Source of the DNA: a virus
Virus record (IMG/VR): IMGVR_UViG_3300042691_050360
Location: 32,001 to 96,000 of that record
Strand: one strand, 5' to 3'
Length of the DNA stretch: 64,000 nucleotides
Below, in pieces: positions 1-64,000 of this stretch. The translations under genes and the position numbers were made by a program. The first letter of the stretch is position 1, and the number at the start of each line of letters is the position of its first letter. Under the pieces are notes generated by a model. It searched no databases and had not been told where the DNA came from. It saw only the letters and a list, made by a program, of their open reading frames with translations.

Positions 1-825
1 AAGCACCTTTCTCCCACCTTTGGCATCATGGTCTATCAGGAGCAAGCTATGTTCCTTGCTCGTGAAATGGCTAATTTAGATTGGCTTGAAGTTGATAAAC
101 TACGAAAGGGTATTTCAAAAAAGTCAGGAAAGCAATTTGACGAAGCTTGCGAAAACTTTGCAAGAAAAGCATCTGAACGTGGTATTTCGAACGAAGTTAT
201 TAAAGAAGTTTTACAATTGATGTCTAAATTCGGTGGCTACGCATTTAACAAGAGCCACGCCTGTATGTATGCAATCGTTGCTTATTGGACAGCATATTTC
301 AAGACATACTACCCAGCAGAATGGATGGCGGCCTGTATCGAAGCTGATAAAGACGACACAGATAAGCTGGATATTTATATCCGGGAGTGTGAGAGATTGG
401 GTGTTAGAATTAAAGAGCCAAACGTAAGCGAATCTGATTTAACAACTACTGTATCGGAAGATGGATTAATCTACTTGCCGATCACATCCTTGAAAGGTGT
501 TGGATTGAGTGGAAATAGTATTGTTGAAAACAAGCCTTATACCAGTCTGGATGATTTCTCAGAGCGTAGCGGATGTAATAAATCATTATTCGTTGCATTA
601 GCCGCTGGTGGGGCATTGAAGTGCTTGGTTGACGATCCTGAAGTGGATGAAGAATTTTTCTTAGATTATTGGCTGGAATATTCCAAATCAAAATCGAAAA
701 GCAAGAAACAATCTGCCGAAATCGTCGTAAATACTAATAGCATGAGCTTATTGGAAATCAGAAATCTTTCTAAGAAGACTGAATCTTCCGGATCAGATCT
801 ACTATCATTGCTGGATAATTTCTAA
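1..825 (+). CDS. dnaE: DNA polymerase III alpha subunit, C-terminal part (5' truncated by window edge)
   Basis: Frame open from base 1 (KHLSPTFGIMVYQEQ); DnaE motifs VYQEQ, LRKGISKK, FGGYAFNKSHA, YFKTYYP, PNVSES and HhH SLKGVG. Ends shortly after the HhH with no OB fold. Confidence 0.95.
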   Translation, partial: KHLSPTFGIMVYQEQAMFLAREMANLDWLEVDKLRKGISKKSGKQFDEACENFARKASERGISNEVIKEVLQLMSKFGGYAFNKSHACMYAIVAYWTAYFKTYYPAEWMAACIEADKDDTDKLDIYIRECERLGVRIKEPNVSESDLTTTVSEDGLIYLPITSLKGVGLSGNSIVENKPYTSLDDFSERSGCNKSLFVALAAGGALKCLVDDPEVDEEFFLDYWLEYSKSKSKSKKQSAEIVVNTNSMSLLEIRNLSKKTESSGSDLLSLLDNF

Positions 826-1481
826 TGGAAGATAATTTTATAGAACAGTTAATTGATTGGGAGAAGTTTGACGCTTCTTCTCAGGTTTCGCGGAGAATCA
901 ATGGTGTAACTAAAGAACACATTGAAATCGAAGTTAAAATCTGGGAACAACAGCTATCTCTTCTCAACCCACTCAATCATGACAAAGTAATGAAAGAAAT
1001 TGATGCATGGGACATTTCAGTTCCAGCTAATCATGCACTAACACAAGAAAATATCGCATCAACCTACGCACGTCTTGTATCCTACAAAGTTCGCATCAGC
1101 AAGCTTTGGGCGGACGCAAGATCGTGGCGAGAGATGTGTGAACACGCGGCTAAATACCTTGAAGAAATCGCTCAAGGTGCCTTTGCTGGCACTGGAGTAG
1201 AAAAGAAAGCAAATGCCGCTCACGTTGTCCAACCTTTCATTCATCTAAAGGTTCAAACTTCTCGGCTTGAAAATTATTTGGAGAAAATTCATTCTTCGAT
1301 TACTTTCTGTGCCTTGCAACTTGATCTTTTATTGAAAGAAAGGCAATCTCGTGCTAAGCTTAATCATAGGCTTGGCATGGAAGGTGAGGCTTCATCTTAT
1401 GACTCTCCACAAGTGGAGCAACCTGATGAAGATTCAGACGGAGAGAATTGGACACCAATCCGAAAAAATCGCAGAAGATAA
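825..1481 (+). CDS. Hypothetical helical protein, possibly a UvsY-like recombination mediator
   Basis: 218 aa, coupled to dnaE (TAATG); helical/coiled-coil character; function guessed only from position before SSB and RecA. Confidence 0.4.
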   Translation: MEDNFIEQLIDWEKFDASSQVSRRINGVTKEHIEIEVKIWEQQLSLLNPLNHDKVMKEIDAWDISVPANHALTQENIASTYARLVSYKVRISKLWADARSWREMCEHAAKYLEEIAQGAFAGTGVEKKANAAHVVQPFIHLKVQTSRLENYLEKIHSSITFCALQLDLLLKERQSRAKLNHRLGMEGEASSYDSPQVEQPDEDSDGENWTPIRKNRRR

Positions 1482-1540
1482 GATAATCTTTTGCAAAAGA
1501 AACGATAATAAATATGACTTCTTAAGTCCTAAGGAAAAAA

Positions 1541-2419
1541 ATGAAAAGAGTTACACCTAAAACACTAGCAGACAGACAAAACAACAAAGGCAAGTATGCC
1601 GACCTTCCAAAGTTGAAGGACATTCTCGTAGATCTTTCGGTTCGGGATTCCCCGAAGGTTATTCGAAAGCTTCGGCTTATCGGAGAGGCCTTGGAGTTTT
1701 CTGAAATGCAAGATAAGATTCGAATTCCAGGAACCAAAGAAACCAAGCGTGTTCCATTCCCTGATGCTCATCGAAATGGCTTGCCTACTCGAATTGGGCA
1801 CGACGACCATGCACTTTGCCCTTGGCGTAAGCTTGGTTATGTTGCATCTCGAAGATTCGCACAGAAGTGTCTCGAAGAGCAAGAAGATGGTACATGGGTA
1901 CACAAGATTCTTGTCAAGGGCCCTTCGGTCTTTGATCCGTTCTTCGACTGGCAACTAGGTCGCCGAGAGGAAGATGATGGAGATATTTCTACATTCTTGG
2001 GCGGAGATGTTGCACCAGCAGTTAAGATTCAGGCCCTGAAGGACGCTACTAAGCTGGGTGGAGTAGACTATCGAGTCTTCGTCAACCCTAAGGATATGGC
2101 TCTCACCGAAGATCACATTAATCTCTTGCGAGCTGTTCGAGTTCCGTCAGCCGACGAGCTGAATGCGTTCCGCAACGAATACAATGAAGATCGAGAGAAC
2201 GATCCAGAAATGCCAGAGTGGCGAGACTGGTTTGAGTTTGGTCATGACATTCGTCGAATCTTTAAGTATACACCTCCTGTATCAGACGATGCCGCTGAAT
2301 CTAGTTCAGCTGCACCTGCCCAGGAAGATACTGCTGGCGAAGATAACGAAGAAACCACTTCTGCATCTCCAGCCGCTGACGCTGATCTTGACGTTTCTGA
2401 TGTTAACTGGGACTTCTAA
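1541..2419 (+). CDS. Probable single-stranded DNA-binding protein
   Basis: 292 aa with a long acidic Ala/Asp/Glu tail ending in aromatic residues (..DVNWDF); biased codon usage; directly upstream of recA. Confidence 0.6.
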   Translation: MKRVTPKTLADRQNNKGKYADLPKLKDILVDLSVRDSPKVIRKLRLIGEALEFSEMQDKIRIPGTKETKRVPFPDAHRNGLPTRIGHDDHALCPWRKLGYVASRRFAQKCLEEQEDGTWVHKILVKGPSVFDPFFDWQLGRREEDDGDISTFLGGDVAPAVKIQALKDATKLGGVDYRVFVNPKDMALTEDHINLLRAVRVPSADELNAFRNEYNEDRENDPEMPEWRDWFEFGHDIRRIFKYTPPVSDDAAESSSAAPAQEDTAGEDNEETTSASPAADADLDVSDVNWDF

Positions 2420-3627
2420 TGGCTAAGGAAAAGCAACCTCTCAGTAAAGAAGAAAGACAAAAGCTGCTCGATGCTAGGCTTAAGTCTATTGGCTCCCTTT
2501 ATAAAGTTATAAAGGGAGATGATTTCGATACAAGGCACAAAGACTTCATTCCTCTTGGCATCCCCGAGATTGAAACGGAGATGGGCGATCTGCCTGGATT
2601 TATGACAGGTAATCTAATTGAGCTGATCGGTGCAAGCGGATCGGGAAAGACCTACGTTGCTTTAAAAACTGCCGCACAGGCACAAAAGAAAGGAATGAAG
2701 GTCGCCTTTTTCAATGTAGAAAATTCTTTCTACGAAAAGAGAGCGAATCAAATCGGAGTAATCACAAGAGATCCTAATCTGTTTGAGATGATTCCGAATT
2801 TGGGATCGGGTGAGGACGTGTGCGACACTGTGTGTGCCATGGTTGAATCAGAGCTTTATGGGTTAATTATCGTTGACTCTGTTACAGCTCTTATCCCGAA
2901 TGATAGCTTGGAAAAGGGTTTCAATGACCCTCGTAAGATTGGTGAACATGCAAAACTCGTGGGTGAATTAGCTAAAAAGCTTACATATCTCACCGGTGAG
3001 CACGATACTTCGGTAATTCTAATTAACCAATTCAGGTTTGGATCTGGCTCAATGCCTAACACTTTTGTGAAAAAAGCTACTGGTGGAGAAGGCTTGTACT
3101 TCTATGACCATTATAGGTTCTCATTCAAGAAGATTGGCGGAGCAGCTGGAGCTATATACAACGCGGAGAAGCAGATCATCGGCGGGAGAACTGAGCTGAC
3201 AATGGAAAAAATTCGCTATGCTCCACCTATGACTAAGGTAATTTTTCCGATTTACTTCACAGAAGAAGACTCCAATATTGTTGTTGACTTCTTGATGCGA
3301 GCTAAGGCAAAGCATGTGGAGTTAATTAAGGAAGTGGGTTCTAAAAGCAAAAAGCGTTATCAATATGTCACCGAAGATGGTGAAATTATTGAATCAGGCG
3401 ATGTTAAGGAATTTATTAACCTTTTAATGGAAACTCCTGCCCCTTCAAAGCGTACAAAAAATGATCCTTCAACTACTGCATTTGAATTTATCTGTCGAAA
3501 GATTAAATTTGATGAAAAGACAGTGGGAGATATGATCGAAAAGTTGAATCAAGATGAAAATTTTGAAACTCCCAACGAGCTAATTGGATACGCTGAAGAG
3601 CCAGAAATTGATGAAAGTTCAGATTGA
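2419..3627 (+). CDS. recA: RecA/UvsX recombinase
   Basis: Walker A GASGSGKT, FFNVEN, Walker B IIVDSVTAL, ILINQFR, ATGGEGLYFY. Confidence 0.93.
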   Translation: MAKEKQPLSKEERQKLLDARLKSIGSLYKVIKGDDFDTRHKDFIPLGIPEIETEMGDLPGFMTGNLIELIGASGSGKTYVALKTAAQAQKKGMKVAFFNVENSFYEKRANQIGVITRDPNLFEMIPNLGSGEDVCDTVCAMVESELYGLIIVDSVTALIPNDSLEKGFNDPRKIGEHAKLVGELAKKLTYLTGEHDTSVILINQFRFGSGSMPNTFVKKATGGEGLYFYDHYRFSFKKIGGAAGAIYNAEKQIIGGRTELTMEKIRYAPPMTKVIFPIYFTEEDSNIVVDFLMRAKAKHVELIKEVGSKSKKRYQYVTEDGEIIESGDVKEFINLLMETPAPSKRTKNDPSTTAFEFICRKIKFDEKTVGDMIEKLNQDENFETPNELIGYAEEPEIDESSD

Positions 3628-4336
3628 ACAATTCCAGAGAGAACTATCTCTGGCTTCGGGTGCCCAAAAGGTACTTGAGGACAGAGACTTTTCAAAACCC
3701 ACTTTGATTAATTTTGAAGTGGGTTTTTGCCCCGCTTACGCAGGATATGATTTTGATTTATTAAATGGCAGAATTGTCCTGCCTATTTATGATGCCTATG
3801 GAAACTGGGTTGGTTTTGCCGGACGTAAAGTTGACGATTATTCGACAACGGTTAAAGAATATTATCAGCAAAAGACAACTAAGCTACAAGGTCTTGATAG
3901 ATTTATGAAGTGGAAGGTTACCAAGTGGGTTAACACTCCGTATGCAAAATCAAATCATTTATTTAACTTAAATCGTGCTAAGAGATATATTCATGAAGCA
4001 GGGTATTGCATTATTGTTGAGGGTTATTTTGATGTAATGAGGCTATCGCAGCTTGGTTTCAATAATGTTGTGGCCCTTTCTGGCACAAGTTTAACGGAAA
4101 CACAATGCGACTTAATTTACAGATATTGTAACAAAGTTTTAATAATGCTTGATGGTGATGATGCGGGGAAAACAGCCACCAATAAAACAATGGAAAGAGC
4201 TCGGCAGAATAATATTTTTGCAAACATAGTAGAGCTACCAGACAATCTTGACCCAGATGATTTGGATGAAGAAACTATGAAAATAATTGATTCAGAAGTG
4301 AGAGCCTCTGATGAGGAGATGTATATTAAACTATGA
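3611..4336 (+). CDS. dnaG: DnaG-type primase catalytic core (TOPRIM), no N-terminal zinc-binding domain
   Basis: GRIVLPI, GFAGR, KWVNTP, IVEGYFDV, VALSGT, MLDGDDAG, LPDNLDPDD; start taken at ATG 3611. Confidence 0.88.
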   Translation: MKVQIEQFQRELSLASGAQKVLEDRDFSKPTLINFEVGFCPAYAGYDFDLLNGRIVLPIYDAYGNWVGFAGRKVDDYSTTVKEYYQQKTTKLQGLDRFMKWKVTKWVNTPYAKSNHLFNLNRAKRYIHEAGYCIIVEGYFDVMRLSQLGFNNVVALSGTSLTETQCDLIYRYCNKVLIMLDGDDAGKTATNKTMERARQNNIFANIVELPDNLDPDDLDEETMKIIDSEVRASDEEMYIKL

Positions 4337-6078
4337 ATTCAAAAGAATGGATTGTCAAAGACGTGGACAGAGAATTATCCGCAGTATTAGCTGATGAATG
4401 TGAATTGCCTAAGTCAATTGCTACCGTCTTGGTTGGCCGCGATATTGATACAAAAGAAAAGGCGGCAATATTCATCGATAAGCCAACTAAGCTAATTAGA
4501 AGCCCTTCGAAGCTTCCAGATTGTGCCAAAGCGGTTGAAAGATTAAAAACGGCGATTGAAAATAAAGAAAAGATTTTTGTCTGGGGAGACTATGACGTAG
4601 ATGGTATTACTTCTACATCTATTATTGTAACCTGCTTTGAGATGTTTGGTGCTAAATTCATTTACAAAGTTCCAAACAGATTTGATGATGGCTATGATAT
4701 TAAACGACACTCTGTAGATGAATGTATCAAAGAAGGTGCTACTCTCCTTCTGAGTGTAGACTGTGGCATTGTTGCTTTTGACACTGCGGAATATGCAAAG
4801 GAGAAAGGAATTGATGTTATAATTACGGATCACCACACAGCTTCTGAAGATGGAAGAATTCCAGATTGTGTTGCTGTTGTTAACCCCTCTCGTATTGATT
4901 CAGAATATGGCTTTGCTGGGCTCTGTGGTGCCACTGTCGCGTTCAAACTAATGCTTGCTCTTGGTAATGCACTTAATTATGATTTAAATAAAATCATTGC
5001 CGAAACAATAGAATTTGTGGCACTTGGAACAGTAGCTGACGTTGCCCCCATGATGGATGAAAATAGAGTTCTCGTTCATAAGGGCTGTCAAGCTTTGACT
5101 AATTCAAGTAAGCCAGGGATTCAAGAGCTTTTGAAAATTGCTGGTGCCAAAGAAGTGGACACAACCACTATAGGATTTGGTATTGGCCCAAGAATGAATG
5201 CAATTGGAAGATTGTCCGACCCAATGATTGCTGTAGAGTTAATGCTTGAGAAAAATCAACAAAGGGCTAAGTTCCTAGCAAATCAGCTAGATACTGCAAA
5301 CAAAAGAAGACAATCTAAACAAGAACATATGTATCAAGAGGCAATTGCTTTGATTGAAGAGGAAAAACTTCACGAAATGCCTGTAATTGTTTGCTGGGCT
5401 AAATCTTGGCATGCTGGTTTGATTGGCCTTATGGCTGGGAAGATTGCAGAGCGTTATCATAGACCCGCTGTAGTTCTCTCACTTAACGAGGAAGGAAAAG
5501 CTAAAGGATCGTGCAGATCAGTTAAATCAATTAATATTCTCCAGGCTTTGAAGAGTCCTAAAGTCCTTGAGTATTATTCAAAAAAGATTGATGGAGCTCC
5601 AATTGTTGGTGGTCACGCTTTCGCCGCTGGCATGGAAGTGCCCGAGCAAAATCTTAAAGCTTTCAGGGATGTACTTGGTGAGGCTTTACAGGATTTAAAT
5701 CCAGATTTTGTTGCTGGTAAAAAAGTTTTTATTGCTGATTCTAGAATCGTGCCTGGAGAAATTAATGATAATACTTTCGATGCCTTGACGGGACTAGCAC
5801 CTTTTGGATCTGGTCATCCTGAGCCAATTTTCTGGGTGAAAAATCTCACAGTACAAGATCAAAAACTCCTATCATCTGATAAGCACTTAAAGTTAACGCT
5901 ATACCATGACCGCGTAAAATACAAAAAATTCTCTGCACTTTTATGGCATAAAGCGGCGGACTATCCAGATAATTACGTTGATAAAAATATTGATGTGCTG
6001 TTCTCATTCGGAAAAGAAACTAGGGGTTTTGGATCAAGATTTTACCTAAATATGGTTGATTTTAGACTTTCTAGCTAA
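4333..6078 (+). CDS. recJ: ssDNA-specific exonuclease RecJ
   Basis: GDYDVDG, VDCG, ITDHH, GTVADV, PRMNAIGRL, GSCRS, GGHAFAAG, LAPFGSGHPEP. Confidence 0.96.
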   Translation: MNSKEWIVKDVDRELSAVLADECELPKSIATVLVGRDIDTKEKAAIFIDKPTKLIRSPSKLPDCAKAVERLKTAIENKEKIFVWGDYDVDGITSTSIIVTCFEMFGAKFIYKVPNRFDDGYDIKRHSVDECIKEGATLLLSVDCGIVAFDTAEYAKEKGIDVIITDHHTASEDGRIPDCVAVVNPSRIDSEYGFAGLCGATVAFKLMLALGNALNYDLNKIIAETIEFVALGTVADVAPMMDENRVLVHKGCQALTNSSKPGIQELLKIAGAKEVDTTTIGFGIGPRMNAIGRLSDPMIAVELMLEKNQQRAKFLANQLDTANKRRQSKQEHMYQEAIALIEEEKLHEMPVIVCWAKSWHAGLIGLMAGKIAERYHRPAVVLSLNEEGKAKGSCRSVKSINILQALKSPKVLEYYSKKIDGAPIVGGHAFAAGMEVPEQNLKAFRDVLGEALQDLNPDFVAGKKVFIADSRIVPGEINDNTFDALTGLAPFGSGHPEPIFWVKNLTVQDQKLLSSDKHLKLTLYHDRVKYKKFSALLWHKAADYPDNYVDKNIDVLFSFGKETRGFGSRFYLNMVDFRLSS

Positions 6079-6114
6079 ATTCAACGTATATATTCTTAGT
6101 GCATTAGGGAAATT

Positions 6115-7023
6115 ATGAAAGTAGATTTAATTAATTCAGAAATACAATTAAGACTTGAGGATGCCGTCTTAAAGTATCAAGCGGTGTCCGCAAAAGGTGA
6201 TAAAAACGATATAGAATTAGCTTATAAGAAAATAACTAAACTATACAATCCTCTAGATTTCTATCACAATTGGTATGATCAATATTATTATCTTTTTGAT
6301 TCTCAGGAAGATTTTGTCGCAGATTATTTGAGAGTTTTTGCCACGGTATTGCTTGGCTGGAAACCAAGAAACCAAAGGGGCAAGTCGAGATATGAAGGAT
6401 CTGGAGAATTTAAGAACTATTTTATCGGATCGCTTTACCATAATTACATAAACATGGTAAAATCTGATCAGGCGGCAAAAAGAAATATAACAAAACTATG
6501 CCCAATCTGCGATGAATGGGTCAACCCGATTTCCACTCACCTGATTACCGACCACTCACACATTCTTTGGCAATATCTGGAAGAAATGGATATTGATATT
6601 GAAAGTCTTTCATCATGCCCTTTATGCACTAATTTCAAGGTGGCAAAGAGCAACAACGATCCTAAGAAAATTACAGAACTCCTAAAGGCACATTTTATTT
6701 CAAAACACACAAGCTTGCTGTTCAATAAATTCAATGAAATGTACCCCGAAATATCAACTATTTCCCCGAAAATCTCATCCACATCTGTGCATGAGGGCGA
6801 TGAAGAGCTTGATTTATATGAAGTAGTTGAAGAAAAAAACAACTTACTTAGCAAATTGCACTTTTTAAATCTCACAGACGTGCAAAAACACGCAATCGAG
6901 CAAGTTTTAAACGGCGATACGAATTTGACGTACAAGCCTGATAAATATAAATGTACAAAAGAACAGTGGGAGATCGAAATGGAATCCCTTAGGGAGACGA
7001 TAAGTATTTATGGATATGAATGA
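6115..7023 (+). CDS. Sigma-70-like transcription factor with two inserted C2H2 zinc fingers
   Basis: Region-2-like EDFVADYLRVF..GEFKNYF..NYINMVKSDQAAKR; CPIC-x9-H-x4-H and CPLC..LKAHFISKH; degenerate region-4 start LTDVQKHAIE. Confidence 0.5.
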   Translation: MKVDLINSEIQLRLEDAVLKYQAVSAKGDKNDIELAYKKITKLYNPLDFYHNWYDQYYYLFDSQEDFVADYLRVFATVLLGWKPRNQRGKSRYEGSGEFKNYFIGSLYHNYINMVKSDQAAKRNITKLCPICDEWVNPISTHLITDHSHILWQYLEEMDIDIESLSSCPLCTNFKVAKSNNDPKKITELLKAHFISKHTSLLFNKFNEMYPEISTISPKISSTSVHEGDEELDLYEVVEEKNNLLSKLHFLNLTDVQKHAIEQVLNGDTNLTYKPDKYKCTKEQWEIEMESLRETISIYGYE

Positions 7024-7402
7024 AAAACCTGTTTTGGCTGAAAACACTTCAGCAACCGATGAAAGATTTACTTTTCCTGGCGACCCTCTAACTCTAAAAG
7101 TGAGAGGAGGGGATGTTGACCCCGACAGGCCAGAAAGGAAACCAACTGATCCAGTGGCGTTATCAAGAGCTATTCTTCATGTTTTGGGCAAAAATGAATA
7201 TGTAAGAATCTTATCAGTAGGCCCTAAAGCTTTGACAATCGCAATGAAGGCATTTAGAATAGCTTCGAGCGAGGCAGAAAGCCGCACCAATGGAGCTGTT
7301 TTGGTTTGTAGACAGTCGGAATATGAAGCAATTATCGCAAATAAAAAAACGAAAGGCGTATGCACAAGAATTTTCGGAATCCCAATCAAAAACGCCCTAT
7401 AG
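7010..7402 (+). CDS. spoVS: SpoVS family protein (Alba-like fold)
   Basis: TDPVALSRAILHVL..RILSVGPKALTIAMKAFRIA aligns by eye with the SpoVS core SNPNSVAGALAGVL..EIQAIGAGALNQAVKAVAIA. Confidence 0.7.
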   Translation: MDMNEKPVLAENTSATDERFTFPGDPLTLKVRGGDVDPDRPERKPTDPVALSRAILHVLGKNEYVRILSVGPKALTIAMKAFRIASSEAESRTNGAVLVCRQSEYEAIIANKKTKGVCTRIFGIPIKNAL

Positions 7403-7752
7403 TTCAGCACATTGTTGATAATATCCTGCCTAAATTAATTCAAAATCAAGTTGAAAAACCAATTGAAATTTTGCCCGTTTTAGAGAGAGAAAATGTCAAA
7501 AATTTAATCGAAAAAAGAGTGGATTTTGTAGGCAAAATACTGCCGCTGAGAGAAGATAAGATAAAGAAAAGGCTACTATGTTTTATTAAAAAAAATAGAG
7601 TGGCCTTGCGTTATGAACAAGCTTGCTGCCGACATGTAAAGCAATTTACTGTAGCAGCTTTTTTGTTCTGTGAAATTTGCGATGCAGTGCACTCGTCTCT
7701 CTCTTGGGATCGGTGCAGAAACTGCGGAAATTTTAACAAATACAAAATGTAG
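7360..7752 (+). CDS. Hypothetical protein with C-terminal Cys4 zinc ribbon
   Basis: CEIC..CRNC; start uncertain because it overlaps spoVS. Confidence 0.45.
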   Translation: MHKNFRNPNQKRPIVQHIVDNILPKLIQNQVEKPIEILPVLERENVKNLIEKRVDFVGKILPLREDKIKKRLLCFIKKNRVALRYEQACCRHVKQFTVAAFLFCEICDAVHSSLSWDRCRNCGNFNKYKM

Positions 7753-7842
7753 GGCGGCTGGAAACAGTATATTATAAGTATAAAATGGAGAAAAAAAACA
7801 CTAACTTATTAAAATTCCTTCCCCTCACTGGAGAAAAAAAAG

Positions 7843-8817
7843 ATGCTTTTTGAAGAACAATTATCAAGAAAACCCAATTTATACCCCTGGACTCAGGATT
7901 TTATAGACGTAATGGAGGAAGGACACTGGACGGCTAAAGAGTTCAATTTTCAGAGTGATTTACATGATTACAAAATCAAGTTTGACGATCAACAAAAAGA
8001 AGTAATTAAAAACACTTTGTCGGCAATCGCACAGATAGAAGTGGCGGTGAAAAAGTTTTGGTCAAAAGTGGGAGATAACTTCCCTCATCCCAGCATTAAT
8101 GACCTGGGGATTGTTATGTCCCATGTTGAAGTAATTCATAATATTGCATACGAAAAACTACTGAACATTCTAAACCTGGATGATGTTTTCGAAGAAAACC
8201 TTAAACTAGACATTATCAAGGGAAGGGTTAAATATCTAAGAAAATACACACACAGGTATTATGAGAACTCCAAAAAGCAGTACCTATACGCCTTGGTTTT
8301 GTTCACGCTTTTTGTCGAGAATGTCTCTTTGTTTTCGCAATTTTATATCATCAACTGGTTCAATCGTTATCATAATGTTTTGAAAGACACCGCACAGCAG
8401 GTTTCTTATACCGCTAAAGAGGAGACTATTCATGCTCTGGTTGGCATCAAGCTAATCAACACACTTCGTGAAGAATATCCTGATCTTTTCGATGAAGAAT
8501 TTGAAAACAAAATCTTAGATGAAACAATTGAAGCTTTTAATTGCGAAGCGAAAATCATTGATTGGATTCTGAGCGATTACACAGGTGAAAAATTAACACC
8601 AGACCACCTGAAAAACTTCGTCAAAGACCGGCTTAATCAATCTTTGTCGGCGATTGGATTCAGACAAGTTTTTGAAGACATTGATAAAGATATTTTGGCT
8701 GAAACCGAATGGTTTAATGAGGATGTTCTTGGTAATACCAACACTGACTTTTTCCATTCCAGACCGGTTAATTATTCGAAAGGAAATAAAAGTTATGATT
8801 CGGGAGATTTGTTTTAA
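7843..8817 (+). CDS. nrdB: Ribonucleotide reductase class I beta subunit (class Id-like signature)
   Basis: HWT, QIEVAVKKFW, EVIHNIAY, VENVSLFSQF, KEETIH, DFFHSRPVNYSK. Confidence 0.93.
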   Translation: MLFEEQLSRKPNLYPWTQDFIDVMEEGHWTAKEFNFQSDLHDYKIKFDDQQKEVIKNTLSAIAQIEVAVKKFWSKVGDNFPHPSINDLGIVMSHVEVIHNIAYEKLLNILNLDDVFEENLKLDIIKGRVKYLRKYTHRYYENSKKQYLYALVLFTLFVENVSLFSQFYIINWFNRYHNVLKDTAQQVSYTAKEETIHALVGIKLINTLREEYPDLFDEEFENKILDETIEAFNCEAKIIDWILSDYTGEKLTPDHLKNFVKDRLNQSLSAIGFRQVFEDIDKDILAETEWFNEDVLGNTNTDFFHSRPVNYSKGNKSYDSGDLF

Positions 8818-10466
8818 TGAAAAATATTGAGTGGCTAAATGAGGATTCGCGTGTATTTTTGTCAAGAGGTTATTTGCGAGAAGGAGTGCAAGCCGAAGAT
8901 CGGATTAAAGTTATAATCGAAACGGCAAGTAAATATCTTTATAAAATTGAAGAGTTTAGAGAAAAATTTGAAGATTATCTAGCAAGAGGCTATTACTCCT
9001 TGGCGTCACCAGTTTGGAGCAACTACGGCGAGGATAGGGGACTCCCCATTAGCTGTAATGGCCAATTCATTGGTGATTCCATGGATGATATTCTTTACAA
9101 CAACAGCGAAACGGGAATGATGACCAAATATGGAGCTGGAACCTCTGCTTATTTTGGTGCATTGAGAGGTAGAGGGTCTAATATCTCCGCTGGTGGCACA
9201 TCTTTTGGCGGAGTTCACTTTATGCAATTGTTTGACACCACCACAAGAATCGTTAGCCAGTCTAATGTCAGAAGGGGTTCATTCGCCGCGTATTATCCTG
9301 TTGAAGGTCCGGACATTTATGAATTCCTGGAAATCAGAGAGAACGGAAACGCGATACAAGATATGAGTATTGGTGTTACTATTACAGATGAATGGATGAA
9401 TTCCATGAAAGATGGGGATAAAGAAAAACGAAAATTGTGGGCAAGAATAATTCAGAAACGATTTGAAACTGGATATCCTTATATTTTCTGGACAGACACT
9501 GTGAACAATAACGCCCCTCTGTGGTATAGAGATCGCGGCATGAAGATACACGGATCAAATTTGTGTTCGGAAATATGCTTGCCAGCTGATGAAAACAATT
9601 CATTTGTTTGTGATTTGTCTTCCATGAATATGCTTTACTACGATGAGTGGAAGGACACAGATGCAGTTGAAATACTCACCTATTTCCTGGACGCAGTAAT
9701 GGAAGAGTATATTCATAAAACAAAAGATCTGCCTTTTATGAACAAAGCTCATAATTTTGCTAAAAATCATAGGGCACTTGGATTAGGTGGGCTAGGGTGG
9801 CATTCTTATTTGCAAAGTAAATCAATTGCGTTTGAGTCCCTTGATGCTAAAATTAGAAATATTCAAATCTGGAAGCTCATTGAAGAAAAATCAATTATCG
9901 CCTCAAAGAGAATGGCGGAATTATATGGTGAACCACCTGTTATGAAGGGCTACGGTAGGCGAAACTCCACTCTGGTGGCGATTGCACCTACTACTTCATC
10001 TTCATTTATTCTCGGACAAGTTTCTCCGAGTATTGAACCGCTGAATTCAAATTACTTTGTTAAAGATCTAGCTAAGGGTAAATTCACCTATAGAAATCCT
10101 CATCTAAAAGAAGTGCTTGCTAACTATGGCAAGGATGATAGCAAAACCTGGAAATCTATTTTGTCTCATGGCGGGAGTGTTCAGCACCTTGAATTCTTAA
10201 CCGATCATGAGAAAATGGTTTTCAAGACCTTTGGAGAGATTTCTCAAAAGGAAATTGTTATTCAGGCTTCTGCAAGACAAAAATATATTGATCAAAGTCA
10301 AAGTCTAAATCTAATGATTCACCCAGACACGCCATTGAGGGATGTTAACGAGCTAATGCTATTTGCTTGGGAGCAAGGCATCAAGACTTTGTACTACCAA
10401 AGAGGGACAAATCCAAGCCAGGAATTAGCAAGAAATATTCTTAATTGCGAAAGCTGCGAGGCTTAA
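8817..10466 (+). CDS. nrdA: Ribonucleotide reductase class I alpha subunit, compact and lacking an ATP cone
   Basis: LASPVWSN, LPISC, VRRGS, GSNLCSEI, CDLSS, AIAPTTSSS, KTLYY, C-terminal CESCEA. Confidence 0.95.
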   Translation: MKNIEWLNEDSRVFLSRGYLREGVQAEDRIKVIIETASKYLYKIEEFREKFEDYLARGYYSLASPVWSNYGEDRGLPISCNGQFIGDSMDDILYNNSETGMMTKYGAGTSAYFGALRGRGSNISAGGTSFGGVHFMQLFDTTTRIVSQSNVRRGSFAAYYPVEGPDIYEFLEIRENGNAIQDMSIGVTITDEWMNSMKDGDKEKRKLWARIIQKRFETGYPYIFWTDTVNNNAPLWYRDRGMKIHGSNLCSEICLPADENNSFVCDLSSMNMLYYDEWKDTDAVEILTYFLDAVMEEYIHKTKDLPFMNKAHNFAKNHRALGLGGLGWHSYLQSKSIAFESLDAKIRNIQIWKLIEEKSIIASKRMAELYGEPPVMKGYGRRNSTLVAIAPTTSSSFILGQVSPSIEPLNSNYFVKDLAKGKFTYRNPHLKEVLANYGKDDSKTWKSILSHGGSVQHLEFLTDHEKMVFKTFGEISQKEIVIQASARQKYIDQSQSLNLMIHPDTPLRDVNELMLFAWEQGIKTLYYQRGTNPSQELARNILNCESCEA

Positions 10467-10483
10467 GGCTGTAAAATATAATT

Positions 10484-10876
10484 ATGACTACAGAATACGA
10501 AGCAAAAGTTGTAAAAATCTTGGACGCTCTTCATGAGCATGAAGAAGAAGATAACTTGCATACCTTGCAGCTTTTGCTTCAAGATGCAGAAGAGGGATAT
10601 GTCTTCAAAGTTGTGCTTGAAGAGAAAAATGTAAGAGAGTTAGTGGGTGCCAGGGACCCTCTAACGAGTAAGCAGATGATTGAGCTCGCAATTATGCTAA
10701 GGAGCAGGGAAGAGCCTGTGAAAATGATGGTTCCTACTGATTCAAAAGAGATATCTTTGGAGGATTTGCAAGAAACTAAAAAACTAGATCCTCCGAAAAG
10801 AAATAGAAATCGAAGACGGAGAAGAAATAACAAAAAACCGAGCAATTTCAATAACGCGAAACGTAAAGATAGTTGA
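10484..10876 (+). CDS. Hypothetical protein with basic C-terminal tail
   Basis: 130 aa, Arg/Lys/Asn-rich tail; leaderless-type promoter upstream. Confidence 0.6.
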   Translation: MTTEYEAKVVKILDALHEHEEEDNLHTLQLLLQDAEEGYVFKVVLEEKNVRELVGARDPLTSKQMIELAIMLRSREEPVKMMVPTDSKEISLEDLQETKKLDPPKRNRNRRRRRNNKKPSNFNNAKRKDS

Positions 10877-11325
10877 TGGATAATTACATTAACCTTGCGT
10901 TACGAACCGACCCCTCACCAGAGCAGTACGAAGTAATCGCCAAGCGAAACGAACAACCAAACATAATGCGTCTTGAGCACGGTATTATGGGAATCGTCAC
11001 AGAAGCTGGCGAGCTCATGGATCAGCTTAAGAAACATATTGTTTATGGAAAGGATCTTGATTTAGTAAATTTAGCCGAAGAAACCGGTGATGTGTTTTGG
11101 TACTTGGCACTTTGCGTGGCAGCTTTGGCGGAACTCATGGGGCGTGAACCCGAAGAATTGGAGCGGTCTATTAAAGAAATTAATATAGCAAAGCTGAAGG
11201 CAAGATATCCTGAAAAATTCTCTGAAGTTGACGCTGTTGTGAGAAATCTTACCGCAGAGAGAGATATCTTGGACAAAGTGGAAGGGACCAATAAAATCGG
11301 TCAAGACGGGGAGGATGTAGAATAA
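10873..11325 (+). CDS. MazG-like nucleotide pyrophosphohydrolase
   Basis: GIVTEAGELMDQLKK, EETGDVFWY, NIAKLKARYP. Confidence 0.85.
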   Translation: MMDNYINLALRTDPSPEQYEVIAKRNEQPNIMRLEHGIMGIVTEAGELMDQLKKHIVYGKDLDLVNLAEETGDVFWYLALCVAALAELMGREPEELERSIKEINIAKLKARYPEKFSEVDAVVRNLTAERDILDKVEGTNKIGQDGEDVE

Positions 11326-11807
11326 TGGGTAAGACAATTCACTATTCAGAATCTAAAGAGCTGTACGAGATTGCCAAAAAACTCAAGGTGAAATATATCA
11401 ACCTTGTTGGATACATCGATCTTGACAAAATCTTCTTTTCATATAAGGGTGGAGATATTCGTGATGATTTTACCTACGAAGTGTTGGGGCTTAAGAATGA
11501 ATGGGTTAAACACACACAAGATCCTGATGAAGATGTCAAGGTTTACTGTATCGCATCTAGCTTTGATTTTTATCAAAAAGCAGATGGGCCTTTGCTTGAA
11601 TGGATCATGCTAGATTGCTTGTACTCAATCCACCCAAAGATGGATGGCAAAATCCGAAGAAAGGATGTCCATGAATTTTCAAGAATTTTGGATACACTTG
11701 ATGAGCTCGGCCATGCGAAAGATTGGCGTAAAAACACCCACCTTCCAGAGCTTCTAGGAGAGGAAACGATCTTGTTCGGCTTAGAGGCAGAAGATGACGC
11801 TCTATAA
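11325..11807 (+). CDS. Phage metallopeptidase-like protein with degenerate active site
   Basis: Layout resembles putative phage metallopeptidases (IRRKDVHEF where xHDVEEF is usual), but the HExxH position reads DCLYS. Confidence 0.4.
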   Translation: MGKTIHYSESKELYEIAKKLKVKYINLVGYIDLDKIFFSYKGGDIRDDFTYEVLGLKNEWVKHTQDPDEDVKVYCIASSFDFYQKADGPLLEWIMLDCLYSIHPKMDGKIRRKDVHEFSRILDTLDELGHAKDWRKNTHLPELLGEETILFGLEAEDDAL

Positions 11808-12783
11808 TAAATACAGGCCCAAATCTTTTTCTGAATTAATTCAGAGCAATTACAATAACGGGCTGTCGAAAGACAGCCTTACTCACCATGCATATCTATT
11901 CTTTGGCCCTCCAGGCACAGGAAAGACATCTGCGGCAAGATTGTGTATGGCTGAGTATCTTGATGAGAAAGATCTTGCTCAGGCAATCTCTGGCAATCAC
12001 CCAGACTATGTAGAAATCAATTGTGCAGTTAATAATGGCGTGGACGATATCAGAGCGATTGTGTCAGATGTAGTGAATACAATTCCGGTACAATCTGATT
12101 ACAAATTTATCATATTCGACGAGAGCCATATGCTTACAAGTCAAGCACAGAACGCCTTACTAAAGACAGTAGAAGAGCCGCCAGAGCATATCAAGTTCTT
12201 CTTCTGCACCACTGAAATTAACAAAGTTTTACCCGCAATTAGGTCAAGATGCCAGATTGTGCCGTTTTTGAAACTCTCAGATGACAATCTCACAAAAATA
12301 ATTAAGAATGTGTGTGCTGGTGAGCAAATTGATTTCAATAAAGATTCCGCACAAATGGTAGCTTCACTGTCTGATGGATCAGCTAGATCCGCCATAAATA
12401 TGCTTGAGCAATGCCAATCTGTATTTAGCTCTCCAGAATCTGTTGGTCAAATTCTTGGAACAACTAGCTTTGATAATTTTAGAAAGCTTACAGAGTTTAT
12501 TTGCGAAAAAAATAGCATTGAGGCAATCAGACTTCTTGATGAGCTATTTAACAATTCTGTTGATCCTGGATCTTTGATGAATAAATACGCGGATTATCTC
12601 GCTGATTTGATTACACGAAGACTAATTGACAAGAATAGCGTTCCCTTTGATGGCAAAAAAATGATGATAATTGCAGATTGTGTCACGGATATTTTGAAAG
12701 ACTTTAAGATATTACAGAATATAAAACTTATTTCAAAAATAAACGTACTAAAAGCTATGTCCAAAATCCACACAATCTTGTAA
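11794..12783 (+). CDS. dnaX: Clamp loader ATPase, DnaX (gamma/tau)-like
   Basis: LYNKYRPKSF, GPPGTGKT, IIFDESHML, NALLKTVEEPP, SRC arginine finger, DGSARSA. Confidence 0.92.
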   Translation: MTLYNKYRPKSFSELIQSNYNNGLSKDSLTHHAYLFFGPPGTGKTSAARLCMAEYLDEKDLAQAISGNHPDYVEINCAVNNGVDDIRAIVSDVVNTIPVQSDYKFIIFDESHMLTSQAQNALLKTVEEPPEHIKFFFCTTEINKVLPAIRSRCQIVPFLKLSDDNLTKIIKNVCAGEQIDFNKDSAQMVASLSDGSARSAINMLEQCQSVFSSPESVGQILGTTSFDNFRKLTEFICEKNSIEAIRLLDELFNNSVDPGSLMNKYADYLADLITRRLIDKNSVPFDGKKMMIIADCVTDILKDFKILQNIKLISKINVLKAMSKIHTIL

Positions 12784-12793
12784 AATTAATTTA

Positions 12794-13522
12794 ATGCAAC
12801 ATTGTGATCAAGATTTATCTATTTTGGCGAAAAAAGCAAAAGACGGTGACCAGAAGTCATTCGAAGAAATACTAAAAATTCTTGATCCTGACATTAAAAA
12901 GTTAGCTCATAAATATTACATCGTCGGCGGAGATAGTCAGGACGTAATACAAGAATGTCGGCTTGGGGTTTGGAAGGCTGTTAAAGATTTTGATGACAAA
13001 GCCGGAATGTCATTTAAAAACTTCAGCCTCAGTCTATGTGTCAAGAGACATCTTATAACCGCAATGTCTCACGCAAATACACAAAAATTCAGATTGCAAA
13101 ATGAAGCTGTGAGTCTTAGTTCGCCAGTTTCACAAAGTGAAGAAGAAGGCATGCAGACATATGCAGATTACATTCAAGATCCCAACAGTGACCTGCTGAG
13201 TAACTATATTATTGAAGAGGAATTTAACACCAATCTTCAAATGATTTCAGAGAAATTAACTAAACTTGAAATGTCTATCTTTGGGCAATATGCATTTTCA
13301 TCTTCTTATAAAGATATAGCAGATGCTTTAAAGGTTAAACCAAAAACAGTAGATAATGCCCTGATGCGGATAAGGAAAAAGAGCTCAGAAACTTACGAGG
13401 CCTATCTATCAACGCATAGCGTGATCATGTACGGGGTGTCAACAATTTACTCAGGAATATCTACACTCAATATATGCGAAAATGCAACAATAGGTATATG
13501 CTCAAATATGTCTATTTTTTGA
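12794..13522 (+). CDS. sigH: RNA polymerase sigma factor, SigH (Spo0H)-like
   Basis: YYIVGGDSQDVIQE, GVWKAVKDFD, SFKNF..LCVKRHLITA, SYKDIA, KTVDNALMRIRKK. Confidence 0.85.
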   Translation: MQHCDQDLSILAKKAKDGDQKSFEEILKILDPDIKKLAHKYYIVGGDSQDVIQECRLGVWKAVKDFDDKAGMSFKNFSLSLCVKRHLITAMSHANTQKFRLQNEAVSLSSPVSQSEEEGMQTYADYIQDPNSDLLSNYIIEEEFNTNLQMISEKLTKLEMSIFGQYAFSSSYKDIADALKVKPKTVDNALMRIRKKSSETYEAYLSTHSVIMYGVSTIYSGISTLNICENATIGICSNMSIF

Positions 13523-13555
13523 ATTTAGCACACACAATCTGAGCGTATATAATGT

Positions 13556-14650
13556 ATGAAGGCGAATTTGTCTACAAACTTACTTGCGTGTGCACTGTCT
13601 AGGTGTTTTGATGCATGTGAAAAAAAAACTTCTGAATCAATAGTCAGCCTGTCTTTCAAGGATTCAAATCTTTATCTTTCCGCCAAGGGTGCCTTTACTC
13701 TCTACGAGGAAACCATCTCGGTAATTTCGGCAGATGATGAGCAGACTTTTTGTATCAAAACGTCAGTTTTGCTTGAATTCGTTAAATACATTTCTGCAGA
13801 CAGTTTGTTATTGGTTTATGACGATGAAAAGAAATCTTGCTTAGTCTCAAGTTCTGATAAAAAATCCAAGATTGCTTTGCAGGTCTTGGATTCCTCTGTG
13901 GACATGGGACAATCTAGCGAATATAATGTTACATTTAATGTTAGTAATGCTCAGGAGCTTGTATCTAAACTTAGCTTTGCTTCTAAATTTTGCTCAAACA
14001 ACTTTCAAGATCACCCTCTCACTGCTATTCACTGCGAAGTGGATGTTGATAAATTCAAGATTAAGAGTACAAACGGCCCGTCTTTTTACTCATCCAGCTT
14101 GACGATCAACACTAACGATAATATTCAAATTTTTCTACCCAAGAAATCACCTTCCATTTTGAAGAATGTGTTTCACGAAGTTGCTTTTGATAAGTGTTCC
14201 ATAAACTCACGCACAATGCTATTTGAGTCGGGCAATTGTAAATTAACTTTCTTCATCGAAAAAAGTGGCAATTCTTTTCCTGATCAAGTTATGGATTGGT
14301 TGGAGAAAAAATCAAGCTCATCTATTAAGGTTTCCGTTTATGAGCTCTCTAAAACGCTTAAGTTCTTCAATGGTGTTTTCTCTGAAGCATCTGTTAATTT
14401 CAACATTAAAGATGGAAAACTCAATCTTGAATCCAAAGAAAATAATATGGCGGCAAAAGAAAGCGTAGTGACTGAAGAATGTACAGGCGAGGCTAATTCT
14501 GCCTACAATTCAAAATACTTCCTTGACTGCTTAGATTCTCTACAGTCTTCATGGGTTAACCTGGATTTCATTGAAATGAAAAGTGATTTCTATCTTTGCA
14601 GACTTACTCAAGCTAACACACTGATTTTACTATGTCCAACTACATTCTAG
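13556..14650 (+). CDS. dnaN: DNA polymerase III sliding clamp (beta)-like
   Basis: 364 aa (clamp-sized), repeated alpha/beta pattern, STNGPS at the ATDGHR position, C-terminal AYNSKYFLDCL..LILLCP; near dnaX. Confidence 0.75.
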   Translation: MKANLSTNLLACALSRCFDACEKKTSESIVSLSFKDSNLYLSAKGAFTLYEETISVISADDEQTFCIKTSVLLEFVKYISADSLLLVYDDEKKSCLVSSSDKKSKIALQVLDSSVDMGQSSEYNVTFNVSNAQELVSKLSFASKFCSNNFQDHPLTAIHCEVDVDKFKIKSTNGPSFYSSSLTINTNDNIQIFLPKKSPSILKNVFHEVAFDKCSINSRTMLFESGNCKLTFFIEKSGNSFPDQVMDWLEKKSSSSIKVSVYELSKTLKFFNGVFSEASVNFNIKDGKLNLESKENNMAAKESVVTEECTGEANSAYNSKYFLDCLDSLQSSWVNLDFIEMKSDFYLCRLTQANTLILLCPTTF

Positions 14651-15483
14651 AAGGGGAGGCTTTTTTCATCCTAGAGAAATTATACGATCTCACGGAAGGA
14701 AAAAAGATTGAAATTAATCCCGAGAAAATCAATTCTTTCTCGTTGCTTGGCAGTCCTGATTACTATGTTTTCTTTGATCCAGATAAGGATACATTAGAAA
14801 AACACAATCTTGATAATTTCATAATATGCTTCATGGATAAGAACGTAGATCAGAGGCTTGATTACATTAAAAAAATCAAAAAAAATGCTACACTGTTAAG
14901 TTTTGATCCAATTCCTACTACAGACCCTGAGTCTTTAAAAAAGGTTTTTCCGAAGTTCAAGGTGGATTTATACTCCTTGCCGTTCAAGAAAACAGGATTG
15001 AAGTACAAGGGTAGTAAGCAAAATTATGAATGGTTCGATTTGTGTTTAATTTCTGATATCTATACCCTAGGAGATGTTAGCATATTCGGGAAGATTTTTG
15101 ATTCTTATTTCGACATTTGGCTTTTCTCCGATTTACTTTGGAGCGGGAATGTCAAGTGCATGGAGCAAATCAAAAACATCAATGATAAAAACTTCGAAGA
15201 TTACTTCAATAGAATCCGCGAAACTTCTAAAGACTATATCGAGGTATATCAAACTGGGGCGAAAAATCTTTACTCTCACAAACAACTATATGCCGAGTCT
15301 TTAATTAATAGCGATTTTCGATTTGCTAAGATCAAAGAGAAACTAAATCTTCTCAAGCCCGAAGGGGTTCTAGATTGTATTGGTTCATTTGATGTATGTT
15401 TAAAAAATGTTAGAGAGGGATCAAACCCGAAAGTAGAATTAATAAAGTTATTTTATAAATTCAAAAACAATGCTGTCAAATGA
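14632..15483 (+). CDS. Probable clamp loader delta (HolA)-like subunit
   Basis: N-terminal YILEGEAFFI, SFSLLG and VDQRL echo HolA Y(L)xGxE, SLF and LDKR; follows dnaN. Confidence 0.45.
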   Translation: MSNYILEGEAFFILEKLYDLTEGKKIEINPEKINSFSLLGSPDYYVFFDPDKDTLEKHNLDNFIICFMDKNVDQRLDYIKKIKKNATLLSFDPIPTTDPESLKKVFPKFKVDLYSLPFKKTGLKYKGSKQNYEWFDLCLISDIYTLGDVSIFGKIFDSYFDIWLFSDLLWSGNVKCMEQIKNINDKNFEDYFNRIRETSKDYIEVYQTGAKNLYSHKQLYAESLINSDFRFAKIKEKLNLLKPEGVLDCIGSFDVCLKNVREGSNPKVELIKLFYKFKNNAVK

Positions 15484-16024
15484 TTATATCCACATAGACC
15501 ATTTAGTTGAAAGAGTCAAACAAGGCGAATATGATGCTTTACATGAACTTTGTGACTTTTATAAGCCATTTATAGCGTCTTCAGCGAGCAGGGTTTGCAA
15601 TAAATACAAGACCGTGGAGAAAGATGATTTAATCTCTGAAAGCGTATTCATATTGAAAGAACTATGTAAAATATACGACAAAGACAAAAGTTTTTTCTCT
15701 TATTTTCTTGAAACAAGAATGCAATCTTACATGATAGCTAAGGTCAAGTCAAAGTATTGTGAAAATGTGACGATTATACCCCTTAGCGAACATGATTCCT
15801 ATGAGCCTTGCGAGAATTGCACCTTCTTTGAAGACCACACCGAGCTAAGAGATGAAATTGATAATTTGCCCGATAAAATGCAACAGATTATAGAAATGGT
15901 GTACTTTAAACAACTCACACAAGATGAATGTGCAGTGATTTTAAATATCTCACAGGCGGCAGTAAGCAAGAGATTAAAGAAGGCTATTGAAAATCTAAGA
16001 GAAAAATTAGAGAATCGGTTATAA
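15470..16024 (+). CDS. Sigma-70 family sigma factor (regions 2 and 4)
   Basis: VKQGEYDALHELCDFYKPFI, EKDDLISE, LPDKMQQIIEMVYFKQLTQDECAVILNISQAAVSKRLKKA. Confidence 0.85.
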   Translation: MLSNDYIHIDHLVERVKQGEYDALHELCDFYKPFIASSASRVCNKYKTVEKDDLISESVFILKELCKIYDKDKSFFSYFLETRMQSYMIAKVKSKYCENVTIIPLSEHDSYEPCENCTFFEDHTELRDEIDNLPDKMQQIIEMVYFKQLTQDECAVILNISQAAVSKRLKKAIENLREKLENRL

Positions 16025-16088
16025 AAAGTCTAATTCGTAATTACTATTATGTAGTGCTTCTAATTTTTAGTGGCTGCAAAGAGGGCTC

Positions 16089-16808
16089 ATGCAAAAAACA
16101 GACAATGAAATTTTTTACAATTGGACAAACTCCAACAACTCAAACGATCAACTCCAATTAAGAACAATTAAATCTCGAATAGCACCGATGCTTGCGAAAC
16201 AGGTTTTTGCTCATTCAGAAATTGAGGAAATTTTAGTAGCCGAGGGATACAAGCAAAACCTAATCAAAGAAGCTCTAAAAATGGCAGATAAAGAAAACGA
16301 GGTGGAAGAGCCTGTTAAAACAGCCGAAGAAGCCATCATCCCGAAGAGATATTCTGATCTTTCTCACAGATTTGAGAAACTTTTGGAAACTAAGGGTCCA
16401 ACTAAATTTGTTAATACTCTAACTAAGGGCGAAAACCCGCTCATGAAGCTATCCAGAAAGGAATTGGAAACTTTCCAAAAAATAGCAGACACGGCTTACA
16501 CCAACACAGTTCATCATGCAACCCTTCACGCATTTATGAAGCCGTCGATTATTTCTGAGCTTGCAGAAAATGTATGTCGAGCCCGAAAAATCAGCAAAAA
16601 TTGCCGAGTTGCAAAGGTTGCCGAAAATGTTTACCAAATTAGCCACAATGATAAGAAAATCGAAGTTTCTCTTGGGCCAGTTAAATCATCTAGCACGAAA
16701 TTTGCAAGCTCAAGCTATGGCGAGCTTGGATTCCCTGACGAATATGTTATCTTGGCGTACGAAGAATCGTCACCATACTCTCAGATCAAAAAAGATCTTG
16801 GCCTTTAA
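16089..16808 (+). CDS. Hypothetical protein
   Basis: 239 aa; several K-x-A motifs (VKTAE, AKVAE, TKFAS). Confidence 0.6.
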   Translation: MQKTDNEIFYNWTNSNNSNDQLQLRTIKSRIAPMLAKQVFAHSEIEEILVAEGYKQNLIKEALKMADKENEVEEPVKTAEEAIIPKRYSDLSHRFEKLLETKGPTKFVNTLTKGENPLMKLSRKELETFQKIADTAYTNTVHHATLHAFMKPSIISELAENVCRARKISKNCRVAKVAENVYQISHNDKKIEVSLGPVKSSSTKFASSSYGELGFPDEYVILAYEESSPYSQIKKDLGL

Positions 16809-16823
16809 GGGCTGATTTAAGGT

Positions 16824-16856
16824 TTATACAGCCCGTTGCTACAACAGGCTGTATAA
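16824..16856. promoter_or_regulatory. Inverted repeat overlapping the -10 box upstream of the putative terS
   Basis: TTATACAGCC-C-GTTG cta CAAC-A-GGCTGTATAA, 14 of 15 pairs; overlaps TATAAT at 16852-16857. Confidence 0.65.
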
Positions 16857-16863
16857 TTCAAAT

Positions 16864-17547
16864 ATGACATCATCAAACGAGCCTGTAATTGACAATATCA
16901 TCTTAGATGATTCAAGTCTATTAAAGATAGAAGATGGCGATGATATTATGCTTTTCAGCAGTCTCAAGGCAGACGCCAGGCCTATTATCCCATATAACCT
17001 AAATGTATCTGGCATAGAATACCCTCAATTGTATTCTGGTAAATGTGCGATTTGTAACTCCCCGCACAGAACATTGCTTGAACATGTCTATATTGATTGT
17101 GGAAAAAAGATCAACACCACAATCAAGTTTTTTGAAAGGCACTTTCGGGCAAAATTGAACTGGACTCAGGTCAACCAGCATATTAAGTTTCACTGCGATT
17201 TAAATAAAATTGAAACTCCTGGATTGCTTCACTATGAAGATAGAGAGCATGAAGTTTCAAGATGGAAATACAGAGAATATGAACTTGCGGAAACAATGAT
17301 TCTTATGGAGATTAATGATGTCAGAGGAATCAATGCAAGATCTCCCGACGACATCCTTAAAAGAGCATCAATGATCGAAAAACTCACTGGCAAACTGCTA
17401 TTGATTAAAGAAAAGAGAGATGATAATTCAATGGGGCTACCTAATGTTTTTGAAGTTCTGCATGACCTTCACAACCAGATGATCAACGAAGAGGATCAAA
17501 GAATTATTCGAGAAAAGGTTAAATTCCTAAAGCAATCTATTAGTTAA
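16864..17547 (+). CDS. Probable terminase small subunit
   Basis: Immediately upstream of TerL; CAIC..H..H module followed by a helical region. Confidence 0.55.
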   Translation: MTSSNEPVIDNIILDDSSLLKIEDGDDIMLFSSLKADARPIIPYNLNVSGIEYPQLYSGKCAICNSPHRTLLEHVYIDCGKKINTTIKFFERHFRAKLNWTQVNQHIKFHCDLNKIETPGLLHYEDREHEVSRWKYREYELAETMILMEINDVRGINARSPDDILKRASMIEKLTGKLLLIKEKRDDNSMGLPNVFEVLHDLHNQMINEEDQRIIREKVKFLKQSIS

Positions 17548-17557
17548 CGGCAGATAA

Positions 17558-19663
17558 ATGGACAAGAAAAAGCAACAAAAGCAAGCAATGGAGCAGCGGG
17601 AGAAAATGATCCGCGATGCTGCAAAGCTAGAGCAAATTTTTGCTCAATTTGAAGGAGATGAAGATTTCGAATCTCAATACACTTCGCGTTACGAAGTTCC
17701 AGCCCCCGAACCTAAAGACACATCTAAATACAATCCGAATAAGCTAGTTGACATTGAGACATTCATCACGCATCCGTTCTTTTTAAATCTAAGGCCTTAT
17801 CCCTGGCAGATTTTAGCACTTAAATTATTTTACGCTGGTGCTGAAGGTAATACCATTCTTGAATTCAATGAAGCTAAGAAAGAAGAAGTTACTGGGTGTG
17901 GAGATTGTGTTTGGAAATATGTTGTTGATAATGAAATTGACTGTGCAAAAAAAATCGAAGAAGAAGATAGTTACCAACCAGTTTTGAAGCCATTCAATTC
18001 GAGATGTCTTCAGTGTCTTCGGTGCCCAGTTCAGACTCGCAAAACTAGACTAGAGCATGAAATTAAAATTGCGGCTGATAAAGAGTCTGAAAAATTAATG
18101 ACAGATATTTTAGAAAATGAATTGGAAGATTTATTCCAATCTGAAATAGATTTAATTGATGAGATTCCAGATGAAGCCGTGAAGATGCAAATCAAAAATA
18201 AAATTAGAAGTAAATTTCAAGAACTTGTTCTAATTATCGGCCGACGAGGCTCCAAATCGTTTATGACTGTTGCTATTGCTCTTTATGAACTGTATCGACT
18301 TTTGTCAATGAAGCATCCACAGAAAAAACTAGGATTGCCAGATTTTCAAGAAATCGTAATTCTTAATGTTGCTAAAAACGAAGATCAGGCAAAAGATTCT
18401 ATTTTTACGCCGATGAAAAATAGTGCCGTTGCATCTCCCTTCTTTCAAAAATATATAGGTGTAGATAATGTTCTGGAAATGAAGTTTCTTACAGAAAGGG
18501 ATATTGAGGAAAACGACAGGAGAAAAGCAAGAGGACTTGCTGAGCTAGATGGAACCATTATTTTAAAATGCGGATCTTCATCTGCTTCTGGCTTGGTTGG
18601 AAAAACATGTTGGTGCATCATTCTCGACGAGCTTGCTGCAATGGCAGGAGACAACCCCAACTCGGGGATGGATAAAAAACTATACGATGAGCTAAAGCCG
18701 TCCATCGCAACCTTCGGTAAAGAAGGAAAAATAATTTGTCTTTCTAACCCTAAGGGACCTTTCGGTCAACTATTTACATTATATAACACGAGGCTTGAAG
18801 ACTCAATGACGCTAGTGTTAAAAATTCCAACGTGGCAGATTAATGCAAATATTGATAAGCTCTGGCTTGCGGCACAAAAGAAGAATGACCCCGTAGAGTA
18901 TAATATGCAATTCGGGGCTGAATTTGGAAATAACTCGCAAAATCCTTACTTATCGCCAGAGGATGTTGATTATGCATTTGTTAATTCTAACCAAATAACA
19001 AGATTAGAAAAAAGGGATACGGCTGGCGAATACTATTGCCATGTAGATCCGGCTAACAGATCGGATTACTATTGTATCGCTGTGGCTGAGGCGATCCCAA
19101 CAGGAATAACAGATGTGAACGGAAAGATGATTAAATCTTTCAATATTGTTCATTTACATTTTTGGGCACCTCAGAAGATGAAACAGCCCGTGCCTGTCAG
19201 AGAGGTTGAAGAATATTTAATAAATCTGCACTCAAACTTTAGGTTTAAGCAAATAAGCTTTGATCAATGGGGCTCCATGGAGACGATAAATAAATTACAG
19301 CAAATGGGGCTACCAGTTGTTCTTCGAGTATTCAACAAAGAATATAAAGACAAGATTTATCTCAATCTTTTAGAGGTTTTCAGAGATAAGAGAATCCGTT
19401 TCTATAAAATGTCAGCGGGCAGAGTAAAAGACTCAAGGGAGCAATGGATGGAAATTAATGAGATACCAGAAGCTAAAGACCAATTTACATTTTTGCAGAA
19501 AAAATGGAAAAATGGAAGGCAGGTTATCGAGGCACTTTCTGGATACAAAGATGATATCCCAGATGCCGTGGCTGCGGCGATTCACGAAGCAAATTCTGAC
19601 TCTGTTTTAATGCGAACCTTGCCAAGGGCTAGGGTTGCCTATACCGGTGGTCGGATTAGGTAA
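17558..19663 (+). CDS. terL: Terminase large subunit
   Basis: YPWQ, Walker A GRRGSKS, Walker B IILDE, LSNP, nuclease HVDPA, SFDQW, KDDIPDAV. Confidence 0.92.
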   Translation: MDKKKQQKQAMEQREKMIRDAAKLEQIFAQFEGDEDFESQYTSRYEVPAPEPKDTSKYNPNKLVDIETFITHPFFLNLRPYPWQILALKLFYAGAEGNTILEFNEAKKEEVTGCGDCVWKYVVDNEIDCAKKIEEEDSYQPVLKPFNSRCLQCLRCPVQTRKTRLEHEIKIAADKESEKLMTDILENELEDLFQSEIDLIDEIPDEAVKMQIKNKIRSKFQELVLIIGRRGSKSFMTVAIALYELYRLLSMKHPQKKLGLPDFQEIVILNVAKNEDQAKDSIFTPMKNSAVASPFFQKYIGVDNVLEMKFLTERDIEENDRRKARGLAELDGTIILKCGSSSASGLVGKTCWCIILDELAAMAGDNPNSGMDKKLYDELKPSIATFGKEGKIICLSNPKGPFGQLFTLYNTRLEDSMTLVLKIPTWQINANIDKLWLAAQKKNDPVEYNMQFGAEFGNNSQNPYLSPEDVDYAFVNSNQITRLEKRDTAGEYYCHVDPANRSDYYCIAVAEAIPTGITDVNGKMIKSFNIVHLHFWAPQKMKQPVPVREVEEYLINLHSNFRFKQISFDQWGSMETINKLQQMGLPVVLRVFNKEYKDKIYLNLLEVFRDKRIRFYKMSAGRVKDSREQWMEINEIPEAKDQFTFLQKKWKNGRQVIEALSGYKDDIPDAVAAAIHEANSDSVLMRTLPRARVAYTGGRIR

Positions 19664-19684
19664 AATCTAAGTTAATTTAGAAAT
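19658..19684 (+). promoter_or_regulatory. Putative late (sigmaH-like) promoter
   Basis: AGGT-N18-GAAAT just upstream of the start codon. Confidence 0.6.
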
Positions 19685-19690
19685 TTAAAA

Positions 19691-20722
19691 GTGATGAGTA
19701 TACGGCTTGGTCAATTTGGGGGCGTGGGGGGTCAATATGCTCCAAATGCTCCAGGCGGATCTCCGAATTTCCAAGGCGGGTCTAGCGGACACGCTGGATA
19801 CGGAATAAATAATTTCTCGGGTGACATCTCATTAGATGACCTGATGGGTTTTTATCGTAAGCCGGACATACTTTCATTTGAAAGACCCATTGAAAGCTTG
19901 CTTGAAACCTTCCACGACAATCTTGAGAAAGATGCTGTGCCTTATCTTTTAGATTTTGATGAACGTGTTAAATTGAATCTAAAGAAGAAAATCCGAAACA
20001 AAGAGCAACATTTGAAAGATTTAGCCACAGAAAAGTCTACAGAGCCAACACCAATTAATAAAAAAATCAAGACTGTGGAGGAGTTGCTTCAGAAGTTTAG
20101 AAGGAACGATGGTATTGATTTTAACAAGATGGCCGCTAAAACATCAAGCTATTTTCGCCCGAAAACTGCACCACCTTTACTAGATCAATTCCTGCCAACA
20201 GTAGAAGAATATGAAGATGAAGGCAATCCTCTTAATCTAACAGGAAACAAGCTAAAGCAACCGTTTCTGGGGCCTTATGATCCCATGTATGAGCCAGAAG
20301 ATGGCATAGATAAATATGTTCAGCAAAAGCAAAGCCCAGAAAGAATTGATATGCATGCTTATTTCACGGGCTTGATGGATGCTGAACAGCCCGGTACCAC
20401 CCCTTCTTATAACGATCCAAAGCCAAAATATGACTTACCTTCCCCGATAACTCCGGAATCAAAAAAGAACAATAGAAGCTTAGAAGGTAAGCTTGAAGCT
20501 TTAAAAAACAACACAAACAATCTTGGTGGTCAAGGAACTAATATGGAATACACCCTTGATTGGGACAGGATGCTTAAAGGACAGTATCCAGAGCGAGGAG
20601 TTACCAATGAAGGGCCGTATGAAAACTCTGGATTAAATGATTATTCTCAAAATGATATGCTTAGCGTTTCTGACTCACCTATGTACAGCAGAAATCCTTA
20701 TTTCGGGGTGAGTATACTTTGA
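19691..20722 (+). CDS. Probable virion head-associated protein
   Basis: 343 aa, Gly-rich N-terminus, largely low-complexity; lies between terL and portal behind a late promoter. Confidence 0.55.
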   Translation: MMSIRLGQFGGVGGQYAPNAPGGSPNFQGGSSGHAGYGINNFSGDISLDDLMGFYRKPDILSFERPIESLLETFHDNLEKDAVPYLLDFDERVKLNLKKKIRNKEQHLKDLATEKSTEPTPINKKIKTVEELLQKFRRNDGIDFNKMAAKTSSYFRPKTAPPLLDQFLPTVEEYEDEGNPLNLTGNKLKQPFLGPYDPMYEPEDGIDKYVQQKQSPERIDMHAYFTGLMDAEQPGTTPSYNDPKPKYDLPSPITPESKKNNRSLEGKLEALKNNTNNLGGQGTNMEYTLDWDRMLKGQYPERGVTNEGPYENSGLNDYSQNDMLSVSDSPMYSRNPYFGVSIL

Positions 20723-21159
20723 AAAATGTACTAAAGTCTATAGATTTACTTGAGCAAAATGGCTATTATAGACTGGCTGATTTATTTCAGAATCAGCTAA
20801 TTAAGACTGCCGCGTGGCCTTACAATCTTTCTGCTATAGATGAGCTTCCTCTTTCAGCTAGATTTTATACCTGGGACAGGAATGAACAAGATTTTAATGA
20901 ATTTGACAGAAAGTTTTACAAAGAGCTTTATTACAGGCTTCCGGATTACAGGAACCTTAAAACTGATTCGGATGAAAAATTAAATCTTGAGGGAGAGATG
21001 CATGGCGAGGATGCGGTTCCGGGGCCAGCTTATGTTGATCCTACACCAATGGCCAGCTCACCTTCTATGAACGGTGGGCTGGACTACTTCACCTGGGATC
21101 AGGCTCATGATATTAATAATGGCCCAGAGTATTGGAAAAATCTCAAGCCCAGAGGGTAA
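20719..21159 (+). CDS. Probable internal head protein with shared N-terminal leader
   Basis: LLEQNGYYRLADLFQNQLIKTAA leader resembles those of ORFs 42617 and 48318. Confidence 0.55.
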   Translation: MKNVLKSIDLLEQNGYYRLADLFQNQLIKTAAWPYNLSAIDELPLSARFYTWDRNEQDFNEFDRKFYKELYYRLPDYRNLKTDSDEKLNLEGEMHGEDAVPGPAYVDPTPMASSPSMNGGLDYFTWDQAHDINNGPEYWKNLKPRG

Positions 21160-21179
21160 AAACAAAATTAAAGAGAAAA
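21154..21179 (+). promoter_or_regulatory. Putative late (sigmaH-like) promoter
   Basis: GGGT-N17-GAAAA, ATG 8 nt downstream. Confidence 0.55.
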
Positions 21180-21186
21180 TTAATTT

Positions 21187-21636
21187 ATGCCACAGCCAAT
21201 CGTACCCATTCATAAACAAGAAAGTATGTCTATCACATTCGGCGATTCCATGCAGCCTGAGTTTCAATTGTCTGAATTGCAAGCAATTTTGTTACAACCT
21301 ACTGCATCGGCTAAAAGCAATGCCCGATATTCTGGTAATACAATTACAGCTTTGCAAGAAATTGATAAAAATACAGATTTTGTAGTTACTGCAGTAACCG
21401 ATTCAAATGAGAGATACTGCTCGGTTCCTTCTGAGATTGATGAGAACACAATGCTCACTTTGAAGGCGGAAGGTCTGATCAGCGGATATGGACGAAGCGT
21501 TAAAATTACTGATCGTGGCAGAACTGCTTTGAGAGATGCTTATCTTTCTACTAAAAACAGCTTGAAAGAAAATAGAACTTCTGATAAATTTGATTTCAGA
21601 TCTTTTTCAAGAATTGCTAAAAAAACCGGAGAATAA
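21187..21636 (+). CDS. Winged-helix-like hypothetical protein
   Basis: LKAEGLI..VKITDRGR winged-helix signature. Confidence 0.5.
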   Translation: MPQPIVPIHKQESMSITFGDSMQPEFQLSELQAILLQPTASAKSNARYSGNTITALQEIDKNTDFVVTAVTDSNERYCSVPSEIDENTMLTLKAEGLISGYGRSVKITDRGRTALRDAYLSTKNSLKENRTSDKFDFRSFSRIAKKTGE

Positions 21637-23364
21637 ATGTTTGAAAATCAAAATACTCTAGAATTACTGGCTAAGTATGCTTATAATACTTCTGTTAGCA
21701 AAAAGCCGTCAGATATTATCGTAGCAATGATGAAGCTTGCACAAAATGATAAGATTTATGATGAGATTTTTAATTTACCAGAGATGAGAATCAAATCAAT
21801 TCTTTCAGAACCCGGAAAATACGAATATAAAAAAGACGATATACGAAAAGTGCTACAGGATTCTTTGGGTGCAATAAGTAGCTACGTCATGTCTAAAGCA
21901 AAAAATGACGAAATAGCCTCAGCGGTGGCTGAATTAATGCCGGTGGCATTTGTTGATAAAAGTGTTGAAAGGCTTGAAGAATTCAACGGGGTGGCGGCAA
22001 AAGATTTTTCCTTAAAAGCATTATCAAATGGAGCGTTAAATGCAGCTAGTCAGCTTGTTCAGCAAAGACTATTGAAGCAAAAACAAGTGGAAAAGGACAA
22101 ACCCAAACCACTTTCCCTAGATGTGGAGCTTAAAGGTGGTAAAGGAGATGGAAAGCAGACTTTTCAGGACTTTATTAAGGATGAATCTTCAGCAGGAGCA
22201 TTTGAGGGCATTTATCAACAGGGATCTGAAGGAGGTCTTGATGATAAAGCAGCATCGCTCGATTCAATCATCAAGAAGATACTCGATGACCCCGAACAGG
22301 ATATTCTAAGCCTGTATGTTGAAAACAAGATTATTCCTCAGTTTAATAATCTGAAAAAAAGATTATCGACTAATAATCCACAGGAAAGGGCATCTGCTGA
22401 AGCCGATCTTGATCTTTTTTATGAGAATTTCTTCAAGTATGTCTCTGATAATATCGGACAACAAAAAAGAATCTACGATCAGGGTGGAGGAAGAAGAGAA
22501 TACAGTCTTCAGCAAGTTCAGGAATATGTCAATGATCAGCTTAAAGAACTTGATCTCGATAATGTTTTAGAGTACGTCTTTAAGCAAAACTTCTATAATT
22601 TGCCAAAGTGGGCCAAAAAAGCTGAACCAAGTCTTGTAAAGCAAGTTCTAAAATCTATAATTAAATCATCTTTAATTTTTAGTGCCAAGAGTGCAATGGA
22701 TGTTAGTCTTCCATCTGCAGAAACAAGGGGTCAGGGCGGCAGTGCACAGCTATCTCAGATTGAGTTAGTTCACCACATTTTGAAAAAAGAAATCAGAAAA
22801 ATTGCCCAAGATGAGGGAGAGCAACAAAAACTAATTAGCGAAGCTCTTAAGCTCTTAGGGTCAAAAATTGACAAAGAAACTGGCAAAGTTGTGCATAAAA
22901 CAAAAGATGCTCTTTCTTATTCACTTTTCCAACATGCAACTCCGGCATTGATGTCTGCTTTAATGCAAAAGTCTATGGAAGTATACGGCGAGCGATTCGC
23001 AGATCTTTCCCCAGATGAGCAAGAAGCGTTAATCAATGAAGTTCAGTCTAAAGTTTATACTAAAGCTAGAATGCCTTACACACAAGATGTAGGTGGATAC
23101 GAGTTAAAGACCACTCCCTATCATGCACTTGAAAACGCTGAAAGTATATCACGGGAAAATATCCGAGAGAGACTTCAGCAGGCTATGGACATTAAGGGAG
23201 GCAGAGCTCTACCAGGTGGATTCATGAAGAAGCGGGTTGAAATAGAGCGACTTGCACCACCGGAAGATTACGATTTCAATAGCGATCTTGACGATCTTGA
23301 TGATGATTTTGGCAAAGAGAGTGCTCTGTCTTATATGATTAAAAAATATGCTATTAAACATTAG
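21637..23364 (+). CDS. Large probable internal head protein
   Basis: 575 aa, helical; K-x-A motifs; C-terminal SALSYMIKKYA matches the repeats of ORF 41286. Confidence 0.55.
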   Translation: MFENQNTLELLAKYAYNTSVSKKPSDIIVAMMKLAQNDKIYDEIFNLPEMRIKSILSEPGKYEYKKDDIRKVLQDSLGAISSYVMSKAKNDEIASAVAELMPVAFVDKSVERLEEFNGVAAKDFSLKALSNGALNAASQLVQQRLLKQKQVEKDKPKPLSLDVELKGGKGDGKQTFQDFIKDESSAGAFEGIYQQGSEGGLDDKAASLDSIIKKILDDPEQDILSLYVENKIIPQFNNLKKRLSTNNPQERASAEADLDLFYENFFKYVSDNIGQQKRIYDQGGGRREYSLQQVQEYVNDQLKELDLDNVLEYVFKQNFYNLPKWAKKAEPSLVKQVLKSIIKSSLIFSAKSAMDVSLPSAETRGQGGSAQLSQIELVHHILKKEIRKIAQDEGEQQKLISEALKLLGSKIDKETGKVVHKTKDALSYSLFQHATPALMSALMQKSMEVYGERFADLSPDEQEALINEVQSKVYTKARMPYTQDVGGYELKTTPYHALENAESISRENIRERLQQAMDIKGGRALPGGFMKKRVEIERLAPPEDYDFNSDLDDLDDDFGKESALSYMIKKYAIKH

Positions 23365-23713
23365 ATTCATAGCTAAGTCATCTGAAGATCTTTCCAAGGG
23401 CTTGATGTTTTCCAAGCCCCTGGAAAATGATGAATGTGCACTTTTCATATTCAAATATCTTGATGATCATAGTTTTTGGAATAAAAATGTTGATTTTCCC
23501 ATATCATTACTTTTCATGGACGAAAACTTTGAAATTAAAAACATAGGCAAGCTTGATGCTCATCAAGAAAAACCTTGCAGGGCTGAATACCCCATGACAA
23601 AATATGTTTTGGAAGGTCATTCTGATCTACCAAAAGAATATGATATTAAGGTGGGAGACTTCTGTCTTCCAGAAAATCATAAAATAAAATTGATAAGAGG
23701 TAAAAGTAAATAA
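23348..23713 (+). CDS. DUF192 family protein
   Basis: GLMF..L..LFIF..FWNKNVDFPISLLF..YVLE..IKVGD pattern. Confidence 0.8.
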   Translation: MLLNIRFIAKSSEDLSKGLMFSKPLENDECALFIFKYLDDHSFWNKNVDFPISLLFMDENFEIKNIGKLDAHQEKPCRAEYPMTKYVLEGHSDLPKEYDIKVGDFCLPENHKIKLIRGKSK

Positions 23714-23723
23714 TCTTAGAAAA
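23698..23723 (+). promoter_or_regulatory. Putative late (sigmaH-like) promoter
   Basis: AGGT-N17-GAAAA. Confidence 0.6.
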
Positions 23724-23743
23724 TAGATTTATTGGAGTAAAAA

Positions 23744-24760
23744 ATGGCAGATAGAGTTTTTCCTAACAACACAGAAGTAGACATGGGTTCTAAAATTTCA
23801 TTTAGCGGAATTGATTGGACGAGCGTGGAGCAAAATATGCAAAACAACAAGTTCGCAAGCTCCCAAGACGAACAGATCAAAAATCTTTTAAAGATGGCTG
23901 AAATGGTAATGGGGGAGGAAGCCGAGGATGAAGAGGAGGTCGAATCTGTGAAGGGAGACGATAAAGCTGAACCAGCTGAAGAAAACGCCGACAAAGATGA
24001 AAACTTTGATGGCGGGAAAATAACAGAAATGTTAAAAGAATCAAAATCAAACACAACTATGAAAAAAATCGCATTTACTCATCCAAGTCAGATTAGTGCT
24101 GAAGCTATTGAAGTTGCAAAAGCCGCTGGTGACGAAAATCTTGTCAAAACAATCCTGTCTGCTAGAAAAGCTAATAGAAAGCGGATCGCTAGTATTATTG
24201 AAGAGAAGATTGAAAATGAAACTCGGCTTGCTCAAAGACAAGCTCAGCGAGAAAACATTATCAAGGTTGCTCAGGAAGCAGAAGTTCCCGCGAGCCAGCT
24301 TGATTCAATGAGCACAGACGATTTACGACAATTGGTCGCTTCTTTCCAAGGCAACGCCCCTGATTATTTCAAGGCAGCTCTTGACAAGAGAGAAAATGAA
24401 GCGGAGATGATGGGGGCAATGGCTTTCACTTCGCCCACAAAGTTTAGCAAAGCTCAGCGTTCTGCATTTAACAAGATTGCTCAATCTCTTGGGATGCCAA
24501 GAGAATATGTTGATTCTATGTGTGCCAAGGTGTACGCAAAGGAAGTGGAAGCTCTAGCTAAAGAAGTTAAAGAAATTTATGCATCAAATGTTTCGGAGAA
24601 AACAAAAACCTCTCTGATCACAGCTACTATCAAAGAAGCCAAGCTTTCGCCAGATTCTAAAGCAGAATTCATTGATTACTGGAATGATGTTCTTGGTTAC
24701 CAAGATAAAGAGTTCTGGCCAGCGGTTGCCGCAGATTACGACAGTTCAAAGGAGAATTAA
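23744..24760 (+). CDS. Probable internal head/core protein
   Basis: 338 aa; SD GGAG; many K-x-A motifs (KFAS, KMAE, KIAF, KVAQ, KIAQ, KEAK). Confidence 0.6.
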   Translation: MADRVFPNNTEVDMGSKISFSGIDWTSVEQNMQNNKFASSQDEQIKNLLKMAEMVMGEEAEDEEEVESVKGDDKAEPAEENADKDENFDGGKITEMLKESKSNTTMKKIAFTHPSQISAEAIEVAKAAGDENLVKTILSARKANRKRIASIIEEKIENETRLAQRQAQRENIIKVAQEAEVPASQLDSMSTDDLRQLVASFQGNAPDYFKAALDKRENEAEMMGAMAFTSPTKFSKAQRSAFNKIAQSLGMPREYVDSMCAKVYAKEVEALAKEVKEIYASNVSEKTKTSLITATIKEAKLSPDSKAEFIDYWNDVLGYQDKEFWPAVAADYDSSKEN

Positions 24761-24764
24761 TTAA

Positions 24765-25583
24765 ATGTCAATTTTCAGAAAAGCCTCAGAATTAAATAAT
24801 TTACCCACTTCTGTGAGTGGTGCTCTTTTTGAAAATCATGATATTAATTTTCCTGATGAATTCGAGGGCCTTCTGAAAGAGGCATCTAGTAATAAATCGG
24901 TATACGAAAATAGACTTAAAAGTTTCCGAGAAGCTGGTTTAATTAAACACGAGTTTGAAGCACCTGCACCGGCTGTTTACCAAGAGGGCCAGGGTGGAAT
25001 CAGGAGAGCTGGTTTTGGCAAGCGTTTGGACGGTGAAAAATCGGAGCTTTTCGGTGAAGATGCTGTTCGATCTATAAACCATAACACAAATAAATATGCT
25101 GAAAATCTTCTCGATAATGGCTTTTCTATTTGGGAGCCCACATTCGACGACATTCAGGATGCCTTTGAGCAATCACAGAAACAATCTGATTCCGTGTTTG
25201 ATCGAAAGTCGGCAGCTGAAAAGAAATCTGTAGCTCATAACAACTGGGAAAAAGAGCAAACGAATCAGATCCGAAAAGCGAATGTTCTTCCTTATAGAGG
25301 ACTTGGAGTATGCAGACTTGCTAATGAAACTCCAATTCACCATGGGGATTTCGGAACATTTGACGAATTCTATGCAAATACTAGCGATAGTATTCGAGAC
25401 ATGGTAAGAGAGTCAAATAGTGCTAGAAAAGCTAAAATCTCAAGAAAGGGTGTAGACCCAGCTGAGCGAATTAATCAATGGCAAAATAAGGAAGCTATCG
25501 CAGCACGAACAATGGAAGCTCTTGAGAATAACTCATTAATGGCAAAGTTCGCTGATAGTATCGGTGTTGAACTTTATGATTAA
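24765..25583 (+). CDS. Probable internal head protein (MSIFRKAS leader)
   Basis: N-terminus nearly identical to the MSIFKKAS genes at 46 kb. Confidence 0.6.
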   Translation: MSIFRKASELNNLPTSVSGALFENHDINFPDEFEGLLKEASSNKSVYENRLKSFREAGLIKHEFEAPAPAVYQEGQGGIRRAGFGKRLDGEKSELFGEDAVRSINHNTNKYAENLLDNGFSIWEPTFDDIQDAFEQSQKQSDSVFDRKSAAEKKSVAHNNWEKEQTNQIRKANVLPYRGLGVCRLANETPIHHGDFGTFDEFYANTSDSIRDMVRESNSARKAKISRKGVDPAERINQWQNKEAIAARTMEALENNSLMAKFADSIGVELYD

Positions 25584-26364
25584 GGAGTCTCAACTCGGTG
25601 GAGTGACACTTGATGAAATACTCGAAGTATTAAATCATTGCATGAATGAGAATGACCCTAAGGTGATTTGCGTTCAGGTTGAAAATCTAAGGAGTAGATG
25701 CCAAACTCCTGAATATTCTGATAGATTGGGGCAGATTTTGGGAGCTTTCAAAATCCCCGATGCCCCAATCAACGCAGTGACTAAAGACCCTATTAGTGGG
25801 GAACCTTACCCAAACTCAAAAAGTTTGTTGCAAAAACTGATACAAGATTTAGAGGGGCAAAAAAAGATGAGCAATAATAGTTTTAATTTCGCTAAATATG
25901 CACAAGCTAAAACGGACAAGAAAAAAACTCGTGGCAATCCGTTTCGAGTTTTAATGGGTAAAATTGGTAAGTTACTTGACCACGGCCTTGAAAAAAGAGA
26001 AATTACACGATATCTTCTCAAAGAAAAGATTTGGAACGAAGAAACTATCTCAAGGGCTGTCGGTATAGTTAAAGAGTATAATAAGAAGAAACATAGAAAA
26101 GGACTTAAAAAAGAATCTCAAACCTTACTCAATACTGCTGAAGAGTGGCCAAAGATGGATATTGATTATAGTAAGCGTTCAAATGCCGAGTTGATTACAT
26201 CAGTATGTTGGCTTAATTCGTTGCAGAAAATGAATTCAAAAGATAATGCGTTTGGTAAAGAGGTTGAAGACCGATCTGGCGTGAAAACTATGATTAGTAA
26301 AATCAAGAGTGTGCTTAAAGAAAGGGGCATGTCTCAGAGTGCTCTTGATGAAATTTTGAAGTGA
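25564..26364 (+). CDS. Probable head-associated protein
   Basis: FNFAKYAQ motif, KKKTRGNPFRVLMG basic segment; start may be ATG 25576. Confidence 0.55.
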   Translation: MLNFMIKESQLGGVTLDEILEVLNHCMNENDPKVICVQVENLRSRCQTPEYSDRLGQILGAFKIPDAPINAVTKDPISGEPYPNSKSLLQKLIQDLEGQKKMSNNSFNFAKYAQAKTDKKKTRGNPFRVLMGKIGKLLDHGLEKREITRYLLKEKIWNEETISRAVGIVKEYNKKKHRKGLKKESQTLLNTAEEWPKMDIDYSKRSNAELITSVCWLNSLQKMNSKDNAFGKEVEDRSGVKTMISKIKSVLKERGMSQSALDEILK

Positions 26365-26368
26365 AATT

Positions 26369-27421
26369 ATGAGAAAGTTAGCGGGCACTGATGTAATTGT
26401 ATTAATCAAAACAGCTCTAAAGGATGAAATAGTCCTTAGAGAAGCACAGACTTTATCAAGAAACGATTTTGCATCAAACGACTTACTCACAGATTGTTTT
26501 TTCCGAATTTGCCCCGCTGGATTCTCATCTGATCAATTTGCCAGTAAAACAGCAAGTGCTGAAGTTTTAAAAACTCTTGAGGCTGTAAAGAAAGAAATTC
26601 TTGATTCGGGTGTGAGAAAAGCTTTTAATTATATCCAAAATGTAAGAAATTCAGAAGACAATGCAGTTGTATTAGAGAACGCACTTAACGAAACAAATAA
26701 ATTATCTAAAGTAGAATTTCAACACAGAGCTGCAAATCTAATAAACTTTTTATCCAAGTATATAGATGGAGAGTCAAATAGACAAGCCCTGGCGAGCTCT
26801 TGCACCAAGGTTATTCATGGTGAACTAGACGATGCCTCTAACATGTTGCGTAATATTTTCGCCCGGTCAAATCCTCAACAAAACATTAAAACTGCATTTG
26901 TAACCATTAAGCAACAGATTGGAGAAGGTTATCAGATGTGCCCTAAAGGAATTTTTCAGTCAGGGTATCCAGTTCCTATGCCTATCTCAAGCTGCAGAGA
27001 TTATTGCGTAGACGCAAGACTAAATCCAGATGGCACTGTTGGCTGTAACTACGTTAAATGGCTTAATGACCACGTTATCACGCAGGAACAAGCACTTAAT
27101 ATCCCAGACAAGATCTTGACAGAGCAAACCACATCCAATCTTGAGCCAGGACAGAGAACTAAATTCCCAATGTCTGACCAAGATTCTCAAGACATGAGAA
27201 TGGTTAGAGATGAAAAACTAACAGAATCTGTAACAACAAAGTCATGGGAAGAGCAATTAAGCAAAGTTCACGAAAAGAGCCAAGCAGGAAAAGAAGATAA
27301 AAGTACGCTTTTGGCTTCTGAAGATGCACTCGAAAAGCTTCTAAAAAATGTCAGAGACGTGTTCGACGAAGACGATCTTGATAACTTAGAACAACAATTA
27401 AGAGAAGCCGTAGGTGAATAA
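26369..27421 (+). CDS. Probable head-associated protein with Cys cluster
   Basis: MRKLAG, KTAS, KTAF motifs; CPK..CRDYC..C. Confidence 0.55.
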   Translation: MRKLAGTDVIVLIKTALKDEIVLREAQTLSRNDFASNDLLTDCFFRICPAGFSSDQFASKTASAEVLKTLEAVKKEILDSGVRKAFNYIQNVRNSEDNAVVLENALNETNKLSKVEFQHRAANLINFLSKYIDGESNRQALASSCTKVIHGELDDASNMLRNIFARSNPQQNIKTAFVTIKQQIGEGYQMCPKGIFQSGYPVPMPISSCRDYCVDARLNPDGTVGCNYVKWLNDHVITQEQALNIPDKILTEQTTSNLEPGQRTKFPMSDQDSQDMRMVRDEKLTESVTTKSWEEQLSKVHEKSQAGKEDKSTLLASEDALEKLLKNVRDVFDEDDLDNLEQQLREAVGE

Positions 27422-27764
27422 AATGTCCTGGTACAGATTGGCTAAAGATTATGTGAATACATATAATCAAAATGCATTAACTCAATATTACCAAGCAAAG
27501 GATAAAGCTCAGTTTACAAATTCGCTCGAAATCCCCGATCAACCTGACAGTAACCCAGAAGAGATGGGACTTGAAAAAGCCCTTAATCCAGAAAGAGATA
27601 ATATAGTCAAGAATCCAAAGATGATGAACGAGATTAAACAACCAGTAAGGGTTAAAGCAACAGGTCAAGGATCTGATGCACTGCTTAACATTAATAAAGA
27701 TATGCCGATATATAACAACGGCGGAAACAATTTCATAAATACGACAGACTGGAACACAAACTAG
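27414..27764 (+). CDS. Probable internal head protein
   Basis: MSWYRLAK N-terminus; in head cluster. Confidence 0.5.
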   Translation: MNKMSWYRLAKDYVNTYNQNALTQYYQAKDKAQFTNSLEIPDQPDSNPEEMGLEKALNPERDNIVKNPKMMNEIKQPVRVKATGQGSDALLNINKDMPIYNNGGNNFINTTDWNTN

Positions 27765-27822
27765 GTTCACAACCTAGTTTTTCATAAAATCTATGTACAA
27801 TCTAAACTAGGAGCTAAAAAGT

Positions 27823-30174
27823 TTGTTCAGAGATTCCAATATTCCATCATTGACTTCAGTTATGACATCTATGGCACAGAGTGTCTTTGAAAAAACTGCT
27901 TCTAGACAACCTAATGCAACAACTGGTGACCAGGAATGGCCACAAATCAGAACAGCAAAGGGTATTGGGCCAACAGGGGGGCGATATGCACAAATGTCCT
28001 CCAATATGCTTAACAACACAACTACGTCGCCCAATTTTTATTCCCCGTTTCTTACACCGTCGTCTTTCCAAATACCTAGCACCAGAAAGGAAATCTACCT
28101 CTGGTCAAACTGGTGGAGAAATAACGAGCCAAAAGTTGCAGCCGCGATTAACTTTTATACTAACTTTCCATTTAATGGCTGGAAGCTGGAATGTAAATCT
28201 GGAGTAGTTAAAGACTATTTTGAGAAGTTAATTAAAAAACTGAATTTTCAAAAGTTTCTTCCGTTGATATCTAATTCATACCACCTGTATGGAGATGCGT
28301 TCGTGCTTACTGAAATAGACTGCCCTGCGTGTGGCGGGGGAATGATTAACCAAAGAACCGGTGAACTGTGCGAGCACCAAGGTGCAACTTGGAAATCTAT
28401 TTCCATCCTGAATCCAGATTCAGTTATGATTACGCCGGGGTTCGTTTCTACAGAGCCCACTTATGCATATCTACCCAATGACCGGGAAATAAAAGTGGTC
28501 ATGGAGGGCAGACCGAGAGAGCTCTTTGATCAAATTCCAGATGTGGTAAAAGCGAAGATCAGAGCAAAGCAACCAATACCGCTCGATCCTATGTGCATTC
28601 ACCACTTTAAATATGGTTCGGATTATTGGTCAGACTACGGAACTTCAATTGTTAAGCCGCTTTTTGTTACTCTGGCTTATAAAGATAAACTGAGACAGGC
28701 ACAATGGCTGATTGCAGAAAGGCACATTATCCCAACCAAGATTGTTATGGTGGGAGATAACGAAAGACCAGCTTCACAGGCCGACCTTGATTCTGTGCAA
28801 GATCAACTCTCCGCTGTTGCGAATGATCCTAATTTAACACTGGTTGTGCCGCATGCCTTCAAATATGAATTCGTTGGTGCCAATGGCCAAATCCTCCCAG
28901 TTTCGAATGAATTTGAACTTTTAGATCAAGAGATTCTTGATGGATTGATGGTTAATAAAGCACTTCTCAATGGAGAGGGCCCGGCTTATGGTAATGCACA
29001 AGTTGGATTGCTTGCCATGAACGAGCGTCTTGAAACTTGGCGAAGAGAGGTTTCTCACTGGATTCAAGAAAAGCTTTTCAAAAAAGTTGCAGAATGGAAC
29101 GGGTTTTATGCAGAGGGCGAAGGCGGACAACAAGAGCTAATCTATCCTACAATTGTTTTTGACCCACTTCGGCTTAAAGATAACACTGGAACTCTTCAGA
29201 TGTTGGTCACAGCACAGAGCAACGGCGTTATATCTGCGGAAACCTTAGTTGAAGAATTTGGCCTTAACTGGGATCAAGAAGTTGAAAGACTCAGGTTTGA
29301 ACAAGGAATGAATTTTGTTAATTCTTCCGAGGTTATGAATACAGATCTTAATGTTGGTTTTGGTGGAGTTAGTGGGGAAGGTTTCGGGGCAGGTTCTGCA
29401 CCAGGCGGTGCACCACTTGGGGGAATGATGGATGCTGGTGCTCCACCAGCCCCCGGAGGAATGGGTGACATGGGTGCGGGAGCACCAGCTGAAGCACCCG
29501 CCGGAGGAATGGGTGCTCCAGAGCCAGCCGCAATGGCGGAAGTCCTTCATGGACAATATAAGTTCGCTTCAAATTTGATGAATGAAATTTCTTTCAACAG
29601 AACATCAATGGCAAGCCTTGATGATAGGGAATTTATTAGCGAAGTGGACAGAGAGCTGAATCAGAAGTTGGCCGTTACTGGCAGAGCACATGTTGGCGAT
29701 ATTCCTGAAGATCTGGAACCCGTGAAGCCTTGGTCTTGGCATCCTATCGGAGAACCTATGAACTACGATGCTGTAAAGCTGGTTAAAATGGCTAAGGTTA
29801 AACAAAAGCAAAATATCCACGGATATACTTCTTTGGAGAAAAAGCTTTATCAGATTGTGATGCAGATTGGTGCACCTCTGGCTTTTTACGCTCAATATGA
29901 GGCTGGGCCAGGAAAGGAATACATTCTCGATGGTGCCTTCCCTCAAATTAAACTGGCTGTGGAAGCAGATGGAGAAATCTGGCACAATAACCCACAAAAA
30001 ATAGAATCTGACAAAAACAGAGATGTGTCTATTTCAAGACAGGGTTGGACAATCCTTAGGTTCACTGACAAAGAAATTACCAAGCAACCTAAGGATGTAG
30101 CAATGGTTATTAAGCAAGCCATCCAGAAGTTACTTGGTAATTATAACACACCAAGCGGGCAACAGACTGTTTAG
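27823..30174 (+). CDS. Portal protein with C-terminal DUF559/Vsr-like endonuclease domain
   Basis: Portal-like EPKVAAAINFYTNFP, YHLYGDAF, ILNPD, YGTSIV; G/A/P-rich linker; YILDGAF..LAVEADGEIWH..DKNRD..GWTILRF; lies between terL and protease. Confidence 0.85.
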   Translation: MFRDSNIPSLTSVMTSMAQSVFEKTASRQPNATTGDQEWPQIRTAKGIGPTGGRYAQMSSNMLNNTTTSPNFYSPFLTPSSFQIPSTRKEIYLWSNWWRNNEPKVAAAINFYTNFPFNGWKLECKSGVVKDYFEKLIKKLNFQKFLPLISNSYHLYGDAFVLTEIDCPACGGGMINQRTGELCEHQGATWKSISILNPDSVMITPGFVSTEPTYAYLPNDREIKVVMEGRPRELFDQIPDVVKAKIRAKQPIPLDPMCIHHFKYGSDYWSDYGTSIVKPLFVTLAYKDKLRQAQWLIAERHIIPTKIVMVGDNERPASQADLDSVQDQLSAVANDPNLTLVVPHAFKYEFVGANGQILPVSNEFELLDQEILDGLMVNKALLNGEGPAYGNAQVGLLAMNERLETWRREVSHWIQEKLFKKVAEWNGFYAEGEGGQQELIYPTIVFDPLRLKDNTGTLQMLVTAQSNGVISAETLVEEFGLNWDQEVERLRFEQGMNFVNSSEVMNTDLNVGFGGVSGEGFGAGSAPGGAPLGGMMDAGAPPAPGGMGDMGAGAPAEAPAGGMGAPEPAAMAEVLHGQYKFASNLMNEISFNRTSMASLDDREFISEVDRELNQKLAVTGRAHVGDIPEDLEPVKPWSWHPIGEPMNYDAVKLVKMAKVKQKQNIHGYTSLEKKLYQIVMQIGAPLAFYAQYEAGPGKEYILDGAFPQIKLAVEADGEIWHNNPQKIESDKNRDVSISRQGWTILRFTDKEITKQPKDVAMVIKQAIQKLLGNYNTPSGQQTV

Positions 30175-30470
30175 GATTTCTTGAAAAAATTCAAGATCCT
30201 AGATAGGAGAGATGGCTTCTTGCATTTGCAATTATCAGGGCAACCAAATGCTTGTTGTTCTGATAAAACAATACGGTCACTTTCGGTGCAAACCACGCCA
30301 TCTACGGTGGCAGCTTCGCGGCGGATTGGTTTAGCTTCGCCCGTGTCCGCCTTCAGAGAGATATATTCCAAAGCTTCTTCCTCGCTTTGGAATAATTTAA
30401 CAGCTCTCTTTCCGCCCTCCTTCATCATGGCGTACTTGCCGTTTTTCTTGACCACATAATAATTACTCAT
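30171..30470 (-). CDS. DUF2188-like small protein inserted antisense in the head module
   Basis: YVVKKNGKYAMMKEGGKRAVKLFQSEEEALEY resembles DUF2188; start moved to ATG 30470, which has GTATAT 7 nt upstream. Confidence 0.55.
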   Translation of the reverse strand: MSNYYVVKKNGKYAMMKEGGKRAVKLFQSEEEALEYISLKADTGEAKPIRREAATVDGVVCTESDRIVLSEQQAFGCPDNCKCKKPSLLSRILNFFKKS

Positions 30471-30487
30471 AATATAAATATACATAC

Positions 30488-30514
30488 AGGGGCAAGGAAA
30501 AGTTTCCAAGAAAT
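30488..30514 (+). promoter_or_regulatory. Putative late (sigmaH-like) promoter
   Basis: AGGG-N18-GAAAT upstream of the protease gene. Confidence 0.55.
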
Positions 30515-30525
30515 ATAATTTAAGC

Positions 30526-33500
30526 ATGATTAAAAGAGGCATAAGCGGTGGAATGTTGTCTGTTAGTTCTTTAATTGACAAGAGCGAAAGATCAGCATTA
30601 GTTAAAAACACTATGGTAAAAACATCTTCTTCTATACGGGAAGCTGCTAAAATTGGTCTTCAGTCGTTGTATGCTAATGCCGATGAAGTTCTCGAAAGAT
30701 ATAAAGATTTTGATATTATCAAGGAAATGAAGGCCAGAAACGGTGCCAACCTTCTCTGGGTAAGAGCAAGAGCTATTGATGCAGATGTTTGTAATGCAAA
30801 CGGTGACTATTTTGAAGAGTCCGAGCTAACTAAAGAAGTGGATTGCCAGGGCAAGAAAATGCCGGCATACAAAACATTCGAAGGTGTGCCTATTTACACC
30901 AACCATAAAAATGACAACATCGAAGAAGCAAAGGGGATGGTTGTTTATGCTGAATGGGATGATGAAGAAAAGTGCGTCTATTGTGTGTTCTTCATAGACG
31001 AAGATGCTTATCCAGATATCGCCAGAGGAGTGCGACAGGGCTATATCCATGATGTATCAATGGGTTGTTCTGTTAATGAAGGTAAGTGCTCCATCTGCGG
31101 CAACAAAGCAACCACTGAAAAAGATTATTGCGATTGTCTTAAAAAATACAAAGGTAAGATGCACCCATCCGGGAAGAAAGCATTTGAATATAACTATGGA
31201 ATTAAATTCATAGAACTTTCCTGCGTAGGAGATGGTGCCTTTGATGCATGTGAAATTCTTGAGCTTTATGATCAAGATGATCTTCTCCAGAAAGCCGCTG
31301 GAACAATTAAATCAGCACAAGCTTTAAACTCATCAATTTCGCTCGCTGTTTCCATGAATGATGAAATTTCTGACAAAAGAGAAGTGGAATCTGCCTTAAG
31401 ACAGCTACAAAATCTGAACAAAGATATTATTAAAATTGCTCAGACAGCTGGAACCCTAGTTGGTGGACAATTAATAGGAAATGCTGGAGCCCAAAATGCT
31501 ACAGTAGTTAAGGTTTTGCAAGGACTCGGTATTGACCCAAGCGGAAGCTTGAATATTCTTGATCTTGTAAATCTTGCACTCAACTTCCTTGAAGTGGCTG
31601 TTTTAAATCTATTCTCAAGAAAAGATAATATCGACCTTACGCATGTGGCTAAGCTCACAAAAGCAATGGGTGAATTACAGAATACGCTCCAAGACATGAT
31701 CGATGACGGAATTGAAACAGCTGGGCAAAAAGGCGGACAACCAATGATTCCAGCACAGCCTCAGCCTCAAGGCCAGCCAGCTGGAGCTGCTCCGGCAGCA
31801 CCCGCTCAAGAGCCTGCACCAGCTCAGGCTGCAGCACCGCCGGCACAGCAAATGAGTTTCACTCCTGCTGTTGGACAAATGATTTCCCCGTTTTCTCAAC
31901 AACCAATGGCTATGCCATTGGGCGGAGGAGTTTCAGCAAGCAACAACAATGTGAGAATGGTCTGGGCTTCATCAAACAATGAAGTGGAATCAACTCCTAT
32001 GACAAAAAATAATCTTAGTAAATTTGGCAAATTTGCTATTGCATTAAACAATTTGAGGGAAGCCTGTGGCGTTCCTGAAAAAATAAATGATGAGGTGATT
32101 TTTAGCACACCTCAGAACAATAAAATACCAGCTTCGAGCGGAGATAAAAAAATTATGGATCATTTCAAGAAAATTGCATCAGACCTTAAAAAGCAAAATA
32201 CAGTTGCTTTAGCAATCGACATTAAGCTCGATGACCAAAGTGGTAATCGAGTTGTGCTCTCTACAGATAAGGGTATTAAAGGCTTCCATAATGGTCGGCT
32301 GACAAATTGGTCACCCAATCTTACAGATGCTCAACTCAATCAAATGGAAAATGGCGATGGCTACCGTGTCGCCGCCGATCTGCTTAAAGATTTCTCTGAC
32401 GTGGTTAAAACAGCTACCAGTATTGATGCACTTATCTCTCTCGATAAGCATGTGGAAGATCACCACGAAAATACTGAAGTTGTTATTTGCGATGTTATCA
32501 CAGACCAGCATTCGGGTAGCAAAGACGAAACTATGCAGCAAAGAATTGATGGTCGAAGAAAGAATAAAGAGCACGAGACAGTTATGGAAGAGATGCTTGG
32601 AGAAAAGAGAACGAAAGATGAAGTTCGAATTGTGACCGAGCTGGCTAAAGATGCCAAAAAGAATCTTGGTGATACACAGCTCGAAGACATGCTTCACCCT
32701 AATTTTGGTCAATCAGCTGTTCCTGGAAAGGAAATCATGAGCGGTGTTATGAATGCCGTGGTTAAGACATGTGTTGCTACAAAAGCTAAACCAGCTGATG
32801 TTTTGGAATTTTTAACCAAATCTGCATCCAATAAGAACTTTGCAAAGATTCTTAAACTGGCAAGACTCGGAACCACCGCTAGAGAGTTTGATTCAATTAT
32901 GAACAAATTTGCTCAAATGGAACTTCCAGATGATGTTGCAGCTCTTCCTGAAACAACTTCGCCCGATATGGATATGCCTATGGAGCAAGCTGCTATTGAA
33001 GATGTTGCCGATGTCACTTCCCCAGAAGCCACTGAAGGAGAAATCATTTCCGCACTTAATGTCATCAAGGATAACTTTTCCACTGCAGTTGAGAAACTAA
33101 CAGAGCTTCTTGATAAAATGAACCCAGAAGAAGCTACTAAAGAAGATGACATGAAAGATGCTCTGGAAGCTGATGAAGCTGACATGGACGGAGAAACCAT
33201 GAAGGGTGCAGTTACAGGATTGTCACTTGCTGGTGAAGAGCTTGGTGAAAGCCCTGAGTCAATGATTGACGCTGTAAACGATATGCCAGTAGATAAGCTT
33301 GCGTCCAAGATTAACGAAGCTAGAAAAGCATCCAAGACTGGCCGAAGAGCCGCTTCAGTTAAGAGCTTGGATAACAGTATCGCTTGCTGGCTTGCAGATG
33401 TATCAAATGAAAGAAATCTTTCTACAGATAAGATTACACTAGCAGCTAAGCTTTTCTGCTCTTATAAAGAGGCCGCTACGAAAGTATTGGAGAAATCAAT

Positions 33501-34710
33501 TAGAACATCTGAAGTTGAAGTGGTTGATGAAACAATTCATACCACCACAATCATGGCCACCCTTGAAGATATCGGAGCCGATGTAGAAGATGCCGCATTT
33601 AATCAAAAATTCAGAGATTTCGCGGTTGACCTCCTTTCCAACTCTGGTTACGAAGTAGACCCAGGCACATTTGCACTTACTGAAATCAATGTTTCGGCAG
33701 ATGGAATGGTTTGCGGTAAAGTTAGTACACGAGCAACAAAAACATTTAGGCCAGAGATTGCAAAGGACATGAAGCCTGATACATATGTCGATAAAGACCG
33801 AGCTATGATGGAAATCAATTCTCCAGCTTTGATGCCAGATGGCATGCCGGAGAATATGCCAGGAATGGAAGTGGTTCCGTCTTCACCTGGAATGGGTGTA
33901 GAGGCACCAGTTGAAATAGTTATGTCAGAATCTGCAAAGACCACAAGAAAACTCGCAAGATTGAAGAATATAGTAAAGGTTGCACAAGGCCTTGGTCTTC
34001 CAGGTGCACCAGCTCCAGCTGGTGGTGCAGGTGCAGGAGCACCAGGAGTAGGTGCTATGGATCCAAATCTTGGTGGAATGGCAGGCGGCCCTGCAGATCT
34101 CGGTGTGGGATCCCTTACTGGATCTACTCCAGAGCTTGGTGAGCCAACAATCGATGAGACTCCAGAGCCAGGTAATAAATCACCATGGGGTTCAATCTGT
34201 CCTCAATGCGGTTCTAAGGATGTTGATATCGCTAACGGAGAAGGCAACTGTAATGCCTGCGGAGCTAAACTAAAATACAAGTTTATTGTTGAGGTGGCAC
34301 CTCCAGAAGAAGGTGGAACAGGAGAGGCTCCAGCACCCGGACTTGATCTAGAAGCTCCAGCCGCACCGGTTGGAGGACTTGGTGCTCCAGAAGCTGGGCT
34401 TGGTGCCGCAGCACCTGCCGCTCCAGCGGCTCCAGGAATGGCTCCAATGGCGTCTTCGCTCAGAGTAATGAAGAGAATTGCATATACCACTTCTGCTGAA
34501 GTTTACGCAAAATCATTATCTGACGGATTTAATCCACATACAGCTGACAAACTCCCCGTAGGGATGTGCTGTCCAGCTTGTGGATCAAGAACAGCTTCTA
34601 AGAAGCAAAAACACACATACTGCTATGATTGCGGAACAATGTCCGTATCAGAAGTGAAAAAAGTGGCTGGGCAACCAGGTACTTTGGAAGCAAGCATTGT
34701 ATGGATATAA
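30526..34710 (+). CDS. Prohead maturation protease fused to a long scaffold-like region and C-terminal zinc ribbons
   Basis: NANGDYF, YTNH (His), VSMGC (Ser), IELSCV protease motifs; CSIC..CDC insert; A/P/G/Q-rich linkers; CPQC/CNAC and CPAC/CYDC; follows portal. Confidence 0.8.
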   Translation: MIKRGISGGMLSVSSLIDKSERSALVKNTMVKTSSSIREAAKIGLQSLYANADEVLERYKDFDIIKEMKARNGANLLWVRARAIDADVCNANGDYFEESELTKEVDCQGKKMPAYKTFEGVPIYTNHKNDNIEEAKGMVVYAEWDDEEKCVYCVFFIDEDAYPDIARGVRQGYIHDVSMGCSVNEGKCSICGNKATTEKDYCDCLKKYKGKMHPSGKKAFEYNYGIKFIELSCVGDGAFDACEILELYDQDDLLQKAAGTIKSAQALNSSISLAVSMNDEISDKREVESALRQLQNLNKDIIKIAQTAGTLVGGQLIGNAGAQNATVVKVLQGLGIDPSGSLNILDLVNLALNFLEVAVLNLFSRKDNIDLTHVAKLTKAMGELQNTLQDMIDDGIETAGQKGGQPMIPAQPQPQGQPAGAAPAAPAQEPAPAQAAAPPAQQMSFTPAVGQMISPFSQQPMAMPLGGGVSASNNNVRMVWASSNNEVESTPMTKNNLSKFGKFAIALNNLREACGVPEKINDEVIFSTPQNNKIPASSGDKKIMDHFKKIASDLKKQNTVALAIDIKLDDQSGNRVVLSTDKGIKGFHNGRLTNWSPNLTDAQLNQMENGDGYRVAADLLKDFSDVVKTATSIDALISLDKHVEDHHENTEVVICDVITDQHSGSKDETMQQRIDGRRKNKEHETVMEEMLGEKRTKDEVRIVTELAKDAKKNLGDTQLEDMLHPNFGQSAVPGKEIMSGVMNAVVKTCVATKAKPADVLEFLTKSASNKNFAKILKLARLGTTAREFDSIMNKFAQMELPDDVAALPETTSPDMDMPMEQAAIEDVADVTSPEATEGEIISALNVIKDNFSTAVEKLTELLDKMNPEEATKEDDMKDALEADEADMDGETMKGAVTGLSLAGEELGESPESMIDAVNDMPVDKLASKINEARKASKTGRRAASVKSLDNSIACWLADVSNERNLSTDKITLAAKLFCSYKEAATKVLEKSIRTSEVEVVDETIHTTTIMATLEDIGADVEDAAFNQKFRDFAVDLLSNSGYEVDPGTFALTEINVSADGMVCGKVSTRATKTFRPEIAKDMKPDTYVDKDRAMMEINSPALMPDGMPENMPGMEVVPSSPGMGVEAPVEIVMSESAKTTRKLARLKNIVKVAQGLGLPGAPAPAGGAGAGAPGVGAMDPNLGGMAGGPADLGVGSLTGSTPELGEPTIDETPEPGNKSPWGSICPQCGSKDVDIANGEGNCNACGAKLKYKFIVEVAPPEEGGTGEAPAPGLDLEAPAAPVGGLGAPEAGLGAAAPAAPAAPGMAPMASSLRVMKRIAYTTSAEVYAKSLSDGFNPHTADKLPVGMCCPACGSRTASKKQKHTYCYDCGTMSVSEVKKVAGQPGTLEASIVWI

Positions 34711-34713
34711 TAT

Positions 34714-34739
34714 AGGAGATTTGTATTAGCTTATAGAAA
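34714..34739 (+). promoter_or_regulatory. Putative late (sigmaH-like) promoter
   Basis: AGGA-N18-GAAA. Confidence 0.6.
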
Positions 34740-34775
34740 GGTACTATATCGAACTATAAACAATAGGAAACAAAA

Positions 34776-36533
34776 ATGATAGACGGTCAAAGCGAACAAT
34801 CAAAAACTAGAAAGGCAATGAAGAGACACGAAATTGTATCTTCAGACAAAGAGTCTTTCAGAGAATGTAAAAGTGATCTTATTAAGAAAATTGCTATGGA
34901 TGAAAGCGAAGCTGAAGATGTAGCCAGTTCAATAAGAGAGCTTTTTCTCCCAAAGCTTATGAAAGCAGAGGGTCTGGAAGAGGAAGATATGCCTAAAGAT
35001 TTTATTGGTAAAATGACCGATAACGACGATAACTTCGAAACTGAAACACTAAAAATTGAAGATCATGATGAAGACGAGGAAGAAAGCGATGAATTCGGTT
35101 TTTCTTCCGAAGATGAAGATCATGAAAATGATGCCGATGCCGACGATAACGAAGTAGATGCAAATGAAATCGCCACGATCCACATCACAGTTCCTGCGGA
35201 CAAAATAAGAGAAGTTGAAAAGGCTCTCGAAACTGTTCTGGGTGATACTGATGCTATGTCCGAGGATCCAGCAATAGATCACAAAGAAAACACAATAGGA
35301 GATGAAAATATGAACAAAGAAATTGAAGCTAGAAAAGCTTTACGAAAAACAATTCTCGCAGCTATGGCTGATGACGAAGAAGTTCAACAAGTCTCTCGAA
35401 AGGATGGTTTTGAGCATGCCCCAGGCCAACAATATTTCGAGGAAGAAGAACATTCTACGTTCAAAGGCAATTTGACCGATCCCGATTTCGGGACTCTCGA
35501 TTACGCAGACAATAAGATTCCAAGCTTCCTGAAACTTGAAAAAGACAAGGGACTCAAGGAAATCGATTATACAAACTTCGATGGAACCCCAGAGGATTCA
35601 GAAGAATTCACACTTGCATTCGATGCACTTGCTGAACTCGAAATCCCCTCACAAGGTGATGAAGGACTTTATCACGAACTTGAAATTCCATCCGAAGGTA
35701 AGTTGTCACTCAAAAGAACAGTCCAATCTTCAGCACTTGGAGAATTTGACGCGAACGTCGCCGAAGAGGCACTTGCGTTTGCTCTTAAAACCGCTGGTGT
35801 AGAAGAAGAAGACCTTGGCAAATTGACATACGCTGAAGCACTTGACTTGTTCAAGGCTATTAAGACGGCAGAAAAGAGCGACTGCGATGCAGATCGTGTT
35901 ATGGAAGAAACACCTAACAATCCTAAAGAAGCCGTTACAGAAAAGGAAAATCGAAAACACACTGGCACCGAAGAAATTGATCCAGAAAAAGAGCATGAGC
36001 GAAAAGGCAAAGAGCTTTATTCCTCTGCCGATGATCAATATGCTTCTATGCTCCGCAAACTTATGAAGGGTGCGTCTGAGCAAGATGAAGATAAAGAAGC
36101 TGGAGTCATGATCGAAGATCCAAATGCAGATGTCGTTGTTTCTGGTAAAGAAGATGCTGACGAAAAGACCAAAATGGCAAAAGAAGCAGAACTCTTCAGA
36201 GCACGACTCAAAACAGCCTATGCAATGTCAACAAAGCTTGCTACAGCAGGCCTATTGCCAACAGAAGAGCTTGACACTTACGCAGACGGCATGATCAGCG
36301 ATGGTCTTACCGTTACTGCTATGATTCGACAAACAAAACTTATGCTTAATTCAGCTGCTGCTAATTCAGAGAGGCTTGCCTCCAATTCAGCACCACGAGT
36401 TGCTACTGCCGGGATTTCCTTTAATCCTACGGTCAGAGGAGCTAGTGCAGATTTAAGCGGTGTATCAGAAATCCAAAACGCTTTGAAGAATATTGGATGG
36501 ACTGCACCACAAGTTACTGAGATGGAGGATTGA
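34776..36533 (+). CDS. Probable capsid scaffolding protein
   Basis: 585 aa, very acidic, helical C-terminus; lies between protease and capsid genes. Confidence 0.65.
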   Translation: MIDGQSEQSKTRKAMKRHEIVSSDKESFRECKSDLIKKIAMDESEAEDVASSIRELFLPKLMKAEGLEEEDMPKDFIGKMTDNDDNFETETLKIEDHDEDEEESDEFGFSSEDEDHENDADADDNEVDANEIATIHITVPADKIREVEKALETVLGDTDAMSEDPAIDHKENTIGDENMNKEIEARKALRKTILAAMADDEEVQQVSRKDGFEHAPGQQYFEEEEHSTFKGNLTDPDFGTLDYADNKIPSFLKLEKDKGLKEIDYTNFDGTPEDSEEFTLAFDALAELEIPSQGDEGLYHELEIPSEGKLSLKRTVQSSALGEFDANVAEEALAFALKTAGVEEEDLGKLTYAEALDLFKAIKTAEKSDCDADRVMEETPNNPKEAVTEKENRKHTGTEEIDPEKEHERKGKELYSSADDQYASMLRKLMKGASEQDEDKEAGVMIEDPNADVVVSGKEDADEKTKMAKEAELFRARLKTAYAMSTKLATAGLLPTEELDTYADGMISDGLTVTAMIRQTKLMLNSAAANSERLASNSAPRVATAGISFNPTVRGASADLSGVSEIQNALKNIGWTAPQVTEMED

Positions 36534-36559
36534 TTACGAAAGCAATTGATCTACAAAAA

Positions 36560-36586
36560 AGGAATAAATTAAAACTAAGGAGAAAA
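36560..36586 (+). promoter_or_regulatory. Putative late (sigmaH-like) promoter for the decoration and capsid genes
   Basis: AGGA-N18-GAAAA, overlapping an AGGAG SD. Confidence 0.55.
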
Positions 36587-36593
36587 TAATAAA

Positions 36594-37382
36594 ATGGCAT
36601 TACGAGCATTAAATTCAGTCGTGGCAGCTAACTACAGCAAGCTGTCTATCGATTCTGTTCTTGCTGGCGACATTGTAGCATTCTCGAACTCGGGGAACGG
36701 CACGGCAGTTAATCCTGCTTGTGTTTTCCGAGCTGACAGACATAATAGCAGTGCGGCAGGCTTCACAGGACCGGTTCAAACTATCACTAACCTTTTGCGA
36801 GGTTTAATCGTTGGCGTGTGTGCGGACGACGCAGTAGGTAACAACCCTGCGGGCGAAACCCCAACAATGATCAACAACGACCCAGCGGGTTCCAACTTCG
36901 TCAATGGTAGTGCTTTCCAAAGCTACACCAATGGATTCTATGTTGGAGTTAAGCGAGCAATTGCTGACTTCAAGGACGAGTCTGTTGACGTTGTTACCAA
37001 CCTCACGGCAGGTATTCCTACCTATTCTTCGAGAGGCGTTACCGTTTACACCACACCTTCGTCGCAATTCGTTACTGACCGATTCGCACTTCTTACCGCA
37101 CAAAATGCTGGTAATGACCTAGCAAACTGGACAGGCACCACTGGCAGCACTGCTCCAGCACCTGGCGACCTTCTGACTGTTGGAGCGAGTAACGGCCAGG
37201 CTACGTCTGTGGCTGCAGCTTATGCTAACACAGCTCAAGCACCAACTGTTACCGGAGCTACCTCTGGTACAAACAACCGAGGACTTCTTGTCTCAGCAGC
37301 AACAGCAACCGCTGTTCCTGTTATTGGACGAGTAGACTTCTACGACTCAGGAGCAGGATTGCTTTACTGGACGTTGATCTAA
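36594..37382 (+). CDS. Probable capsid decoration/cement protein
   Basis: A/T/G/N-rich beta-type protein directly upstream of the MCP; GVCADD, PGDLLTVG, VIGRV. Confidence 0.65.
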   Translation: MALRALNSVVAANYSKLSIDSVLAGDIVAFSNSGNGTAVNPACVFRADRHNSSAAGFTGPVQTITNLLRGLIVGVCADDAVGNNPAGETPTMINNDPAGSNFVNGSAFQSYTNGFYVGVKRAIADFKDESVDVVTNLTAGIPTYSSRGVTVYTTPSSQFVTDRFALLTAQNAGNDLANWTGTTGSTAPAPGDLLTVGASNGQATSVAAAYANTAQAPTVTGATSGTNNRGLLVSAATATAVPVIGRVDFYDSGAGLLYWTLI

Positions 37383-37400
37383 TAAGGAGGATATAAAGAA

Positions 37401-38255
37401 ATGGCATTTACCAAGAATAGTGTTGAAGAAACAAGAAATCAAATCGTCGCCATGGCTCTTGAGACAAACGAAGGCAAAACTGCACTCGCTCAGGCAATGG
37501 TCGAACCAATCAAGAACAGCTTGATGTATCAAGCAATCGGTCGAAAGCTTCTGCTCGTCGATGAACTCCCGCAGGGTGTTCTTCCACGATATGAAAGAGA
37601 TGTTACCGCTAAGTCTTTTGTCGTTGGCAAAAGAGGTGCAGTTCCTACCTCCGAAATCGAAGCCGAAGAGCTGTTGGTTCCTACATTCGAAATTGCTGCT
37701 AACCCAGTAATTCGATACTCGGAAGTTAAGGCTCGACGATTCTACATCGTTGACCGAGCTCAGATTCGTGCAAAGGACTCCCTGCAACGACAAGAAGACA
37801 CCGAAGTGTTCAAGGTCATCAACGCAGGTACTCCGCAGGATCAGACCATCAACGTCAACGGTACAGTTCAAATTGAGCAGATTAACCTCGCTCTAACGCT
37901 CATCGAAGAGCACGAACTGATCGGTGCAAAGATCGTCGTTCCTCCGGCACGATACAAGGACTTCAGAGGCTGGGGCCCGGACGTTTACGACCAGGCAACA
38001 CAAAGAGACATCCTGCAGACTGGTCTGTACGGTCACCTCTACACCGCTGACATCCACCTCTCGACAATGGTTCCAAAGAACTGCGTGTTCATCATGGCTC
38101 CTGCCCAATTCGTTGGTGCAATGCCAATCCGACAGGACATCACCGTTCTGCCTGCAGACGATACACGAAGACTCAGATTGGGTTGGGTTGTTTACGAAGA
38201 GCTGGGCTTTGCCGTGATCAATGACTACGCTTTGAGTAAGATTTTAGTAAGCTAG
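37401..38255 (+). CDS. Major capsid protein, compact HK97 fold (encapsulin/Linocin-M18-like)
   Basis: SD AAGGAGG, strong codon bias; LAQAMVEPI, GRKLLLVDELPQG, PTFEIAANP, EDTEVF, GWVVYEELGFAVIN; follows portal-protease-scaffold; terminator downstream. Confidence 0.88.
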   Translation: MAFTKNSVEETRNQIVAMALETNEGKTALAQAMVEPIKNSLMYQAIGRKLLLVDELPQGVLPRYERDVTAKSFVVGKRGAVPTSEIEAEELLVPTFEIAANPVIRYSEVKARRFYIVDRAQIRAKDSLQRQEDTEVFKVINAGTPQDQTINVNGTVQIEQINLALTLIEEHELIGAKIVVPPARYKDFRGWGPDVYDQATQRDILQTGLYGHLYTADIHLSTMVPKNCVFIMAPAQFVGAMPIRQDITVLPADDTRRLRLGWVVYEELGFAVINDYALSKILVS

Positions 38256-38281
38256 AAGCTTTAAAGTTATACTTATCAAGC

Positions 38282-38310
38282 AAAACCCTGGAGAAATCCA
38301 GGGTTTTTTA
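38282..38310 (+). terminator. Rho-independent terminator after the MCP
   Basis: AAAACCCTGGA gaaa TCCAGGGTTTT followed by a T-tract. Confidence 0.9.
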
Positions 38311-38363
38311 TTTTATTTTTATAATAAATGTATAAAAGTATTTTAAAAAACGTATAATAAAAT

Positions 38364-39668
38364 ATGCAACAAATTACTTTAACACAATCTCAAATCGAAA
38401 CAATTACATCAAACAACTACACAAAATCTCAAATCAAAGAATATCTAGGTATTTCTTTGCCAACGGTTGATGTCGTTTGTAGTAAATATGGAATAAATCC
38501 AAGTAGAGACCAAAGAAAATACAAGCCAAATGATAATTATTTCAAAACATGGTCAATCGAGATGGCTTATTTTCTCGGCCTTATTGCGGCGGATGGTCAT
38601 GTAAGTCACAAGAAAAATTTATTGATGATTAATCTCAAACAAACAGACCACCAGATAATAGAAAATCTTAAAAATGCCCTGGAGTATGACGGCCCTATTT
38701 ACACCATTAATAAGAAGGACGGACAGCCACAATCTTGCTTGACAGTAAGCTCAAAAGAAATTGCTAAAGATTTAAATGATTTAGGATTATCAGGAAACAA
38801 AACTTATGATTTTGATTGGGTAGTGGGAATGCCCGAGGAATATGTATCTCACTTTATTCGCGGCATTTTTGATGGAGATGGATGCATTCATTTAAACACG
38901 GAAAAGCATAATTATTCTGTTAATATTGTCGGTACATACAAACTCACTGAAAATATTAAAGTTTTTTATGATAAATTATGTAATACAAAATCTGGACATC
39001 TTCAGCCCAATAAAAATGTGCAAGTTTTGTATTACAACGGCAGATATAATGCTTTGGCTTTTCTGAATTGGATCTACACAGACTCCACACAATCTACGAG
39101 GCTCAGCAGAAAGTACGAGTTATATCTTCAGCTCAAAGACACAATCTGTGCGGAAGAACAAGTTCCAAATAACTCTCACATTAATCAGGAAATTGCAAAT
39201 GAGATTAGAAGTGATAAGCACAGAGAATCTACTTCAAAAGAAATTGCTAATAAATTGGAAATTAGCGAGCATATTGTTAATGACGTGAAATTGAATAGGA
39301 CATGGATTGATGAATCTTACGCTCCCACTCCCCCTTCAAACACAATCTTGATCACGCATGACAATCAGATTAAGACGATACAGGAATGGTCCGACGAGCT
39401 TGGGATTCCATATTCAACTATTGACAGAAGATATAGGATGGGTTTGCCTTCCGACCAAATCTTAGATAATTCTGGGAAGCGATTAAGCCTAGGCAAGACA
39501 CAATCTGAAAAGGAGAAGCAGGCATATGAATTAGCTTTTAATCTCCGCACAGATTATAAAAACGGTTTAAAGGGCAAAGCTTTGTACGAGGAAAAATACG
39601 GAATTAAAAAATCGCGGTATATTGACATTATTGGAAATCGCACTTGCAAAGAGGGTGAAATTTGGTAA
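38364..39668 (+). mobile_element. Free-standing LAGLIDADG homing endonuclease with extra HTH-type domains
   Basis: YFLGLIAADG and FIRGIFDGDG motifs; C-terminal TIQEWSDELGIPYSTIDRR; AT-rich; own GTATAAT promoter. Confidence 0.88.
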
Positions 39669-39698
39669 CAGAACTAAAAAAGGCTGTAAAATGAAATT

Positions 39699-39947
39699 AT
39701 GAATGAATATGAAAAGTTTTTTCAGAGAGAGCACGAGCGAAAATCTAACATCGACACAATCGCAAATGCATTGAAATCCAATTTTGAAACTAAAAATGCT
39801 GAGACCATTTCGCCAGATGGAAGTAAGCAAATGGTAACTAAGTCGTTTAATTCATCTGGTAAAGAAGTGTATACATCCAGCAAAGATGGAAAAAATGTAA
39901 TGACTTTTTCCACTAAAAAGCAATTGCTAGATTATTTAGGGGGATAA
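39699..39947 (+). CDS. Hypothetical small protein
   Basis: 82 aa; GTAAAAT-N6-ATG upstream, terminator downstream. Confidence 0.6.
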   Translation: MNEYEKFFQREHERKSNIDTIANALKSNFETKNAETISPDGSKQMVTKSFNSSGKEVYTSSKDGKNVMTFSTKKQLLDYLGG

Positions 39948-39951
39948 GATT

Positions 39952-39975
39952 AGCCCCCTTTTGGGGGGCTTTTTT
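39952..39975. terminator. Terminator between convergent genes
   Basis: AGCCCCC tttt GGGGGGCT then TTTTT. Confidence 0.85.
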
Positions 39976-39977
39976 AA

Positions 39978-40955
39978 TTACTGCCCCAATCCCCAAAGAG
40001 GATATTGAACGAAGAGATTTGGATTAGCCCCTAGACCAACCGTTCCGCCTGTAAATCCGCGAAGAGCACCATTGGTTAGATTCATTCCAAATGCCGGGGT
40101 GGCACTTACACCATACTCCACTGCAGTTGGTGTGAAGGCGAGAAACTTACCCAATTGGTAATATTTTGCCGAGCCGTCTGCGTGTCCAACAATAACTCCG
40201 CCGAATGCAGCTCTTACTTCATCCGCTGGTACAGTTTGAAGTGCAGAGTAATTGGCTGTTTGCTTGCCGAGCTCCCATGCCCAGAACTCTCTTACAGCAG
40301 GAGGGAAAACGGTGACTGAATTTGATGAAGCATCTGTGCCGTATGCAATTGGCACAACACCGATCTGGAGGTTGCCAGATTCCATGAGAATACCTGCCGC
40401 AGAAGTATTTGGTAGAGCTGTCATACTTCCACCAAGCCAGCTATTCCGGAACATGGTTGATGATCCTGGTGCTCGATTCCAGGTGTTAAGCTGACCAGTG
40501 AGAGAGGTGTTGAGGAGATAGCTTCCGGTTACCTGTCCGCATTGTGCCCAGCTTCCAGCAGGACAGCTAGGGGTAGATGCATTGGTATTTCCGCGAGATG
40601 TGTTGAAGTAGAGTTGGACATTCTTAACATAAGGCTGTGTCCACTTCTGCCAAGAGAAGTGATTAACTCTGTGTGCAAATCCTGCTGATACTCCGCAGTT
40701 TACTGTACCAACTACGTTGTTGAGGGCACCGTTAAGACTAGAGTTTGCGATGCAATCATCATTGCGTGGATACATATCGTCATTATCGGCACCATACATG
40801 ATGACGCCAAGAGAGATCTGTTTTTGATTACTGATGCCGGTGGCTTTCTTTGCTGCTGCCTTGGCTTGAGCGAAGACGGGGAAGAGGATTGCCGCGAGGA
40901 TTGCGATAATCGCAATCACGACAAGAAGTTCGATTAATGTAAAAGCTTTTTTCAT
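39978..40955 (-). CDS. Type IV prepilin-like protein (N-methylation motif, DUF1559-like body, HADG motif)
   Basis: MKKA/FTLIELLVVIAIIAILAAILFPVFAQAK, SNQKQISLGVIMYGADNDDMYP, PYVKN, GHADGSAK; visibly higher GC than flanks. Confidence 0.93.
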   Translation of the reverse strand: MKKAFTLIELLVVIAIIAILAAILFPVFAQAKAAAKKATGISNQKQISLGVIMYGADNDDMYPRNDDCIANSSLNGALNNVVGTVNCGVSAGFAHRVNHFSWQKWTQPYVKNVQLYFNTSRGNTNASTPSCPAGSWAQCGQVTGSYLLNTSLTGQLNTWNRAPGSSTMFRNSWLGGSMTALPNTSAAGILMESGNLQIGVVPIAYGTDASSNSVTVFPPAVREFWAWELGKQTANYSALQTVPADEVRAAFGGVIVGHADGSAKYYQLGKFLAFTPTAVEYGVSATPAFGMNLTNGALRGFTGGTVGLGANPNLFVQYPLWGLGQ

Positions 40956-41034
40956 AATTTTGTTGTCATTTGATATAAATTTAATTCAACCTAAGACATG
41001 TATATTGTACAAAATTATCCTGTAAAATTTAAAT

Positions 41035-41259
41035 ATGGAAGTTTCTTTTAGAAACTTAAAAAAGAATGTTCCCGCTATAATTTCAGAATGCAGGTGTAGC
41101 CAGAGATTTCTTGAGCTAGGTTTTTTACCTGGGGCGGAGATTAAAATTATAGGTGAATGTTTGCTGGGCGGGACAGTAATAGTTGAAACAAAATATGGCA
41201 CCTTTTGTGCTCGAAGGGATGAACTAGATATTGATTTGAATGTAATTGAAGAAGGGTGA
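41035..41259 (+). CDS. feoA: FeoA-domain protein
   Basis: QRFLELGFLPGAEIKII..LGGTVIV..FCARRDE matches the FeoA pattern RLxxLGxxPG..ALRxxE. Confidence 0.8.
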   Translation: MEVSFRNLKKNVPAIISECRCSQRFLELGFLPGAEIKIIGECLLGGTVIVETKYGTFCARRDELDIDLNVIEEG

Positions 41260-41285
41260 AAGTTTTTTTTATATAAAAATATAAT

Positions 41286-42614
41286 ATGAGCTTTTCTGAT
41301 ATTCTAAATAGATTCGCCGAGAAAAAAGCACTCCAGGGTGATTCTGATTTCGCCTTTAGACTAATTTCCGCTTCTGAAAAAGAAGAAGAGAAAGAAGAGA
41401 AAGAGGCTGAAATGATTAAGCGGGGCAAGGATCGCAAAAAGGTGGCCAGTAAGGAAGTTTGGATTGAGGCTTATGAGGAGCTACTTATGCGGTTGATTCC
41501 AAAATTTATGGAGCGTGGGCTGGGAGAAGACGAGGCTGAGTTTGCTGCTGAACAATATCTTGAAAAGCATTCTCATTTAGTTGACGCAAGGGCCGGGGAT
41601 TTAGAGGGGATGGCTATTGACCGTGCCATGATGATGCATGGTGACACTTATGCCTCTACTTTATCTAATATGATTAAGAAATATGCAGGTAAGGATCGCA
41701 AAAAGGTGGCCTTCAGCGACGAATCTTGGCTGGATTCCTGGCTTGAGGCTCGTGAAAATCTTTACATGGTTCTGATTCCGAAATTTATGGAGTCAGGTCT
41801 GGGAAAAGATGAGGCCGGGATTGCCGCCGAACAATATCTTGAAGAGCATCCTAATTTAGTTAATGAAAAAGCTGCAATTTTAGAGGAGCGGGATAGTGAC
41901 CGTGCTGTGATGATGGGTGGGGACGCTTACGCCTCTACTTTATCTAATATGATTAAGAAATATGCAGGCGAATCTGAAAAAGGGAGCTACGAAGACGCGA
42001 TCAAGAATCTTCCTGGTTTCACTGGTATGTTTGGCAATGGATTTTGCTTTATGAATAAAGCTCAAGCTCAAAAAGCTTTGGCTATTGGAGAGCAAGCTGC
42101 TAATTTCTTAGATTGGGCAGTTGAGAAACATGATGATGGGTTCATGGCTATTTCTAGAGGTAGAGACAAAAAATCTTCCACGCTTGATTCAATGATTAAG
42201 AAATATGCTGGCGAAGACAAGGAAGATAAAAAAAAAACATCCCAAGAGCTTGAAATAGAAAGATACAATAGAGAGAGGGACAAATGGGACAGGATGAAGA
42301 AAAGATGGGATAAGTTTAAATCAGAAAATCCCCTTCACAAAAAATCTTCCACTCTTGTTTCAATGATTAAGAAATACGCTAAGGAAGATTGGGAAATTAC
42401 TGGTGAAGAATTTTATGGCGGTGAAACTCCTGATTTGGATTTCGAGGACGATAATCAATTCTATGACGCTATGGGTCGTGGATTTGAAGATGCAAAATAC
42501 ACTCCAGAATCGCAGTCAAATCCTTATAGCGGTAATGAAGAATTATCCGCCGCATACGAAGCTGGTGTAAGACACGCCCTTGAAATGCTCCAACAGAGAG
42601 GAACTAAACTTTAA
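41286..42614 (+). CDS. Modular repeat protein, probable processed internal-head polyprotein
   Basis: Four STLxxMIKKYA motifs and two GKDRKKVA-initiated ~90-aa duplicated modules; late-type promoter AGGG-N17-TAAAA upstream. Confidence 0.7.
   Translation: MSFSDILNRFAEKKALQGDSDFAFRLISASEKEEEKEEKEAEMIKRGKDRKKVASKEVWIEAYEELLMRLIPKFMERGLGEDEAEFAAEQYLEKHSHLVDARAGDLEGMAIDRAMMMHGDTYASTLSNMIKKYAGKDRKKVAFSDESWLDSWLEARENLYMVLIPKFMESGLGKDEAGIAAEQYLEEHPNLVNEKAAILEERDSDRAVMMGGDAYASTLSNMIKKYAGESEKGSYEDAIKNLPGFTGMFGNGFCFMNKAQAQKALAIGEQAANFLDWAVEKHDDGFMAISRGRDKKSSTLDSMIKKYAGEDKEDKKKTSQELEIERYNRERDKWDRMKKRWDKFKSENPLHKKSSTLVSMIKKYAKEDWEITGEEFYGGETPDLDFEDDNQFYDAMGRGFEDAKYTPESQSNPYSGNEELSAAYEAGVRHALEMLQQRGTKL
41426..41969 (+). 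repeat. Imperfect tandem duplication (~270-bp unit) within ORF 41286
   Basis: AAGGATCGCAAAAAGGTGGCC at 41426/41691 and GCCTCTACTTTATCTAATATGATTAAGAAATATGCAGG at ~41652/41931. Confidence 0.9.
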
Positions 42615-42616
42615 TC

Positions 42617-43573
42617 ATGAATAAACTAGCACACAATCTGGCTTCTTTAGGGAAAGAGCTTTATTTAAATGGCTTTGAAAAAGAAGCAAAAACTATGCTT
42701 TTTACATCTTTGAGAATTGCACATATGGATCATCCTCTTCTTGAAGTAATTGAAGAAATGGGTTTTGAGCATGCAGATGATGAAAATGTGGGAGGGGGAC
42801 TGGAGATTTTCATTAATGTTCACCCTGATGGCAAAACGGAATATGAGCTGATGAAAGATGGGGATTCTCATGAGTTTGATTCTTTCGAGGAATTAGTGTC
42901 TCATCTTGCTGAAGATGATGAATCAGATTGTGGCTGTGGGTGTGGTGGAGCTTGTAAGGAGGCATCCTCTAGCATCTTTAGAAAAGCGGATTCATTAATG
43001 GATTCGCTAAAGAAAGATAAACTATCTGACCAATACATGGATTATGTTCGTGATTTTGGATACATACCTTATGAAGATTGGCTTGCGGAAAAAGATTATG
43101 CCAATATGGATCTGAGTGAAAAAAATCAAGAAGAGTGTGAGCATGAATCTACTTATGAAGATTGGAGCACTGCGGGCAGGAGTTTTGGGCCGATGATCGT
43201 TTGCTCAGACTGTGGAAAGGTGCTCAGAGCAAAAGACATAGATGACTATGAACGAGAAGAGAGTGAAAGAGAATTTTATCGAACAAGTGCAACAAAGAAA
43301 AAGAACAAACCTCTAAATAAGCCATTTCGAACTCCAGGTGGGCCAAAGAAGTTTTCAGTTTATGTCAAGAATGAAAGCGGTAATGTTGTAAAGGTTAACT
43401 TCGGTGACCCCAATATGTCTATCCGAAGGGATGAACCAGGTCGAAGAAAGAATTTTAGAGCTAGACATAATTGTGATAATCCGGGGCCGAAGACTAAAGC
43501 TCGCTACTGGTCATGTAAAATGTGGCAAAAAGGAAAATCTGTTTCTGAGATGACAAGGAGAAAGAAAAAGTAA
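42617..43573 (+). CDS. Mosaic probable head protein with basic C-terminal domain
   Basis: Leader LNGFEKEAK..LRIAH, internal KEASSSIFRKAD, C-terminal KPFRTPGGPKKFSVYVKN..RRKNFRARHNC..KARYWSCKMW domain recalled from large phages. Confidence 0.65.
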   Translation: MNKLAHNLASLGKELYLNGFEKEAKTMLFTSLRIAHMDHPLLEVIEEMGFEHADDENVGGGLEIFINVHPDGKTEYELMKDGDSHEFDSFEELVSHLAEDDESDCGCGCGGACKEASSSIFRKADSLMDSLKKDKLSDQYMDYVRDFGYIPYEDWLAEKDYANMDLSEKNQEECEHESTYEDWSTAGRSFGPMIVCSDCGKVLRAKDIDDYEREESEREFYRTSATKKKNKPLNKPFRTPGGPKKFSVYVKNESGNVVKVNFGDPNMSIRRDEPGRRKNFRARHNCDNPGPKTKARYWSCKMWQKGKSVSEMTRRKKK

Positions 43574-43574
43574 A

Positions 43575-43919
43575 ATGGGTATCTTTAAATCACCTAAATC
43601 GCGGTTTGTTTTTAGTCAGAACGCTGACGTAATTCAGGAAGAAGATGATTTTCTTGATAGGTACAAATTGATTAAGGTTGAAGAGGATTTTCTTAATAAA
43701 TACAAATTCGAAAAAGAGAGATTTTACAGACTTTTAGAAGAAGACTTAATAGCCCCTTACGAAAAAGATATTACTGAAAAAATTTTTCATGAGCTAGAAA
43801 ACCCAGGTTCGTTTCCAGAAATTGTACCCAGGATAGGCGACCCAAAAAAGAAAATGCTGGAAAAAATACATTTTACGAATCTTGTAGCCCTAAGCAAAAG
43901 ACAACATATTAAAGATTAA
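43575..43919 (+). CDS. Hypothetical protein
   Basis: 114 aa; internal repeat EDDFLDRYK/EEDFLNKYK. Confidence 0.55.
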   Translation: MGIFKSPKSRFVFSQNADVIQEEDDFLDRYKLIKVEEDFLNKYKFEKERFYRLLEEDLIAPYEKDITEKIFHELENPGSFPEIVPRIGDPKKKMLEKIHFTNLVALSKRQHIKD

Positions 43920-43974
43920 AAACAAGGATAAAATCGTAAACAGCAATTTTAATTGCCATGCCCCCAGGAAACAT

Positions 43975-45105
43975 ATGATTAAATTAAATGCAAACATCGG
44001 CGGTTTACGCCCCAATTTTACTGATAAAGAATACGCTGAATTTATCTCGAAGCTGGAAAACCTAGTACCCGGAAGCTCTGTTCGATTTGGCTCGATCTTT
44101 CACGAGATTTTCTGGAACCCAGAAGATCTGGGTAATTTTAAAGGGCTTGACAAGGTTCTAGAAATCTGCAGAGATAGACAGCTTCAACCTTTGATTTTAG
44201 TGATGCCTACGCCTCATCCAACATCTGGCTGGTACAAAACTGCTAAAAACAGAGACGGCTGGTGGTTGCCTAATGAAGAGTTGATTCCTAAACTAGCTGA
44301 GAAGACTGATGTTTTGGTTAAGCGAGTTCTCGCTAAGTGTAAAGAATTTAAGCTTGAGCCAACTTGGCAGCTGTGGAATGAGCCAGCGGGCAAAGCTTTT
44401 AGCACAGTTACAGGTCACAATCTTGGTAATAAACCAGGGGGGAGTTCTACATCGAAATATGGTGAATGGACGTTAACCCTGCATAAGCTTCTTTGGGAAA
44501 CAAGCCAAGTGTTAAGAAATAATAAGATACCCACCAGTAAAATAATGTCACCGGCTTTCTCTTGTATAGGGGATGGTAACATCCAAGAAGTAAGTGAGGT
44601 TCTCACCTGGATACCACCTAGCGAATATAATTGGCAAAAGAATTGTGGCGTGATAGCCTGCCATCTTTTTTTCAGAGCAGGTTGGGCACAGGATCCAAAA
44701 ACAAGAACAACGGAAGTAACAAATGGGTTTAACGCATCAATGAATTACTTTAAATATTTTGTTGCTAATTTAAGACTTCCTAAGTCTAAGAAAATTGTTA
44801 TTACAGAGTTTTATGTGACACCAGGGATGTGCGGCGTGTTAACTACAGCTAACCCTGAACAGCTTGATCCTTTTAGAACAATTGCATTCGATTTGCTGGC
44901 TAAAGAAAAAATCACCAGTTTTGTTTATGGAATTGGCGACGAAAATGATTCTCCTGGCACTTATTGGCTTGCATACGGCGGATGGAGTCAATGGTTGAAG
45001 AAGAAGAATGCGGCTATTTCGGGCGGATTTAATTCATCTCCTGCTACTGGTGGATTTAATTCATCTCCCGCCACTGGTGGTATCAGCACTTCGCCTGTTA
45101 AGTGA
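43975..45105 (+). CDS. Clan GH-A glycoside hydrolase-like TIM-barrel protein
   Basis: WQLWNEP acid/base and IVITEF nucleophile motifs, IACHLF. Confidence 0.75.
   Translation: MIKLNANIGGLRPNFTDKEYAEFISKLENLVPGSSVRFGSIFHEIFWNPEDLGNFKGLDKVLEICRDRQLQPLILVMPTPHPTSGWYKTAKNRDGWWLPNEELIPKLAEKTDVLVKRVLAKCKEFKLEPTWQLWNEPAGKAFSTVTGHNLGNKPGGSSTSKYGEWTLTLHKLLWETSQVLRNNKIPTSKIMSPAFSCIGDGNIQEVSEVLTWIPPSEYNWQKNCGVIACHLFFRAGWAQDPKTRTTEVTNGFNASMNYFKYFVANLRLPKSKKIVITEFYVTPGMCGVLTTANPEQLDPFRTIAFDLLAKEKITSFVYGIGDENDSPGTYWLAYGGWSQWLKKKNAAISGGFNSSPATGGFNSSPATGGISTSPVK
45022..45096 (+). repeat. 27-bp tandem repeat encoding GGFNSSPAT twice plus a degenerate third copy
   Basis: ggcggatttaattcatctcctgctact / ggtggatttaattcatctcccgccact / ggtggtatcagcacttcgcct. 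Confidence 0.85.
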
Positions 45106-45139
45106 ACTTTCCAATCATGAATTAATGTACAATTAATTC

Positions 45140-46006
45140 ATGATTGGAAAAGGAATTATACTTGCTGGCGGAACTGGTTCTAGATTATATCCAGCCACAC
45201 AATCTGTCAGCAAGCAACTTCTCCCCGTATACGACAAGCCGATGGTTTATTATCCTTTGTCTATTTTGATGAGGGCGGGAATTCGTGATGTTTTAATAAT
45301 CACCACACCGCATGAGCAGAGCTTGTTTCGCAATCTTCTAAAGGATGGTTCTCAATGGGGAATGAGCATTTCATATGAAGTTCAGGCTTCTCCAAATGGT
45401 TTAGCTCAGGCCTTTCTGATTGGAGAGAGATTTATCAATTCCGAGCCTGTGGCTTTGATTCTAGGCGACAATATCTTCTACGGTGGCAATCTGATGAGCG
45501 AGTGTGAGAAGGCTGTAGAAAGAGATTGTGCTACTGTGTTTGCATATCGTGTGAATGAGCCCGAGCATTATGGAGTGGTTGAGCTCGATAAAAAGAATAT
45601 TCCTTTGAGTATCGTAGAGAAGCCGAGCGATCCTAAATCAAATTATGCTGTTACGGGCTTGTACTTCTACGATTCAGATGTTGTTGAAATTGCTAAGAGC
45701 GTGAAACCATCTGAAAGAGGGGAGCTAGAGATTACATCTGTCAATAATGAATATTTAAATCGAGGGAGGTTGGCTGTAGCAAAATTGTCACGGGGATGCA
45801 CTTGGTTTGATGCGGGTACTTTCGACAATTTGCTTGAAGTAAGTAATTATATTGCATCAATTCAAAACAGGCAAGGATTAATTATTGCAAGCCCAGATGA
45901 AATTGCTTTTAGAAACAATTGGATTACACAATCTGAGCTAGATGATTTGATAAATTCTTATGGTAAAAGCTTATATTCTAAGCAATTAAGATTGAGTTTA
46001 GATTGA
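45140..46006 (+). CDS. rmlA: Glucose-1-phosphate thymidylyltransferase
   Basis: KGIILAGGTGSRLYP, SKQLLPVYDKPMVYYPL, LGDNIFYG, IVEKP, SERGELEIT, WFDAGT. Confidence 0.97.
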   Translation: MIGKGIILAGGTGSRLYPATQSVSKQLLPVYDKPMVYYPLSILMRAGIRDVLIITTPHEQSLFRNLLKDGSQWGMSISYEVQASPNGLAQAFLIGERFINSEPVALILGDNIFYGGNLMSECEKAVERDCATVFAYRVNEPEHYGVVELDKKNIPLSIVEKPSDPKSNYAVTGLYFYDSDVVEIAKSVKPSERGELEITSVNNEYLNRGRLAVAKLSRGCTWFDAGTFDNLLEVSNYIASIQNRQGLIIASPDEIAFRNNWITQSELDDLINSYGKSLYSKQLRLSLD

Positions 46007-46008
46007 GT

Positions 46009-46326
46009 TTAGAGAATTTTATCAGCAAGAGCGGCAGCTTTTGCAAAAGCCGCGAGCATACCCGAGCGATAATCATCTGAGTCTGAGTCGCTTAATTCAA
46101 CACTATTGCTATATTCATTCAATGCTTCGATGAATTTCTGCTTTTGAGTAATTGGTTTAAAGCTTTCACGACCTCGTTTATCAACATTAGTTTCCCACGA
46201 TCTATTTATGTCATCTCTCAATGCTGCATCTTCCATGCCTGGATCGGGGTTGTTATAATCATCAAGCCCCTGGCTGATCACCGAGCGGACGATTGGCGTA
46301 ACAGACGCTTTCTTAAAGATTGACAT
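46009..46326 (-). CDS. Small acidic protein with MSIFKKASV leader (copy A)
   Basis: Shares the first ~24 aa with the adjacent gene; own late promoter. Confidence 0.75.
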   Translation of the reverse strand: MSIFKKASVTPIVRSVISQGLDDYNNPDPGMEDAALRDDINRSWETNVDKRGRESFKPITQKQKFIEALNEYSNSVELSDSDSDDYRSGMLAAFAKAAALADKIL

Positions 46327-46364
46327 AGTATTTATTTCTTTTTAGATTGTGCTGGTTCCTTGTT
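46299..46364. repeat. 66-bp perfect direct repeat, copy 1 (late promoter plus leader start)
   Basis: Identical to 46611-46676; minus strand reads AGGA-N18-GAAAT..ATG TCA ATC TTT AAG AAA GCG TCT GTT. Confidence 0.95.
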
Positions 46365-46638
46365 AAAGCCAATTTAATGCTCTGAGTTGATCTCTGATTT
46401 GTTCGTAGTCAAATCCGTCAAAATAAAACTTGGCGACTAATAGTGCCTGGCGATCATTACCCGATTTGTAAAGATTTTTAAACATCTGTGATACTTTATC
46501 TTCTCCACTATTAAATAAACCATCTCGATCTTCAATATCATCGTTTAATTGATCTTCTTCCGGCGAATAATCCTCCAAACCTTGACTAATAACAGTCTTA
46601 ACGATAGGCATAACAGACGCTTTCTTAAAGATTGACAT
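46363..46638 (-). CDS. Small acidic protein with MSIFKKASV leader (copy B)
   Basis: Same leader as 46009-46326 but an unrelated body. Confidence 0.75.
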   Translation of the reverse strand: MSIFKKASVMPIVKTVISQGLEDYSPEEDQLNDDIEDRDGLFNSGEDKVSQMFKNLYKSGNDRQALLVAKFYFDGFDYEQIRDQLRALNWL

Positions 46639-46676
46639 AGTATTTATTTCTTTTTAGATTGTGCTGGTTCCTTGTT
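46611..46676. repeat. 66-bp perfect direct repeat, copy 2
   Basis: Identical to 46299-46364; period 312 bp. Confidence 0.95.
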
Positions 46677-47090
46677 CATGCTCACAGAGATCCCAACAAC
46701 TTGGTGGTAGTTTTTTCGCCCGATCTTTACCAGTGTAAAAACACAATCTGGATAAACAATGTCAAAGCCATTATCATTGAAGAAATATTTTTGTGGATTC
46801 CCAAAGTTTTTAATTACTGATTTAAAATCAGACATAAGTCCCACATTTCTGTACTTCACAGATTTGTTTAAACCATAGGCTTGCAGTGTTACAACTTTGC
46901 TATTTTTATCACTGATTGCTGTGAGTAGATATGATTCTCTGGAATAAGTAAAGGACTGAATTCTTTTGTCATCAGATTGATCTAATGTGATTGGGTTTCC
47001 AAATCTATTAGTGACATCGAGAATGGAGATATTCGGGCCGAATCCAAGGAAGCCGGGGAATGCAGATAGTGTTAGGAGAATTGATAGCAT
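46644..47090 (-). CDS. Probable exported protein with two FGNP-containing modules
   Basis: Hydrophobic N-terminus; DVTNRFGNP / SVIKNFGNP. Confidence 0.55.
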   Translation of the reverse strand: MLSILLTLSAFPGFLGFGPNISILDVTNRFGNPITLDQSDDKRIQSFTYSRESYLLTAISDKNSKVVTLQAYGLNKSVKYRNVGLMSDFKSVIKNFGNPQKYFFNDNGFDIVYPDCVFTLVKIGRKNYHQVVGISVSMNKEPAQSKKK

Positions 47091-47124
47091 AAATATATAT
47101 ACGAAAGATGTATAAACTAATTGT

Positions 47125-47364
47125 ATGGCACTTGATAGATGGAGTATGGCGAATATAGCTCAAGAAGAAGCGGCCAAGGCTCTTCAGCAATATAAAATTG
47201 ATGACAGAATCAAAGCGGCTATTGAAGCAGAGCTTCAAACAAAAATAAAACAGGAAATAGATTCTCAATTCGCGGACATGAAAACCGCAGTGAAGATCAT
47301 GAACGAGCAAATTATTATTTTAAAAGATGCAGTGGAAATACTCAGTAAAAAATACAATAAGTAA
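47125..47364 (+). CDS. Small coiled-coil protein
   Basis: 79 aa with heptad character; TAAACT-N6-ATG upstream. Confidence 0.6.
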   Translation: MALDRWSMANIAQEEAAKALQQYKIDDRIKAAIEAELQTKIKQEIDSQFADMKTAVKIMNEQIIILKDAVEILSKKYNK

Positions 47365-47812
47365 AATCATTTTTTCAAGCCCGATTGCATTCTTTCTTGG
47401 CGTGGGTGTGTTTGTTGCCACTGACGTTTTGCAGCCGAGCTATTTCAAGAATATCCCCGCTTATTTTCCTTATTTTATAGCCGCGATGGTAGTGGGCTAC
47501 CTGGCTGTATTCCTCGCATCTTCTTATATATCCACAACAAAATCTAAACCAAGAGCTATATTTTTTATGCTTTTATTCATGGCTATGGAAGGGTTGTTCT
47601 CTGTTTTAGCGGTTTCCACTTATTATGGAAGTCAGGAAATACCAATTTTGAGAATAGTTTCAGGGCTGTGTTTACCCTTGGTGTTTAGCTTGTTCTATTT
47701 TTTGAAAATCATAGAAGCCGAGCCGGTTGTAAAAAATGTAAAAGAATTAATAGATGAAGCAGATCTTTTTAAAAACTTTGATGAGCTTGAGCTTAGCAAG
47801 CCTGATTTCTAG
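47327..47812 (+). CDS. Integral membrane protein (about 4 TM helices)
   Basis: Four hydrophobic stretches and an acidic tail. Confidence 0.7.
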   Translation: MQWKYSVKNTISKIIFSSPIAFFLGVGVFVATDVLQPSYFKNIPAYFPYFIAAMVVGYLAVFLASSYISTTKSKPRAIFFMLLFMAMEGLFSVLAVSTYYGSQEIPILRIVSGLCLPLVFSLFYFLKIIEAEPVVKNVKELIDEADLFKNFDELELSKPDF

Positions 47813-48293
47813 TTGTGCGAATAAACCGATTGAAAGTAAATTAATTTTAATTGATATATCTGGCTCTAATGCGGTTAATATCACAAAAACCTTAAGTAAA
47901 GTAAATGATATTTACATGGAGAGTGGGCCAGGTGATATCTTTGAAATTTATTTCTTTTCGAGTGTGAAATACCTAGCGTACAATGGTGCTAAGTTCAATA
48001 AAGACCGCGATTTTTTACCATTCATTCAGAAGGGCTATGAAAAGACAAAAGAGATTAAAGTAAAAGAAGGCACTTCTTTTGATATTTGTAAATCAATTCT
48101 GGAAAAAACAAATGGCTATACATCAGCTTACATTCTGACAGATGGGTTTTTCGAAGATTCAAAAATCACAAAAATCAACACACCACAAAATCTGAAAATA
48201 AATATTGTTGGACTCAATATACAAAACAATGAGATTGTGTTAAATGCTTTTAAAGATCCTGGACAAGTGACGATAGATTTTCAAGGTGATTAA
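47754..48293 (+). CDS. VWA-domain lipoprotein
   Basis: Lipobox LISSC; MIDAS LIDISGS, GTSF, YILTDG. Confidence 0.75.
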   Translation: MKQIFLKTLMSLSLASLISSCANKPIESKLILIDISGSNAVNITKTLSKVNDIYMESGPGDIFEIYFFSSVKYLAYNGAKFNKDRDFLPFIQKGYEKTKEIKVKEGTSFDICKSILEKTNGYTSAYILTDGFFEDSKITKINTPQNLKINIVGLNIQNNEIVLNAFKDPGQVTIDFQGD

Positions 48294-48310
48294 TTATAAT
48301 CTTAAGAAAA
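48284..48310 (+). promoter_or_regulatory. Putative late (sigmaH-like) promoter
   Basis: AGGT-N18-GAAAA, ATG 8 nt downstream. Confidence 0.6.
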
Positions 48311-48317
48311 TAAAGAT

Positions 48318-48851
48318 ATGATTGATCTTTATTTGTTCGAAATTAAATGTGCTGAAGAAATTGGGGATTATAGGCTGGCAGATTCTTTAGATAGCAAATT
48401 AATGCGAATCGCTTCTTCTAATCACAGAGAGATACAGAAGAAGATTACAAGAAAAGTTGAATCAGATTCAGCAATTAAAGATGTTTCATTTTCAAATTCG
48501 AGGCAGAAATTCATCGTATCAGCGGATCAATCTTTGAGTAATTTCACAAAGAGAGAAATTCAATCTTTGGCGGGGCCATATCCTGTGTCCTTCCGATACA
48601 GCAATAAAACAATCGACGAGCTTATGTCGGGTGAATCGGAAGACCCCATGCAAAGGCATTTAAATGAGCTTGAACAGCTGGGTCCAGATTATGTAGGTTT
48701 GGACTCACTTGATGACATGGAGCCGTCAGATGAGGATCTGAGGTTCACTGCGGAGCATCCTGAAAATGAGTTTAACGAAGACCCGGAAGACATAGACGCA
48801 TTCTTGCTGGAATTCGCCCGAGATAATATGCGAACACAGCCTGGATATTAG
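48318..48851 (+). CDS. Probable internal head protein with shared leader
   Basis: AEEIGDYRLADSLDSKLMRIASS leader; acidic C-terminus. Confidence 0.55.
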   Translation: MIDLYLFEIKCAEEIGDYRLADSLDSKLMRIASSNHREIQKKITRKVESDSAIKDVSFSNSRQKFIVSADQSLSNFTKREIQSLAGPYPVSFRYSNKTIDELMSGESEDPMQRHLNELEQLGPDYVGLDSLDDMEPSDEDLRFTAEHPENEFNEDPEDIDAFLLEFARDNMRTQPGY

Positions 48852-49126
48852 ATTTCTCTATTGAAGAAATCTGCTTCAAACGGTGGGGCATCAAGATTTA
48901 ATTTTGATTCCAGTTCATGTATTTTGTAGAATTTCACTTTGTGTGTTGCGAGTAATGGAGTGTATGTTGCTAAGTTGATCAGTAACTCGTGATATTTTTC
49001 GCCTATAATTTTAACTATAAGAAGAAGCTCTTCGTTTGTGTATTTTCTATCTGTTAGCTTAGAAAGAAATTTGTCAAGAGCTGCCGCTTGAGATAAATAA
49101 AGTTTGGCTACTTCGTTTGGCTCCAT
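48848..49126 (-). CDS. Hypothetical protein
   Basis: 92 aa at the end of the minus-strand module. Confidence 0.55.
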   Translation of the reverse strand: MEPNEVAKLYLSQAAALDKFLSKLTDRKYTNEELLLIVKIIGEKYHELLINLATYTPLLATHKVKFYKIHELESKLNLDAPPFEADFFNREI

Positions 49127-49139
49127 ATTATATTGTTAT

Positions 49140-49646
49140 TCATTCATTATTGTTGACCTTTTTCCTTAAAAGACCTAAAGCAAGTTGAATTTTTTCATAT
49201 TTCTTGATTTCCATGTTTTCAAAATCTGATAAACTTAATTGAACTTCGCCATTAAAAATATGTTTTGCTAGTAGTAATTCATAAGGTAGTTTTTGATCCC
49301 CGTTTTCACTATCAAGAAAGACTTCACATTCTAGATTGAAGTTTTCTATTTCTGTTTCGCTCATGCAGAATGAACTTTTTAAAGCATCATAAACACCCTT
49401 GATTAAATTAAATGAAATTGGGTCGTTTTTTGACTTTGAGCTATAAACCACTTTATTGTTTTTCATCAATGTAAAGTTTACACAATCAATCATTTTCCGC
49501 ATCTCGACAAAAGATGAGTAACCTTCTTCATTGAATGAGCCATAGTCTAACTCTGCCGCTTTCGCCACAGATATAGGTTCATGAATTAGTTCATGATATT
49601 CGCACTGAATCTCTAGGGTCAACCGGTTTTTCTTGGGGTTTGACAT
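49140..49646 (-). CDS. Possible tail assembly chaperone
   Basis: Follows a tube-like gene; start set at ATG 49646 with AGGAG SD. Confidence 0.4.
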   Translation of the reverse strand: MSNPKKNRLTLEIQCEYHELIHEPISVAKAAELDYGSFNEEGYSSFVEMRKMIDCVNFTLMKNNKVVYSSKSKNDPISFNLIKGVYDALKSSFCMSETEIENFNLECEVFLDSENGDQKLPYELLLAKHIFNGEVQLSLSDFENMEIKKYEKIQLALGLLRKKVNNNE

Positions 49647-50892
49647 ATATTTCTCCTGTGGGTTCGCCAAATAGACCGTCTAGATGAACATTGAATTCAT
49701 TCTGTTTATAATACTCCTGGTATGCCGATTCTTGGAGAAGTGCTGTGAAATTAACTTTGTGAATATACGATGATTTTTCTGCTGAAACTTCAAGACTAAA
49801 AACTTGGAAACTCACATTCTCCATAGGGAAATAAAAAGGGCCGCCGAAGTACATCACCAAAGTTTTATTCACGCCTGTGTCAAAATATTTTTGAAGATTC
49901 TGCGAAGCAATGAATTCGATACTTCCCGATACAGATCTGCTTTTTAGGGAGATGTATCTCATCCCATCTATGATATTTTTATTAACGCCGTCGTTTGCTG
50001 TGTATTTTTCTTCAAGTTTATTATCCACGCTGAGAGACATGCTGTATATATTATTTCCTTGTACTGCTATAGATCTTGCAAGAGGGCTGTATGCGGCATA
50101 AAAAGAACTAATACCCAAACTTTCCACTGAGTTATTAGATTCACTGTTTTCCTTGAATTGAGTTTGTCCGAGGAGGAGAAGACAATCATATGTTTTCGCC
50201 ACTCTGTAAACAGATCTAAAGCTTGAAAAGCTTGAGTTAATTCCCACACTTGTGGCCGCTACGTCGCTTGTGTCGTAGTATTTTTTGAAATCTATCCAGT
50301 TTTTATTTTCGTAGAGATTTTTTGGAAAAGCATATGCTGATCCGCCTACAAAATCCAAATCTATAGAAACAGAATCCGAAGCACTAATGCTGAATTTCTT
50401 AACAAAAAGCGGAGCTCCAATATTCTGAGGGTAAACATCGGTGCTTAAAAAAAATGGAACGAACCAATATACAGCAAGCCTCCAAATTTGTTGTAAGAAT
50501 TTTGAATTTGGTTGATCGGTGCTATACGGCAAAATAACAGGCAGAGTAATTTTGCCTTCCGTTTTTAAGGCATTGTTTTGAGGGCTAGAAATAAACTTAG
50601 ACCAGGTGTATGTATCAACAGCTTCAAAAAACTTGATATCATTTATATTTAATGAATTTACTAATCCAAAATTATAACTAGACTCATCTTTGGCGATTTC
50701 TGATAAGGTGCCCTGAAGCGATTCATTAAAAAAATCAAATGAAGGTGTGAATTTTTTAACTGTATTTGCCGGAATGGTTGCTCTATAAACATTAATGAAC
50801 GGCATATACTCGAAATTTTCGTTATAAAATGTTTGATTATTGTACAGAGCGATTGCTACTCTTTTAAGAGATGATGGGTTGAACAGAATCAA
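49591..50892 (-). CDS. Tail tube-like structural protein
   Basis: SMSLSVDNKLE..RSVSGSIEF C-terminal pattern typical of tube proteins; paralog of 51244-52494. Confidence 0.5.
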   Translation of the reverse strand: MILFNPSSLKRVAIALYNNQTFYNENFEYMPFINVYRATIPANTVKKFTPSFDFFNESLQGTLSEIAKDESSYNFGLVNSLNINDIKFFEAVDTYTWSKFISSPQNNALKTEGKITLPVILPYSTDQPNSKFLQQIWRLAVYWFVPFFLSTDVYPQNIGAPLFVKKFSISASDSVSIDLDFVGGSAYAFPKNLYENKNWIDFKKYYDTSDVAATSVGINSSFSSFRSVYRVAKTYDCLLLLGQTQFKENSESNNSVESLGISSFYAAYSPLARSIAVQGNNIYSMSLSVDNKLEEKYTANDGVNKNIIDGMRYISLKSRSVSGSIEFIASQNLQKYFDTGVNKTLVMYFGGPFYFPMENVSFQVFSLEVSAEKSSYIHKVNFTALLQESAYQEYYKQNEFNVHLDGLFGEPTGEIYVKPQEKPVDPRDSVRIS

Positions 50893-51272
50893 AGTACACC
50901 TCTTAGCCAGTTCTTGCAGACCATTTTAGCAAGACTGTAGTTCATAGAATTTATTGAATTGCTGTCTACTACTATTGTGCTTAACCTTTCATTATCTGGG
51001 AATTCAATTTGAATAATTGCATTCAGTAAAATCTGCCTGTATAAAACTGAAGTTCTTATAAAAGGTTTCCCAGTAATGTGATTTATAAATGTGGCTTCCT
51101 CTAATGCGTTTGACACCGTGCTAAAATCTGGCCCTTTAGCTAAATATTTCAGAGTAAGTGAACTGTTGTCATTGGGCGATCTGAATTTAGTCAGACCATT
51201 GGGTAGTTCCTCAAAACTATATTTAAATTCAAAACCGTACATGTTATCCATTATTTCCTGTTTCCATTTCAA
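50889..51272 (-). CDS. Possible tail assembly chaperone
   Basis: Small ORF between two tube-like genes; start may be 51251. Confidence 0.4.
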   Translation of the reverse strand: MKWKQEIMDNMYGFEFKYSFEELPNGLTKFRSPNDNSSLTLKYLAKGPDFSTVSNALEEATFINHITGKPFIRTSVLYRQILLNAIIQIEFPDNERLSTIVVDSNSINSMNYSLAKMVCKNWLRGVL

Positions 51273-52494
51273 ATAAGGGCTGACCCTGTCTGTCTCTTGT
51301 TACAGCAGTCCAGTTGAATTGAAGATTGACGTAATCGCCTTGGTTAATTTCCACCCTGCCGGGATTCCAAACCGTGTAAGGAATGTTATAGATTTGGTTA
51401 TTGAAATTTAAGCTTAAACTTTTTCTAGTTGAATTATTTAACACGGGGTATCTATCGAATGTTGGTTGGGATGATCGCAAAGCCAATACAGACATTGTAC
51501 CATTTATTTTTCTTTGCTTTGAATAGTAGCCAACGGCATATGTTCTTTGCATTTTTTGAGACATGTTTGTGTGTATTACCTCAAGCCCATTATCTATATT
51601 AAGGGTAAACTCTTTAATAGGTGTGGCAGAAAAACTTTGTGTTATCAATCCGTCCATGTAATCTAGACTGTTTAAATCTGTAATATCAAACGTAGATGTT
51701 ATATCATTCACAAAATCTGATATCAAAACCCTGGATTTGTGCAGGGGGATAATTGACATTTTTGATAAATTAACTGAGCTTGCATTTATAAATTCGTAAC
51801 GAATGGAGCGGGAGTAGTTGAGCGAGACTATTTCGCATTTTAGTTTAATATAATCCTGCTCCATACTGAGCGAAATCTTATCTATCATACAAGGATAAAA
51901 ACTCCCTTCGGCACAATTTATCCTAAACATTGGTTCATATTGCACCGGGAATTCTTCTAGTGTAGTCCCATATTTAAAAACATCCACCCAGCCAGTGACT
52001 GGCATTGGGTCTGGTAATTCATTAACTTCTACGGCTAAGCCACTGTCGCTAACTTGGAAGTATTTATATGCCGACAATAAGCCTTCCGTTGTTGTAAATA
52101 AATTTTGATACATTAAATATTCATTAACTGGTGTATTGTTATTTGGGTTAGTTCCGTCGTTTTTCGTAAACTTAAATGGGGCGGATGTTCCTTGGTAAGA
52201 CCATGCTGATAAATTAAATAGCATGTCTATCGCGGGATCTAATGTTCCTGTCACACTATTTGAAAAAAGAAAATCAGCCGAAATATTTAACTTTCTGTGA
52301 TCAAGCATTGTGTAGTTAACTTGATCGAAACCTCCAAATAATAATCTGTCCTCGACCACTCCTTGATTTACGTTGACAGATATTCTATCAATAAGTGCAT
52401 TTCTCGCGGATGAAAGAGAATTTCCGAAATAATCACACTTAAAAATCTCGATGTAGCCATAATTACTTGGATAAGAAAATAAATTTAACATCAT
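51244..52494 (-). CDS. Tail tube-like structural protein
   Basis: EFTLNIDNGLE..QRKINGTMSV..FNWTA. Confidence 0.55.
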   Translation of the reverse strand: MMLNLFSYPSNYGYIEIFKCDYFGNSLSSARNALIDRISVNVNQGVVEDRLLFGGFDQVNYTMLDHRKLNISADFLFSNSVTGTLDPAIDMLFNLSAWSYQGTSAPFKFTKNDGTNPNNNTPVNEYLMYQNLFTTTEGLLSAYKYFQVSDSGLAVEVNELPDPMPVTGWVDVFKYGTTLEEFPVQYEPMFRINCAEGSFYPCMIDKISLSMEQDYIKLKCEIVSLNYSRSIRYEFINASSVNLSKMSIIPLHKSRVLISDFVNDITSTFDITDLNSLDYMDGLITQSFSATPIKEFTLNIDNGLEVIHTNMSQKMQRTYAVGYYSKQRKINGTMSVLALRSSQPTFDRYPVLNNSTRKSLSLNFNNQIYNIPYTVWNPGRVEINQGDYVNLQFNWTAVTRDRQGQPLFEMETGNNG

Positions 52495-55097
52495 GGCAAG
52501 GAATCTACTGTGAAAGTATCATAAATCGTCCAGTTTATAACACTGGTTCCAGTAACGAAATTAACACCAGTTTCCAAATCTGGTGCAACAAAAACATCTA
52601 TCACTGAGTCGAACAGATCAGTTTCCTCGCCAAGTAAAATGGACGTACCTCTGTTTGTGCCTCTCGGCAGGCTTCCAGATAGTGTGGTCTGGAAGCCAGT
52701 GACGGAATTAGCGGCGAGCACTGAAATCAACATCGAATTCTGGATAGGTGCAGTTGAAATGATTGCTCCGCCTACTACAGATACGCTTGCACCAACATCG
52801 TCATAACTCAATGTGTCTAGGTTTAAATTTGGAACATAAATTTGAATTCTAGCTGGATAAGCTGATTTATCATTTGTCAAATTAACGCCTCTGGAAGAAG
52901 TTACATTACCCGTGGAGCCTTGATCTACAAAACCCAGCTTAATAATCTGAGACGGGGAACTAACAGTTGAATTCCATGTAGGTAAAGAGTTTGATGTTGC
53001 GAAGTTAGTTGAAAAGCCACTTGACACCCTGAATTTAATCTGCTGGTTGGCGTTTATAGCATAAGGAACATTCATTGAGAATACAGCCCAATAATTAGTG
53101 TTGCTGTTTAGCCCGATAAAGTTTTCTTTTTCTGTTGGCATATTCATCAAATAAGACGACGATATTGATGCTATGGGTATGGACTGAAGCAACTCAATAG
53201 TGGTACCAGTTGGGGCTGAGGATGTCCCTGTGTATATTCCGCAATTTAATTGAGATAGTATTGGTAGTAGCTGTGCCCCCGAACCGCCAGAATTTGTTTC
53301 ATTATCAAATATTGTCAGAGTAGGCGTGTAAGTATAGCCGCTGCCAAAAGATGTGACAACCACCGACCCAATGCCTCCACCGGCTGTCGTTGATATAGAT
53401 ATTGATGCACCTGTTCCTCCGCCGGTTATAAGAACATATGGAGATATATAATTAGAACCAGAAGAAACTATTAAGCAACTTTGTATTCCCGTGAGAGGGC
53501 CGGGGTCGGTAATGAAAGCGTTGAATCCCAATCCCCCAATTATACCCCGCCTGCCGTCAGAATCTTTTATCTTAAAGGCAAAATACGACGAGCTAATACC
53601 AAGCGGGGGCGATGATGTATTTGCAAGAACTGCATCGTTCAGTGATGAATATTCAACTTCAAATGGACTGGTCAATCTTTGCTGTTGGAATCCGTTTAAC
53701 TGTCTTACATTTTTATAAACGTGAAAGAAGAGAGGGCTTGAAACCGTTGGTGCTGTCCAGCTCAGATAGTTATTAATTTTTTTATCAAAGAAGAAATTAG
53801 AATCAGCATTAAATGTTGGTGCGTACTCTCCAGATGGTGTTACTGCTGAAATTCCATAAGAATATGTTCCGTTATTGATCGTAGAATTCCCTGTGAAATC
53901 AACATAACTGTTAAGTGTTGACGATCCTGGGAAAAGCCCTAAAGATTGTCCTATATATACATTACCGCCGTAGATGTCGCCCCTGAATATTGCATATGTT
54001 CTGATTAAATCTACGCCTTTATAAAAAAACCAAAAGTCTTTAAAGCGAGGGTCAAAATCAACTTTTTGTAGTCCATCAAATCCCAAGCCATATTGAAAAA
54101 TTCCAGTTGGAGTTAGCGGTTGAGAATGCCAATACTGATCAAATCCTACGGCATTTGATGATATACCATTTGTGTACGAAATAAAACTATTTACCAGCTT
54201 AGATTCTATGTCATAATTTTGAACGGTTGCGTATGCTTTTATTGAGTTATTAACAGAAATTACAAAAGCGTTATATGATGCCTGATTTGGAAAGAAATCA
54301 GAAGGCGAACTATATACTGGGTATGATTCAAAAAGCTTTTCAACACCCAGTGGGCAGGTGTATGACAAGGATCCTACACTTCCTGTGATATTTACTATTG
54401 CTGATGCGAGTATAATACCAGACCTCGGGATGCTCACGTCAGGCGGGGAACCAGTGACAGCAAATGTAGTAATGTATTTCACTACCGGCTGAAAAATTAA
54501 AGTAAGAGTTGATCCAGCAAAAGCATAATTTGATGGATCTTGCGTAAGATAAATTGCATTTACGCTGGAATCTATAGATGCCACACCGAATAAATAATTG
54601 TTAACATTAACTGATTTAAAATTGTTTAGATAATTAACATTAGGCAGTTGATTGACATAGATTATGGATCCAGATACAGAGGTGATCGTGCAATTAAAAA
54701 CAGTTGATGATAAGTTGAAGTCATTATAGTCCAGGTAGAATTTGAATAATTTTGTGCCCGCAGTATCCTGGTCGGATTTCACTGGAATTGACTGAGACGG
54801 CATATTGATCAAGTTTGTTCTGAAAAAAACAATTCCAGGGCTAAATTGGAAAGTGACATCGGTGCCTGTGTCTGAAAAAGAAATGGTTGCAAATGATGAA
54901 GCGTTGTCGTAAACTCCAAAAATTGGCCTTCCCGTTGTTATGATTGATCCGATTTGGGATATGTTAAATAATGCGGAATTCGGAGTAGATGTTGAGCCCA
55001 GAACATTACTTTTTAAATCATATGAAATCCCGATAGACTGTGATAAATCAACCAAAAAAGAATTATTTACATTTGCCACTAATTCAATTTTCCGCAA
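52491..55097 (-). CDS. Large S/T/G/N-rich virion structural protein (baseplate/fibre-like)
   Basis: 868 aa, beta-rich; VSSGSNY and TSFGSGYTYTPT repeats; FN3-like YSYGISAV. Confidence 0.6.
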   Translation of the reverse strand: MRKIELVANVNNSFLVDLSQSIGISYDLKSNVLGSTSTPNSALFNISQIGSIITTGRPIFGVYDNASSFATISFSDTGTDVTFQFSPGIVFFRTNLINMPSQSIPVKSDQDTAGTKLFKFYLDYNDFNLSSTVFNCTITSVSGSIIYVNQLPNVNYLNNFKSVNVNNYLFGVASIDSSVNAIYLTQDPSNYAFAGSTLTLIFQPVVKYITTFAVTGSPPDVSIPRSGIILASAIVNITGSVGSLSYTCPLGVEKLFESYPVYSSPSDFFPNQASYNAFVISVNNSIKAYATVQNYDIESKLVNSFISYTNGISSNAVGFDQYWHSQPLTPTGIFQYGLGFDGLQKVDFDPRFKDFWFFYKGVDLIRTYAIFRGDIYGGNVYIGQSLGLFPGSSTLNSYVDFTGNSTINNGTYSYGISAVTPSGEYAPTFNADSNFFFDKKINNYLSWTAPTVSSPLFFHVYKNVRQLNGFQQQRLTSPFEVEYSSLNDAVLANTSSPPLGISSSYFAFKIKDSDGRRGIIGGLGFNAFITDPGPLTGIQSCLIVSSGSNYISPYVLITGGGTGASISISTTAGGGIGSVVVTSFGSGYTYTPTLTIFDNETNSGGSGAQLLPILSQLNCGIYTGTSSAPTGTTIELLQSIPIASISSSYLMNMPTEKENFIGLNSNTNYWAVFSMNVPYAINANQQIKFRVSSGFSTNFATSNSLPTWNSTVSSPSQIIKLGFVDQGSTGNVTSSRGVNLTNDKSAYPARIQIYVPNLNLDTLSYDDVGASVSVVGGAIISTAPIQNSMLISVLAANSVTGFQTTLSGSLPRGTNRGTSILLGEETDLFDSVIDVFVAPDLETGVNFVTGTSVINWTIYDTFTVDSLP

Positions 55098-55116
55098 AAA
55101 AATATGTTTCGCCTGT

Positions 55117-63959: not shown

Positions 63960-64000
63960 TCTCTTTGATGTTCCCGTGATGCCGCTCGCACCCTTGAGGT

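What the first reader, a model, noticed from the sequence alone, without database searches (positions are those of the whole stretch)
46009..46676. Gene birth by duplication of a late-promoter-plus-leader cassette
A perfect 66-bp direct repeat (46299-46364, 46611-46676) holds a full late-type promoter (AGGA-N18-GAAAT), a CACAATCT word and the first 9 codons MSIFKKASV. Similarity fades after about codon 24 (ISQGL[DE]DY) and the two bodies are unrelated. The same leader opens ORF 24765 (MSIFRKAS) and occurs inside 42617 (SSIFRKAD). Inference: new payload sequences are captured behind a reusable expression-and-packaging cassette.
Basis: partly seen in the sequence, partly recalled or inferred. 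Interest (0 to 1): 0.72.

Follow-up and report, generated by a model that had tools for sequence, protein, structure and literature searches.

The report
Shuffled small-gene cassettes in jumbo phage
Two neighbouring small genes of an uncultured lake jumbo phage share an identical promoter-plus-first-codons unit, and related phages carry one to four such units with different gene bodies at the same spot, so this is a locus that swaps small genes by recombination, much like the injected internal-protein genes of phage T4, and not the birth of a new gene.

Summary
A perfect 66-bp direct repeat (46299-46364 and 46611-46676, minus strand) covers 37 bases upstream and the first 9 codons of two tandem genes, A (105 aa) and B (91 aa). 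Five independent metagenome contigs carry the same tandem, so it is not an assembly artefact. The "gene birth / captured payload" reading is not supported. Both bodies are old types with full-length relatives in other phages at this same locus, between a 148-aa ORF and a convergent rmlA-like gene.

What is there is a hypervariable array. Each unit is a promoter-like AGG-N19-GAAAT element (a real, position-specific motif that also precedes head genes), a near-invariant leader of about 21 residues (M[SAG]IFKKASVxPIV..VISQG), and a variable body. Related phages hold one to four units, and near-identical genomes differ by exactly one unit. Codon usage shows that the identical 66 bp reflect recent recombination or gene conversion, not protein-level selection.

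The first eight residues also open a conserved 272-aa helical protein in the head module, and a shortened leader opens ORF 43575. A capsid-targeting role like that of T4 internal proteins is plausible (about 35%) but untested.

This same stretch was also noted from another window of this genome.

The parts
46611..46676 (-). Repeat copy 1: the promoter-like element and codons 1-9 of gene B. Its upstream part also encodes the last residues and stop of the 148-aa ORF.
   Evidence: exact 66-bp match to 46299-46364.
46299..46364 (-). Repeat copy 2: the promoter-like element and codons 1-9 of gene A. It begins at the stop codon of B.
46646..46672 (-). AGG-N19-GAAAT promoter-like element of B, ending 7 nt before the ATG.
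   Evidence: The motif is conserved, with a variable spacer sequence, in L002, L006, L007, L021 and L027.
46334..46360 (-). AGG-N19-GAAAT promoter-like element of A, ending 7 nt before the ATG.
46363..46638 (-). Gene B, 91 aa: leader plus a 'B-type' body (...FYFDGFDYEQIRDQL...).
   Evidence: Relatives include P0025, P0017, P0012 and L027 unit iii. B is absent from the contig of a close relative (P0001 contig).
46009..46326 (-). Gene A, 105 aa: leader plus an 'A-type' body. It is the positional counterpart of the gene next to rmlA in L002.
   Evidence: AF2 model: residues 1-33 coil, then three helices. A nonsense variant at 46085 is present in L011 and L012.
46644..47090 (-). 148-aa ORF with a signal-peptide-like N-terminus. 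It is the conserved left flank of the array.
   Evidence: It is replaced by an IS605-type TnpB gene in L002.
45140..46006 (+). Convergent rmlA-like nucleotidyltransferase gene. It is the conserved right flank of the array.
   Evidence: Precomputed Pfam NTP_transferase hits on the counterpart genes in related contigs.
24765..25583 (+). 272-aa all-helical protein in the head module that opens with the same eight residues (MSIFRKAS).
   Evidence: 48 relatives, N-terminus near-invariant; AF2 model: long helices, pTM 0.20; ordinary Shine-Dalgarno site, different codons.
43575..43919 (+). 114-aa ORF that opens with a shortened leader (MGIFKSPKSRFVFSQ).
   Evidence: hhalign against the family: E 7.6e-4 over 20 columns. 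It sits directly after ORF 42617, where the small family sits in L004 and L009.
42971..42988 (+). Internal SIFRKA inside ORF 42617.
   Evidence: It lies in an insertion shared with L002 but absent from the L004 and L009 counterparts.
30526..34710 (+). 1394-aa protein with a head-maturation-protease domain at its N-terminus (context: a processing enzyme exists).
   Evidence: phrog_18299, E 2.7e-20. The major head protein is at 37401-38255 (phrog_2522, E 3e-65). Portal and large terminase.

Best explanation
The window comes from an uncultured freshwater jumbo phage. Between a 148-aa ORF and a convergent rmlA-like gene lies a hypervariable array of small genes. Each unit has three parts: (1) a promoter-like AGG-N19-GAAAT element ending 7 nt before the ATG, of the class that also precedes head-morphogenesis genes; (2) about 21-24 codons for a near-invariant, probably unstructured N-terminal leader (M[SAG]IFKKASVxPIV[RK][ST]V[IV]SQG[LI]); and (3) a short, fast-changing, mostly helical body. 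Shown: units are gained, lost and exchanged between related phages, and the promoter-plus-leader stretch is kept nearly identical among units of one genome. Inferred: that stretch is the homology that drives unequal recombination and gene conversion. In this phage two old body types, B and A, have been stacked in tandem. The perfect 66 bp are the footprint of that recent recombination or conversion, and they also allow B to be excised again. Inferred, not shown: the leader is a docking or targeting peptide. Its first eight residues are shared with a conserved scaffold-like protein of the head module, so it may load these variable proteins into the prohead, where the prohead protease could trim it, as the capsid targeting sequence does for T4 internal proteins. 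The bodies would then be injected counter-defence or host-takeover factors.
For: Locus and family:
- A profile search of 1.84 billion representative proteins finds 32 clusters, all 63-142 aa, all starting with the leader at residue 1, with variable bodies.
- The same locus in relatives holds A-type only (L002; P0001 contig, 98% identical A and no B), P0017 only (L006), P0033 only (L021-L023), units i+iii (L028, L031, L007), i+ii (L032, L033), i+ii+iii (L027), or an 85-aa gene plus A-type (P0007 contig).
- L027 differs from L028, and from L033, by one gap of 334 or 336 nt in 2.2 kb that is otherwise 97-98% identical. Each gap is exactly one unit.
- The L027 junctions keep remnants of the 3' flank that end right at the AGG of the next cassette (35/36 and 16/18 nt).

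Homogenisation of the cassette:
- The two window leaders are 66/66 identical. The counterpart leaders of other phages match the window at 59/66, 54/66 and 48/66.
- Synonymous codon differences are 0 of 8 in codons 2-9 and 8 of 11 in codons 10-24.
- The three L027 cassettes are 91-92/97 identical, then 18-26/60 in the next 60 nt.

Promoter-like motif: spacer-specific enrichment before start codons, including those of the protease gene and the gene preceding the major head protein gene.

Leader as a peptide signal:
- Synonymous variation across phages, and members that are translationally coupled and lack the promoter-like element (L004, L009), show the constraint is on the peptide.
- The octapeptide is near-invariant in 48 relatives of the 272-aa head-module protein, which uses different codons and a normal ribosome-binding site.
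- AF2 models residues 1-33 of A as coil.
- P0034 carries the leader on an unrelated body.
- A prohead protease is present.

Precedent: the T4 capsid targeting sequence and the diverse internal proteins (PMC3012670, PMC7411985, PMC12373910), and promoter-cassette shuffling (PMC2839356).
Against: - There are no virion proteomics, cleavage data or expression data. The targeting role rests on analogy and on a shared octapeptide.
- The leader shows no sequence similarity to the T4 capsid targeting sequence, and the small proteins hit no internal-protein family.
- The array sits beside cell-surface-type genes (rmlA-like gene, signal-peptide ORF, lipoprotein-like ORF), not inside the head module.
- The direction of the event (gain of B, or loss of B in the P0001 lineage) is not resolved. 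No B-less DNA could be fetched.
- The B-A junction of the window shows no significant 3'-flank remnant, unlike L027.
- Whether the AGG-N19-GAAAT motif is a promoter, and whether it is 'late', is inferred from position only.
Confidence: 0.6

Rival explanations
1. Gene birth: the promoter-plus-leader unit was duplicated onto unrelated or non-coding sequence, creating gene B anew in this phage.
For: Identity ends abruptly, and the C-terminal halves of A and B cannot be shown to be homologous.
Against: B's body has relatives over its whole length in other phages: P0025 and P0017 (about 48% identity in the C-terminal part, E about 1e-11), P0012, and L027 unit iii. They sit at the same locus, so the body is older than the tandem.
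Confidence: 0.04
2. Plain in-place tandem duplication of one gene followed by divergence, with the 5' end kept identical by purifying selection on the peptide and the promoter.
For: The genes are adjacent, of similar size and in the same orientation. Family-wide alignments show a co-linear motif order (KQhhxEL ... aromatic-x-x-G ... C-terminal helix).
Against: Selection on the peptide cannot explain 0 of 8 synonymous codon differences in codons 2-9 beside 8 of 11 in codons 10-24, because the same codons vary freely between phages. The A-type and B-type lineages both occur in other phages, so the split predates this genome.
Confidence: 0.1
3. The same array and the same recombination history, but the leader is not a capsid signal. 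It could be a conserved module that binds some other partner (a host target, a phage chaperone or protease, a membrane or tail-assembly factor), with the variable bodies tuning specificity.
For: The neighbours are surface or membrane-type genes. There is a weak hit of A to a tail-fibre-assembly family (phrog_105, E 0.0017). The array lies next to the tail module. No cleavage or packaging evidence exists.
Against: The octapeptide is shared with a conserved protein in the head module, between terminase and portal. The cassette's promoter-like motif is shared with head genes. The phrog_105 hit is marginal and covers only the variable linker.
Confidence: 0.3
4. Assembly artefact: the repeat results from a mis-join or collapsed strain variation.
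For: Some contigs break at or within a repeat copy (L013 ends at 46299, the edge of the A-side copy; L015 starts at 46669, inside the B-side copy). This shows that assemblers see a branch there.
Against: Three contigs from separate samples span both copies in full (L011, L012, L014), and L015 reaches into both. All are identical or differ by one base.
Confidence: 0.01

Closest known systems
T-even phage internal-protein (IP) loci with the capsid targeting sequence (CTS)
   Same: Both have small, non-homologous or fast-diverging proteins that share only a short N-terminal peptide. Both are encoded in highly variable loci whose content differs between close relatives, and repeated regulatory elements are associated with those loci. 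The phage has a prohead protease (PMC3012670; PMC7411985; PMC12373910; PMC2839356 discussing Repoila et al. 1994).
   Different: No sequence similarity to the T4 CTS or IPs. The leader here is longer (about 21-24 residues, of which only 8 are shared with the head-module protein). Packaging, cleavage and injection are untested. The phage is unrelated to T4 (large terminase 22-25% identical to any cultured phage).
PeSL regulatory cassettes of T4-type phages (promoter-early stem-loops) that mediate modular shuffling
   Same: A repeated unit of about 70-100 bp that carries a promoter and flanks small non-essential genes. Close relatives differ by insertion or deletion of exactly one flanked gene. 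Recombination between flanking copies explains both excision and insertion (PMC2839356, PMC4122927).
   Different: PeSLs are intergenic (sigma-70-like early promoter plus terminator stem-loop). The unit here has no stem-loop, has a different promoter-like motif shared with head genes, and extends into the coding region, so every inserted gene inherits the same N-terminal peptide.
Integron gene cassettes
   Same: An array of small, variable, promoter-dependent genes assembled at one site and bounded by a repeated recombination sequence.
   Different: No integrase or attC-like structured site was seen. The exchange is best explained by general homologous or unequal recombination. Each unit carries its own promoter.

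Membership tests
T4-type internal proteins with a capsid targeting sequence | A short N-terminal peptide shared by otherwise unrelated proteins of one phage | tested here: met
   The M[SG]IF[KR] start is found on A, B, ORF 24765 and ORF 43575 in the window. In relatives it is found on P0034 (different body), on the 252-aa protein of L033, and on tag-only ORFs in L018 and L034.
T4-type internal proteins with a capsid targeting sequence | The peptide directs incorporation into the prohead core | not testable with these tools
   No proteomics or assembly assay is available. The only support is indirect: the tag is shared with a head-module protein and the promoter-like motif with head genes.
T4-type internal proteins with a capsid targeting sequence | The peptide is removed by the prohead protease at a defined motif | not testable with these tools
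   A protease domain exists (phrog_18299, E 2.7e-20). Its cleavage specificity is unknown. Pfam S77 and S78 models find nothing in the contig.
T4-type internal proteins with a capsid targeting sequence | Sequence homology to known IP or CTS families | tested here: not met
   No PHROG or Pfam family for A or B apart from a marginal phrog_105 hit. The Atlas search gave nothing usable.
PeSL-type mobile regulatory cassettes | A repeated promoter-bearing unit flanks small variable genes, and close relatives differ by one flanked gene | tested here: met
   Window (B+A) against the P0001 contig (A only). L027 against L028 and L033 (one-unit gaps of 334 and 336 nt).
PeSL-type mobile regulatory cassettes | Sigma-70-like early promoter plus a terminator stem-loop, located between genes | tested here: not met
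   No terminator-like site in 45900-47400. The fold of the unit is no better than shuffles (z = -0.28). The motif is AGG-N19-GAAAT, and the unit runs into the coding region.
Tail fibre assembly proteins (phrog_105) | A significant match to the family profile over the conserved domain | tested here: not met
   E 0.0017, 18.7 bits, residues 27-78 of A only. There is no hit for B.

The most novel reading that the evidence does not exclude
An unrelated, uncultured clade of freshwater jumbo phages has independently evolved an 'internal-protein' system. In it, a portable unit made of a head-gene-type promoter plus a coded N-terminal loading tag serves both as the address label that packs small effector proteins into the capsid and as the recombination site that shuffles those effectors between phages. 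It would be a cassette system in which every newly acquired body is automatically expressed at the right time and delivered with the DNA.
Probability: 0.3. Interest if true: 0.75.

Novelty: new variant of a known kind. Interest (0 to 1): 0.58.

Why it matters
If the leader is a loading tag, this locus points to the injected proteins of a phage group that has no cultured member and almost no annotated genes. It would also give a simple rule, the N-terminal M[SAG]IFK... tag, for finding such proteins in metagenomes. Independently of function, it is a clean natural example of a promoter-plus-leader unit acting as the homology that stacks, swaps and deletes small genes. That extends the PeSL and T-even IP-locus idea beyond T4-like phages and into coding sequence. 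The population data (B present or absent, a nonsense allele of A) make it testable with existing lake metagenomes.

Tried and rejected
- Near-identity DNA search of 44000-49000 against cultured phages found no match. The large terminase is only 22-25% identical to any cultured phage.
- The strict AGGA-N18-GAAAT scan gave 4 hits, two of them the repeat itself. I first read this as 'not a recurrent promoter' and withdrew that after the spacer-resolved test.
- CACAATCT as a promoter word is rejected. It has 92 copies on both strands, mostly in coding sequence, and about 6 lie upstream of genes, as expected from the non-coding fraction.
- Structured RNA in the repeat is rejected: z = -0.28 and no Rfam match.
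- Homology of the A-type and B-type C-terminal halves by hhalign was not significant (E 0.056 and 0.054). The significant hit (E 2.9e-7) is carried by residues 26-50, a segment that bridging members share with A, which is also compatible with mosaicism.
- Relation of the small family to the last module of the ORF 41286 'polyprotein' (YEAG motif) was not significant.
- Pfam prohead proteases S77 and S78 found nothing in the contig. The protease was found through PHROGs instead.
- IMG/VR scans for B, for ORF 24765 and for the MSIFKKAS codons returned only one relative of ORF 24765.
- A metagenome pattern for the B-less junction gave 0 hits.
- A remnant of the rmlA 3' end at the window's B-A junction was not significant (30% of shuffles score as well).
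- I ran no fold searches, because both AF2 models were too weak (pTM 0.20 and 0.32). The Atlas search gave nothing usable.

Full report
**What the window is.** The window is bases 32001-96000 of a 166.5-kb viral contig that CheckV rates about 46% complete. It encodes a large terminase, a portal, a 1394-aa protein with a head-maturation-protease domain, and a major head protein. No cultured phage is close: a near-identity DNA search found no match, and the terminase is 22-25% identical at best. Related contigs reach 190-389 kb. This is therefore an uncultured jumbo-phage clade from lake metagenomes.

**The observation.** The 66-bp direct repeat is exact (46299-46364 and 46611-46676), and nothing comparable appears in shuffles.
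- On the minus strand it spans -37 to +27 of two tandem genes, A (46009-46326, 105 aa) and B (46363-46638, 91 aa).
- The repeat starts at B's stop codon in one copy. In the other copy it overlaps the last codons of a 148-aa ORF.
- After +27 the proteins stay alike to residue 24, but the DNA does not. Among codons that encode the same residue, 0 of 8 differ in codons 2-9 and 8 of 11 differ in codons 10-24.
- Five independent contigs (L011-L015) carry the same tandem with 0-1 differences, and four of them reach into both repeat copies. It is not an assembly artefact.

**The promoter claim.** My first strict test looked negative. Resolved by spacer, however, AGG-N19-GAAA[AT] has 23 matches in the contig, and 11 of them end 7-16 nt before a called ATG. 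For spacers of 15-18 and 20-23 nt the figure is 8 of 174 (Fisher p = 2e-7).
- The 11 include the starts of the protease gene, the gene before the major head protein, ORFs 19694 and 21187, and both A and B.
- The motif is conserved with a variable spacer sequence upstream of family members in L002, L006, L007, L021 and L027.
- It is thus a real, positioned element of promoter-like geometry. With 7 nt from GAAAT to the ATG, the mRNAs would be nearly leaderless.
- That it is 'late' is inferred only from the genes it precedes.
- A second promoter-like word, [TC]GTA[TC]A[AT], precedes the neighbouring 148-aa ORF, the rmlA-like gene and others. A and B therefore belong to a different regulatory class from their neighbours.
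- CACAATCT is not cassette-specific. It is the commonest 8-mer of the genome (92 copies, 45 on one strand and 47 on the other, mostly in genes).
- The unit shows no RNA structure and no terminator.

**The gene family.**
- A has full-length relatives at 48-57% identity, and B has its own.
- A profile search of 1.84 billion representative proteins finds 32 clusters. All are 63-142 aa and all begin at residue 1 with M[SAG]IFKKASVxPIV[RK][ST]V[IV]SQG[LI]. Their bodies range from alignable to unrelated.
- AF2 models residues 1-33 of A as coil, followed by three helices. So the best-conserved part is probably an unstructured peptide.
- The constraint is on the peptide, not the DNA. Codons 1-9 vary synonymously between phages, and distant members (L004, L009) are translationally coupled to the upstream gene without any AGG element.

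**Are the two bodies related?** Only partly shown.
- Bridging members (P0012, P0013, P0015, P0017) share residues 22-47 with A-type proteins and the C-terminal domain with B-type proteins.
- hhalign of residues 26 to the end gives E 2.9e-7, but that signal lies in the shared 22-47 segment.
- The last 45-50 residues align co-linearly (KQhhxEL, aromatic-x-x-G, terminal helix) without significance (E about 0.05).
- All four combinations of the middle segment and the two C-terminal types exist. That fits either repeated loss or modular exchange.
- Elsewhere the leader clearly sits on a different body. P0034 joins residues 1-21 to a domain 69% identical (E 9e-44) to the N-terminal part of a 252-aa protein of a related phage.

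**The locus in relatives.** This is the decisive evidence. The same slot is bounded by the 79-aa and 148-aa ORFs on one side and by the convergent rmlA-like gene on the other. It holds:
- one A-type gene in L002, where an IS605-type TnpB gene has replaced the 148-aa ORF;
- one A' gene (98% identical to A) and no B, on the P0001 contig;
- P0017 alone in L006;
- P0033, with a unique body, alone in L021-L023;
- units i+iii in L028, L031 and L007;
- units i+ii in L032 and L033;
- units i+ii+iii in L027;
- an 85-aa gene plus an A-type gene on the P0007 contig;
- B+A in the window.

Further points on these arrays:
- L034 carries four tagged small genes within 1.8 kb.
- L027 differs from L028, and from L033, by a single gap of 334 or 336 nt in 2.2 kb that is otherwise 97-98% identical. 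Each gap is exactly one unit.
- The three L027 cassettes are 91-92/97 identical from -34 to +63. Identity then drops to chance level.
- The L027 junctions retain 35/36- and 16/18-nt remnants of the 3' flank that end exactly at the AGG of the next cassette. Units were therefore stacked as cassette + body + 3' flank.

**Reading of the 66 bp.** The two window leaders are 66/66 identical. The counterpart leaders of other phages match the window at 59/66, 54/66 and 48/66. Together with the synonymous-site contrast, this means recent recombination or gene conversion between units. It is neither slow divergence after an in-place duplication nor selection on the peptide. Both body types are older than the event, so B was not born here. 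The two types were stacked. The P0001 contig shows that a B-less state exists in a 98%-identical relative. Whether that state is ancestral or an excision product is open, because its DNA could not be fetched. In L011 and L012 the only difference in up to 3.2 kb is a nonsense change at codon 81 of A. This hints that one of the two genes is dispensable.

**What the leader may do.**
- Its first eight residues, MSIF[KR]KAS, open the 272-aa ORF 24765 in the head module, between terminase and portal. They are near-invariant in 48 relatives at 46-81% identity. That gene uses different codons and an ordinary ribosome-binding site.
- The 272-aa protein is modelled as long helices with a poor global fold (pTM 0.20), which is scaffold-like.
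- A shortened leader opens ORF 43575 (hhalign E 7.6e-4).
- An internal copy in ORF 42617 lies in a lineage-specific insertion.
- In summary: a tag shared by unrelated proteins, co-regulation with head genes, an unstructured N-terminus, and the presence of a prohead protease. Together these match the logic of the T4 capsid targeting sequence. In T4, diverse internal proteins share only an N-terminal peptide that binds the prohead core and is cut off by gp21 (PMC3012670, PMC7411985). Those proteins are injected inhibitors of host restriction (PMC12373910).
- Nothing here shows packaging or cleavage. I put this reading at about 35%, and a different binding partner at about 30%.

**Comparison with the known.**
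- The closest analogues are the hypervariable IP loci of T-even phages and the PeSL cassettes of T4-type phages. In those, recombination between repeated promoter units inserts or deletes single small genes and can release mini-circles (PMC2839356, PMC4122927). PMC2839356 notes that Repoila et al. 1994 saw PeSL-like elements at the IP loci.
- This locus works like both but belongs to neither. It has no homology to IPs or the T4 targeting sequence, no stem-loop and a different promoter-like motif, and the repeated unit extends into the coding region.
- I class it as a new variant of a known kind.

**Earlier notes of this scan.**
- They gave me the AGG-N19 wording, which I tested and which changed my view of the promoter.
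- They pointed to the protease in ORF 30526 (confirmed).
- They pointed to the CACAATCT word (confirmed).
- They suggested a head-protein K/R-x-A motif, which I did not test.

Noticed in passing
whole contig; e.g. window 12771, 13533, 38383, 39088, 45198, 45927 (+) and 46344, 46656 (as AGATTGTG): (A)CACAATCT(G) is the commonest 8-mer of the 166-kb contig: 92 copies, 45 on one strand and 47 on the other, mostly inside genes and in any reading frame. It is also dense in related contigs (14 in 16 kb of L002). It is not enriched upstream of genes. Its function is unknown; a binding site or a recombination signal are possibilities.
   Followed up: partly
window, 7-15 nt before many start codons, e.g. 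13556, 16864, 38364, 39978(-), 45140, 46644(-), 47125: A second promoter-like word, [TC]GTA[TC]A[AT] (TGTACAA, TGTATAA, CGTATAT; 13-22-fold enriched upstream of genes), sits so close to the ATG that the transcripts would be leaderless. It marks a different gene set from AGG-N19-GAAAT.
   Followed up: partly
L002:6672-7793 and L019:4089-5288: IS605-family TnpB genes are inserted at or next to this same variable locus in two related phages. In L002 the TnpB gene replaces all but the last ~40 nt of the 148-aa ORF.
   Followed up: partly
window 46085: Contigs L011 and L012 carry a single base change that turns codon 81 of gene A (TCA) into a stop. It is the only difference from the window in up to 3.2 kb. 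L015 has a different single change at 46053.
   Followed up: yes
window 41286-42614 and 21637-23364: The 442-aa ORF has four S[TS]Lx[SN]MIKKYA[GK] delimiters between modules, and the 575-aa ORF ends in SALSYMIKKYAIKH. The motif loosely resembles the SIF[KR]KA tag. A relation to the small family was not significant.
   Followed up: partly
L020:474-761: The 95-aa ORF just upstream of family member P0021 ends in ...TSIFKK followed by a stop. This may be a vestigial leader copy left by recombination.
   Followed up: no
window 45108-45150: A perfect 19-bp inverted repeat with a 5-nt loop covers the start codon of the rmlA-like gene, with TGTACAA at the loop.
   Followed up: no
window 45022-45075: A 27-bp tandem duplication (89% identical) encodes GGFNSSPAT twice at the C-terminus of the 376-aa ORF.
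   Followed up: no
window 39978-40955 (-): A 325-aa ORF carries a prepilin-type N-terminal methylation motif (Pfam N_methyl, E 2e-7). It is antisense to its neighbours, in a stretch richer in G+C.
   Followed up: no
L032:688-948: In L032, unit ii has an altered C-terminus (P0037 form) that overlaps the end of the rmlA-like gene. The L033 copy is intact, so this is another recent rearrangement at the array's edge.
   Followed up: no
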